Shown here in pieces: positions 1-32,000 of a stretch of 32,000 nt of DNA. The position numbers and the translations under genes were made by a program. Source of the stretch: Candidatus Caldarchaeum subterraneum (lineage in GTDB: Archaea > Thermoproteota > Nitrososphaeria_A > Caldarchaeales > Caldarchaeaceae); contig BA000048.1 of the NCBI GenBank assembly GCA_000270325.1, positions 895,471 to 927,470 on the forward strand. The letters are read 5' to 3'. Numbering within the stretch: position 1 is the stretch's first letter; the number at the start of each line of letters is the position of its first letter. The notes beneath the pieces were generated by a model. The model searched no databases and was not told the origin of the DNA. It saw only the letters and a program-made list of their open reading frames with translations.

Positions 1-805
1 TCCCAAAGTAGGCCACCAAATCCAAATCCCTGTCGAGAAACACCCTTCTACTCGGTGACGTAACGTTGTCAGACCACCTTTCAAAGACAAGTCTAGTACC
101 ATTAGGTAGTACATGTATTGGGTCAACCGATACGTTATGCTTCGTACCCTGCAAGAACCTAAGGACTGTTCCTACATCTGCTCGATACTTTTCTCCATCA
201 ACATAAATGAAACCCATGGCGGGAACCGTTTTCAGAACCAGTTTATGAGAAAGCACAGCCGTCACCTTGACCACCCACTCGCCGCCTATACCAACCTTAT
301 CCACGTCAGTCCAGTTTCTTGGACCCTCGATCAAAAAGCTATGGTTACCTGTCCTAGGTGATGGATAATACGCCAAAGCAACCCCATCAGAACCGGTATA
401 GAGAAGCCCAACGTAGAAAGGGGACGTGTTTATTACCACGTTCTGGTCTGAAAAGTCTACAGTAACCCAGCCTATGTCATTCTTTTTAACCCAAAACTCT
501 TTACTGGCTATAGCGTTTCTACCTGAATCATATATGACCGCGCGCATTTTCGTATCAGAGGACGCGAAGACGGTGAGCAAGTAGAAAGATACGTTAAGAA
601 GCTTAACAGGCACATCTTGTACAGAAAACAGCGAGGCGAATCCCCTGCCTGCGACATCACCTCTGTAAAAAAGGAAGTGACTCGGCGTCGGGCCACCTCT
701 CTCCAACACTATTTCCGTCGAAGACGCGTGCTGAAAAACAAGCAAGATGACCAACACCTGGGTCAAAGCCATTGTTGTTAGCAAACATCTCTTTCCAGAC
801 AGCAT
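1..805 (-). CDS. Secreted or cell-surface protein, partial (3' end runs off the left edge)
   Basis: This ORF is absent from the ORF track because it has no stop in the window. I checked by hand that the reverse frame is open from ATG at 805-803 down to base 1 (about 268 codons). The N-terminus MLSGKRCLLTTMALTQVLVILLVFQHASS looks like a signal peptide or anchor. The visible C-terminal part (GTRLVFERWSDNVTSPSRRVFLDRDLDLVAYF) resembles the InlB B-repeat-like beta-domain pattern. Confidence 0.6.
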   Translation of the reverse strand, partial: MLSGKRCLLTTMALTQVLVILLVFQHASSTEIVLERGGPTPSHFLFYRGDVAGRGFASLFSVQDVPVKLLNVSFYLLTVFASSDTKMRAVIYDSGRNAIASKEFWVKKNDIGWVTVDFSDQNVVINTSPFYVGLLYTGSDGVALAYYPSPRTGNHSFLIEGPRNWTDVDKVGIGGEWVVKVTAVLSHKLVLKTVPAMGFIYVDGEKYRADVGTVLRFLQGTKHNVSVDPIHVLPNGTRLVFERWSDNVTSPSRRVFLDRDLDLVAYFG

Positions 806-949
806 GTTAAAAAAACAAACACCCAAAATATTTATACCTACAATCAACCATTTCGACTAATTTAAGACTGAACATGTTCCAGCAACATTCTTATAAAAGG
901 TCTTACTCCAAACGAGTCTCGTAACAACCTACAATTCCTTTACGCCAAG

Positions 950-1190
950 AGCATCTGGAGACTGTAGTAATAACCGATGGGTACAAGGCATATGATAGAC
1001 TGGCTTCTATGGGAATAGATCTCATTTAAGGCACTCGGAGAGATATGCTGAAGGAGTCGTCCACATCAACCACTGCGAGAACAGGCACTTCCCCCTCAGG
1101 CCCTTCTGAGTAAGCAACAGCTATCTCCAAGGACACCTAGCACTCCTAACTCATTTAATCAACATACCTACACGGTGGCTCAGTACACTA
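950..1190 (+). pseudogene. ISXO2/IS1595-like DDE transposase C-terminal remnant, broken by frameshifts and stops
   Basis: Three shifting + frames give ETVVITDGYKAYDRLASMG, then SHLRHSERYAEGVVHINHCENRHFPLRPF, then VSNSYLQGHLALLTHLIN. Together these match the conserved tail of this transposase family (TD..aY......H..vnHs..y..G.vHiN..En....RPf....G.s..yL). No intact ORF covers the region. Confidence 0.5.
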
Positions 1191-1364
1191 CCATCAATTA
1201 CAATACCGAGATGATCAAATGCAATTCTAACGTATAAAAGAAGCAAAGCACATACCAATAGAAACACAGAAACCGCATCAAAATTTCCAGGAATTAGGAC
1301 ACCCAGAGTCGAAAGAAACACGGGAATAAGCAGCGCACATAACAAATCCTTGATCGACACGGTT

Positions 1365-1497
1365 TCCGTGCATTGTTTATAAGTTTTTAGCCGGGAAGGT
1401 GGGTATAAACTTAAATAGAACCACTAAACATTTATTGCCTGAAAGGACGCGGCGATAAAATGCCGCGGAAATAGAAAAAAACAAGGAAAAACGCACA
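1365..1497 (+). promoter_or_regulatory. CRISPR leader with TATA-like boxes
   Basis: An AT-rich 130-nt tract lies immediately 5' of the first repeat. TATAAA at 1404-1409 and TTAAATA at 1411-1417 sit about 85-95 nt upstream of repeat 1. Orientation follows from the repeat's 3' ATTGAAAG handle. Confidence 0.55.
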
Positions 1498-2480
1498 CTG
1501 ATCCCGCGAGAGGGAATTGAAAGATCTGAATCCCATCCCACTATGATACACATTTGACTCTGCACCCTCTGATCCCGCGAGAGGGAATTGAAAGATGTTT
1601 AGCGGGTCTATTCCGTCGCCTGACACTGTATATCTCTGATCCCGCGAGAGGGAATTGAAAGGAGCTCGAGAAGAAACGCATAGCCGAGGAAATAGCCAGG
1701 CTCCTGATCCCGCGAGAGGGAATTGAAAGACTTCGGTATTGTAGTCACCAAGTCTCCAAAGAAGATTATCTGCTGATCCCGCGAGAGGGAATTGAAAGCT
1801 TGGGGGGTGGAAGACATGAGTTTCACAGGACTACGTCAACCTCTGATCCCGCGAGAGGGAATTGAAAGCTATGCTGGTGGAAAAACCTCCGAAAGCGCCC
1901 TAACAGCTGATCCCGCGAGAGGGAATTGAAAGACTCCGAGGATGTTGATGATTGGTGTCAGGACATCGAATATCACTGATCCCGCGAGAGGGAATTGAAA
2001 GCCATGGAAAAAAAGGAGGGGGAGTTTGTCGAATGTAGCAGGTTCTGATCCCGCGAGAGGGAATTGAAAGTAAGACATCAACGATAGGCATCAGGATTTC
2101 TACGACAGTCCTGATCCCGCGAGAGGGAATTGAAAGGCTGAAACTCGCTGACCATTTTCGTCACCCCTCCCGCCGGGAGGCTTCTGATCCCGCGAGAGGG
2201 AATTGAAAGTATAAAGTGAAGTTTGAGGGCATGTTTAGTAAGATAGTTTCTGATCCCGCGAGAGGGAATTGAAAGACATTAAGCAGACGGGAGAGGAGGA
2301 ACTCAAAGACCTCGTCCTGATCCCGCGAGAGGGAATTGAAAGCCGATAGCCAGCCGGAAACCTATGAACTCCTGTCTGAGACCCTGATCCCGCGAGAGGG
2401 AATTGAAAGTAAGGCATTTCTTTTTAAGCAATCCGAGGTTGTTGGCTTTTGCCACTGATCCCGCGAGAGGGAATTGAAAG
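1498..2480 (+). CRISPR. CRISPR array, 15 identical 26-nt repeats and 14 spacers
   Basis: The repeat CTGATCCCGCGAGAGGGAATTGAAAG starts at 1498, 1569, 1636, 1704, 1773, 1843, 1907, 1976, 2045, 2111, 2184, 2250, 2317, 2384 and 2455. Spacers are unique and 38-47 nt long. The repeat ends in ATTGAAAG, the 8-nt crRNA 5' tag of Cas6-processed archaeal type I/III repeats, so transcription runs left to right. Confidence 0.97.
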
Positions 2481-2591
2481 ACGCGACAATTGGAGTAATT
2501 AGGTGTATGCTTTACGATTGGCTAGAGGTTAGTTGGAACTTGTTCAGCAAAGCTTTATCTTTTCTCGGACGATTCCAGAAAATGTTAAGCC

Positions 2592-3341
2592 TTGTTAGCG
2601 GCTCTGGCATTGATAGGGACCAGCCCAGCAGTCGTGACGGAGTTCGTCGACTACATAGAGAAAAGGGAGAAGATCACGACCCTTAGGATCGTTGCGACAC
2701 GGGCTGATCAGGTTGTTAGCGGTGCGTTGCTTGCTGCAGAAGCGGTTAGATACAGGTATCCATGGATAAAAGCTTCTGTAGACACGCTTCCCCTAAGCGA
2801 CGTAACAAACGAGGATGAGAACTATGTATTCATGGAGGAGCTGGTGAATGTAATCAAGTCCATAAAATCCTCAGACGCGGAGAGGATCTATCTTTGCTTA
2901 GCTGGGGGGAGGAAAGAGATGGCTGTGGCCGCTGTTTTGGTGGCGCAGATCATGGGGCTCAACGCTGTTTACCACGTGTTGTCGCATAACATTAGGAAGG
3001 CCAACGTGGAGCTTGAGAGGATAAGGGATAAGATAAAAGAGCTGGCCTCCTCAAAAGACCCGGGAGAATACTACGCCAGAAACGCAGAGCTCTTCGAGAA
3101 AGTGATGTATCCTTCTCCAGATACATACAACGTGATAAAGATCCCAATACTGCCTTATCCTCGGGAAACATTGGATACGCTGAGGAACATTATGTCAAAC
3201 GAGGCCCCACAGGAGCGGGCGCTTAGCCGTGAATTGTTAGATAAACTAGTGGAAGCGGGAATTGTCACACGTTGCTGCGGCAAGATTCTGGTGACAGAGG
3301 AAGGGCTTAGGTTTTATCGACATGTGCTAGAGCATGTATAA
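2592..3341 (+). CDS. CARF-domain protein with C-terminal winged-helix (Crn1/Csx14-like; possible cyclic-oligoadenylate sensor, ring nuclease or regulator)
   Basis: The ORF has a TTG start. The N-terminal motif LIGTSPAVVTE and the later LAGGRKEMAVAAVL match the GTSP...GGRK.M signature of the Crn1/NE0113-type CARF Rossmann fold. The C-terminal LSRELLDKLVEAGIVTRCCGKILVTEEGLRFY looks like a wHTH. The gene starts 111 nt downstream of the array. Confidence 0.8.
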   Translation: MLAALALIGTSPAVVTEFVDYIEKREKITTLRIVATRADQVVSGALLAAEAVRYRYPWIKASVDTLPLSDVTNEDENYVFMEELVNVIKSIKSSDAERIYLCLAGGRKEMAVAAVLVAQIMGLNAVYHVLSHNIRKANVELERIRDKIKELASSKDPGEYYARNAELFEKVMYPSPDTYNVIKIPILPYPRETLDTLRNIMSNEAPQERALSRELLDKLVEAGIVTRCCGKILVTEEGLRFYRHVLEHV

Positions 3342-4267
3342 CCAAGAGTATTAACTGCCAGAATCTCTAAAACCTCTTAACCATTGCAACCGGGCTTGTC
3401 AGGTTCTAGCCACACTATTCACAGCAAACAGGCAACATTATACACCACGACTCCGCATACATGTTAACCACCGGCTGGAGACGCCGAGCAGCTTCCACCC
3501 ATTTCATTAAAGAACCTTCACGACAAAGAAATTGCCCTAAATTTTTGGAGAGGATTCAGCTTCTTGCCATTTTTGAGGAGCTTGCGGAGTGCTGGAGAAA
3601 ACTCAGGGGCTCACTGATTTCACTGTTATCCAAGAGGACTCGCCTCTTTTCATTATTACTGCTTTCGCGGTCAACGTCTGTATGCTGATTCAAGGTCTCC
3701 TCAAACTCGCTTTTGGAAGGCCTTCTACCCTTTTCCTCTCGGTTCTCTTATTGTCTTTGACAAATATTTTTTATCCATTGGGGTGGTTTCCACGTGTTGG
3801 GTGTCGCGGGGAGCTATCTTCTGCGGCGTCTCTCGCTGGAGCACGACGTCGTCGGCTTCGAGAACCAACGTAGGGAAAGCTTCAAATATAATCGGCGTAA
3901 AAAAGGGGGAAGCCATGAATACGGGAGACTCTACAACGATCACGGCCACGCTCATGGAGGTAGGTGATGGAGAACACGGGTTAGTCTCCGTTGATGAAGC
4001 AAGAAGATTAGGCTGTTAAAGACCATCCACAACCACGATCTTTCCCAAATGAGGCATCTCATCTCCGAAGTCTAAACAGTCCGGGGTTCAAGATATACCT
4101 CTAAACTCTCAACACCCCAAACCCCCTCTCCATACCTCTCCACCTATGGTCCCACAAACCTCAAACCAACCCCCATAATGGAGAGAAGCTACACAAAGCT
4201 CGCCGAAGCCGCAGCAATCCAACCCATGGGAGGAAAAATATTCGCGACACATATTCGATGAACTGTG

Positions 4268-6391
4268 TTAAGATATGTAGAATGGGTCTTTTCTCGGAGA
4301 CGTTGTGTAGCCGTTGGATGCGCCGTGCTTGTTTTTAACCTTTTGCAGCAGAGTTGAGACCGTTTTCACCGCGAAGACTGCTCCTTGCTCGGTTGGTTTA
4401 TAAGACCCCTCCTCTATGTTTAGAAGACCCCTTCTCACCAGCTCTCTGTAGATCGGCGCGTCCTGCGGCTTCATTGTCTTCTCGGTTATTTCATGGGCAA
4501 TAGTGTGCCGCAAATATCTTAGGGTCTGGAGGTTTTTGACCATGTCTCTTCCCACAATACCATAAAATGGGCCAAAGAAGGTTCCCCTAGCCGCTCCGTC
4601 AGGCGAAAACTCTATGCTAAGCTTCTCAACTATCTTATAACATAGGATAACCACTGTCTCTAAACAGGTTGCAGCCTCTCTCCTGCTTGTGGAGCTCTTC
4701 GCCTTTTCCAGCCACTCCTCAGCCTCTTTAAGAGATGAACTGGCTTCATCGAGCAGTGACACCTGTCTCCGCTGTGTCGCTTCTACTGAGCGTCTACCAT
4801 GCTCCAGCCTCTCCCTAGCCTCTTTAACCATTTCCTTCAACGCGTCAGCCAGCTTCTCCTCCTCGACCTTGGTAATGTTTTCGAAGCTGGATAAGAGCGC
4901 GTAAACAGCATAGCCTAGGAGGCTGCATAGCTCCATCTTGGAAAGATGCACGTGTGTCTGAGAAGCTGTCCTGTCCACCAGCTCCCATCTCTCTTCTGGA
5001 CGTGTCCCGTGCAGTGCGAGCGTCAAATAATCTAATGGATGTACATCGTAGCCATCCCCAGCCCTAGTGGCCCTCACACCGAGAGCGTTTAGAACCTGGT
5101 TGAAGACGCTTTCACCCTCGCTGGTCAACAGCTCCCTAACCCTGATAGTTTCTGCGGAGGCCCATATCCTCTGGAGGTCTCTTTCACCTATAATACTTAG
5201 AACAGTTCTCGCGGTATGGAAGCTTAGAAGCTCCGCCAACGGGTTCTCAAGCCTTGCGGAGACCACACGCTTTTCAATGGCTTCGCTTATTCTCTCTAAA
5301 GCCCTCTTCCTAACCTCATCCGGAAAGTTTGGGAAATCATGTACAGGTAACAAGGAAAACAGTTTTCTCGACTCGGGTAGGAATGGATACTTGGCAAGAG
5401 TAGTTAGATACACGGATCCCGCGGATCGTGGTAGACCGGCTACAGGATAAGGCCCTACACTGGGCTCCGGGCTTTTCGCCAAAGCCAGTATAATGACAAG
5501 AGTAGATACAGGCAGCATGGTGGCGTACAGCAGGCTTGTCCATGATGAGCCGGCTTGGAAAAAGTCAGACTCGAAAAACAGGTTGAGTAAGCCAAGGGGT
5601 ATGAGGACCTCCCTAAAGCCTGCAAATATGAGAAGAAGGCTTATCAAGAGACCCCATATGAAGCCATGCACCCTGCCCACGTCAGCGCCTTTCCTAACAG
5701 CCTCTATCCAGTAGCGGGGGCTGAAGCCAACTATAGCTGCTAACAGCAGAAGCAACATAACCTTGTCCTGCTGCGTCAGCGGTAGTTTAAGAAGCGTCGT
5801 CAAGTCACTTAAATAATCTAGAACAGTGTAGAGTATCACAAGCCCTATCGAGCGAGCCGGTGAAAATCCCAGCTTCAAGCCAGCCGCGACATGTCTCCTC
5901 CCAGCCAACCATCCAGCCAGCCACGGGATAAGATAGGATAGAAAAGCTAGGAAGAGATAGTTGAAAAACTCTGTCCTACCAGCCGGCCTCCAAACCGCCG
6001 CCGAGACATAACCTTCATCAAGCCCACAGCCATCCAATAAACCGCTCCACTCCGCTGGATTGATGTCACCATCCATTCGGGTCTCTATCGCTTCAGGACA
6101 CTTATCACTCGGCGCCGAACAACCACAGATAAGAGCTATAGCCCCACTTTCTAGGCTGCCGCCTCCCCCGAATACTCTAGACCATTCAATGTCGTCGAAT
6201 AGGTTTAACGACGTGGCCGGTTCCCGAGTATAGGGCTCTATAGAGGCAAAGACCATGAGACATATCCATAGACATGTCGCCACAGTAGCCGCTGTCCTCG
6301 AGTCATTCCTGTTGTCGTGCAGGAGGTCCATGTTCGATTTCGGCCCGTGGCTCCTCTTTACACAGCCATTTGCATCTATGTCACTATGCAT
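4268..6391 (-). CDS. Polytopic membrane protein fused to a PriL N-terminal-domain-like region and a HEPN-like C-terminal domain
   Basis: This is a 707-aa ORF. The N-terminal 330 aa hold about six hydrophobic helices and a Cys-rich loop. The middle region is colinear with the neighbouring PriL (LAKYPFLPES...ERISEAIEKRVVSARLENP...RWELVDRT...VHLSKMELC). The tail contains LRYLRHTIAHE, which fits the Rx4H motif. The start is uncertain: M1 is at 6391 and M21 at 6331. Confidence 0.75.
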   Translation of the reverse strand: MHSDIDANGCVKRSHGPKSNMDLLHDNRNDSRTAATVATCLWICLMVFASIEPYTREPATSLNLFDDIEWSRVFGGGGSLESGAIALICGCSAPSDKCPEAIETRMDGDINPAEWSGLLDGCGLDEGYVSAAVWRPAGRTEFFNYLFLAFLSYLIPWLAGWLAGRRHVAAGLKLGFSPARSIGLVILYTVLDYLSDLTTLLKLPLTQQDKVMLLLLLAAIVGFSPRYWIEAVRKGADVGRVHGFIWGLLISLLLIFAGFREVLIPLGLLNLFFESDFFQAGSSWTSLLYATMLPVSTLVIILALAKSPEPSVGPYPVAGLPRSAGSVYLTTLAKYPFLPESRKLFSLLPVHDFPNFPDEVRKRALERISEAIEKRVVSARLENPLAELLSFHTARTVLSIIGERDLQRIWASAETIRVRELLTSEGESVFNQVLNALGVRATRAGDGYDVHPLDYLTLALHGTRPEERWELVDRTASQTHVHLSKMELCSLLGYAVYALLSSFENITKVEEEKLADALKEMVKEARERLEHGRRSVEATQRRQVSLLDEASSSLKEAEEWLEKAKSSTSRREAATCLETVVILCYKIVEKLSIEFSPDGAARGTFFGPFYGIVGRDMVKNLQTLRYLRHTIAHEITEKTMKPQDAPIYRELVRRGLLNIEEGSYKPTEQGAVFAVKTVSTLLQKVKNKHGASNGYTTSPRKDPFYIS

Positions 6392-6845
6392 ATATATCCC
6401 CAGCCATGTTACAGGCTTCTCTCGACAAGCCGTATCAATCCGGAGACCTCGGCGGAAATAAACACTTTGTCGAACATGTTCTAAAACGAGTTAGGTAAAG
6501 CGAAAAACTTCTAAGATCCCTGCACAGACACAACCCACTATACACATCTTTTCAAACACATTGCAGAACATTTGTTTAGGTGGCTGAAGGGACTCTCTAT
6601 ACCTATGCAGCCAGAGTCTTAACATCGACGTTTAGGCTCAGCAGTCAATCATCTGCATGTACTATAAAAAATCAGAAAGACAGGCCTCGGGGCGAGAAAA
6701 TGGTCCGCGGATCCAATGTTGTCACCTAACCAGTTCCATGCCACAGGTGATTCCTGCTGTAAACACTTATGAACCTGCAGAAACTGTCTTAGAAGAGTAT
6801 GGCAAAACATCATCATGATGAAATCTAAGACGTAGTAGCTGTGGT

Positions 6846-6897
6846 AAAAAACTTGATGCCGACGGTCGAAGCCGTGTAGTCGCCGAGCCGTCTCGGC
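6846..6897 (-). terminator. Possible terminator of the 149-aa gene (hairpin plus T6 run)
   Basis: The hairpin GCCGAG-ccgt-CTCGGC at 6882-6897 abuts the stop codon. A run of six T on the minus strand (A6 on + at 6846-6851) lies about 46-51 nt downstream of the stop. Archaeal termination typically uses oligo-T tracts. Confidence 0.3.
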
Positions 6898-7346
6898 TAA
6901 CCCATGTTCGTCTTCTCTAGAGCATTTAGGAACGCCGAGGAATCGCCGCTCTTAAGCCGGAGCCTTCTCCTAGAGCCGTCAACCAGATCCAGCTGCAGCT
7001 CTGTTACCAGCTCATAGCTTAGAACAGACTGCCCAATTATGAGACCGGGCTCTAGATGCTCTGAGACGACGGTGACACTTTTTATCATGTTTCTGCCGAA
7101 TAGCTCCTTGCCAAGCGTTATCGAGCCGTCTGAATAGACTTTTACCGGCTTACGGCTCCAGCCATCTCGTATCCTGAAAAGCATGTAGAGCATCGCTGCG
7201 CCTATTGCTAGACCTGGTATAGATGAGGGGAGTGATACAAGCCCGAAAAAGAGGAAAAGTACTCCGAAAAAGCCGAGAAGCCATTCAATCACAAGCTGTG
7301 ACAGCGTCCTATAGCAACGCCCGGTGAAGAGCACGGTGGCGCTCAT
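6897..7346 (-). CDS. Small membrane protein (two N-terminal TM helices plus a soluble beta-rich domain)
   Basis: This is a 149-aa ORF. The hydrophobic segments are LVIEWLLGFFGVLFLFFGLV and IPGLAIGAAMLYMLF. A TATA-like box sits at the expected distance upstream. Confidence 0.6.
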   Translation of the reverse strand: MSATVLFTGRCYRTLSQLVIEWLLGFFGVLFLFFGLVSLPSSIPGLAIGAAMLYMLFRIRDGWSRKPVKVYSDGSITLGKELFGRNMIKSVTVVSEHLEPGLIIGQSVLSYELVTELQLDLVDGSRRRLRLKSGDSSAFLNALEKTNMG

Positions 7347-7371
7347 ACTGTTTTAAGGGGTTACAGGCTTT

Positions 7372-7379
7372 GATAATAA
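7372..7379 (-). promoter_or_regulatory. TATA-like box for the 149-aa gene
   Basis: TTATTATC on the minus strand lies 26-33 nt upstream of the ATG at 7346. This spacing is typical of leaderless archaeal transcripts. Confidence 0.4.
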
Positions 7380-7714
7380 GGAATTGTGAACTTGTTCCAG
7401 ATTTGTTGAAGAACCTTGAACATATTAGCTATCAATCGCCTCCCAAACCTAAGCAGTGTACATAGACAAAGGCTCCATGTGGACGCATCACTTGAAATTA
7501 ACAACAATACGGAAGATGATGCGAAAACAATCCAAAGCCCCGACCATTGAAGAAATAGGCAACGGCTTGCTGTGCTTTGATGATTCGGCCGGTTATCTTC
7601 TCTGGATGCTCTGATGTGGCTAGATAGCTGGCTAGAAGTCTTAGGTACTGTGCCGTGATAGAGGATGGCTTACAGGGCTTATATACATGAATAATGTCGC
7701 GTCAACGATCTCTT

Positions 7715-9250
7715 TTAAAAACATACCGCGGCACTTGATGCATCTCTGTCCATCATCCCGTACTGGAGCGGGTTTTTGATGTTCTTGGGACATAATTTCC
7801 CTTTCTCGATGCAGAGGTTGTGGGCCTGCATCGTTGGGCAGCTCGGCGGCCTATATATCGTCCCGCTGCCACGCTTACCCGCTATATGCTCTACTTGGTA
7901 CCTGGCTATCTTCTCGTCGAAGTCTGCTCTGGCTCTGAAGATGTCAACAACCTGCTCCACCGTGTATCCCTTGTTTGTTAGGAACGCTGCTAGAGTGAAG
8001 CACTCGAAGTGGCTGGCGTCGCTTATTCTATTGGCTATCGCGTGTATACATGGTGGCCACTCATTTTTATTGGATGGGGTGGTTATGGTTTTTGCCTTGG
8101 CTGCGAGGATTTGATTTATCTCGTTTAGCTGGTTCAATATTTTTTCCGGAGGTTTAAGGTTTTTTGGTAATGCGCTGAAGTCGCTGAAGATGTTGTATGC
8201 CGCCTCTCTCGCCAATCTGCAGACCTCGGACCTAGTTAAGTGGACATACCCGCGTGACAGAGTCCTGTTAACCAGCTTCCACCTGGTGTTAGAAGTGAGT
8301 CTCTCTGCGAGTCTCAGATAATCGGTGAAGTGTATCATATAGTGGTCTCCCACGTTTTTCACGGTGATGTTTAGACTCTTCAACACATGCTCGAAAACCT
8401 GTAGAATCTCTATGTTGAGCTGTTTCTCGACTCTAACAGCCTCTGCTAGAGCCCATCTTTTACGTAGCCAGTCATTTGATAGATGGTGGACAATCATCTT
8501 AGCCACGGGATATGAAGCGAATTCTATGAATGGTTTCTCGAGTTTAGCCGTAACCTCGTACCGCTCTATAGCCTCTATAACTCTCTCCCCCGCTCTAGAC
8601 AGCACTTCTTCCTCGACCTCGGTAATGTCCAGCGCCTTCGCAAATTGTTTAGCCTCTTGGAGAAAAGGATAGGTAGCCAACAGTCTAAGGTTTATTTTCG
8701 GAGTCATAGTCTCCGCTGTAGACTGTTTCTCCGCTATCAGAGAATCTTGGGATGATGCCGGCGCTGTATCCGATTTCCTGGCCTCGGTAACAGTTTCTGT
8801 CGTCTCATTCTCTTCAACGGCTCTTGCTTCAAAGTGTTCCTCCAAGGCTTTGTAAAGCCTTCTAAGACCCTCGTCGGACAACTCCTCGACCTGTGTCAGT
8901 ATATGGTTGATGACGCTGTCCTCGAACTCCTTTTCCTCTACATGCCCCGGGTCTGACCACTTGTATTGTGGGTAGCTCCGCTTCAGCTCCTCGAGCATCT
9001 CTTCATAGGTGAGACGTGGGTCGTATATGGCCGCCCAGTCGACCTCCAAAGGGTCAGCGTCTGGATTGTTCTTAACGAAGGTGTTGATAAGCGACTGGAC
9101 CACGATATAGTTCGGGCTCTTTCCATGGAGGCTGCTCATCTCCCGGCAAATCTTCGCAACAAGCTCCTTCAAGGCATCACTCTCCAGCTCTCCAACAGTA
9201 TCGGTACATCGCTGAGGCCGACCGTCTCCATCACACGCTCCCTGAACCAC
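7715..9250 (-). CDS. priL: DNA primase large subunit PriL with Fe-S C-terminal domain and an unusual ~150-190-aa N-terminal extension
   Basis: The C-terminal signature is WPPCIHAI...FLTNKGYTVEQVVDIF...ARYQVEHIAGKRG...YRPPSCPTMQAHNLCIEKGKLCPKNIKNPLQY, with four Cys for the 4Fe-4S cluster. The N-terminal helical domain starts at LATYPFLQEAK. The start is uncertain: 9250 overlaps the upstream gene by 82 nt, ATG 9139 avoids the overlap, and an internal MTPKINL start would give a canonical ~330-aa PriL. Confidence 0.85.
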   Translation of the reverse strand: MVQGACDGDGRPQRCTDTVGELESDALKELVAKICREMSSLHGKSPNYIVVQSLINTFVKNNPDADPLEVDWAAIYDPRLTYEEMLEELKRSYPQYKWSDPGHVEEKEFEDSVINHILTQVEELSDEGLRRLYKALEEHFEARAVEENETTETVTEARKSDTAPASSQDSLIAEKQSTAETMTPKINLRLLATYPFLQEAKQFAKALDITEVEEEVLSRAGERVIEAIERYEVTAKLEKPFIEFASYPVAKMIVHHLSNDWLRKRWALAEAVRVEKQLNIEILQVFEHVLKSLNITVKNVGDHYMIHFTDYLRLAERLTSNTRWKLVNRTLSRGYVHLTRSEVCRLAREAAYNIFSDFSALPKNLKPPEKILNQLNEINQILAAKAKTITTPSNKNEWPPCIHAIANRISDASHFECFTLAAFLTNKGYTVEQVVDIFRARADFDEKIARYQVEHIAGKRGSGTIYRPPSCPTMQAHNLCIEKGKLCPKNIKNPLQYGMMDRDASSAAVCF

Positions 9251-9819
9251 CTAGGCAGAAACCTGACCAGCCGCCTGTAGCGGTCGTCACACATCAATAC
9301 GATGGCCCTGTCCTCTGGTCCTCTGACAGCTCTCCCCGCCGCCTGTATAGCTGCGTTAAGCGCGGGAAGAATGGTTCCATGCATCACCGCCTTCTCCTCG
9401 CTTCCAAGTATTCTCGCAAGCTCCTGTGTTGCCAGCCTGGTCCTTGAGGTGGGAGGGGTGAATGGAATACCCACCAACACCACCAGGTTGGCACTGAGAT
9501 CAAGCCCCTCGGAGAGCCTCGAGTTGAAAACACTGACCAAGACCCCGCCTTTGGCCAGAAACTTTCTGGAGACGTCTTCTACCTCCTCCTGATTCATCCC
9601 AGGATGCTCAACTATCAAGCCGGGCTCCGCCTCCACAGTTCCAACCACTTCTTGGAGTATCTCATAGCTGGGGAGGAAAAACAGCGTCCTCCCTCCAGAA
9701 GCTATCTGCCTAGCTACTTGAAGCAGCCAAGTGACGTCGCTAAGCATCTTGTCATCTCGTTTATCATATTTAGTGCTTATCCCTGCGACGATACAGGCCC
9801 TAAAGACTATTTTCTTCAA
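9169..9819 (-). CDS. xpd: XPD/Rad3-family helicase, C-terminal half (helicase domain 2)
   Basis: The sequence carries helicase motifs V/VI of the XPD/DinG family: LFFLPSYEILQEV...VFNSRLSEGLDL...VVLVGIPF...AIQAAGRAVRGPEDRAIVLMCDDRY. It starts only at a TTG inside the overlap with the N-terminal half. Confidence 0.8.
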   Translation of the reverse strand: MKKIVFRACIVAGISTKYDKRDDKMLSDVTWLLQVARQIASGGRTLFFLPSYEILQEVVGTVEAEPGLIVEHPGMNQEEVEDVSRKFLAKGGVLVSVFNSRLSEGLDLSANLVVLVGIPFTPPTSRTRLATQELARILGSEEKAVMHGTILPALNAAIQAAGRAVRGPEDRAIVLMCDDRYRRLVRFLPRWFRERVMETVGLSDVPILLESWRVMP

Positions 9820-10969
9820 AAGGCCATCCAGCCCTCAGTACATGGAGCTTTCTACCTACCAGTGATTCTAGGAGAGCCGGGTCATAGGTCGCTGATATAG
9901 TGACTGTTGCAGCCCAGCCTCCATAGAATGCTTCAACACTATCAAGGCCCCCGATAGCCTCTAGGTATCTTTTTGAGCCGCGTCTTGACAACAGTAGTTT
10001 GTCGCCTTTTATCGAGAGCTTGAAGTCAGCTAGGGCAAGTATATATGGTGAAGGAGACTTCCCCTCTTTTAGCTGAGTCTCTTGAACCTCTCTCCCAGCT
10101 TCTATCAACTCGCTCGCCGTGGGTAAGAGGTCGTCGACCAGCGCGTCGTCGCCGAGCCTGACGCCACAATACCATGCCAAGGCCTCTTCTATCCTCTTAG
10201 CCAAGTCGTTGAACCCGTATCTCCTAGCCTCATCCACAGCCTTCTCCAGCGTCGAGAGGCTTACCTCATCCAAGGTAAGTGAAATAGATTGATTGAGAAT
10301 ATGATGCCCCTCATCCACGACCAGTATAACGTCACGTCGCCCACAGGCCCATCGGCTCAGCAACAGCTCCATGAACCTGAGCTGCCTATGAGTCGCCACT
10401 ACAGCATCTCTTCCTAAAATGTTCCAGGCCAGCAGCTCGTAGGGACATGAACTTGAAGCAATACCCAGCTCCTTCGCCTCGTGTATGGAATAGATGTTGA
10501 CGTCGGAGAAACTGGCAGTCGCTGGATAGTGCTCGCATTTTCCCGCGATCCTAAGGGCGTAGCAGGCATTGTTGAACCTCTTCTGGTCAAGCCCTGAACA
10601 CAGCGGATTTATGCATAGCATCCGTCTGCCGAAAATCGGCGAGGCATCGATCTCTCGAGCAACCTTAGAAACCTGGGAAGCTGTCCGAACCAGCCAGAGA
10701 ACCCTGAGACCATTCTCCTCCGCGAAGCTCTTCACGGCGCACCAGACGGCGGCGGTTTTACCAGCACCGGTCGGAGCCTCTACCACGACATCTCTACACC
10801 CCGTCGACAACCGTTCGTAGACAATGTTCGCCATATCTCCTTGAAACCTCCGTAGAGAAGAGTATGGAAAATGGCGGCGAATGTTATCCACAATCTCCGC
10901 ACCAGGCTCCAGCTCATGTACTATCATTTCCATCAACTCTGCATCTATGCTCCTTGATCCTGTCCGCAT
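9800..10969 (-). CDS. xpd: XPD/Rad3-family helicase, N-terminal half (Walker A, Fe-S cluster domain, DEGH box, arch)
   Basis: Motifs present are FPYSSLRRFQ, VEAPTGAGKT, a Cys cluster (LCINPLC...NAC...GKCEHY...SSCPYE) and VVDEGHHI. The ORF ends ...GWPFEENSL, directly abutting the frame of the C-terminal half. A likely true start is M13/M15 (10933 or 10927), which removes the overlap with the upstream ATPase. Confidence 0.8.
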   Translation of the reverse strand: MRTGSRSIDAELMEMIVHELEPGAEIVDNIRRHFPYSSLRRFQGDMANIVYERLSTGCRDVVVEAPTGAGKTAAVWCAVKSFAEENGLRVLWLVRTASQVSKVAREIDASPIFGRRMLCINPLCSGLDQKRFNNACYALRIAGKCEHYPATASFSDVNIYSIHEAKELGIASSSCPYELLAWNILGRDAVVATHRQLRFMELLLSRWACGRRDVILVVDEGHHILNQSISLTLDEVSLSTLEKAVDEARRYGFNDLAKRIEEALAWYCGVRLGDDALVDDLLPTASELIEAGREVQETQLKEGKSPSPYILALADFKLSIKGDKLLLSRRGSKRYLEAIGGLDSVEAFYGGWAATVTISATYDPALLESLVGRKLHVLRAGWPFEENSL

Positions 10970-12398
10970 CCAGCAGAGGAACGGTGAAGCCGCAGCTTAT
11001 GCATCTCAGGCTGCTACATGACCCGCCAGACGACACCTCCTCAACCAGGTGGGGCCCTATCCTGAAAAAGGCACGACTCTCCTCCCCACCGGTTCCGCCG
11101 GAATCGGCTTGGGACCGGATAGTCTCTATCCCTGTATGCTTTTCTTTGTCGACACTCTCTTCGACATCCTCTGGGGCTGTAGAATCGATGGACACGGTCT
11201 CCCGCCGCGTTTCTTCAGCGATGTCTCCAATTTCCTCCGGCTTGCTTCGCCCCGCCGGTGTATAGCGTCTTGGAGGTTTTCTGAAGTGGAATTCACCGTT
11301 GTAGATTATAAGCTTGTTCATGCTCTCGACTTTCTTTACCTTGACGAGATGCTCATACAGCCTGGGCGGTAGTGTGTTTGTGCCAAAGGATATGACAGCG
11401 CCGACGTCGCTTTCTAGGTGTAGGGGCAGCTGGAACGGGTCTGGAGCTACTATTATACACCCCACTCCGAAAGCCCTGCACTCGTTGACCATTCTCTCGC
11501 CAATTGATACGTCATTGTTTTTACCTCTCCTAACAATGTTCTGAGCCTCCTCTATGACCACTATTGTGTGGAAGCTTCTCGCTCCACCGTGTACAGACTC
11601 TCTATAAACATTCCATAGAGCCAGCGTTGCATACATGGTTTTGAGCTCGGTGAGCGGGATGTCTGAGAGGTCTATGACAACGTCGCCAGATGGGATGAAG
11701 CCGGTCGGCTTATGTAGTGTTAGAACCCATAGCCTCCTAAGCAGCGCTGCCTGTATCTCCGCCTCAGCCTTGGATGCGGGGACCTTGTCCTTTATCAGTT
11801 TGAGCAATGCCTCGGCGTTGTCCAGCCCCTTCTCATAGAACTGTTGGAGAACATTGAGCATCACATATGCCTGCGGCTCAGATAGGTTGAAAGCCTCTCT
11901 AAGAGCCTCTGCGAGAACAAGTGGAGTCAACCTGTCTCCGAAGACCTTGAAGACATCGAATCCACGTATCCTCGGAACCCCATTCAAATCATACTCCCCT
12001 TTCCAATCGATGACGACGACCCTGACACCTCTCCTCCTCAAGAAGTCCAGGGCTTTTCTGACGAGGCTTGTCTTCCCCGACCCCGTTCTACCCACCACCA
12101 GGACATGTTTGTTAAAGTCATCTAGGCTAAGCAGATTCAGGAACCGGCGACTCCTTCTCATGACAAGAAATGGCAGCGGCGCTAAAGCCGCTGTCATCAT
12201 TAGAAGAGGTATGTGGAAAAGGTATCCTTCGGTGCCTAGTCTCGGTAGAAAGGGTTGAGACGCTGCCATAAGGGTTATCAGCCCGGCAACCGCCAAGGCA
12301 GCCCTGTAGAAACTCAACTTAGTTAACCTCCCTGCACTATGTCGAGGGGTCGGCGGCGGCGGTGGGCGCCTGTGAGGATTAGATGTATCCCAATGCAT
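10914..12398 (-). CDS. Membrane-anchored FtsK/HerA/VirD4(VirB4)-superfamily P-loop ATPase
   Basis: The N-terminus has two hydrophobic helices (AALAVAGLITLMAAS and LFHIPLLMMTAALAPLPFLV). Walker A is VVGRTGSGKTS, followed by VVVIDWKGEY, and Walker B is TIVVIEEAQNI. The tail is acidic and disordered, ending in a Cys cluster (CSSLRCISC...HRC). Confidence 0.8.
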   Translation of the reverse strand: MHWDTSNPHRRPPPPPTPRHSAGRLTKLSFYRAALAVAGLITLMAASQPFLPRLGTEGYLFHIPLLMMTAALAPLPFLVMRRSRRFLNLLSLDDFNKHVLVVGRTGSGKTSLVRKALDFLRRRGVRVVVIDWKGEYDLNGVPRIRGFDVFKVFGDRLTPLVLAEALREAFNLSEPQAYVMLNVLQQFYEKGLDNAEALLKLIKDKVPASKAEAEIQAALLRRLWVLTLHKPTGFIPSGDVVIDLSDIPLTELKTMYATLALWNVYRESVHGGARSFHTIVVIEEAQNIVRRGKNNDVSIGERMVNECRAFGVGCIIVAPDPFQLPLHLESDVGAVISFGTNTLPPRLYEHLVKVKKVESMNKLIIYNGEFHFRKPPRRYTPAGRSKPEEIGDIAEETRRETVSIDSTAPEDVEESVDKEKHTGIETIRSQADSGGTGGEESRAFFRIGPHLVEEVSSGGSCSSLRCISCGFTVPLLDADRIKEHRCRVDGNDST

Positions 12399-12642
12399 AG
12401 GGTATGACTAGATGTATCATTACCAGGCCTACTATCCCAGCGGATACCATTCGGTATCCTAGATACTCCTGCTTCAGCGCCACGAGCATCAATCCTAAAC
12501 CTATCATGCCTATGCTAATCACATGGATAACCGGGGTGGCTATTTGGAATATTTGGAGAATTATCTCCCTCACCAGGGCGGCAATCTGATTCCCAACGCC
12601 CCCCACCTGTCCGATAGCCAGTGCGAGAATATCGGGAAACAT
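12379..12642 (-). CDS. Small two-helix membrane protein (VirB2/TrbC/CedA1-like topology, speculative)
   Basis: This 87-aa ORF has two long hydrophobic helices separated by a short polar loop (IATPVIHVISIGMIGLGLMLVAL-KQEYLGYR-MVSAGIVGLVMIHLVIPYAL). It overlaps the start of the ATPase gene by 20 nt. Confidence 0.6.
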   Translation of the reverse strand: MFPDILALAIGQVGGVGNQIAALVREIILQIFQIATPVIHVISIGMIGLGLMLVALKQEYLGYRMVSAGIVGLVMIHLVIPYALGYI

Positions 12643-12862
12643 TCCAACCCTCAGAACTCTCTTTCCCTGTTTAACATTATGTAAACAAGTTACGTCTGCT
12701 GTTTCTACGATGTATCTTATTCAGGAAACCTTTAAGTATCCTAGTGTGAACTCTTTGAAACGAGCTAATGCTCGCTATGATATATCTCCTCTAGCCCAGG
12801 CCGTGGACAACCTCTGCCTAATTTTTTCTAACGGCTCTATCCACCTTTGTTCAGCCTGTCCC

Positions 12863-13639
12863 CTAGACCAGGTCAGCTATCTTCAGCTGCTCAGTGATCT
12901 TTTTCACATCCTTAAGCCAGTAAATCCTCACAGGGTCATTATAGTTCTCCAGCTCCTTGTTCGTGTATACATATATCAACGGCGCCATCAACTGGTCCGC
13001 TATCTCGCTGAAAGCTATACCAGCCGGCCTAGTGCCCGATGTACAGTCAATTATAGGGACATACTCTCTACACAGCTCATACACCTTAGGCTCCATGATG
13101 TTCACCATCGTCTCTATGTCGTTCATCTGCTCCACCGATACTAGTTTCCAGTCAATGATAGCATATCTTCTATACCTCTGTATGTCAAAGGCCCAATCAC
13201 TATAAGCCTCCTTGGTAGTGGCGATTACAATCCTCTCCAACCTAAACCCCTGCGCCTCCAACATGTTAACAGCTGTAACCGGCTCCGGCTCATCTATATC
13301 CAGCCTAAGCTTCCTACCCAGCAGCCCGACATAGACATACTTTACATCTGCTCCCACCACATAGCAGAGCGGGGTTTTGCTCTTAAGCGAAGCTACGCCG
13401 CCACCATAGTTAATGTAGCACAAGTCCCTCAACCTATAAAGTCTATTCGTTAAAGTAGAGCCGAGGCTCCGTTTTCCACCGACGGTGTCCAATAAATCGC
13501 TATGCCTAGCGACACCTCCGCGCCGGGCTATGCTGAGCAGGAGCAGCTTATCCGGCTTATAAAGAGAAGCCAGTCGAGAATAATTCTGTGCATGGACCTT
13601 AAGCTCATCTTCCACACACGCCATAAGCCCCTCCACCAT
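12863..13639 (-). CDS. N-terminal wHTH plus C-terminal CARF-like Rossmann domain protein (Csa3-like with reversed domain order)
   Basis: The N-terminus LLLLSIARRGGVARHSDLLDTVGG...LTNRLYRLRDLCYI looks like a winged helix. The C-terminal half has RIVIATTKE (beta1) and VPIIDCTSGTRPAGIAFSEIA, which resembles the D.T.G.R/K motif of Csa3/DUF1887-type CARF domains. Confidence 0.55.
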   Translation of the reverse strand: MVEGLMACVEDELKVHAQNYSRLASLYKPDKLLLLSIARRGGVARHSDLLDTVGGKRSLGSTLTNRLYRLRDLCYINYGGGVASLKSKTPLCYVVGADVKYVYVGLLGRKLRLDIDEPEPVTAVNMLEAQGFRLERIVIATTKEAYSDWAFDIQRYRRYAIIDWKLVSVEQMNDIETMVNIMEPKVYELCREYVPIIDCTSGTRPAGIAFSEIADQLMAPLIYVYTNKELENYNDPVRIYWLKDVKKITEQLKIADLV

Positions 13640-13699
13640 TTATCACCCAATAATAGAAATCCCGTAATAAGATTTTTGTACAACATTCCTACACAGCCC

Positions 13700-14340
13700 A
13701 GCGAGACACCGTCTCACCCACTCTCAAATCGAAAGAATCTTTCAGACAAACGTTCGCAGGAGATTTCAACGCTAACAATTAAAACGTGGCAACATCGTTT
13801 TCCAACCCAAGAACACATAAAATGAAGCAGCTGGAAGCCCCGAAGAAAAAGCTAAACAGCAAACGGCAAACCCGATTAAAAATCCACAATCACCGCCTAA
13901 TTTCAGTCCACGGGATAAAAAGAATCAACACGGACGGGATGAGGCGGAGTAAGGTTCTCCAAGGCCACTAAAAAGCCCGACGCCACCTCCCCCCAAGAAC
14001 AGGGAAGAGAAACTACCATAGCTCGCGGCAGGCTACAAAAAGTAGCGAACGCCAATCATATGGATTATATGTGCAGCCCAATACAAAAGGAAACACCTAC
14101 GAAAATATTCCCCCAAATCTAGCCCAATGTATATAAACGCGGCGAGGCCGGACAAAAACAACATAAACACAAGTGGAAAACCGGAGGCAACGGTCCCCAG
14201 AAACAACCTAGCCAAAGACCTACAATCCCCCAGATCAATAGCGGAAATACAAGTAAGTCAAAAACAGCAAGACAATAAACAAGCCCATTCACTGAACCTG
14301 TTCAAATCATCCTTGAGAAACGAAGGATGGATGTTTCTCA
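13700..14340 (-). pseudogene. Decayed polytopic membrane-protein gene (multiple frameshifts)
   Basis: The + strand here is strongly A/C-rich. Minus-strand frames yield consecutive hydrophobic pieces in different frames: MRNIHPSFLKDDLNRFSEWA, LVYCLAVFDLLVFPLLIWGIVGLWLG, LFLGTVASGFPLVFMLFLSGLAAFIYIGL, GFLIGFAVCCLAFSSGLPAASFYVFLGW. No intact ORF exceeds 60 aa. Confidence 0.35.
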
Positions 14341-15024
14341 TGGATTGTTAATATCTCTTTATGTGGATTTGCTGGATGTGGCTGCTGTTTTTACGACAGT
14401 TTGTTGTGGGGGTAAGTTTATAGTATGTGGTGGTGTTCAGCGGGTTGTGAAGTGGGTTTTTCGTTTTGAGTATGTTGTGCCGAGGCAGGTTGAGGAGGTT
14501 TACGAGTTTTTCCGCAACGTCGGAACATGGGGAAGGTTTGGCCCACGGAGCTTGGGATGAGGCTTGTTTCACAGGATAAGGATGTCTACACGGTCTTGTT
14601 CCGTCTCCTCGGCCAACGTTACCAGACACCAGGGTAAGAAGGCAGGTGACAGCCTATGAGCGATAGATTACGTGACTATCTAGAGAGAGGGGATAAAACA
14701 ACTCGAGAGAGCTGTGGCTTTTGAAACAGCGCAAGTCACTTCTCTGCGACCGATAAGAGATGTGTTTCAACAACCTGTCATGGAGACAGTATCGTGCCGG
14801 CCGCTGAGAGCGGATCTCCGCCGACCAAACATCTTTAGACCCTGTCGAGAAAACATTGGCCAAAATCGGCGTGAAGATAGTCAAGTAGGTTTACGAGGTT
14901 AACTAAGGCTTAGACAAGCGTTTTCACAGGCATAGGGCAGCCCAAGTAAGCGAGCGGCGCGAGAAGCGGGTAGTGTCCGGATAATCCCTTAAAAATCTAA
15001 ACCTGGGAGAAAAGTCGTTAAGCC

Positions 15025-15032
15025 TTTAATAC
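15025..15032 (+). promoter_or_regulatory. TATA-like box for the 185-aa gene
   Basis: TTTAATAC lies 23-30 nt upstream of the ATG at 15055. Confidence 0.4.
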
Positions 15033-15054
15033 CATAATTAACAGGATACTACCG

Positions 15055-15612
15055 ATGCTAAAATTCAGAGTAAACCCAAAACATCGGGAGGATTTCACGA
15101 GGTACTTGTCCCTGTTTGAAGGGCCGCGTGAATACAGAGTCGTGGAGGACGATGAGGTTGACGAGGTTGAAGTGAATGGACTCAATGGCTTCGAAGCCGT
15201 CAACAACATGCTTCTCGACATAGCTAGGGAGAGGTGTTCATGCAAGCGGTGGAATAGGCTCCACGCCGGCTCATGCATAATCATATACCACTCGGACGAC
15301 ATAAGGGTCTATGCCGCAAGTCCTCTAAACGAATGCAGGGCAGGGCTCATCCACACTGTTGCTACGCTTCACACAGCGGCGGCGGGACTATGCACAGGCG
15401 TAGCCAAATTCTTCAACGACGATGTATTGGTGCTCTCGGACTCGGCAGAAGCGAATATAGTGGCCGAGAAGCTGAGGGCGATAGGTGTTAAGGCAACTGT
15501 ACTGCAATTCGAGCGCGAACGGGCTCATGAGCTTGACAAATGGTTCGGATTCCTCACCAGACACAACCTACCGTTGAGCAAAACACCTTTCACAAGTCCT
15601 CAAAGGATCTAA
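15055..15612 (+). CDS. Hypothetical protein (185 aa)
   Basis: The ORF has an ATG start and a well-placed TATA box. I recognise no motif in it. It is convergent with rad50. Confidence 0.6.
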   Translation: MLKFRVNPKHREDFTRYLSLFEGPREYRVVEDDEVDEVEVNGLNGFEAVNNMLLDIARERCSCKRWNRLHAGSCIIIYHSDDIRVYAASPLNECRAGLIHTVATLHTAAAGLCTGVAKFFNDDVLVLSDSAEANIVAEKLRAIGVKATVLQFERERAHELDKWFGFLTRHNLPLSKTPFTSPQRI

Positions 15613-16016
15613 CATTCAACATATCGAATGCATGGAGGGAAGCATTGAACATGTGGTGATAGTCCCAGAGACAACCCTGTTCAAAAATTGGGGAACACTC
15701 CTACATGCCGTGTCTCATGACGAAGCTCGAGCCACCAGCCTCTATACTTTCCTCTTCCAGAGGCTTAGAGACGCGGAGTTCCAGCACCTGCTTCTTTAAC
15801 CGAGCCATTCACCTATGAACTCCGCAGGCCCAGCAGGCGCTCCAAAATCGATTCCCTTCCCAGGGTTTACCAAGTGAACGGCTACTATATCATCCACTTG
15901 ACTGGTGGTATCTAGGCTGAGATGTAGTCGACGTATTTCGAGCTGAAGCCCATCAGGATCGATGTGGCCAAAACGTATAAGCCAGACGAAAATCACAGTC
16001 AAAATGCTCTAGGAGA

Positions 16017-18293
16017 TCAGTTACGAGTTATAGCTGATAAGCTCGGCGAGGACTCGACCTCGCTCACTATAGTTGCTCCCCGCCCCAGCTCGAACCTGAG
16101 CACCCTGGCCTCGGCGCCCTCGAAAACCTCCTCATCATGGGTTATCACTATCACCTGGGGCATTTTTCTGCCGAGTCTCGTCAACACCTCCCTCAGCCTC
16201 CTCCTCTTCTCAGCATCGAGGTGCACAGTCGGCTCGTCCAAGACAAAGAACCCGAGTCTCTGGGCCCCGAGAGCGTCACCTATCGCGAGCCTAAGCGCCA
16301 GAGCCAGAACGACCTTCTCTCCTCCGGAGAGCCTCTCCCAGCTCACCTCCCTACCCTGGTAAAAGCACCTGAAGACAACCCTGCTGCCCCTGCCCGTTCG
16401 CTCCTCCTCGATCCTGATGTCGCTGACCGGTGACTCAAAGGTATCTAGGTATTCCCCTGCCCTCTCCGAGACCCTCTCGTAGACCCAGCTCCTTAGGCTC
16501 ATGAGGACTGGCCCCTCCCTGTGGTACACCAGTTCCCTCATCTTCCTCATCAGATCCCGGAACTCCCTGGCCTTCCTCAACACTTCCCTAACCCTCTCCA
16601 GTTCCCCGATCTCCTTCTCGGCCTTCTGCATATCCTCCCTGAGCTTCTCCAGCTCCTTCTCCTTGCTCCCGATCTCCCTGCTCAACTTGTCCTTCCTGAG
16701 CTTGAGCCGTTCCAGCTGTACCACATCCCCGGCACTGTATCCGTCATCCCTGAGCCTCTTGATCCCCGTCCTGATCCGGCTCAGCAGCTCCGCCACATCG
16801 GCCGGCAAAACCTCGGCGACCCCCTGGAGCTCCGCTACGTCGAGCTCGATCGGGACCTTGACCTTCTCCAGCTTTGCGGCTCTTTCCCGGAGACCTTCAA
16901 GCCGCGCCTTGAGAGCCGCTACGCCGGGCTCCCCTCCGACCTCCCTCAGGAGCTGCTCCGCCGCGAGCACCTTGTTCCTGAGCCTCTGGACGTCCTGGCC
17001 GTTGATGGTGCCCAGCTCGTAGATTTCCTTGTTTGCCTCCCTCCTCCTCCTATTCGTCTCCTCGATCTCGGCCTTTATTGCATCCCTCTTGGTCACCAGC
17101 TCGGCGGCCCGTGATGCGAGGGCAGAGCCATGCGCCTCTGAGACCAGCTCCACCACGCCCTTGACATCCAGCTCGACCCTATTGGCCAACCCCAATGTTT
17201 CTGCTCCGAGAGCAACGGCCTTCCCCAGCTCAACTGCGTCATCCCTCAGCCTCTCCGCCCTCGTCCTGGCTTCATTGCGGAGCTCTTCTAGGGTCCTCGC
17301 TCCCGCTCCTGTAGGGAGCCTCGCGAGCTCTCCCCCTATTTCCCTGAGCTGCCTTTGGAGGGCCCTCTCCTTCTCGTCCAGCCTAGAGATCTCGACCCGT
17401 AGCTCGTCCACTCTGGTTATTCTCTTCTCGATCTCTTCTCTGAGAACCAGAACTTTCGTCGCCCGCTCGATCCTCCCAACCTCCTCCTCTAGGTCTGCCA
17501 GCTCCCGGCGGACGAGACCTTTCAGGGCCTCGAGCGACGACCTGACCTCGCCGAACAACCGGTGAAGGCCCTCGAGCTTCTCGATACCTTCGCTAAGCTC
17601 TTGGTGCTCGTTCCTCAGCCTCTCGAGCTCCTTTTCCAGCTCGACCTCCTTCTCCTTACCCTCCGTGAGGAGTCTCCTGAGTTTCTCCAGCTCCTGCTCC
17701 ACAAGCAACAGCTCATCGACGGACCTGCGGACCATTAGCCTGACCCTCTCCTCGAAGCACTCGAGGACCTCTTTCATCCTCGCATAGGCCTGTTCGAAGG
17801 CGGAGAGGCCCAGCAAATCGTCGAAGAGCTCCTTCAGCTCCTTAGGATCGGCCCTTAGTATGGCGTCGACCTCTCCTTGCTGGATCACGACGCTCGACCT
17901 CATCCTCTCGTAGTTCATCCCCAGAAGCCCGGAGACGATGTCCGAGACCCTCCGGTCAACCCCTCTCTCTGAGGTGGCGAGGAGCTTTCCGTCTTCTCTG
18001 ATCGACGCCTCCTTCAAATTGCCCTTGTTGTCGAACCTCCTCATCACCTTGTACAACTTCCTGTTCAGCTCGAAATCCAGCTCGACCCTCCCTTCCTGCG
18101 CTCCGCCCCCGTCGTGGACTATGTTGGCGTTCTGGCCCCTTGTGTGCCGGCCGTAGAGCGCGTAGACGATGGCGTCCACGACCGAGCTCTTTCCTGCCCC
18201 GTTCCTCCCTATGAATACCGTGAGGCCGTCTCCTAACGATATCTCCGTGTCCCTGTGGGAGAGGAAGTTGAAGAGCCTTACCCTCCTGATCAC
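16017..18293 (-). CDS. rad50: Rad50 SMC-like ATPase (no CxxC zinc hook detectable)
   Basis: All canonical ATPase motifs are present: Walker A FIGRNGAGKSS, Q-loop VVIQQGEVD, a long E/K/R/L coiled coil, signature RLSGGEKV, Walker B FFVLDEPTVHLD and H-loop VIVITHDEE. The start overlaps the mre11 stop by 4 nt. Confidence 0.93.
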   Translation of the reverse strand: MIRRVRLFNFLSHRDTEISLGDGLTVFIGRNGAGKSSVVDAIVYALYGRHTRGQNANIVHDGGGAQEGRVELDFELNRKLYKVMRRFDNKGNLKEASIREDGKLLATSERGVDRRVSDIVSGLLGMNYERMRSSVVIQQGEVDAILRADPKELKELFDDLLGLSAFEQAYARMKEVLECFEERVRLMVRRSVDELLLVEQELEKLRRLLTEGKEKEVELEKELERLRNEHQELSEGIEKLEGLHRLFGEVRSSLEALKGLVRRELADLEEEVGRIERATKVLVLREEIEKRITRVDELRVEISRLDEKERALQRQLREIGGELARLPTGAGARTLEELRNEARTRAERLRDDAVELGKAVALGAETLGLANRVELDVKGVVELVSEAHGSALASRAAELVTKRDAIKAEIEETNRRRREANKEIYELGTINGQDVQRLRNKVLAAEQLLREVGGEPGVAALKARLEGLRERAAKLEKVKVPIELDVAELQGVAEVLPADVAELLSRIRTGIKRLRDDGYSAGDVVQLERLKLRKDKLSREIGSKEKELEKLREDMQKAEKEIGELERVREVLRKAREFRDLMRKMRELVYHREGPVLMSLRSWVYERVSERAGEYLDTFESPVSDIRIEEERTGRGSRVVFRCFYQGREVSWERLSGGEKVVLALALRLAIGDALGAQRLGFFVLDEPTVHLDAEKRRRLREVLTRLGRKMPQVIVITHDEEVFEGAEARVLRFELGRGATIVSEVESSPSLSAITRN

Positions 18294-19423
18294 GTCCCCT
18301 CACCCCAGCCTATCCCATACCTCTTCCGCCAGAAGTCATAGAGGGCCTGCTCCGCCTCGTCCTCGCTCCCGGAAGAGAGCAGTTTGAGCAGATCCCCGAG
18401 GGCGAAATCTATCAAGTCCTTATCCTTTATCTGCTCGAGTGCGAGCTCCCTCAGCCGCTCCTCAACGCTCAGCTGCCGCTCGTGACGGAGCTCGACGGTC
18501 TTCCCTTTATCCGGCTTGACCGACAATCTACTGATTATGTACCTGTCCTCTAGCTTCCGCCTCACAATCATCGGGTCCACGTCTCCCTCGACCTCCATCC
18601 AGAGCACCGGCCTCTTCCTATGCCCGGCCTCCGCTAGCCTCCTGACCTCTTCCTCGAGGTCCTGAACCTTGACCGATACCCTCACCTTGGGCCTGACTGA
18701 CTCCAGCCTGACCCATTGGGCCTCCGGCTCGTCTCCCGAGAGGTCCACCAGTAAGACTCCGCAATCATCGGGGTCGTCGACGTCAACCCAATGGCTCGGT
18801 CCAGGGTAGGCCAGTAGTCCCCTCCCCATCCTGACCTCATAGCGCTTGTGGATGTGCCCCATGGCGTAGTAGTCGAATCCGTGCGGGATTTCGCTGATGG
18901 AGAGCTCCGAGCCTGGTCCGAAGGCCTCCCTCATGCCCTGGTGAAGCACGAGGACCTTCTTCCCGCTTAAACCCCTGACCCTCCGGCCTATCTCCTCGAG
19001 CCTCTCGCATAGCACTCCGGCCTCTACCAGCTTGTGCTTGTGCAGCCCTATCACCGTCAACCCCTTGACCTCGTGCGCCTCACCGTTACCGACGTACTCT
19101 GCCAGTCCTGCGAGTTTAGCCACGTAGGGATGAGGCGTCGAGGGTATGCTGCTGATGTCGTGCTCTCCGAGGGTGAAGAGCATGTGTATGCCTCTGTCAT
19201 TGAGCCTCTTGGCCCCCTCCATCAGTACCCTCATGGCGTCTCCGTAGGGCCTCGGCTCGTCCAGTATGTCACCTGAGTGGATCACTATGTCGACGTCCTC
19301 CCTGACGAAGATTTCTATCGCCTCGAGGAAGGACGCGTGTACGTCCTCGCCGACCTCTCTCAGCTCCTCGTCCCTGCCTATGAAGGCACCCAGGTGCGTG
19401 TCCGATATGTGGCCTATCATCAT
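18290..19423 (-). CDS. mre11: Mre11 nuclease (calcineurin-like phosphoesterase)
   Basis: Phosphoesterase motifs are GHISDTHLG (I), HSGDILDE (II), TLGEHD (III, with E where N is usual), VLVLHQG (IV) and GHIHKRY (V). It has 4-nt overlaps with herA and rad50. Confidence 0.93.
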   Translation of the reverse strand: MMIGHISDTHLGAFIGRDEELREVGEDVHASFLEAIEIFVREDVDIVIHSGDILDEPRPYGDAMRVLMEGAKRLNDRGIHMLFTLGEHDISSIPSTPHPYVAKLAGLAEYVGNGEAHEVKGLTVIGLHKHKLVEAGVLCERLEEIGRRVRGLSGKKVLVLHQGMREAFGPGSELSISEIPHGFDYYAMGHIHKRYEVRMGRGLLAYPGPSHWVDVDDPDDCGVLLVDLSGDEPEAQWVRLESVRPKVRVSVKVQDLEEEVRRLAEAGHRKRPVLWMEVEGDVDPMIVRRKLEDRYIISRLSVKPDKGKTVELRHERQLSVEERLRELALEQIKDKDLIDFALGDLLKLLSSGSEDEAEQALYDFWRKRYGIGWGEGT

Positions 19424-20910
19424 AGCCTGAGCAGCTCCTCTGTTGTGTAGGACGGTCTCAGCTCCGCGTCATTACCCCACTCGGACACGGCGTCTATGTC
19501 CCTCCCGATCAGCTTCTCCTCCACAAGGTCGATCCTGACCAGCGCCGGCGCCCTCACGAAGTTCCCCACCAGGATCATCTCACCGGGGTTGAGAGAGGGC
19601 AGAGAGGCACCCAGCTCGCTCGTCACCTCGTCCGTGACCTCCTGGACGAACGTCTGGTCCCTCGGGTGCGTAAGCCCAGAGATAGCGAAGCTCCCTATCT
19701 GGCTCACGACGTCGGCATCGAGCCTGCTCGGCCGCTGTGAGACCAGGATCAGAGATAGACCGAACTTCCTCCCCTCCCTCGCTATCCTCTCCACGATGTC
19801 CGAGCAGAGCGATCCCCCTTCGGACGGGATGAAAACATGGGCCTCCTCAAGTGCGACTATAACTGGAGACCTAAGCCTCACATCCCCTTCACCCCTCACG
19901 GCGTCCTTCCTGTCCTCGAGAAGCTCCTCAAGAAGGTGGGCGACGAGGATCTGGGCCTGGATCTCGGTATATCCGGAGACGTCGAGGACGTTTATCCGGT
20001 TAGGGTAAATCGAATCAATGAGCCTCTTGGCATTAGTGTCGAAGATCTGTCCCCTAACCCTTAGCGCCCTGTTTATTATCTCCAGAAGCCTGGAGGCCAC
20101 CGCCCTATCCTGACTGATAATTTTTTCGTTCTTAGCGATTTCACTTAGTTTTTTCTTGACTTCCCCCCAAAAGTCCTGCCCTTCCCTTACATCCTCGTCA
20201 ACGACCTTGTGCAGAAGCGCCCTCTGCTTCTCGGCCTTCTCCCTTACTCCCAACACATCGGCCAATTCCTCAACCGGAAGGCGGCTCGGGTTAAGCTTGG
20301 GAATTATGTGCTTGATCCCTTTGATCCTCAACCCTTCATACTCCGCATGATAATCGACTATCACCATCGTGCCGTTCTTCTCAGCGACCCGCTTAGCCAG
20401 AAGGGCGAGCAGGTTCGACTTCCCTCGGCCCGTTATAGCCAGGATGGCGAGGTGTCTCGAGGCCACCGCGTTCAGGTCTATGTTGACACGCACCCCGGGT
20501 CTTCTAAGGAGGCTTCCCACCTCAACCCACCTGTGGCCGTCGGGGCGGTAGCCCTCGGACAGGAGCCCGTCGTCGGCGAGCTTCACCAAGGATCCCGGCT
20601 CCGGAGGAAGGGTCGGGTAGATCCTCCTACCTCTCCTTAGCTCCTCGACGAGCCCCAACGCCCTCGCAATCCCGATCCTTACCCTGTCCCTCGGGTTCTT
20701 CGAGCTCGCCCTCCTCGCCTCCTCTGCGGTGATGTAGTCCACCATCCCTGAGAGGAGCTCGCTCTGGACCCTCGAGCTCTCGACCATGTAGAGAACTGGT
20801 CCGTCCTCGGTCTCAACAGTAACGAAATCGCCTACTCTCACGGATTTCGGCCCGGTAAACGCTATCCCCTCGGGCCTCGACTCTCCACAGACTATCCCTA
20901 CTTCCTTCAA
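19420..20910 (-). CDS. herA: HerA hexameric DNA helicase/translocase
   Basis: The N-terminus looks like a HAS barrel (VGDFVTVETEDGPVLYMV). Walker A is ILAITGRGKSN, followed by IVDYHAEY, Walker B VIVALEEAHVF and the LILVSQRPS arginine-finger region. It sits inside the nurA-herA-mre11-rad50 cluster. Confidence 0.93.
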   Translation of the reverse strand: MKEVGIVCGESRPEGIAFTGPKSVRVGDFVTVETEDGPVLYMVESSRVQSELLSGMVDYITAEEARRASSKNPRDRVRIGIARALGLVEELRRGRRIYPTLPPEPGSLVKLADDGLLSEGYRPDGHRWVEVGSLLRRPGVRVNIDLNAVASRHLAILAITGRGKSNLLALLAKRVAEKNGTMVIVDYHAEYEGLRIKGIKHIIPKLNPSRLPVEELADVLGVREKAEKQRALLHKVVDEDVREGQDFWGEVKKKLSEIAKNEKIISQDRAVASRLLEIINRALRVRGQIFDTNAKRLIDSIYPNRINVLDVSGYTEIQAQILVAHLLEELLEDRKDAVRGEGDVRLRSPVIVALEEAHVFIPSEGGSLCSDIVERIAREGRKFGLSLILVSQRPSRLDADVVSQIGSFAISGLTHPRDQTFVQEVTDEVTSELGASLPSLNPGEMILVGNFVRAPALVRIDLVEEKLIGRDIDAVSEWGNDAELRPSYTTEELLRL

Positions 20911-21779
20911 ATCTCAAGCACCTCCCTCGGCCGGGAAAGACCACTAAGGCCTGCGGTCTTGCATAGTATTTCCATGAGCCTGTCGCTAACGGACACGGTC
21001 CTGTGCGCGAGGTAGAGCACATATGGGTAACCCTTCACAGTCCTCAGAGCTTGGGCTTCCATGATCCGCCTAATGTGGTCCTCGCCCACGTTCGCCGGAA
21101 CCTCGATCTTCAGGGGTGCTGCATATTCAGTTAGCCTGACATAGGCGATCGTGATCGGGATGTTGTCCCTCATAAGAGTGGGCCCGAGCGCGTATCCCGG
21201 CCCGCTCGTCGCGAGGCCGAAATAGTATATGTCTCCCAATTCACCTTTCAGAAGAGAACTGTCTTGCGAATATTTAGAGAAGAAGACCACGTTCTCCCTA
21301 TCCATCAGCGACTTAGCCAAGTAAAGGTACTCGGCATAGGTCGGCCCAATACGTAGAAGATTCTCGGCGCTTCTGAGCCTCGCTAACAGGGATCCATCAA
21401 CTAGGACTAGGTCGGCCTCATGTGAAGCCCGCTCAGCGATATAGTGTTCATCGTTTTCCGCGGCCAGCTTCACAGCATTCTCCGGCGTCAAACCTCCCTG
21501 GTCCTTCGACATCAGGTCGAACTTGATTACATGATGACATGTTTCCTGCCTTTCGTTGACTGCCGCCGCCATCTCTGCATAGACGTAAAAGCCGTCGTAG
21601 AGTCTGATGTTCCAGCCGCTGTCGACACCATAGACCTCAAGCTTCTCATCCATCATCCGAGGTGTGTATGGGACCCAGAGTCTCCTAGCCTGCTCCAATA
21701 ACTTCAGATGAACATCACGCTCGAGCATAGCCAACCTCTCACCAAGAGCCAAAGCCTTGCTGACAAGCTCCTCCAGCAT
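20907..21779 (-). CDS. nurA: NurA 5'-3' nuclease
   Basis: The acidic motifs VYGVDSGWN and LVLVDGSLLARL are typical of the NurA domain. It is the first gene of the operon and overlaps herA by 4 nt. Confidence 0.88.
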   Translation of the reverse strand: MLEELVSKALALGERLAMLERDVHLKLLEQARRLWVPYTPRMMDEKLEVYGVDSGWNIRLYDGFYVYAEMAAAVNERQETCHHVIKFDLMSKDQGGLTPENAVKLAAENDEHYIAERASHEADLVLVDGSLLARLRSAENLLRIGPTYAEYLYLAKSLMDRENVVFFSKYSQDSSLLKGELGDIYYFGLATSGPGYALGPTLMRDNIPITIAYVRLTEYAAPLKIEVPANVGEDHIRRIMEAQALRTVKGYPYVLYLAHRTVSVSDRLMEILCKTAGLSGLSRPREVLEI

Positions 21780-21802
21780 CGCTCAGAGAATCCCTTGACC
21801 AG

Positions 21803-21808
21803 ATTTAA
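21803..21808 (-). promoter_or_regulatory. TATA-like box of the nurA operon
   Basis: TTAAAT on the minus strand lies 24-29 nt upstream of the nurA ATG at 21779. Confidence 0.4.
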
Positions 21809-21912
21809 CTTTTCGAGCCCTCCAACACTGCTGGCGTCCTCGATAATTAACAGACTCTACAAATTTCTTTAAGCATAATCTAAAGCATGCCTGATGAGTA
21901 GGTCTTATTAGC

Positions 21913-22498
21913 GCCTTGTGGCTTAATTCGACGCCTTCTCTCGGTTCCCGAGTCCAGTCTTCGGCTCCGTCCAAGCGCTTGCCCGGTTCCTATGTCGTTC
22001 TCTTATGAAGAGTAGGGCCTATGGCTTAGGATTGTTCCCTCTTCTCAATGATGTCCTATTGGAGAGGGTTCATGATAGGCTTATCAGGAGGGGTGAGATA
22101 ATACTTGACCTCAAGTTCGTTTACTCTGATGAGCTAGGGGAGATGAATGATGGTAGGAGGGGTAGGCCATATAAGATAACGAATAGCTTCATCATATTCC
22201 TAGAACATCTTTAGGTATGTCTTCTCTGTTAGGCAGCTGGGATGATAAGAGGCTATGGATACGGTGTATGGTGTAGGGTGGTAGGCTATGGCAGGAGATG
22301 GATGGCAGAAACAACAATATCTATATTCAAGTCGATCTTCGGGGAAGAAATCCTCTCCAATAAGCCGAGATGGATCAGCGTCGAGGTAGTCCAGAAGGCA
22401 TTCATATACAACCTATTGCTGAACGCGGCATGAACATAAGACAGAGAACCACCAGCTGGAGAAGAGGGCATGGAGACTAGGGAATTAGGCCACAAGGC
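21913..22498 (+). mobile_element. Internally deleted (MITE-like) IS5-type element, 586 bp, with terminal inverted repeats
   Basis: The left IR GCCTTGTGGCTTAATTC (21913-21929) matches the reverse complement of the right IR GAATTAGGCCACAAGGC (22482-22498) at 16 of 17 positions. Inside are only an N-terminal transposase piece (GRRGRPYKITNSFIIFLEHL) and a C-terminal piece (YGRRWMAETTISIFKSIFGEEILS...VVQKAFIYNLL). Confidence 0.6.
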
Positions 22499-22539
22499 AT
22501 TATGCTATGCGAGGTAATCTTAAACTCTATTCCCACGTA

Positions 22540-23372
22540 GAGCGTGTCGGAAAATTCTTGGCCTATTGAGTTTTTCGTTGTGATGGGATGTGGTTGCTGT
22601 CTAGGTGGTGTGCTGAGGTTGAGGAGCTTGGTGAGCTTGTATCCATGGTGTTTGGGGGTCTCTTCTAGGTGTGTTGGGCTAGTTGTTAGGGAGAGGGTTA
22701 GGTGGTCTCTTAGGCTTGCGGAGGCGGAGCTGTCCTACCTGATATTCGGTGAGAGGGTTGACCATAGTGTTATACATTACTGGGAGGCTAGGCTTAGGGA
22801 GACTGGTGTCCTAAAGGCTATACTGGAGGAGATAGGGAGAATTATTGAGTCTAGGCTCTCGTATAGGTACTCGGTACTAGACTGGACAGAGATATCTACA
22901 TGGTCTAGGGGAGATGTTATGCTACATGTAGCGGCTAGGATATCCGAAGATACGGTATATCCAGTTGGTGCATATGTTAGCTATAGCGGTGAGCCTGTCG
23001 CTGAGGAGGTAATGAACGCCCTACCCCCCGGGTAGGAGGCTCCCCATGATGGACAGCTACTACGACTCGAATAAGGCAATTGGGATAGCTATGGAGATGG
23101 GATACATACCATTAGTAAGACCACACAATAGGAGGAATAGAGGATACTATAGGAGGAGGTCTAGGAAATTATTCGGAGTATTGGCTGATAACTATAGGTA
23201 TAGGCCTAGGGGAGAATCTACCTTCGGATCAATAATAAACGAGTTCGGAGACAGGATAAAGACCAGTAGATACGATACAACAGCAACCAGAATAATAGCC
23301 AGACTCATACCACACCTAGCAAAGACACTAATAAGGATAAAGAAGGCTATAATGGAATTTTTAGACACGCTC
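22540..23372 (+). mobile_element. IS element (IS4/IS5-type DDE transposase), 833 bp, with 18-bp terminal inverted repeats
   Basis: The left IR GAGCGTGTCGGAAAATTC (22540-22557) matches the reverse complement of the right IR GAATTTTTAGACACGCTC (23355-23372) at 16 of 18 positions. I saw no clear target-site duplication. Confidence 0.75.
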
Positions 23373-23381
23373 GTTCAATAA
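22544..23381 (+). pseudogene. DDE transposase split into two frames (22544-23035 and 23046-23381)
   Basis: ORF1 ends ...VLDWTEIS...EEVMNALPPG. ORF2, in another frame, starts MMDSYYDSNKAIGIAMEMGYIPLVRP and contains YRYRPRGESTFGSIINEFG, a Y-x2-R-x3-E signature. A frameshift therefore falls between the second and third catalytic regions. Confidence 0.7.
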
Positions 23382-23812
23382 TTACTGATAAGAAGCTATG
23401 ATCTAGGCTTAACATCTTATCAACACTAAGGAAGGGATTTCTAGCATGAATCTATGACTATTTGCTAAAATCCTAAGCTATTCTTAGTCTTGGTGGGTAG
23501 CTTGACGGCATCGTTTACATCTCACCAGCTTGTTAGGTCTATCTGGACGAATAACCCCCTGAAAGTTCCTCCGCTAAGCTGATTTGGGATGAAGGTCAGG
23601 GTTATGTGTGCTCTTCTTCCCTCTGGGACTTTTATCGTAGTCTTTACTATATAGTCCCCATCCGCTCCAAACGCTATATCCTTAACTTTTCCTTATTGTT
23701 ATCTGGCCTTCTAAATCACCACCCACAGCCCTAACCAATATATGGACCTCAACCCTCTCGCACACCCTAGCCTGGCTCATCCTTAAACAACTATACAATG
23801 GTTTGAGAGAGC

Positions 23813-23820
23813 TTAAATAA
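23813..23820 (+). promoter_or_regulatory. TATA-like box for the 291-aa gene
   Basis: TTAAATAA lies 29-36 nt upstream of the ATG at 23849. Confidence 0.4.
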
Positions 23821-23848
23821 TTTTGAGACGGCTCAACATGATGCTGAT

Positions 23849-24724
23849 ATGCCTACCGAGGTCGGCTACGAAGAAGAGGATGCAAAAATAGTAGAGGTGT
23901 CATGGAGGGGAATTGGCCACGCGATGAGTTACACTATTAGGTCCGTCAACAATCCGTTAGACATGGAACTATACTTTGTTCCAGAAGAGGGAAGATTCGT
24001 TTTAGATTATGGCTTCAAGGAGAGAGAGGACATGCTAAGGGTTCCCTACGACTCCTACGGCGGCACCTTCCGCGACTTCCTATATGAAGTGCTGGAGGTA
24101 GAGCTGATGAACAAACTGGAAGCCTGCGGGATAACAACAGAAATCTTATACGAAATCCCGGTAAGACATGCCCTATCCATACTGGAACACCATAGGCCTG
24201 GCATCGAAGAAGAATTCAAGCTTTACTTGGAGAAGATACAATATGGTATGATAAGGGTGTTCCTAGACTCTGTAGGCAGAAGAAAGAGAATAAAATACGT
24301 CATACCAACCCTAGAGGAGCTGAAGAGAGAGAAATACATGGAGAGGCTCAAAGATAGGATGATCGGTAGATACGAGGCGATGATGTTTTGGCTAAATAAA
24401 TGGGCAGTGTACTTCCCAGAGGAAGCATCGGAGAAAATGGATGAGATAATTAGGATGGGCCAAGCAATAAAATCATTGGAGATAAATGAACTGGCCAAGC
24501 TACTGAGTGATGTAGCAGGGCTAATCACGGGTCAAATGAACAAGGCTGGAATAACTTTCAAAATTGACCTAGAGAAGTCGTTAGCATCAGACTTCAAATA
24601 CCTATTCGAGGCAAAAGGAGATAAGAGAGGAACTATAAAAAACTTGGCACACGAAATAGCCAAAACCTACAAAATAATCGAAGAAGCGACGACCACAAAA
24701 AACACCAACAATACAAAATCTTAA
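23849..24724 (+). CDS. Hypothetical protein (291 aa), lower-GC island cargo
   Basis: This is a long ORF with an ATG start and an upstream TATA box. The protein is rich in charged, helical sequence with a K/N/T-rich tail. I recognise no motif. Confidence 0.65.
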   Translation: MPTEVGYEEEDAKIVEVSWRGIGHAMSYTIRSVNNPLDMELYFVPEEGRFVLDYGFKEREDMLRVPYDSYGGTFRDFLYEVLEVELMNKLEACGITTEILYEIPVRHALSILEHHRPGIEEEFKLYLEKIQYGMIRVFLDSVGRRKRIKYVIPTLEELKREKYMERLKDRMIGRYEAMMFWLNKWAVYFPEEASEKMDEIIRMGQAIKSLEINELAKLLSDVAGLITGQMNKAGITFKIDLEKSLASDFKYLFEAKGDKRGTIKNLAHEIAKTYKIIEEATTTKNTNNTKS

Positions 24725-25504
24725 CTGCCGAGTCACATTTCTTAGACACATCCTCAAGGTGAGCAATTTACCGCAGTTAGAGAACAGAACTACATTATTT
24801 TCATACTCCCAACGACTAGATAGAGGTCCGTAGCATTAATGAGAGATTAAGTTCAGGATAGAGAAGTGGTTCAAGAAATTGAGTGAGAGAGCAAGGAGAT
24901 ACTTCAACAACCTTAACTCCCTAAGCTGAAGAACATGGAGAACATGGTAACGATTCTGATAAAAGAGCTAGAAAATTGATTCGTGAAAGGAAAGCAGTTT
25001 AATACCTGGTTGAAAGCGCCGCTGCCAAGATTGAGAACCATCTTCGCGAGATAAGTGCTTGACGGTATTCCTGCCATCAATCCTGGGGCCCTTTCGAAAT
25101 TCCTGGCCCGATTCCTCCGCTCTGACCTAGAGTTTGAAACATTCTTGATCGAACTTGCCCCCCGTCTTTTTGCCAAAAGAGCAGACAGATCTAACAGCTA
25201 TACATGTCCCATGCTTCAGCAAGGAGCAATTGCGCCCGAATCCGATGCTTTTCCCAGAAAGATTGTGTTCAGTCGTCTAATAAATTCCACATCCTTGCTT
25301 AGGATCCTGGAGACCTTCAACCAGCCCACGTGGAACACGTAGTCTAAGACCATAAGAGCTTGTTCGCATGGCTTTTTTGTTAGGCCTGAACCAGCTTGAG
25401 ACCAAAGCGAAGATGTATATACAGGCGGAGATCCGCCGTAATGTGCTGGCGGCCGATACCAGCCCCAGCCAAGACAGTGGTATATTTTTCGTTAATTCAG
25501 ATGC

Positions 25505-27859
25505 CTATGAATGTAGCACATCATGTATGATGATGGTTGTTATGCCCTCTATTTTTTGGATTGTTGCGTTTGCTTTGAATTTGCTTCCTTTCCTGATTAG
25601 GTCTCTTGGGCCGTGGTAGGCTGCTGGGTCGAGCCGGGCTCTGAACTCCTCGTCTACCACGACTATCGCGAAGCCGGGGTAAACCTTCTCAATCCTGATT
25701 TCATGTATTTTATCGGGTTTCTTGGACGCTCTTATCACGGCCTTTGCGACGTATTTTTCCCCTGTTTTGACGGCCAGCCCATCTCTAACCAGCCTGTTCA
25801 TGGACATCCTGACCACGTCTGGGCTGTAGCTAAGCTGGGACAGGGCCTCCGCCATAGACAACCCCTTTACACCGGCCTGCAACAATTTATTGTATAATTC
25901 TCTCCTGCATCTCAACAGCTCTCCCGAGCTGATTTTCGACGCCTCTATGTAGACGGCTTCGTCATCCTCGACCGTGGATTCCTTTGTCGTTGCTACCTGA
26001 ATTGTCTCTCGTCTCCATGGCCACGGTTCTCCCGGCCTTGGTTCTGGGCCTCTCCTCTCAACCCTGATATCTTGTATCTTCTTCGATATGTTTTCGAGGA
26101 TTTTAGCCATCTTCCTAGCTCTTCTATATCCTTCTTTGAAGTAGTATTCGTCGACTGTTTTCTCTGCGATTAGTATTGTTACTTTCCCGGGTAGCTTCCT
26201 TCCCGTCCTACCTCTTCTCTGAATGTATCTTATCCCCGATATGGCTGGCTCATAGAAAATCACGTACCCACATTCAGGTATATCGAGCCCCTCCTCCCCA
26301 ATGCTGGTTGCTACGAGGATGTTGAAGACCCCTTCCCTGAATTCTTTGAGGAGCCGTATCTGCTCCTGCTGCGTCATCTTCGGCCCTGTCTTCCCCTCAC
26401 CCTTTCCAATAAACATCCTAGCCCTGTACCCGAGCTCTGTGAGCCTAGACACTATCACCTCCGCCGTGTTTCTTATGTTTGCGAAGACCATTATCCTGTC
26501 GTCCGGCTTCTCCGACAAATGTTGTGAGATTCTCTGTACCAGTGCCTCTATCTTTGGGTGGTCTGCTTGGCTTTTGGCGGCGAGTTGAATTATTTTTCTG
26601 AAGTCCTCGCTACCGGAGAGCATTCTATGGCTTCTCAGCTCAGAATGCATAACTTCTCTGAGGTATTCTCTTAGGCTGTGTATGTGCTGGCTCTCTATAA
26701 GCTCCTGTGCATGGTATAGGCTCAGTATCTCGCTTATCAAGGCCATGTAGTGCATGTTCTGGCCCTTAACACCCGAGTCTATCTCAGCCCTTATCCTAGC
26801 CATGGCTTGGACTAGGATAGTCCTGTTAACATGCTCTACAGGAACCCTGACGACACCGAACCTCTGCAGATGTCTAACCCTGTTCTCGATAGCCTCCCTG
26901 ATAGCCTTCCTAACCTCCTCATACTCATGTGGAATCTCTACACGTACCCAGTCAACCTTAACACCTGGAATATAGCTCGAAACCTCCTCATCCTCCTCAG
27001 TCCTCCAGACAATTTTCTCCACCCAGAGGTTCTTCACGACTTCGAGAACCTTCTCCTCCTCGCTCCCCGGGCTGGCTGTCAGGCCCAGAACCCTAGGCCA
27101 AGGGCATCTCCTAACATATTCTGATGCGAGACGTGTGTAGGCGTATCTGCTTCTGCTCCTGTGGCACTCGTCGAAGACGAGCAGAGCGAATTCTTCAAGC
27201 CTTATCCAGCCACGTCTGTAATCGTTGAAGGCTGTCTGAGGGGTTGAGAAGACAATTCTGACGGATGGAGAGCCCCAAGCCATTTTCCTAACGCTTTCGC
27301 TCACTTCTCCAGTTATGGCGATGCCCTCGTCCTCCGAGATGTTTAGGTGTTTGAGGAAGCTCTGCCTATGCTGTAGGACTAGGGGCTTCGTAGGAGCCAT
27401 AACAAGTATCCTGCATCCCGGATGCCTGTGGAGAAGCTCGGCGGCCACGAGCTCGGCTATCACTGTTTTCCCCAACGCTGTTGGCAGAACCACCAACGTA
27501 TTGCCTCTGAGAGCCTCCTCAACCATGCTCCTCTGATATTCTCTGTCCTCTATTGTATCTGGCTTAACCATCGGATGGCTGACAAACACATGCCTACCAA
27601 GAGGCTGCTCAACAACCCTCTTATCCTCTATCCTCTCCCTCTCCGTCTGCTTCGGCGCCGGTATGGTTGCTATCAGCCCCTCAGCAACCTTAACCGCGTA
27701 AATATGCTTACAATCTTTCCCCATCTTCTTAGCCCTGAAGGTATAGTCTGGGCATGTGCATGAGAATTTTTCTCCATCAAACGTTACCCTATACGTTTTT
27801 GTCGGGTCTTCTTGGCTCGGCACATCCCAGTGGATGGGCATCTGATAGGGAATGGCCAT
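25505..27859 (-). CDS. SWIM zinc-finger plus Hef/FANCM-like (COG1111) superfamily-2 helicase with C-terminal wHTH and beta domain
   Basis: The N-terminal SWIM signature is FSCTCPDYTFRAKKMGKDCKHIY (CxC...CxH). Helicase motifs are DREYQ, VLPTALGKT, FDECHRS, GLTASPG and IQRRGRTGR. I saw no ERCC4 nuclease motif. Confidence 0.9.
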   Translation of the reverse strand: MAIPYQMPIHWDVPSQEDPTKTYRVTFDGEKFSCTCPDYTFRAKKMGKDCKHIYAVKVAEGLIATIPAPKQTERERIEDKRVVEQPLGRHVFVSHPMVKPDTIEDREYQRSMVEEALRGNTLVVLPTALGKTVIAELVAAELLHRHPGCRILVMAPTKPLVLQHRQSFLKHLNISEDEGIAITGEVSESVRKMAWGSPSVRIVFSTPQTAFNDYRRGWIRLEEFALLVFDECHRSRSRYAYTRLASEYVRRCPWPRVLGLTASPGSEEEKVLEVVKNLWVEKIVWRTEEDEEVSSYIPGVKVDWVRVEIPHEYEEVRKAIREAIENRVRHLQRFGVVRVPVEHVNRTILVQAMARIRAEIDSGVKGQNMHYMALISEILSLYHAQELIESQHIHSLREYLREVMHSELRSHRMLSGSEDFRKIIQLAAKSQADHPKIEALVQRISQHLSEKPDDRIMVFANIRNTAEVIVSRLTELGYRARMFIGKGEGKTGPKMTQQEQIRLLKEFREGVFNILVATSIGEEGLDIPECGYVIFYEPAISGIRYIQRRGRTGRKLPGKVTILIAEKTVDEYYFKEGYRRARKMAKILENISKKIQDIRVERRGPEPRPGEPWPWRRETIQVATTKESTVEDDEAVYIEASKISSGELLRCRRELYNKLLQAGVKGLSMAEALSQLSYSPDVVRMSMNRLVRDGLAVKTGEKYVAKAVIRASKKPDKIHEIRIEKVYPGFAIVVVDEEFRARLDPAAYHGPRDLIRKGSKFKANATIQKIEGITTIIIHDVLHS

Positions 27860-27864
27860 AGGCT

Positions 27865-27871
27865 CTTAAAT
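27865..27871 (+). promoter_or_regulatory. TATA-like box for the hjc-like gene
   Basis: TTAAATA lies 25-31 nt upstream of the ATG at 27896, in the short divergent region shared with the helicase gene. Confidence 0.45.
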
Positions 27872-27895
27872 ATGTTGATGGCCGTTGTTGTTCTG

Positions 27896-28186
27896 ATGAG
27901 CTATAGGAGGGGGAGGAGGTTCGAGTACGAGGTTAGGGATTTCTTTGAGGATAGGGGGTGGCTGGTTATCAGGGCTGCCCGGAGCAAGCCTGTTGACCTA
28001 GTGTGCATAAAGGATGGGAGAGTGATGCTTGTCGAGTGCAAGTATGCAGGGGGCCGGCTGCTCAAGGAGGAGAGGAAGGCTCTTGAGAAGATAGGTAAGA
28101 GGTATGGCGTGGATGTAGTGGTGGCGCGGAGAAAGAAGAGAGGAGAGACAGAGCTTGAAACACTCCACCACTCCAAGGGCTTGTAG
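27896..28186 (+). CDS. hjc: Hjc-like Holliday-junction resolvase / archaeal endonuclease fold (short, 96 aa)
   Basis: The sequence is RRGRRFEYEVRDFFEDRGWLVIRAARSKPVDLVCIKDGRVMLVECKY...EERKALEKIGKRYGVDVVVA. It fits the E...S.PvDl.a...g....iEcK nuclease core of Hjc/Hje. The ORF-track start at 27812 overlaps the helicase gene and precedes the TATA box, so I prefer ATG 27896. Confidence 0.72.
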   Translation: MSYRRGRRFEYEVRDFFEDRGWLVIRAARSKPVDLVCIKDGRVMLVECKYAGGRLLKEERKALEKIGKRYGVDVVVARRKKRGETELETLHHSKGL

Positions 28187-28247
28187 GATTCTACTCTCGT
28201 CCCGCATCAGCACCGGGGACAATGTGGCGCAGTCAGCAACCTGTCGG

Positions 28248-28565
28248 CTATATTTCCAGAGCCTCCCCACTTTCATCGGAAGATGGGTTAAGCCTCTCTA
28301 CGGCACCTAGAACCTCTTCGAGCTTTTTATCGCCCAGTAGTTTTCTAAACCTCTCCAGCTCATCAAGTCTCCTCAGCATGAGGCCGCGTCTCTTCGCAGG
28401 CGCCCCGTCTTCTCCAACGGGGTTTATCTCGACCAGCAGAGAAGCAGGCCTGCCCCGCGACGCCGGCGCCTTCACAACAAATATCCCGGGAGAGCCCTTG
28501 ACTGGAACGCGCTGCCAATCTTTGCCCGTCTCAAGAAACCTCTTAAGCGCATCCTCCATAGCCAT
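28248..28565 (-). CDS. Hypothetical protein (105 aa)
   Basis: The ORF has an ATG start and the protein looks soluble. I recognise no motif. Confidence 0.5.
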   Translation of the reverse strand: MAMEDALKRFLETGKDWQRVPVKGSPGIFVVKAPASRGRPASLLVEINPVGEDGAPAKRRGLMLRRLDELERFRKLLGDKKLEEVLGAVERLNPSSDESGEALEI

Positions 28566-28597
28566 AATTTCGATACTTTAGGGCTAGAGATAACTCT

Positions 28598-29092
28598 TCA
28601 GGGCCATTCGCTTTCGCCGCGTATAGTGTAGAAGGCCGTCGCGAGAACGATGTATCCGGCTATTGAGATGTAGATGCCCACGATTACTATGGCCAGCACG
28701 GCTCCCAAGACCAATAATAGCCCGCTTGTCTTGAACGTCTTTATCGACAATCTATCGCCAACGATGTCGAGAGATTTCTTGAGAAACAGAGCGGATATGA
28801 TGGCGAATATTGTGGAAGTTACAGCCACGGCTATGGTTCCAAGTAGGTAGTACCAAGGAAACGTGAACGCGTACACGTAGGGGTCTGGGTTCCCCAGCAT
28901 GGAGGCGTAGGCTGGGGGCCATGCCAGCATCAGCAACACAGCCGCCGCCACGCCAGCCACTGTGGCCGCTACGCTGTAGAACGCAAACCTGTACACCTTG
29001 GGCTGCTTAATCGCCTCTGAGATACGCTTCAACGCTATGACTATGGCTATCGTCCCCGCGGTTACCAGTGGCCCACCTACGGCAAGAGCCAC
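28598..29092 (-). CDS. Polytopic membrane protein (about 5 TM)
   Basis: This 164-aa ORF has a GTG start and a strongly hydrophobic helix pattern throughout. Confidence 0.7.
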   Translation of the reverse strand: MALAVGGPLVTAGTIAIVIALKRISEAIKQPKVYRFAFYSVAATVAGVAAAVLLMLAWPPAYASMLGNPDPYVYAFTFPWYYLLGTIAVAVTSTIFAIISALFLKKSLDIVGDRLSIKTFKTSGLLLVLGAVLAIVIVGIYISIAGYIVLATAFYTIRGESEWP

Positions 29093-29115
29093 AATCGGCC
29101 CACCTACGGCAAGAG
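29070..29115. repeat. Tandem 27-nt duplication (19/19 identical core) across the membrane-gene start
   Basis: GGCCCACCTACGGCAAGAG occurs at 29070-29088 and again at 29097-29115. On the minus strand the period of 27 nt (9 codons) is in frame and encodes LAVGGP twice. Confidence 0.9.
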
Positions 29116-29240
29116 ACCACTACGTCTACACCCACGAGACACGGAGGAATATAGGGCTGGCAGAGGTTCAGCGCCACCAGTTCGCAACTCTAGCCGACCT
29201 ATTAGCCGAGACAGCCACACAGACCTGCTGACAAGTTAGC

Positions 29241-29433
29241 GTCAACATGTTGACAGGATATTCACAAATATGAGTAGCTACAAGAAAAAGTTGTTGTAGC
29301 CGTCAACAGGTTGACGGTCTTGATGTTTTAGCAGTTTATACAGAACTTTATATCAGGCCTGTCAACATGTTGACAGGTACTACCATAAATGAGTAGCTAC
29401 AAAGTCCCTTTGTAGATGCGTCAACATGTTGAC
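29241..29433. repeat. Duplicated cassette carrying four copies of the 14-bp palindrome GTCAACATGTTGAC plus conserved hairpins
   Basis: The palindromes are at 29241-29254, 29302-29315 (central T to G change), 29361-29374 (extends to a perfect 20-mer at 29358-29377) and 29420-29433, spaced 61, 59 and 59 bp apart. Between each pair lie the motif ATGAGTAGCTACAA and a hairpin: 29277-29300 has a GCTACAA/TTGTAGC stem and 29397-29415 has a CTACAAAG/CTTTGTAG stem. Confidence 0.9.
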
Positions 29434-29786
29434 GGCTTTGGAAGAGCCCCTCTGCAGTTGCACTTTTCCGCAGTAGATTACCCCATGTCTTCCGGGCAGG
29501 TGAGCCTACGTCCCATTAGGAATAGTCTTGAGGAATAGCATTTGTAGACCGTCTCCTCAACACCTCTGCTATCAAGCATCCCGTATTGTGGTATGAGAAC
29601 GGCTGTGATATGGAGAAGCATTCTAACTCTGCTGATGATATGACGAATCACCGTGACTAAGCGCATGAGCTAACTCTGTTGTCAGTATGTCTCTGAATTG
29701 TAGCGCGACAGACATTCCAAGCAATCTCTCACGTAGAAATAGTAAACGTTTTACTACAACCTTTTGCATCTATTATGTGAAGAGCC

Positions 29787-29939
29787 ATGGTGAGCAAGAA
29801 AGCTGCTAAGAAGAAGGGGAAGTCGGCGACGAAGAAGAAGGCGAAGGCCAAGAGGCCGAAGGCTAAGCCTAAACCCGCTCCTGCTGAGAAGCCGGCCGAG
29901 AAGCCTGCTGAGCCTGCGGCTGAAGCGCCGGCGATGTAG
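29787..29939 (+). CDS. Possible 50-aa Lys/Ala/Pro-rich basic protein (below the ORF-track cutoff)
   Basis: The ORF runs from ATG at 29787 to TAG at 29937-29939 and encodes MVSKKAAKKKGKSATKKKAKAKRPKAKPKPAPAEKPAEKPAEPAAEAPAM. It is convergent with the last 71 nt of the TFB-like ORF and overlaps them. Confidence 0.35.
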   Translation: MVSKKAAKKKGKSATKKKAKAKRPKAKPKPAPAEKPAEKPAEPAAEAPAM

Positions 29940-30486
29940 CACCAAACCCCCTCTCACTATTTTTTACTTGTATCCAGAGCTTCTCCCTTATTGCTTTGGC
30001 TCTTCGACATATAGCGACAACTGAGAAACCGGAGGCCTTGGTCACCTCGGTCAAGGAGCAGCTTGGCGCGGCTGCAACATATAGCGCTGCGGTTGCGGCG
30101 ACATGTGTGTGTTCTCCGTATCTATGAAGGATGCTCGCGGCCTCTTCCACGTAGGGCTCTAGACCAAGCTTGTTGGCTACCATTCTTAGGAAAATTTGCG
30201 CCGACTGCCGCTGGTCAGCCACGGTGCTGTATCCAAGGGCTTCCGACACCTTCCTCAACGTTTTCAGGAAGCCTTTCTTTCGCTGGAGCATATCCTTTAG
30301 CTGAACAGGATGCTGGCTCTGTTTGCAGGCGATGTAGAGAACCGCGGCAACCAAAGTCTCGCCATTCCTTCCCTGTGACAAGCCCATTCTCCTGAGCCTT
30401 TCCAGCATCTCCCTAGCCAAGTCTACCACGTGGTTGGGCAACGAGAAAGCGTTGGCGTAGCTCGTCAGCAGCTCGTCGAGTCTCAT
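29869..30486 (-). CDS. TFB (TFIIB) paralogue consisting only of the two cyclin-fold core repeats; no Zn-ribbon, B-reader or B-linker
   Basis: The core-domain pattern is present: FSLPNHVVDLAREMLERLRRMGLSQGRNGETLVAAVLYIACKQSQHPVQLKDM...LGLEPYVEEAASIL...AATAALYVAAA...LTEVTKASGFSVVAICRRAKAIREKL. Only 50 nt separate its ATG from the upstream gene, so there is no room for an N-terminal domain. Confidence 0.85.
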   Translation of the reverse strand: MRLDELLTSYANAFSLPNHVVDLAREMLERLRRMGLSQGRNGETLVAAVLYIACKQSQHPVQLKDMLQRKKGFLKTLRKVSEALGYSTVADQRQSAQIFLRMVANKLGLEPYVEEAASILHRYGEHTHVAATAALYVAAAPSCSLTEVTKASGFSVVAICRRAKAIREKLWIQVKNSERGFGATSPALQPQAQQASRPASQQERV

Positions 30487-30536
30487 CGGGTCTTTTTAAA
30501 GACTCCATGGATAAAAGCGAATGTAGAGGGTATGCA

Positions 30537-30983
30537 TCAAAACTTGGGCCCTTTCATTCTCCGGATTCCTCCAGCTATTGTCAATAGTCCAAGTACTAGA
30601 GGAAACATTATCAAGCCCATTAGTGATAGGATTTCTTCAGCAGGTCCTACCAGCCGTTTTATAATCTGTGGAGCCAATATGAGGGGGGAGACAACCAATA
30701 GTAGTCCACCAAGTATCATCAAGCCTCCAACCACGGCTGCCCTCAGCCCTCTGGTTGTCAGGTATGCCGCGCCGTAGAAAATTGCCGAGATTAATGCGGA
30801 CACCGCCGCAATGAATACAGCTATTCCAGCGCCTAGCCCTGACAATATGTCCCCAGTCGGTGGGCTTGCGAGCAGTCTTGCAGCTTCTTGAACAGCCGCG
30901 AGAACAAGGAAGGATATGAGGAGGCCGAAGGTGGAGAGAACTATTCCAGCCTTGAACCCCATACTATTCAACTCTCTGAGCAA
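30537..30983 (-). CDS. Membrane protein (4 TM, Gly/Ala/Leu-rich)
   Basis: This 148-aa ORF is hydrophobic throughout. It starts 13 nt after the stop of the upstream ATPase gene. Confidence 0.7.
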   Translation of the reverse strand: MLRELNSMGFKAGIVLSTFGLLISFLVLAAVQEAARLLASPPTGDILSGLGAGIAVFIAAVSALISAIFYGAAYLTTRGLRAAVVGGLMILGGLLLVVSPLILAPQIIKRLVGPAEEILSLMGLIMFPLVLGLLTIAGGIRRMKGPKF

Positions 30984-30996
30984 GCATATATAGCGT

Positions 30997-32000
30997 TTAC
31001 TGGCTCTGCCACCTTGTCAAGAGGTCTCTCCCTACACTCGCCACGTCGGCCTCTTTATCCACGACGCATATAACTGGTCTCTGTATCTTGAGCGCGTGTC
31101 CCTTGTATATGCAGTATCCTCTTGGAAGGAGTCTCGCGGAGTACGCTATATCGCTTCCCATGATGCTTCTAAGCCTCTCTAGGTCCACGTCCTCCACCCT
31201 GAAGGCGAAGATGTTCTGCCCCATCTGTGTTGATATGAACTTGTCCACCTCCGAGAGTCTCTGGGTGGCTAGGAAGAGGGGCACGCCGTTTCTGGGCCCG
31301 GTCGTGGCTATGAGCTTCATCACAGGTATCATCATGTCGTATGCTTCTCTGCTTGCAGCGCCTTCGTGTGGCGACTGGGGCGCGAAGTTGTGCACCTCGT
31401 CTATGAAGACGGCGACGCCGAAGGTGGGGTCTGCCCTTGCCTGCAGGTAGCACGTCTCCAGTATCTCCCTGCTCCTGTTTATTATCTCGTCCCAGTTGGA
31501 GGCGTCTGAGAAGTCTACGTGAACAAGCGCGTTTGTCCTCACAGTTTCCACTATGTCTACGCCGTTCTCCTCAGAGGCGTGTTTGAAGATGTTTCTCCCT
31601 ATTTCTTCGAGGCGTTTCCTAACGTCGTCGGCCTCCACTATTGAGAGTATCTTTTCGAGGCCTTGCTGCGACCACTCTATCGAGTTCACCCCGTCTTCCT
31701 CGAGCTTCTTGGTTATCGCGTAGAGCGTTCTGGCTTCTCTGGCGCTTCCCGACAGCCCGGCCCTTGTCCGGAAGCTGTTGTACCAGCTTGCCGGACTCAG
31801 GCTCTTCTCCTTCCTAGCCAGCCTCGTGGATGATGTTATTCTCTGGTATCCTCCATGCTGCCGGGCGTTTTCCTCCAGAACTTTGCTCCTGAACTCGCCG
31901 TCCCAGTCTATCAAGAGTATGTGAGCGTTTCGAACCGTCTTGAGTATTTTGAGCATCAGTGACATGAGGAGGGTGCTTTTCCCCGTGCCAACTCCTCCGA
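30997..32000 (-). CDS. HerA-like (COG0433/DUF87) P-loop ATPase, partial; 5' end lies beyond the right edge
   Basis: The frame stays open upstream of the track's first Met. Bases 31966-32000 encode GGVGTGKSTLL, a Walker A motif. Also present are ILLIDWDGEF, Walker B VAVFIDEVHNFAPQ and LFLATQRLSEVD. Confidence 0.85.
   Translation of the reverse strand, partial: GGVGTGKSTLLMSLMLKILKTVRNAHILLIDWDGEFRSKVLEENARQHGGYQRITSSTRLARKEKSLSPASWYNSFRTRAGLSGSAREARTLYAITKKLEEDGVNSIEWSQQGLEKILSIVEADDVRKRLEEIGRNIFKHASEENGVDIVETVRTNALVHVDFSDASNWDEIINRSREILETCYLQARADPTFGVAVFIDEVHNFAPQSPHEGAASREAYDMMIPVMKLIATTGPRNGVPLFLATQRLSEVDKFISTQMGQNIFAFRVEDVDLERLRSIMGSDIAYSARLLPRGYCIYKGHALKIQRPVICVVDKEADVASVGRDLLTRWQSQ

What the first reader, a model, noticed from the sequence alone, without database searches (positions are those of the whole stretch)
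4268..6391. Membrane protein fused to a PriL N-terminal-domain paralogue and a HEPN-like (Rx4H) tail
- Seen, membrane part: residues ~40-330 contain about six hydrophobic helices and a Cys-rich loop (ICGCSAPSDKCPEAI...DGCGLDEG).
- Seen, PriL-like part: residues ~335-520 align colinearly, at roughly 30% identity by eye, with the helical N-terminal domain of the bona fide PriL 1.3 kb upstream. The 707-aa protein reads LAKYPFLPES / ALERISEAIEKRVVSARLENPLAELLSF / IWASAETIRVRELL / VFNQVLNALG / GDGYDVHPLDYLTLA / RWELVDRTASQTHVHLSKMELCSLLGYAVYALLSSF. PriL reads LATYPFLQEA / AGERVIEAIERYEVTAKLEKPFIEFASY / RWALAEAVRVEKQL / VFEHVLKSLN / GDHYMIHFTDYLRLA / RWKLVNRTLSRGYVHLTRSEVCRLAREAAYNIFSDF.
- Seen, tail: the PriL Fe-S domain is missing. 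In its place is a helical tail (SLKEAEEWLEKAKSS...LETVVILCYKIVEKL...LQTLRYLRHTIAHE) that fits the HEPN Rx4-6H nuclease motif.
- Inference: this could be a membrane-tethered PriL mimic that docks or sequesters the primase catalytic subunit, coupled to a HEPN RNase-type effector.
- The gene lies 0.9 kb from a CARF gene and a CRISPR array. I know of no described family with this architecture.
Basis: partly seen in the sequence, partly recalled or inferred. Interest (0 to 1): 0.82.

Follow-up and report, generated by a model that had tools for sequence, protein, structure and literature searches.

The report
Membrane protein: primase-domain copy plus HEPN
A hot-spring archaeon (Candidatus Caldarchaeum subterraneum) encodes a very rare membrane protein that combines a duplicated copy of the N-terminal half of its DNA-primase large subunit with a probable HEPN RNA-cutting domain; this combination has not been described before and its function is unknown.

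Summary
ORF 4268..6391(-) is a real 707-aa gene. It is CSUB_C0935 of Ca. Caldarchaeum subterraneum, annotated as hypothetical (687 aa from Met21).

- **Membrane part:** about six TM helices, topology N-in/C-in by the positive-inside rule.
- **PriL-like part:** residues 327-521 are 38% identical (E=5e-32) to the PriL gene 1.3 kb upstream. They match PriL profiles over the N-terminal domain only, and the model superposes on solved PriL N-terminal domains.
- **Tail:** the Fe-S domain is replaced by a confidently modelled helical domain. Its 12 best PDB matches are all HEPN proteins, though with weak E-values. A conserved R-[HN]-T-[IV]-A-H motif sits at the end of helix 3, where HEPN active sites lie.

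An exhaustive search of 1.84 billion protein representatives found only one other protein with this architecture (37% identity).

- The lone orthologue has lost the signature of the PriL subdomain that binds the catalytic subunit.
- Its contig shows no CRISPR or CARF genes.
- The protein has no CARF domain.
- The Cys-rich loop is an unconserved insert.

My best reading is a membrane-anchored HEPN-type RNase, probably a conflict or stress effector, that uses a PriL-derived interaction module. This is a new variant of a known kind. Interest is moderate.

The parts
4268..6391 (-). Whole gene, 707 aa from the first ATG. It is CSUB_C0935 / BAJ50790.1 of Ca. Caldarchaeum subterraneum. GenBank starts it at Met21 (ATG at 6329-6331), giving 687 aa.
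   Evidence: identical or near-identical in L001, L047 and L048
6239..6391 (-). N-terminal cytoplasmic tail and TM helix 1 (residues 1-51)
   Evidence: Hydropathy peak at 33-51; AF2 helix 30-49; the orthologue has an equivalent TM1 at residues ~8-34
5981..6238 (-). Acidic, Cys-rich loop (residues 52-137), predicted to be extracytoplasmic. It is an insert that the orthologue lacks.
   Evidence: pLDDT <50
5477..5980 (-). Conserved core of five TM helices (residues 138-305). It has invariant blocks GLKLGFSPxRxIGL, REVLxP and LLYAT and is 40% identical to the orthologue. No known family matches.
4877..5413 (-). Paralogue of the PriL N-terminal domain (residues 327-505): a helical subdomain plus a small alpha/beta subdomain
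   Evidence: BLASTP E=5e-32 against the window's PriL; NCBIfam PriL E=7.7e-19; Foldseek hits 1zt2/5ofn with TM-score 0.72-0.73; pLDDT >90; translation checked
4694..4876 (-). Long stalk helix (residues ~506-566). Its first half is still covered by the PriL profile match, so it corresponds to the PriL linker between the N- and C-terminal domains.
   Evidence: AF2 helix 516-566; NF002588 match extends to residue 545
4313..4693 (-). HEPN-like domain (residues 567-693): helix 570-595, an insert, helix 615-632, a loop, helix 642-653, a beta-hairpin at 657-666, and helix 668-693
   Evidence: AF2 pLDDT ~90-98; the top 12 Foldseek PDB hits are all HEPN proteins; sub-threshold Pfam hits to DUF3644, DUF4145 and Cas_Csm6_HEPN
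4493..4510 (-). Putative catalytic Rx4H motif, R628-H-T-I-A-H633. It lies inside the most conserved block of the tail, LRY[LM]R[HN]T[IV]AHEITEKT.
   Evidence: R628 is at the end of model helix 615-632 and H633 is in the following loop, which is the HEPN position described in PMC3710099.
4268..4312 (-). Disordered C-terminal tail and stop codon. It ends in YIS, which is conserved in both family members.
7715..9250 (-). Canonical PriL (CSUB_C0937) with the Fe-S C-terminal domain and a lineage-specific N-terminal extension. It is the closest PriL to both paralogues and the likely donor lineage of the duplicated domain.
   Evidence: PF04104 E=2.3e-24; NF002588 E=1.8e-61; NJ tree and distances; extension conserved in 9 relatives

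Best explanation
CSUB_C0935 is a genuine, lineage-restricted integral membrane protein of Caldarchaeales. Six TM helices (N-in/C-in) anchor a cytoplasmic module. That module arose by duplication of the lineage's own PriL N-terminal domain together with its linker helix. The primer-binding Fe-S C-terminal domain was then replaced by a HEPN-type four-helix domain carrying a canonical R-[HN]-x3-H motif.

I propose that it works as a membrane-anchored, metal-independent HEPN ribonuclease of a conflict or stress-response type, similar to abortive-infection or toxin-like effectors.
- The HEPN domains of two protomers must pair to form the active site.
- The conserved TM domain and/or the PriL-derived helical domain act as the regulatory or partner-binding module that controls this pairing.
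- Activation leads to RNA cleavage at the inner face of the membrane and to growth arrest.

Shown here: the gene is real and conserved; the TM segments; PriL N-terminal-domain homology; absence of the Fe-S domain; a HEPN-like fold with the motif at the canonical position; extreme rarity.

Inferred: RNase activity, dimer-dependent activation, the trigger, and the biological role.
For: - **Real gene:** the ORF is intact in four independent assemblies.
- **Conserved along its length:** an orthologue at 37% identity (E=9e-103) is colinear from about residue 115 to near the C-terminus. Identity is 40% in the TM core, 36% in the PriL-like domain, 38% in the HEPN core and 43% in the C-terminal part.
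- **PriL N-terminal-domain homology:**
- **Origin:** in an NJ tree the two paralogues are monophyletic and group with Caldarchaeum-type PriLs.
- **HEPN fold:** the tail models with pLDDT above 90 in the full-length model and mean 82 alone. The 12 best PDB matches of the tail-only model are all HEPN proteins: HepT (6m6w, 6m6u, 5yep, 7bxo, 7ae6), AF_0298 (2hsb) and ST0689 (1wol). Their probability is 0.75-1.0 and target-normalised TM-score 0.45-0.66.
[quoted passage not shown] A polar residue (H or N) follows the R, and there is an insert between helices 2 and 3. These are the HEPN hallmarks in PMC3710099.
- **Motif conservation:** the motif lies in the longest invariant block of the tail.
- **Independent weak hits:** the two orthologues separately give their best sub-threshold Pfam hits, on the motif region, to three different HEPN families: DUF3644, DUF4145 and Cas_Csm6_HEPN (PMC3710099).
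- **Precedent:** membrane-associated HEPN proteins have been predicted in bacteria (PMC3710099).
- **Distribution:** two 50%-identity clusters among 1.84 billion. The gene lies next to a CRISPR array and two CARF genes. This pattern fits an accessory or conflict gene rather than a core gene.
Against: - No HEPN match is statistically significant. Foldseek E-values are 0.1-0.2, Pfam E-values are 0.02-0.08, and a PDB sequence-profile search found nothing.
- Four-helix bundles are easily matched by chance.
- The tail alignment has only two sequences, so the AF2 confidence may be optimistic.
- The Ex3[KR] acidic motif of helix 2 is not present in its exact form. Only an invariant E589-K590 is seen.
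- No partner gene such as an MNT antitoxin or an immunity gene is conserved next to it.
- With only two family members there are no statistics on genomic context.
- Nothing shows that the protein is expressed or active.
Confidence: 0.45

Rival explanations
1. Primase-directed effector. The PriL-like domain binds the catalytic subunit PriS, or a foreign PriS-like primase, as PriL does. This tethers it to the membrane and places the HEPN RNase where the primer-holding Fe-S domain normally sits. Priming is blocked, or nascent RNA primers are cut.
For: - The PriL N-terminal domain alone is sufficient for a stable complex with PriS (PriS-PriL(1-210) crystal structure, PMC11686378).
- The query keeps 32 of 44 conserved PriL positions, within the canonical range of 34.7 +/- 3.6. 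These include 7 of 9 in the small subdomain (DYL, W-LV-R).
- The PriL linker helix is retained, and the HEPN domain replaces the C-terminal domain at its end.
- The gene lies 1.3 kb from priL.
Against: - The only orthologue has lost all 9 conserved positions of the small alpha/beta subdomain. In human primase this subdomain contacts the catalytic subunit (PMC5333051).
- It is also the least conserved part of the domain between the two members.
- No PriS gene is in the window.
Confidence: 0.15
2. Non-catalytic membrane scaffold. The protein tethers replication or repair factors, or nucleic acid, to the membrane. The HEPN-like domain acts as a binding or dimerisation module rather than a nuclease.
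For: - Many HEPN domains are non-catalytic binders (PMC3710099).
- The helical subdomain of the PriL-like domain and its LAKYPFLPE motif are the best-conserved PriL features in both members. In eukaryotes this subdomain is a protein-docking platform (PMC5333051).
- The neighbourhood is rich in DNA-metabolism genes: XPD-like helicase, PriL, and HerA-like ATPases.
Against: - Non-catalytic HEPN domains typically lose the Rx4-6H motif (PMC3710099). Here R, the polar residue that follows it, and H are all invariant and lie in the most conserved block.
- Such extreme rarity is unusual for a replication accessory factor.
Confidence: 0.15
3. CRISPR type III ancillary effector, controlled through cyclic oligoadenylate signalling by way of the neighbouring CARF proteins.
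For: - A CRISPR array (1498-2480) and a Csx14/Crn1-like CARF gene (2592..3341) lie within 0.9-1.8 kb. A second CARF-like gene is at 12863..13639.
- This arrangement is kept in strain L047.
- One sub-threshold hit of the orthologue is to Cas_Csm6_HEPN.
Against: - The protein has no CARF or SAVED sensor domain and no PADLOC match.
- The CARF gene is convergent and 926 bp away, so the two are not in an operon.
- The orthologue's contig carries a transposase fragment and a TPR-like gene instead.
- L047 is the same species (99.4% identical), so it gives no independent support.
Confidence: 0.07
4. Annotation or assembly artefact: a chimeric ORF or a decaying pseudogene.
For: - The neighbouring XPD-like gene is split in the window.
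- The GenBank annotation calls the protein hypothetical.
Against: - The same uninterrupted ORF appears in four assemblies.
- A 37%-identical orthologue has the same domain order and conserved motifs in all three modules.
- The AF2 model of the soluble part has high confidence.
Confidence: 0.02

Closest known systems
PriL, large (regulatory) subunit of archaeo-eukaryotic primase (PF04104; NCBIfam NF002588; PDB 1ZT2, 5OF3, 9F26, 2DLA)
   Same: Residues 327-~545 are homologous in sequence and fold to the PriL N-terminal domain plus linker helix. Most invariant PriL positions in the helical subdomain are retained (YPF, R363, R367, E387, S390, E414, R417).
   Different: - It has no Fe-S C-terminal domain.
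- It lacks the lineage-specific N-terminal extension of Caldarchaeum PriL.
- It is fused to a six-TM domain and a HEPN-like domain.
- The WKLVNR signature is degenerate in the query (WELVDR) and lost in the orthologue.
PriX of Sulfolobales (third primase subunit)
   Same: It is the other known case of a lineage-specific paralogue derived from part of PriL.
   Different: PriX derives from the PriL C-terminal domain, is soluble, and is an essential primase subunit (PMC5700102). The present protein derives from the N-terminal domain and is a membrane protein.
HEPN superfamily RNases, for example HepT of HepT-MntA toxin-antitoxin pairs (PDB 5YEP, 6M6W, 7AE6), Csm6/Csx1, PrrC/RloC
   Same: - Four-helix up-down bundle with an insert between helices 2 and 3.
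- R-[N/H]-x3-H at the end of helix 3.
- These are the best structural matches.
   Different: - No significant sequence or profile match.
- No MNT antitoxin, CARF or ABC-ATPase partner domain.
- An extra beta-hairpin follows the motif.
- It is attached to a PriL-derived domain and a membrane anchor.
Membrane-associated HEPN proteins predicted in bacteria (DUF4145 + TM and others) and eukaryotic Ire1 and C6orf70 (Anantharaman et al. 2013, PMC3710099)
   Same: The logic is the same: TM segment(s) plus a cytoplasmic HEPN domain, proposed to couple a membrane or surface signal to RNA cleavage. The orthologue gives a sub-threshold DUF4145 hit.
   Different: - Those proteins have one or two TM helices and different adaptor domains (a kinase in Ire1).
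- This protein has a conserved six-TM domain and a replication-protein-derived adaptor.
- It is archaeal.

Membership tests
PriL (primase large subunit) | Sequence and fold of the N-terminal domain (helical subdomain plus small alpha/beta subdomain) | tested here: met
   BLASTP E=5e-32 against the window's PriL; NF002588 E=7.7e-19 over model positions 5-224 of 360; Foldseek hits 1zt2/5ofn/9f26/2dla
PriL (primase large subunit) | C-terminal [4Fe-4S] domain with four conserved cysteines | tested here: not met
   - PF04104 does not match the protein, though it matches the neighbouring PriL.
- PriL profile matches stop at about residue 545.
- The tail has only two Cys residues (C576, C584) and models as a HEPN-like bundle.
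PriL (primase large subunit) | Conserved signature of the small subdomain that contacts the catalytic subunit (DYL ... WKLVNR) | tested here: inconclusive
   The query retains 7 of 9 positions and the orthologue P0002 retains 0 of 9. The role of this subdomain is taken from human primase (PMC5333051).
PriL (primase large subunit) | Forms a complex with PriS and supports primer synthesis | not testable with these tools
   No multimer prediction or biochemistry was available, and PriS is not in the window.
HEPN superfamily | [quoted passage not shown] | tested here: met
   - AF2 helices 516-566, 570-595, insert 596-614, 615-632, 642-653 and 668-693 with pLDDT ~90+.
- The top 12 Foldseek PDB hits are all HEPN proteins, with probability 0.75-1.0.
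- This rests on a predicted model built from a two-sequence alignment, and the E-values are 0.1-0.2.
HEPN superfamily | Rx4-6H motif at the end of helix 3 or start of the following loop, with a polar residue after R | tested here: met
   The motif is R628-H-TIA-H633 in the query and R-N-TVA-H in the orthologue. The criterion is from PMC3710099.
HEPN superfamily | Significant profile match to a curated HEPN family | tested here: not met
   Only sub-threshold hits were found: DUF3644 E=0.024-0.16, DUF4145 E=0.08, Cas_Csm6_HEPN E=0.08. A PDB sequence-profile search found no HEPN protein.
HEPN superfamily | Metal-independent RNase activity that depends on the R and H residues | not testable with these tools
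   This needs biochemistry.
CRISPR type III ancillary effectors (CARF/SAVED-coupled) | A cOA-sensing CARF or SAVED domain in the protein | tested here: not met
   No CARF or SAVED hit in Pfam, NCBIfam or PADLOC, although the neighbouring genes hit strongly.
CRISPR type III ancillary effectors (CARF/SAVED-coupled) | Conserved genomic association with cas or CARF genes across lineages | tested here: inconclusive
   The association is seen only in C. subterraneum strains (window; L047 at 99.4% identity). The orthologue's contig (3,980 bp) has none, but it is short.
HepT-MntA type toxin-antitoxin modules | Small standalone HEPN toxin with an adjacent MNT nucleotidyltransferase antitoxin | tested here: not met
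   The protein is a 707-aa multidomain membrane protein. Its neighbours are a 149-aa TM protein and a CARF gene, and there is no MNT gene.

The most novel reading that the evidence does not exclude
The protein is a primase mimic used as a weapon or a switch. The PriL-derived domain docks onto a PriS-type primase, either the host's or that of an invading plasmid or virus (many archaeal mobile elements bring their own archaeo-eukaryotic primases). Because a HEPN RNase has replaced the primer-holding Fe-S domain at the end of the same linker helix, the RNase is delivered to the nascent RNA primer, or is switched on by the encounter. DNA replication is shut down at the membrane. This would be the first immune or regulatory effector built from a core replisome subunit and aimed at priming.
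Probability: 0.12. Interest if true: 0.85.

Novelty: new variant of a known kind. Interest (0 to 1): 0.55.

Why it matters
PriL is one of the most stable single-copy replisome genes in archaea and eukaryotes. Until now, the only known partial paralogue was PriX, which derives from the C-terminal domain.

Here the N-terminal domain has been duplicated, cut off from its Fe-S domain, and joined to a probable RNase and a conserved membrane domain. This shows that core replication modules can be recruited into accessory, possibly defensive, proteins.

If the PriL-derived domain still binds a primase, the protein would be a natural tool for interfering with priming, and a new kind of sensor or effector. 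If it does not, it is an example of a replication-protein fold being reused as a generic adaptor.

The case also adds an archaeal, multi-pass-membrane architecture to the HEPN superfamily. Finally, it gives a testable function to a gene that has been annotated as hypothetical since the 2011 genome.

Tried and rejected
- **Word-index homologue searches.** The full-length search found only the query itself. Profile searches with the tail and with the TM domain returned nothing, not even the query. I treat these as uninformative rather than negative.
- **Collection scans.**
  - The GTDB genome scan returned 43 loci, all canonical PriLs matching only residues ~303-555.
  - Two metagenome scans and one viral scan found no family member.
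  - tblastn against plasmid and phage collections found no match.
- **Family libraries.**
  - PADLOC and PHROGs gave no match.
  - Rfam and tRNA scans of the window found nothing.
  - BFVD fold search was uninformative.
  - A PDB sequence-profile search with the tail gave only spurious coiled-coil matches.
- **HEPN profile comparison.** I tried to harvest HEPN genes from the 45 fetched archaeal loci for a local profile-profile comparison. No credible candidate was found, so no hhalign test was done.
- **Selection test.** dN/dS between the window and L047 rests on only 5 differences (3 synonymous, 2 non-synonymous), which is too few to interpret.
- **Self-targeting spacers.** None were found.
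- **Ideas considered and dropped.**
  - A complete wHTH after the motif: only a helix-hairpin-helix is present, and the MarR-type match is weak (rank 33).
  - A C-terminal HbYX proteasome-docking motif: the Tyr is at position -3, not -2.
  - A Cys-rich loop acting as a conserved metal or redox site: the loop is absent from the orthologue.
- **Literature.** Searches for the locus tags and for the sample accession found nothing.
Full report
**1. What is there**

The window comes from Candidatus Caldarchaeum subterraneum (Nitrososphaerota, Caldarchaeales). Exact-sequence look-ups place the target, the PriL, the NurA and the CARF proteins in that 1.68-Mb genome.
- The finding corresponds to CSUB_C0935 / BAJ50790.1 / UniProt E6N6S5. 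It is annotated as a hypothetical protein of 687 aa starting at Met21 of the 707-aa ORF.
- The ORF 4268..6391(-) is intact in the GenBank genome, in Logan contig L001 (100% identical to window 3647-7934), and in ENA and Logan contigs L047 and L048 (5 nt and 2 aa differences).
- No paper in the library mentions the locus tag.

**2. Checking the three parts**

*Membrane part*
- Hydropathy gives six TM segments: 33-51, 142-164, ~181-201, 211-229, 248-266 and 287-305. These coincide with helices in the AF2 model.
- The K+R distribution favours N-in/C-in, which places the soluble C-terminal 400 residues in the cytoplasm.
- This region has no Pfam match and models with only moderate confidence (pLDDT 45-75).

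*PriL-like part*
- BLASTP against the PriL 1.3 kb upstream gives 38% identity over 197 aa, E=5e-32.
- Five NCBIfam PriL models match. The best, NF002588, has E=7.7e-19 and covers only model positions 5-224 of 360, that is the N-terminal domain plus linker.
- The AF2 model has pLDDT above 90 here. Its best PDB matches are PriL N-terminal domains from S. solfataricus, P. abyssi and P. horikoshii, with E down to 1e-5 and TM-score up to 0.73.

*Tail*
- There is no Fe-S domain. PF04104 does not hit this protein, though it hits the neighbouring PriL.
- Instead there is a 50-residue stalk helix, whose first half is still inside the PriL profile match. A helical domain follows, modelled with pLDDT ~90-98 in the full-length model and mean 82 for the tail-only model.

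**3. Is the tail HEPN?**

The criteria come from Anantharaman et al. 2013 (PMC3710099):
- a four-helix up-down bundle;
- a frequent insert between helices 2 and 3;
- a polar residue (N, D or H) after the R.

The model matches these.
- It has helix 570-595, an insert at 596-614, and helix 615-632.
- R628 is at the end of that helix and H633 is in the loop. The residue after R is H in the query and N in the orthologue.
- The motif lies in the longest invariant block of the tail, LRY[LM]R[HN]T[IV]AHEITEKT.

A Foldseek search of the tail-only model returns HEPN proteins as all of its top 12 PDB hits. These are HepT toxins (6m6w, 6m6u, 5yep, 7bxo, 7ae6), AF_0298 (2hsb) and ST0689 (1wol), with probability 0.75-1.0 and TM-score up to 0.66 normalised to the target. 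The E-values, however, are only 0.1-0.2.

Sequence profiles give only sub-threshold hits on the motif region.
- The query hits DUF3644, which is a HEPN family according to PMC3710099.
- The orthologue independently hits DUF4145 and Cas_Csm6_HEPN.

I conclude that HEPN is likely on the basis of fold, motif and topology. It is not established statistically, and enzymatic activity is untested.

**4. How widespread is it?**

An exhaustive phmmer search of 1.84 billion cluster representatives found 123 hits.
- Apart from the query itself, only one shares the architecture: P0002, from a JGI metagenome contig, with E=9e-103, 37% identity, covering query residues 115-687.
- The other 121 hits are canonical PriLs, nearly all matching only residues ~310-550.

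In P0002 the true ORF is 618 aa. It begins with TM1 and then goes almost directly to TM2, so the Cys-rich loop of the query is an unconserved insert.

Identity by module is 40% for the TM core, 36% for the PriL-like domain, 25% for the stalk, 38% for the HEPN core and 43% for the C-terminal part. Both proteins end in YIS.

Scans of one genome per GTDB species, of JGI metagenomes, IMG/VR, plasmids and phages found no further members. The family is real, conserved in all three modules, and extremely rare.

**5. Origin**

In an NJ tree of about 100 PriL N-terminal domains, the two paralogues are sisters. They sit next to the window's own PriL and its closest relatives (P0003, P0004, P0005, P0007). 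Both are closest in distance to the window's PriL. The tree has no bootstrap support, so this is suggestive only.

Those PriLs carry a conserved ~165-aa N-terminal extension, which the paralogue lacks.

The most economical history has three steps:
1. Duplication of the N-terminal domain plus linker within Caldarchaeales.
2. Replacement of the Fe-S domain by a HEPN domain.
3. Fusion to a TM domain, before the two carriers diverged.

**6. What the PriL-derived domain might still do**

The PriL N-terminal domain suffices to bind PriS (PriS-PriL(1-210) structure; PMC11686378). In human primase it is the small alpha/beta subdomain that contacts the catalytic subunit (PMC5333051).

Of 44 positions conserved in at least 60% of canonical PriLs, the query keeps 32 and P0002 keeps 28. 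Canonical PriLs keep 34.7 +/- 3.6, with a minimum of 27.

The losses are not evenly spread.
- The helical subdomain signature is kept in both proteins: YPF, R363, R367, A371, E387, S390, A394, E414, R417.
- The small-subdomain signature (D-Y-L and W-K-L-V-N-R) is kept at 7 of 9 positions in the query and 0 of 9 in P0002.

A conserved PriS-docking function for the family is therefore doubtful, though it remains possible for the C. subterraneum protein. The conserved helical subdomain may bind something else.

**7. Context**

On the minus strand the gene order is:
- CARF-like (12863..13639);
- HerA/FtsK-like ATPase;
- XPD/DinG-like helicase;
- PriL;
- a 149-aa TM protein;
- the target.

The target is followed by a convergent Csx14/Crn1-like CARF gene and then a 15-repeat CRISPR array.

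Intergenic gaps of 368 and 505 bp separate PriL, the 149-aa gene and the target. A tight operon is therefore unlikely.

The same order is seen in L047, but that contig is the same species at 99.4% identity.
- In a more distant relative (L046), XPD-PriL synteny is kept, but neither the 149-aa gene nor the target follows within 1.3 kb.
- The orthologue's 4-kb contig has a transposase fragment upstream and a TPR-like gene downstream.

The protein has no CARF or SAVED domain and no PADLOC hit. The CRISPR/CARF link is therefore unproven adjacency.

**8. Most likely mechanism**

I favour a membrane-anchored HEPN-type RNase of the conflict or stress class (confidence 0.45).
- The conserved TM domain and the PriL-derived helical domain would control pairing of HEPN domains.
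- Activation would cause RNA cleavage at the membrane and growth arrest.

This matches three observations. The catalytic motif is invariant, whereas non-catalytic HEPN domains usually lose it (PMC3710099). TM-HEPN proteins have been predicted before, and Ire1 is a precedent (PMC3710099). The distribution is patchy.

Rivals:

| Rival | Confidence |
|---|---|
| Primase-directed effector or sequestrator | 0.15 |
| Non-catalytic scaffold | 0.15 |
| cOA-linked CRISPR ancillary effector | 0.07 |
| Artefact | 0.02 |

**9. Novelty and score**

The protein fits no curated family.
- It is not a PriL, because it has no Fe-S domain.
- It is not a HepT-type toxin, because it has no MNT partner and is a multidomain membrane protein.
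- It is not a CARF effector.

It works most like the membrane-associated HEPN proteins predicted in bacteria. The difference is an adaptor derived from a core replisome subunit, which as far as I could find is unprecedented. PriL is reported as essentially single-copy (PMC3914693, PMC12680538), and PriX derives from the C-terminal domain (PMC5700102).

I rate it a new variant of a known kind, with interest 0.55. The architecture is curious and testable. However, the family has only two members, there is no functional evidence, and the HEPN assignment rests on a predicted fold.

Noticed in passing
window 7715-9250 (-): The PriL ORF carries a ~165-aa N-terminal extension (residues ~27-165 of the 511-aa ORF). 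The extension is conserved in nine other PriL representatives (E 1e-17 to 1e-28) and has no Pfam match. GenBank annotates this PriL as only 330 aa (BAJ50792.1), starting after the extension, whereas an ENA gene call gives 485 aa.
   Followed up: partly
window 9169-10969 (-): The XPD/DinG-like helicase is split into two overlapping ORFs (9800..10969 and 9169..9819). It is a single 585-aa ORF in the 99.4%-identical contig L047, and a single ORF directly upstream of PriL in L046. This is likely a frameshift or sequencing error in the reference. XPD-PriL synteny appears to be conserved in this lineage.
   Followed up: partly
window 16000-21000: G+C content jumps to ~0.60 across the Rad50-Mre11-HerA-NurA operon, against 0.42-0.55 in the rest of the window. 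Possible causes are horizontal acquisition or a composite assembly.
   Followed up: no
window 3342-4267: A 926-bp stretch between the convergent CARF gene and the target has no convincing ORF and no Rfam match.
   Followed up: no
window 4268-4279 (-); L002 2449-2457: The extreme C-terminus of both family members ends in ...YIS after an otherwise unconserved, disordered tail. This may be a short docking motif.
   Followed up: no
window 10914-12398 (-) and 12863-13639 (-): A HerA/FtsK/TrwB-like P-loop ATPase with an N-terminal hydrophobic region and a Cys-rich C-terminus lies next to a weakly CARF-like 258-aa protein, upstream of XPD-PriL. Together with the Csx14-like CARF gene and the CRISPR array, this looks like a defence-island-like neighbourhood, but no cas effector genes are in the window.
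   Followed up: partly
window 25505-27859 (-): A Hef/FANCM-like helicase has an N-terminal SWIM zinc finger. It overlaps the start of a divergently oriented Hjc resolvase gene (27812..28186).
   Followed up: no
window 22544-23381 (+): Two adjacent small ORFs (163 and 111 aa) have a basic, transposase-like composition in a low-GC stretch. Neither has a Pfam or PHROG match.
   Followed up: no
window 6897-7346 (-): A 149-aa protein with two predicted TM helices lies between PriL and the target. It is conserved in C. subterraneum strains (called as 145 aa), has no homologue next to the orthologue P0002, and has no family match.
   Followed up: partly

Follow-up and report, generated by a model that had tools for sequence, protein, structure and literature searches.

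Four genes form a core module in the archaeal order Caldarchaeales (former Aigarchaeota): those for an 87-aa membrane protein, an ATPase with two transmembrane (TM) helices, an XPD-family helicase and an N-terminally extended paralog of the primase large subunit, here called PriL2. They were analyzed in a window of 32,000 nucleotides from the hot-spring archaeon Candidatus Caldarchaeum subterraneum. The initial annotation had described eight minus-strand ORFs there, and all eight were found (Table 1). Two of them proved to be halves of one XPD gene; the overlaps described between neighbors hold for the longest ORFs, but some shrink when better start sites are chosen.

Table 1. Features of the module locus and its surroundings, numbered from the first letter of the window
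Feature	Position	Strand	Basis
CRISPR array, 15 repeats	1498-2480		
CARF/Csx14 gene	2592-3341		PADLOC
707-aa fusion protein CSUB_C0935	4268-6391	-	TM helices, PriL models
Helical C-terminal region of CSUB_C0935	4268-4756		
PriL N-terminal-domain-like region of CSUB_C0935	4757-5434		
149-aa membrane protein: hydrophobic N-terminal segment, soluble C-terminal domain	6897-7346	-	Homolog in L001
PriL2, primase large subunit paralog	7715-9250	-	PF04104, alignment, tree
Helical N-terminal extension of PriL2	8816-9190		
C-terminal half of XPD helicase (HD2), reading frame offset by one base	9169-9819	-	Pfam, tblastn
Frameshift site inside XPD	9800-9819	-	Junction sequence, ortholog alignment
XPD/Rad3-family helicase, N-terminal part (HD1, 4-Cys FeS, Arch)	9800-10969	-	Pfam, TIGR, PADLOC
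ATPase of the HerA/FtsK superfamily, two TM helices at its N terminus	10914-12398	-	NCBIfam, Pfam, TM prediction
87-aa small membrane protein CSUB_C0940	12379-12642	-	Homologs, topology, AF2
258-aa putative regulator: wHTH-like N terminus, CARF-like Rossmann C terminus	12863-13639	-	PADLOC

Linkage of the four core genes

The four core families occur together at nine loci (the window, L001, L003, L006, L010, L011, L012, L014 and L015), which belong to different lineages of Caldarchaeales and show no fewer than three gene orders. The linkage was seen at every locus with enough flanking sequence, from all sources (9 of 9), and spans lineages at 33-53% protein identity. In a GTDB scan, XPD, the ATPase and the 87-aa homolog were present at all four loci that encode an N-terminally extended PriL and have enough flank, whereas none of 74 canonical PriL loci carried any core neighbor. 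Comparison of these four loci with the 45 of the 74 canonical loci that have at least 5 kb on each side gave a Fisher p of 5e-6. The core genes are thus clustered far beyond chance, and relatives keep the gene set together even where its order is shuffled. This bears out the proposal of one linked module over accidental juxtaposition. That housekeeping priL and xpd genes simply came to lie beside unrelated membrane genes is extremely improbable: neighboring genes need not be related, and the genes for the 149-aa and 707-aa proteins stand apart from the core behind spacers of 368 nt (the gap to PriL2) and 505 nt, but the linkage survives rearrangement at all nine loci, is missing from the canonical PriL loci and involves a PriL that is a paralog.

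The module appears to be single-copy and vertically inherited, to judge from the PriL2 tree, whose groups follow the lineages. A remnant or domesticated integrated conjugative plasmid or virus that brought PriL for its replication and the ATPase and pilin for its transfer is a decidedly improbable source. Variable gene order and lineage-specific insertions at the module loci would fit such an element; archaeal integrative-conjugative elements carry genes for both VirD4/VirB4-like ATPases and proteins resembling VirB2 (PMC5797428), and mobile elements are a frequent source of extra replication gene copies (PMC3914693). However, the module is not bordered within the window by an integrase, att-like direct repeats or a tRNA gene, its GC content is that of the surrounding chromosome, its flanks are ordinary chromosomal genes that are partly syntenic between species, and PriL2 is nested among Nitrososphaeria PriLs.

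The four core proteins

The 87-aa protein is a helical hairpin, with a conserved LRQEFxGxR loop between two hydrophobic helices, and homologs lie inside the module at 11 loci. Single-sequence AF2 predicted helices at residues 2-61 and 66-85 (pLDDT of 83). Orthologs at L010, L015 and L016 carry a signal-peptide-like N-terminal segment, so that the family parallels the pair TedC and CedA1 in topology and in having a signal peptide in some members but not in others. The pilin-like character suggested earlier was therefore upheld for size, topology and, in some orthologs, a Sec signal peptide of the VirB2/TedC type, but not by a Foldseek match or a sequence match to solved pilins in the PDB, of which there were none. 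By its topology alone, the protein is a candidate VirB2/CedA1/TedC-type pilin.

In the ATPase, TM helices span residues 28-46 and 61-79, and two N-terminal TM helices are conserved in its orthologs. The deposited protein (467 aa) starts at 12317, which removes the overlap with the 87-aa gene. Among NCBIfam models, CedD scored highest (87 bits; E=1e-24), followed by CedB (41 bits) and HerA (26 bits); Pfam gave DUF87 and, at the P-loop only, TrwB_AAD_bind. CedD was also the best curated match for the orthologs at all module loci (79-83 bits). These scores must be read against the family cut-off of 600 bits: the CedD match covers the ATPase core only, the genuine HerA of the window also reaches 81 bits on this model, and CedD has a VirB4-NTD-like domain that is missing here. 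Of the previous description as a coupling-protein or CedB-type ATPase, the two N-terminal TM helices and the CedD/VirD4-like affinity stand, whereas the CedB resemblance is the lower one and that to TrwB is confined to the P-loop. The protein ends in an acidic tail with a Cys-rich, zinc-ribbon-like motif that in other lineages is a separate gene (family F4). Loci L006 and L010 encode a second, divergent ATPase (722-786 aa, 4-5 TM helices) with CedB as its best T4SS-type match; no CedB/VirB4-like ATPase was found in this window.

The assignment to the XPD family held, but what had been read as two ORFs overlapping at their junction is one gene split by a 1-nt frameshift. The N-terminal half matched Pfam DEAD_2 (31 bits), rad3 TIGR00604 (47 bits) and PADLOC typeIV_DinG (88 bits), and the C-terminal half matched Pfam Helicase_C_2 (85 bits). 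In relatives, XPD is one protein of 520-583 aa that aligns straight across the junction by tblastn and alignment. The junction reads AAT AGT CTT TAG GGC; frame 0 (AAU AGU CUU UAG) encodes N S L and a stop, and skipping one base (+1) after CUU restores the frame R A C I V A G, matching the orthologs. Walker A, DEGH/Q (DEGH in the window) and the four Cys are retained in the alignment with intact orthologs. The frameshift was read from this one genome assembly, the independent L002 and L092 ending short of the site; with XPD frameshifted, C. subterraneum may have a module that has lost part of its activity. Like type IV-A CasDinG/Csf4, the protein is an XPD/DinG-family SF2 helicase, and the type IV-A DinG model PDLC01439 is the top score for both halves (111 + 88 bits versus 78 + 47 for rad3); unlike CasDinG/Csf4, it has XPD-like FeS and Arch domains, and neither type IV cas genes nor a conserved CRISPR adjacency accompany it.

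PriL2 consists of a helical N-terminal extension, a low-complexity linker and a complete PriL, with the N-terminal domain (NTD) and a 4Fe-4S C-terminal domain with four invariant Cys. It scored 86.6 bits on PF04104 and up to 208 bits on PriL equivalog models, under their cut-off of 439. The all-helical extension (∼120 aa, residues about 21-145) is missing from the deposited 330-aa annotation, but alignment places the start near 9190, and the extension is conserved in >100 relatives, being usual, not universal, in the clade; the extra N-terminal domain reported before is thus real. AF2 modeled it with six helices (pLDDT of 80), and the model gave no significant fold match and no relative that would point to a partner.

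In the tree, the PriL2 clade is separate from canonical PriL and is no outlier among the Nitrososphaeria sequences. At least four relatives encode an additional canonical PriL elsewhere, on the same contig (L011/L047, L012/L035 and L014/L024) or in the same assembly (L013/L085); L017/L056 is probably a fifth such pair, with L017 cut at a contig end. The window holds one complete PriL copy, and the C. subterraneum genome paper lists three PriL copies, two complete and one truncated, alongside a single PriS. On this evidence from sequences, PriL2 is a distinct paralog and not the sole housekeeping copy. Like the large subunit of canonical PriS-PriL, it has a PriS-binding N-terminal domain and the four-Cys 4Fe-4S domain, and it presumably shares the single PriS. 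Unlike Sulfolobus PriX or canonical PriL, it is a full-length paralog with an extra helical domain, and its linkage to XPD and a membrane ATPase is strict.

Lineage-specific genes and the CRISPR surroundings

The 149-aa and 707-aa genes had been counted as parts of the module; they are instead lineage-specific add-ons, and like the wHTH-CARF-like gene they were found only in this genome and the lineage of its closest relative, L001. The 149-aa protein has its sole homolog in L001 (46% identity), on the opposite side of the module adjoining the wHTH gene, and profile searches gave no family matches. The 707-aa protein has an N-terminal membrane domain (residues about 30-305; about 5 TM helices) followed by a PriL NTD-like region (residues 320-545) without the FeS C-terminal domain. 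PriL models matched residues 331-545 (E=8e-19), and the best PriL match of this region is the neighboring PriL2 (39% identity). Thus, the membrane and PriL parts of the membrane-PriL-HEPN fusion described earlier are present, but its C-terminal region matched no profile, HEPN included, and bears only a conserved R[HN]TxAH motif (Rx4H). Among 1.84 billion representatives, a single full-length homolog was found, P0138, which shares 37% identity and comes from the sample that also yielded L001. No description of a PriL2-type paralog or of a membrane-anchored PriL N-terminal domain protein was found in the literature.

CARF-type genes had been placed at both ends of the cluster, next to a CRISPR array. 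The array is there, and the Csx14 gene beside it is a strong match (E=1e-100), but the 258-aa regulator matched PADLOC CARF models only weakly (E about 1e-5; range, 2e-5 to 7e-3). Its ortholog in L001 (53% identity) reached an E of 1e-8, and none of the remaining module loci has the gene. In none of 15 related loci is there a CRISPR array close to the module, and the rad50-mre11-herA-nurA operon adjoins it in the window only and in no relative. Cyclic-oligoadenylate control is therefore unsupported as a general feature. A precedent for a CARF-type regulator in DNA transfer is Csa3a, which activates ced/ups promoters (PMC7515695).

These surroundings bear on whether the module serves antivirus or antiplasmid defense or is a CRISPR accessory, one that would turn a DinG/XPD-like helicase and a membrane ATPase against invading DNA, possibly with CARF signaling. 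The array and Csx14/CARF gene 1-2 kb from the cluster, the CARF-PIN and wHTH-CARF-like genes adjoining the module in L001, the preference of XPD for the type IV-A DinG model and weak matches of the ATPase to HerA and mad8 defense models would agree with such a role. We nevertheless regard it as quite improbable, given the lack of arrays at the related loci, the confinement of CARF genes to the lineage of this genome and L001, the lack of a conserved nuclease or other effector, the lack of precedent for a complete FeS-containing PriL in defense systems and the apparently single-copy, vertical inheritance of the module.

A putative DNA-transfer apparatus

Bacterial conjugative type IV secretion systems (T4SS) combine a two-TM hexameric coupling ATPase (VirD4/TrwB), a relaxase-helicase (TraI/TrwC) and plasmid primases (Sog and TraC). 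The role proposed for the module follows the same logic, in which a helicase working 5'→3' on the strand being transferred and a primase devoted to the complementary strand join the coupling ATPase, and the module ATPase is VirD4-like in having two TM helices directly ahead of the P-loop domain. The proteins themselves are unrelated: where conjugation uses an SF1B relaxase-helicase and DnaG-type or PrimPol primases, the module has an SF2 FeS helicase and an archaeo-eukaryotic PriL. It is also chromosomal and lacks a relaxase.

Closer parallels are found in archaeal DNA-transfer systems. Ced of Sulfolobales and Desulfurococcales comprises CedA, CedA1/A2, CedB and CedD, the last a VirD4-like ATPase that Sulfolobales require for DNA import (PMC11823120, PMC11868833). 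Like Ced, the module is not plasmid-borne, pairs a membrane-anchored, CedD-like ATPase with a two-helix small protein that in this lineage lacks a signal peptide, as CedA1 does, and in some relatives includes a CedB-like multi-TM ATPase. Unlike Ced, it has an ATPase far below the CedD cut-off and without the VirB4-NTD-like domain, no conserved VirB6/CedA-like polytopic channel protein and an 87-aa protein without detectable sequence or Foldseek similarity to CedA1; Ced genes, in turn, are scattered and unlinked to XPD or a PriL paralog. Ted of Thermoproteales (TedA, TedB, TedC and TedD) has loci that colocalize with herA/rad50 (PMC9905601), hinting at a coupling of DNA transfer and processing. 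Like Ted, the module keeps its genes in one locus, has a CedD-like ATPase (TedD in Ted) and, in three orthologs, a pilin-type Sec signal peptide. Ted differs in its true VirB4 (TedB) and VirB6-like TedA, with no XPD or PriL reported, and the herA/rad50 adjacency of the window is not conserved in Caldarchaeales.

A rather unlikely reading is that the module is a membrane-tethered repair or replication-restart machine acting on the cell's own chromosome, without cell-to-cell transfer: an anchored FtsK/HerA-type motor would clear or process chromosomal DNA, and XPD and a PriS-PriL2 primase would restart synthesis. XPD and PriL serve in repair and replication, intracellular DNA is also a substrate of HerA/FtsK ATPases, rad50-mre11-herA-nurA lies 2.4 kb from the module in the window, and the missing VirB6-like channel points the same way. 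The rad50 operon, however, is a neighbor in no relative, and a secreted or membrane hairpin with signal peptides in some lineages, like the second multi-TM ATPase of L006 and L010, is hard to fit to an intracellular machine.

We give an even chance to the module being a chromosomal, T4SS-derived (Ced/Ted-like) DNA-transfer apparatus with its own recruited DNA-processing enzymes. In such an apparatus, the 87-aa protein would form a pilus or pseudopilus or part of a membrane conduit, and the ATPase, as an anchored hexamer, would pump single-stranded DNA across the membrane, with import favored by analogy with CedD. The putative XPD paralog, as a 5'→3' FeS helicase/translocase, would draw in DNA that enters 5' end first or strip off the complementary strand. 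The extra domain of PriL2 may be an adaptor that brings the single cellular PriS to the entry site, where repeated priming would turn the incoming strand into a duplex for recombination. C. subterraneum and its closest relative add to the module the wHTH-CARF-like regulator, the 149-aa membrane protein and the 707-aa protein, whose PriS-binding PriL domain could tether primase to the membrane. The invariable co-encoding of the four core genes suggests a previously undescribed machine of Caldarchaeales in which DNA would pass the membrane and then be unwound and primed.

Conserved linkage of the core genes

ORF calling found the eight minus-strand ORFs with overlapping junctions that the initial annotation had described; two of them are parts of one frameshifted XPD gene (see below). 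It had been considered equally possible that housekeeping priL and xpd lie here beside accessory genes by accident. In related loci, the same partner genes surround the ATPase homologs at 33 to 53% identity and in at least three gene orders, and this linkage in rearranged orders contradicts an accidental origin. The closest relative, L001, has the order small membrane protein, ATPase, intact XPD, an inserted gene and PriL, with the homologs of the wHTH and 149-aa genes on the opposite side; L003 has PriL, small protein, ATPase, two genes and XPD; and the PriL-anchored contexts of L006 and L010 read small protein ... ATPase, zinc-finger protein, XPD and PriL. Linkage that survives rearrangement is a classical sign of functional coupling.

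A PriL profile was then run on one genome per GTDB species, and the loci were searched by tblastn for every module protein. At all four loci with enough flank (L011, L012, L014, and L015), the extended PriL was accompanied by XPD, the ATPase and the small protein, and tblastn found none of the three at any of the 74 canonical PriL loci, which were drawn from Caldarchaeales, other Nitrososphaeria, Bathyarchaeia and others. The juxtaposition of the core genes is not accidental, and chance is effectively excluded as its explanation. Coordinates are collected in the table.

Features of the window and of related loci (L handles)
Locus	Feature	Position	Remarks
Window	CRISPR array	1498-2480	15 repeats
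Window	CARF/Csx14 gene	2592-3341	adjoins the array
Window	TM + PriL-NTD protein	4268..6391	CSUB_C0935, 707 aa
Window	membrane protein	6897..7346	149 aa
Window	PriL2	7715..9250	minus strand
Window	XPD, two ORFs	9800..10969 + 9169..9819	minus strand; frameshift at 9800-9819
Window	membrane ATPase	10914..12398	minus strand
Window	small membrane protein	12379..12642	CSUB_C0940, 87 aa, minus strand
Window	wHTH-CARF-like protein	12863..13639	258 aa
Window	rad50-mre11-herA-nurA operon	16017-21779	
Window	Hef-type helicase	25505-27859	784 aa
Window	third HerA/FtsK-type ATPase and following genes	28598-32000	leaves right window end
L006	ATPase insert	6358-6442	canonical hBHBh'
L012	ATPase insert	4333-4415	canonical hBHBh'
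L011	ATPase insert	about 3890-3935	3' half of the motif read
L011/L012	XPD insert	8435-8495	canonical hBHBh'
L006	XPD insert	about 8348-8430	canonical hBHBh'
L004	XPD insert	about 4632-4705	canonical hBHBh'
L010	XPD start region	8140-8365	
L003	XPD start region	6160-6305	
L027	cluster-type PriL fragment	10179-10766	Ca. Pelearchaeum maunauluense
L006	gene downstream of PriL2	11429-12631	
L011	genes downstream of PriL2	11596-12042 and 12947-13795	

Ca. Pelearchaeum maunauluense (L027) has only a C-terminal fragment of a cluster-type PriL (47% identity). None of XPD, the ATPase and the small protein lies within 10 kb of the fragment, and the same assembly has a canonical PriL (L050); this locus may be a decayed module. 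In several relatives, including L006 and L011, genes downstream of PriL2 (families F5 and F6) encode odd terminal peptides in common: otherwise unrelated proteins 3' of PriL2 share an N-terminal ...GHRGKGG.DSSPE...DDSGA..., and F5 proteins have an invariant C-terminal ...RLAGIPAQQQG. Such peptides could arise if a conserved non-coding element or repeat is translated.

The PriL paralog and its partners

PriL is usually treated as a single-copy replication gene; its N-terminal domain (NTD) binds PriS, and its FeS domain supports initiation. PriL2, the PriL of the module, scored 86.6 bits on PF04104 (cut-off, 22.4), and its 4Fe-4S ligands (C401, C471, C480, and C487) are invariant in the PriL2 alignment (A1). 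Its top NCBIfam equivalog score was 208 bits, under the cut-off of 439. In a neighbour-joining tree, the cluster-linked PriLs grouped in one clade, and the canonical PriLs of Caldarchaeales fell outside it. Both types occur in at least four genomes of the GTDB scan, three times on one contig (L011/L047, L012/L035, and L014/L024) and once within one assembly (L013/L085). L017 and L056 probably make up a fifth pair; L017 is cut at a contig end, with its N-terminus outside the data. The window holds a single complete PriL and the NTD-only 707-aa protein, so that the second complete PriL counted in the C. subterraneum genome paper, which counts the PriL genes and says nothing further of them, must lie elsewhere in the genome. 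The initial annotation had proposed to look for a second canonical priL; by that count a second complete one is present, and relatives have both types. By these sequence comparisons, PriL2 is a dedicated paralog and not the housekeeping ortholog. Identification of the extended PriL as the Thaumarchaeota housekeeping PriL was likewise rejected on the genome scan and the tree.

The N-terminal extension was kept in every cluster PriL except that of L001, and in more than 100 metagenomic relatives of 454 to 488 aa, with the motif NPDADPxxxDW..VWD..L.Y.EL...F...YPMYRW. The deposited PriL2 annotation (330 aa) starts at an internal Met and misses this conserved domain of ∼120 aa and the linker. An AlphaFold model of the extension, built from a 31-sequence alignment, gave a six-helix domain (pLDDT 80), for which Foldseek returned only noise from the PDB (E>0.6, TM<0.4). 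An origin by fusion of a neighbouring gene, for which the 265-aa protein of L001 was the candidate, was rejected, as no similarity was seen by eye and that protein falls in another family (F21).

XPD, which translocates 5'→3' on ssDNA, was recognized by its DEAD_2 and Helicase_C_2 domains, Walker A, DEAH-type box, and four-Cys FeS domain. In the window it is split into two ORFs. Because the XPDs of relatives are single proteins that align without gaps across the junction (...AAT AGT CTT TAG GGC CTG...), and because the sequence of the orthologs is recovered when one base after CTT is skipped, the break is a one-base frameshift in one gene and not a boundary between two. Six genes carry the locus tags C0935 to C0940, which suggests that the depositors also treated XPD as one gene. 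The break was read in the window assembly only, the Logan contigs L002 and L092 ending short of the site, and could be a sequencing error, a real mutation or +1 recoding. The site, CUU UAG G, consists of a Leu codon and a stop, and the ortholog reading resumes after a +1 slip onto UUU. The +1 recoding site of bacterial prfB has the same form, a likeness that could be coincidence. A short BHB intron, as found in relatives (see below), was rejected as the cause of the split, since excision would remove only 1 or 4 nt.

The XPD start is also unusual in L010 and L003, where no in-frame ATG, GTG or TTG serves the conserved N-terminus that includes Walker A. An upstream ATG or GTG is offset from the XPD frame by one base in the upstream direction, so that entry would take a +1 shift; the frame it opens crosses a conserved GGCCGGGGAGGGU element and then terminates. 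Initiation here may be non-canonical, may use an SD-like element together with an unusual start codon, or may involve a +1 shift.

The membrane ATPase matched Pfam DUF87 (42.5 bits; cut-off, 23.2) and HerA_C (23.5 bits; cut-off, 22), and its sequence matches in the PDB were to HerA proteins. On this evidence it belongs to the HerA/FtsK superfamily of P-loop ATPases, which is defined by a DUF87/HerA central domain with Walker A and B and an arginine-finger region. The comparison with CedB- and HerA-type models proposed in the initial annotation gave the translocase-type CedD (NF053655) as the best curated match, in the core region only: 87 bits against an equivalog cut-off of 600, over profile positions 217 to 460 of 527. 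Module orthologs scored 79 to 83 bits on this model, with CedD their best curated match throughout, and the true HerA of the window scored 81 bits on it and far higher on HerA models. Because the score is far under the cut-off, the match covers the core only and HerA scores alike, we name the ATPase CedD-like and not CedD. Two N-terminal TM helices (residues 28 to 79 in the window protein, with Walker A at ∼residue 100) are present in every family member. CedD has an N-terminal TM anchor and then a VirB4-NTD-like domain before the ATPase core (PMC11868833); in contrast, the window ATPase has no room for this domain of roughly 130 aa, and its TM hairpin directly before the P-loop domain is like the topology of VirD4. 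Its C-terminal Cys motif corresponds to a separate zinc-ribbon/C2H2 protein in other lineages. No VirB4/CedB/TedB-like ATPase was found in the window; L006 and L010 have, next to the module, a second, divergently transcribed ATPase (722 to 786 aa, four to five TM helices), for which CedB was weakly the best model at 43 to 56 bits.

The small membrane protein belongs to a family with a highly conserved mature region of ∼75 aa, comprising two hydrophobic helices and a loop, LRQEFxGxR. It lies inside the module next to T4SS-type ATPases at 11 loci. As predicted from its sequence, the 87-aa protein has the size, topology and gene neighbourhood of the VirB2/TrbC/CedA1/TedC pilins. N-termini resembling signal peptides were present in the orthologs of L010, L015, and L016 and absent from others, a difference also seen between TedC, which has a signal peptide, and CedA1, which has none. 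Against PDB sequences, including the solved pilins 8DFU, 8DFT, and 8EXH, the family profile gave only chance matches, to NDH subunits; Foldseek with a single-sequence model of the 87-aa protein gave zero matches, and a word-indexed homolog search returned the protein itself only. The Ced and Ted pilins have no mutual sequence similarity (PMC9905601).

Lineage-specific genes, candidate introns, and flanking regions

The 149-aa and wHTH-CARF-like proteins had homologs in L001 only. The 707-aa protein consists of about five TM helices, a PriL-NTD-like region, and a C-terminal region, and among 1.84 billion representatives it had one full-length homolog, from the metagenome of L001. Its remaining matches were ordinary PriL NTDs. 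Because the best of these was the neighbouring PriL2 and the full-length homolog is single, the protein looks like a local duplicate of the PriL2 NTD fused to a membrane domain and a helical C-terminus. The HEPN domain assigned to this fusion in the initial annotation had no Pfam, NCBIfam or PADLOC profile match, while an Rx4-6H-type motif is conserved: the C-terminus carries RHTIAH (RNTVAH in the sole homolog), and this R[HN]TxAH motif is compatible with HEPN.

CARF genes had been placed at both ends of the cluster, beside a CRISPR array. The array is there, and the gene adjoining it is a strong CARF/Csx14 match; the 258-aa protein at the other end matched PADLOC CARF models weakly (E=2e-5 to 7e-3; 1e-8 for the L001 ortholog) and had no CARF match in Pfam or NCBIfam. 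L001 also has a CARF-PIN gene near the module. Neither a CRISPR array nor the rad50 operon lies near the module in relatives, and the CARF-like gene occurs only here and in L001, which speaks against the suggested cyclic-oligoadenylate control as a general feature of the module; such control would at most be a feature of the window/L001 sub-lineage. The CARF-type regulator Csa3a, which acts on ced/ups promoters, is a precedent for driving DNA-transfer genes in this way (PMC7515695). A defence system is a rival reading of the module, as is a domesticated mobile-element module; against the latter, no att-like repeats of note and no integrase were found around the cluster.

Inserts interrupt the module's ATPase and XPD genes in several related lineages; the window genes have none. 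In each gene the codon position is constant: after DWK and before GEY for the ATPase, and after the K and before the T of Walker A GKT for XPD. The inserts are ∼60 to 85 nt, non-coding, and different in sequence, and gene callers give the genes that bear them as split ORFs. A canonical hBHBh' motif (4-bp central helix, two 3-nt bulges) is formed at the inserts so marked in the table. A cut after the second nucleotide of each bulge restores the reading frame exactly, and the spliced L011 XPD aligns over its full length with intact orthologs. The inserts resemble pre-mRNA introns of the kind that the tRNA splicing endonuclease cuts. To our knowledge, cbf5 is the classic and nearly only archaeal example of such introns.

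The rad50-mre11-herA-nurA operon has ∼60% GC and the 15 kb of flanking sequence on its two sides ∼49%, which makes this core repair operon a sharply bounded compositional island. Ribosomal RNA was considered for this 60%-GC block at 16 to 21 kb and rejected, as Rfam and ARAGORN gave no match and the block is the operon. The Hef-type helicase scored 555 bits on NCBIfam Hef across its helicase part. At its N-terminus lies a SWIM-like segment rich in Cys and His, and an XPF nuclease domain is missing, in agreement with the genome paper, in which Hef helicase and nuclease are encoded separately. At the right end of the window, a third HerA/FtsK-type ATPase, with Walker A GGVGTGKS at the edge, is followed on the same strand by a 148-aa four-TM protein, a 205-aa TFB paralog (cyclin-fold core only), and a 164-aa four-TM protein; this ATPase resembles the module ATPases at motif level only, and the region may be another membrane ATPase system.

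A candidate DNA-transfer module

The domesticated T4SS Ced (Sulfolobales/Desulfurococcales) and Ted (Thermoproteales) probably transport ssDNA, and no relaxase, helicase or primase is known for either (PMC9905601). Unlike Ced and Ted, which have a VirB6/CedA/TedA-like channel protein, the module has no such polytopic protein conserved across its loci; for such a channel, the candidates come down to the TM domain of the 707-aa protein, which is specific to this lineage, and the TM domains that the large ATPase of L006 and L010 carries. We take the module for a candidate Ced/Ted-like DNA-transfer type with new components. Linkage and domain content in part support the initial suggestion of a DNA-translocation and processing module; the steps beyond these are proposals. 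The membrane motor would hand ssDNA to XPD and to a membrane-docked PriS-PriL2 primase. DNA entering 5'-end first would need repeated priming, as in lagging-strand synthesis, and on this proposal a dedicated primase adaptor would be justified. Handing of ssDNA to XPD and PriS-PriL2 by a DNA-transfer module is the most economical reading of the gene content; an intracellular, membrane-tethered repair machine is its rival. The fuller proposal is an undescribed chromosomal DNA-transfer machine of Caldarchaeales, with a T4SS-like motor physically coupled to XPD and PriL2, the extra domain docking the primase at the pore and, in this lineage, the membrane-anchored PriL NTD adding to it; we put it forward tentatively, expecting it somewhat more readily to fail than to hold.

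Full-text literature searches turned up neither an account of a PriL paralog linked to XPD and a CedD-like ATPase nor one of a Ced/Ted-like system in Caldarchaeales. How transferred ssDNA is unwound, primed, and handed over to recombination is an open question for Ced and Ted, and the module offers a concrete candidate set, in which a membrane motor, XPD, and a PriL paralog stay together over an entire order. The organisms are uncultured, but all module proteins are of a size suited to heterologous expression. PriL has a specialised paralog with a new conserved domain and, in one lineage, a membrane-anchored derivative, a finding relevant to the evolution of primases and to counts of replication genes in Thermoproteota. 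If the DNA-transfer reading is true, PriL2 would be the first replicative-primase paralog committed to transported DNA and an independently evolved archaeal counterpart of conjugative primases.

Follow-up and report, generated by a model that had tools for sequence, protein, structure and literature searches.

A rare palindrome array in Candidatus Caldarchaeum subterraneum as a probable operator/centromere-like site cluster of mobile islands

The 32,000-nucleotide stretch of the Candidatus Caldarchaeum subterraneum genome analyzed here (the window; contig BA000048.1, positions 895,471 to 927,470) contains an evenly spaced array of short palindromes, and we determined that these palindromes are rare among related genomes and are borne by islands. 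We explain the 0.7-kb "gene-free region" in which they lie as a piece of mobile-island control DNA, neither as a chromosomal origin nor as a known RNA gene, and, judging from comparisons of the sequences, we consider it probable that the array is an operator/centromere-like cluster of sites for an island-encoded dimeric DNA-binding protein. The binding of a protein, the identity of that reader and the function of the sites are what we infer. Two related genomes, designated G009 and G012, are central to the comparisons, as is a second type of array (L001-type) that is also present in the window genome (G000).

The preliminary description of this DNA had listed four copies of a 14-bp palindrome, three of them perfect and one with a central change, and both direct reading of the sequence and a pattern search recovered all of them. 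The sequence GTCAACATGTTGAC starts at 29241 (palindrome 1, 29241–29254; cGTCAACATGTTGACa), 29361 and 29420 (palindrome 4, 29420–29433), and GTCAACAGGTTGAC at 29302–29315 (palindrome 2) differs only at the central position, having the center AG between intact arms; AG/CT centers are seen in other copies too. Palindrome 3 is extended to the perfect 20-mer CCTGTCAACATGTTGACAGG at 29358–29377, as had been noticed. These symmetric elements are given without strand, and the consensus of the four is GTCAAC-NN-GTTGAC. Shuffled sequence yielded a mean of 0.06 matches, none of 100 shuffles reaching four; the four-palindrome set is far beyond chance. The start-to-start distances are indeed 61, 59 and 59 bp, and the two tandem units are real, being recovered among the repeat families of the window with an offset of 119–120 nt. 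The palindromes had also been thought to lie on roughly the same helical face, which is wrong: a spacing of 59–61 bp corresponds to 5.6–5.8 turns at 10.5 bp per turn, and neighboring palindromes are therefore off one face of the helix. The surrounding gap of 694 bp (29093–29786) is ORF-poor, in agreement with the earlier reading. It contains no ORF of more than 62 aa except one that overlaps the membrane-protein gene, and no credible ORF was found either here or in the gap that holds the second palindrome locus of this genome. Micro-ORFs starting at ATGAGTAG were rejected, as neither their frame nor their start codon is conserved.

The palindromes are part of a larger lattice. A second motif, TGAGTAGMTAC (M2), occurs just four times in the 1.68-Mb genome, each time on the same strand and 29–30 nt past a palindrome start. 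Two of these copies, both TGAGTAGCTAC on the plus strand, lie in the array, at 29271–29281 in unit 1 (30 nt past the start of palindrome 1) and at 29390–29400 in unit 2 (29 nt past the start of palindrome 3). The GTAGCTAC core of M2, centered at 29277.5 and 29396.5, is in each case midway between two palindrome centers, those of palindromes 1 and 2 in the first unit, and a TATA-like TTTATA box at 29335–29340 is midway between the centers of palindromes 2 and 3. The resulting order, on a lattice of ~30 bp, is palindrome, M2, palindrome, TATA-like box, palindrome, M2, palindrome. The spacer that holds the TATA-like box (S1, 29316–29360, no strand) is conserved in alignments with two G009 modules as TTAGC.A.TTATA..GAACTTT.T.TCA.GCCT. 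Both inner hairpins are as previously described, namely GCTACAA-10 nt-TTGTAGC at 29277–29300 in unit 1 and CTACAAAG-TCC-CTTTGTAG at 29397–29415 in unit 2, both given on the plus strand; the G009 copies retain a stem at the former, whereas L001-type units lack it.

The pattern of conservation suggests that the palindrome is recognized as double-stranded sequence. All 30 exact copies of GTCAAC-NN-GTTGAC, which come from six sources, have a pyrimidine (Y) at −1 and a purine (R) at +1, usually with C before and G after, and the site is therefore a palindrome of 16–18 bp, in full C-Y-GTCAAC-WW-GTTGAC-R-G. A three-palindrome module of ~133 bp has one copy in the window and two in G009, the flanks of which are unrelated and carry no target-site duplications; in every pair of these three modules the arms are identical at 36 of 36 positions, whereas the spacers are 57–67% identical. 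When nine units were aligned, the invariant columns were the two palindromes and AGTAG.TAC, and imperfect copies of the palindrome break its symmetry without compensation.

These data also bear on the alternative that each unit is a small RNA gene, or that the array is a single transcript in which the palindromes serve as processing or terminator hairpins. Both the palindromes and the inner inverted repeats are capable of folding; in G009 module D, a single G-U-compatible change preserves the plus-strand inner stem; and a scan for bacterial-type promoters and terminators, which is not applicable to archaea, detected no promoter and flagged a terminator-like hairpin with a T-rich tail at palindrome 2. 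However, the palindromes display no compensatory change, an RNA stem would not need perfect symmetry through its center, and RNAalifold, applied to five units, detected no covariation (the covariation term was unfavorable, +1.8). Searches of Rfam 15 gave no match in the window region or in seven related loci, even at E values up to 10, the best overlapping hit scoring 18 bits against a gathering score of 140. Moreover, window-type and L001-type units do not share the inner hairpin, only the sequence GAGTAG.TAC, and, as far as can be read from the sequence, neither unit 1 nor the L001-type units have a BRE/TATA ahead of them. We give an RNA-based explanation little credence.

The genome and its relatives were searched for the 14-mer and for the whole unit, as had been proposed, and the site proved to be rare and island-borne. 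Among 76 genomes of the order, at least two exact copies were found only in the window genome (five), G009 (18) and G012 (two). Extending the search to 401 genomes of the phylum brought the number with at least two copies to four, the sole addition being a hot-spring MAG of another family with two copies (G173/G417). The compared genomes are mostly MAGs, and the gene calls in relatives are our own ORF calls. Apart from G009, a composite pattern search matched a single MAG contig and three contigs from metagenomes, and none from viruses; plasmid and phage collections likewise contained no match, and a literature search for the 14-mer matched no paper. A sequence model of the unit, applied to the 76 genomes of the order, identified three units in the window genome, three in G009 and none beyond. 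Within its own genome, the 701-bp gap region (29100–29800) matches only itself and the L001 palindrome.

It had been cautioned at the outset that the motif might be a repeat of a known mobile element. It is indeed a motif of mobile islands specifically, though one with the character of a cis-acting site rather than of a transposon repeat: a MITE or an IS-derived repeat was rejected on account of the few units, the unrelated flanks and the lack of direct repeats. A CRISPR array was rejected as well, the "spacers" being homologous to each other and conserved between genomes. The idea of a restriction site (half-sites GTYRAC) was also dismissed, GTCAAC/GTTGAC being neither avoided nor enriched genome-wide (observed/expected 0.94–0.97).

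The confinement to islands is most evident in G009, where all 18 copies lie at C2:354–435 kb, distributed over 12 loci and 81 kb, inside an insertion of ~117 kb (~346.7–463.4 kb). This island is inserted between orthologs of the G000 genes 314684–315298 and 315519–316442, which are 220 bp apart in the window genome. It encodes FlaI- and TadC-like proteins, HerA/VirB4/TrwB-like ATPases, Alba, a ParB_N-domain protein, a TFB paralog, restriction-modification (R-M) genes, and MCM-type and KaiC-like ATPases, and thus has the gene set of a thaumarchaeal-type ICE inside a strain-specific insertion; neither an integrase nor att repeats were found for these islands, including that of G009. Nine of the 12 loci are fully intergenic, compared with an intergenic fraction of 7% for the island (P = 8e-9), and a tenth is coding merely through an ORF made of the array itself. 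The loci comprise two arrays, 19 kb apart, and ten single-site loci scattered beside operon boundaries. As read by eye, the single sites lie 8–27 nt past a stop codon and often 15–35 nt before a TATA-like box of the next gene. One of the arrays, array D, is found ~100 nt downstream of the last gene in the operon of the ParB-like gene, and another site is 91 nt upstream of the ParB-like gene.

An alternative is that the arrays are a replication origin of the island, in which the palindromes would be iteron- or ORB-like initiator sites flanking S1 as an A/T-rich unwinding stretch. S1 is A/T-rich and bracketed by two sites, the operon beside array D encodes an MCM-type AAA+ protein, KaiC/DnaB_C-like ATPases and a Hel308-like helicase, and thaumarchaeal ICEs have diverse replication modules (PMC6563490). 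On the other hand, S1 is merely 45 bp long and is missing from L001-type arrays, G009 has not one array but two, 19 kb apart, and its ten further single-site loci at operon boundaries suit a regulator better. Neither orc1/cdc6 nor whiP was found beside an array; the Cdc6_C matches of the window genome (950–1189, 463839–464018 and 696862–697140) are not near the arrays at 20.8 kb and 924.7 kb. Because no orc1/cdc6 gene is nearby, the origin-like site, one of the options offered in the preliminary description, is the weaker one, and we regard it as unlikely.

Comparison of island variants revealed that the site itself changes. The G012 island occupies the same chromosomal site as that of G009 and is syntenic with it, although mosaic, its ends being 97–100% and its center 25–80% identical. 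The center contains no GTCAAC palindromes; instead, it has TTGACCATATATGGTCAA with a conserved flank of its own, in seven perfect copies and 11 with one mismatch, several of them in arrays of two to three. These copies are located at intergenic spots that match G009 sites, and one, between a thioredoxin-like and an MCM-type gene, is at the spot of array D. Across G012:C2:115490–178892 (L036, L079–L081), TTGACCATATATGGTCAA and its flank TAGAAAGCCGAAATTTTGGCGAATTAGG are present both singly and in arrays of two to three, 102–120 bp apart, a composite with a layout of the same kind as that of the window palindrome and its second motif. A contig of a further genome, G002, has the same operon and carries GTCAAT-NN-ATTGAC, a symmetric one-base change in both half-sites, with one copy at the spot matching G009 435436.

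Proteins with a ParB_N domain and an HTH are encoded on the same elements in G009 (C2:431637–432641), G002 (C32:5529–6545) and G012 (C2:181211–182131); this ParB-like protein consists of a ParB N-domain, the HTH and a C-terminal zinc ribbon, and has a GSRR motif. Relative to that of G009, the G002 protein is 48% and the G012 protein 39% identical, whereas the other genes of the G012 cluster are 69–78% identical. Variants with similar palindromes have similar HTHs (LGVSHEEIRRVL, LGVSHETIRLAL), and the variant whose palindrome differs has a different HTH (LNLPFETVRSMV). This is the pattern expected of a site and a reader that change specificity together, and in these three island variants it suggests that they have done so. 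Of the options first offered, two fit the comparative evidence of invariant arms, diverging spacers, symmetric flanks and changed palindromes in related islands: an array of operators bound by a dimeric protein, and a site that is centromere-like. The small RNA genes offered alongside them found no support.

As to the identity of the reader, the island ParB-like protein is our best candidate, albeit a tentative one. In G012, the ParB-like gene is not immediately preceded by a palindrome, and G417 has a match to the N-terminal domain of the ParB-like protein only. An island wHTH-CARF protein was rejected as the reader, being absent from G009, G012 and G417. Several small island proteins (105, 117, 81 and 181 aa, among others) had no Pfam or NCBIfam match, and those of 105 and 117 aa had no meaningful match in the PDB.

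The window is part of a strain-specific island of ~58 kb (~881 to 939 kb), the flanks of which map ~4 kb apart in G009. A stretch of it that extends from a Hef-like gene as far as HerA-NurA shares homology with a portion of the G009/G012 island, and the ICE gene set is present only in part: a TFB paralog and HerA-NurA were found, but no ParB-like gene. The array lies in a segment specific to the window genome (29099–29686, no strand) that is absent from G009 and G012. Homology to these genomes ends at 29098, within the 5' part of a gene for a DUF996 membrane protein (28598–29092, minus strand), and restarts at 29687–29735; the array therefore sits at a rearrangement scar. In place of this segment, which replaces 3.9 kb found in relatives, G009 and G012 have the DUF996 N-terminus, a 933-aa gene and an M48-peptidase gene. 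The DUF996 gene of the window is 5'-truncated (164 aa, compared with 206 aa in relatives), and hence its present start is probably secondary. A 27-nt tandem duplication at this start (29070–29115) coincides with the end of homology at 29098. An imperfect inverted repeat of 17 nt (29218–29234 and 29679–29695) flanks the strain-specific segment; that these are the ends of a MITE was rejected, since there is no other copy of the segment. To the right of the array, a TFB paralog consisting of cyclin repeats only (29869–30486, minus strand) has a close homolog (80%) only in G009 among five other genomes tested, the remaining ones having only ~30% matches, to full-length TFB. The window genome and G009 are thus the two genomes that have both the TATA-containing module and the truncated-TFB homolog, a pairing that is a co-occurrence of two cases, nothing more.

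No homolog of the ICE ParB-like protein was found in the window genome as a whole; the only ParB_N protein detected there is a distant, chromosomal one of 270 aa, which is conserved in relatives that lack the palindrome. As the genome seems to have no ParB-like gene of the ICE kind, its arrays may be orphan remnants of a decayed island, or may be read by another protein. The extreme form of the former, a functionless relic or a MITE-like repeat of a decayed island, would be in keeping with the missing cognate gene and with the truncation of the neighboring DUF996 gene at the rearrangement breakpoint. However, the four sites retain every one of their 48 arm positions, even though the intervening spacers differ from those of the G009 modules by 33–43%; there are no target-site duplications, the copy number is low, and conservation of L001-type arrays extends over five separate lineages or contigs. 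The perfect arms argue against long neutral decay, and we consider a mere relic rather improbable.

The only other palindrome locus of the window genome, at 20.7–20.9 kb, is laid out as palindrome, 15 nt, TGAGTAGATAC, palindrome. It is of the L001 type, lacking S1, and in four of the five lineages or contigs in which such arrays are conserved they lie upstream of R-M/defense operons. The operons differ between genomes: 1016-aa and 1026-aa (1018-aa in L043) genes, a 909-aa ATPase, or HsdM. Two diverged copies of the ~1016-aa/~1026-aa two-gene system are present in the window genome (G000:C1:21199–27322 and 715410–721503), the first protein of the system having an Eco57I/N6-methylase-like character. 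The metagenome contig L043 is 78% identical to the second of these copies, yet it has the array upstream as in the first copy.

Further observations concern the left side of this second locus. A 281-aa protein (G000:C1:18374–19219, minus strand; L040 4374–5219) matches nothing in Pfam or NCBIfam and is present in multiple copies within the genus, with 27 matches in G003, seven in G011 and five in G009. An IS family not yet described probably has this protein as its transposase or "recombinase". As a multicopy transposable-element protein that is abundant also in palindrome-free genomes, it was rejected as a reader of the site. Between it and the array (G000:C1:19200–20700; L040 5200–6700) is a stretch of ~1.5 kb with 57–71% GC, for which Rfam gave no match. 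Alignments with the copies in other genomes contain 40–144 gaps each, and because of these many indels the stretch is unlikely to be protein-coding. Parts of it are repeated in the window genome (e.g., at 693.1–693.7 kb, and a ~130-bp piece at six sites) and are also present in G009, G012 and metagenome contigs. A 1.8-kb transposable element has been described for C. subterraneum (PMC3293823), and the stretch may be the non-coding part of this element, or a structured RNA.

A further alternative is that the palindromes are crossover or landing sites, at which site-specific recombination would shuffle island modules or defense cassettes. The window array lies in the segment that replaces 3.9 kb of relatives, and the L001-type arrays precede different R-M/defense operons in different genomes. 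The 6+2+6 layout of the palindrome also recalls serine-recombinase sites. The breakpoints, however, are 143 nt and more than 250 nt away from the palindromes, and that of the L039 cassette is more than 300 nt downstream of the array. In addition, we found no recombinase that accompanies the sites; the 281-aa neighbor is, as noted, a multicopy element protein that is abundant without the palindrome as well. Recombination at these sites therefore has, in our estimation, only a slight chance of being correct. We assign an equally slight chance to a reading of the arrays as "sentinel" or decoy sites that titrate or sense the ParB-like regulator of an incoming related island. On this reading, the arrays would be kept under selection in genomes without the cognate island protein, and it is proposed because L001-type copies lie directly upstream of differing R-M/defense operons in several lineages. 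If it were true, the invader would be excluded in the manner of plasmid-type incompatibility, or the defense operon next to the array would be activated.

An operator/centromere-like role, the reading that we prefer, can be compared with known systems. In archaea, partition is represented by AspA/ParB/ParA of the Sulfolobus plasmid pNOB8 and by SegAB, where a palindrome ahead of the operon is bound by a small site-specific protein which that operon encodes. Neither of these systems is known to have sites dispersed over the element, and no AspA- or SegB-like gene was recognized here. Dispersed sites are found on the IncP plasmid RK2, where the KorB operator OB, with the core TTTAGCGGCTAAA, is a short perfect palindrome present at roughly a dozen positions, some close to promoters and others distant from them, and KorB, a ParB-family protein, is both a partition protein and a global repressor (PMC11790492). 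Similarly, the palindrome studied here (16–18 bp; 18 copies in the G009 island) is a short repeated site on its element, as are sites of the parS/OB type, palindromes of 13–16 bp or more, and the 12 loci over 81 kb are accompanied by an island gene for a ParB-like HTH protein. Unlike OB, these sites are hosted by an archaeon, with promoters of the BRE/TATA kind, and are found in arrays of 57–61 bp period with a second motif as well; the protein proposed to read them carries a zinc ribbon at its C terminus and is lacking from the window genome.

The arrays are reminiscent of sopC of plasmid F, to which SopB binds and which comprises 12 copies of a 43-bp repeat, every copy containing an inverted repeat of 16 bp (PMC3177203). 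Both consist of tandem direct repeats that each contain an inverted-repeat site, and sopC is downstream of a parB-type gene much as array D of G009 follows its ParB-like operon. They differ in that the arrays described here have three to five sites, a 57–61-bp period and two alternating kinds of spacer (the TATA-like S1, and M2), and in that the window array adjoins no par gene. In gene content, the G009 island resembles thaumarchaeal ICEs, which, according to Krupovic et al. 2019 (PMC6563490), characteristically carry ParB-like and TFIIB-like genes; shared with G009 are VirB4/HerA-like and TraG/TrwB-like ATPases, TadC, FlaI, a ParB-like protein and a TFB homolog. That paper covers genes rather than cis-sites, and in its text "palindrom" appears in the reference list only.

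Taken together with these parallels, we propose a mechanism in which a sequence-specific protein of two-fold symmetry, derived from large integrated ICE-like islands of the Caldarchaeales, would bind the palindromes. In complete islands, single sites, located in intergenic DNA beside the starts and ends of operons, would control operons or mark their boundaries. Clusters of three to five sites at 57–61 bp, in which palindromes alternate with a TATA-like box and TGAGTAGMTAC on the ~30-bp lattice, would be high-occupancy nucleoprotein sites. The system would then function in the manner of KorB on RK2 and of SopB on sopC, combining island-wide transcriptional control with a centromere-like site.

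Integrated conjugative-type islands of Thaumarchaeota and Aigarchaeota have so far been known from their gene content only, and the organisms are uncultured. The island variants described here provide three natural pairs of variant and palindrome (GTCAAC-NN-GTTGAC, GTCAAT-NN-ATTGAC and TTGACCATATATGGTCAA), each with a matching variant of the ParB-like HTH, which reduces the question to a simple in vitro test of specificity. Success in such a test would demonstrate that archaea have a system of regulation and partition like that of KorB and, if our interpretation is true, the palindrome would provide a sequence tag with which to find and type such islands in metagenomes.
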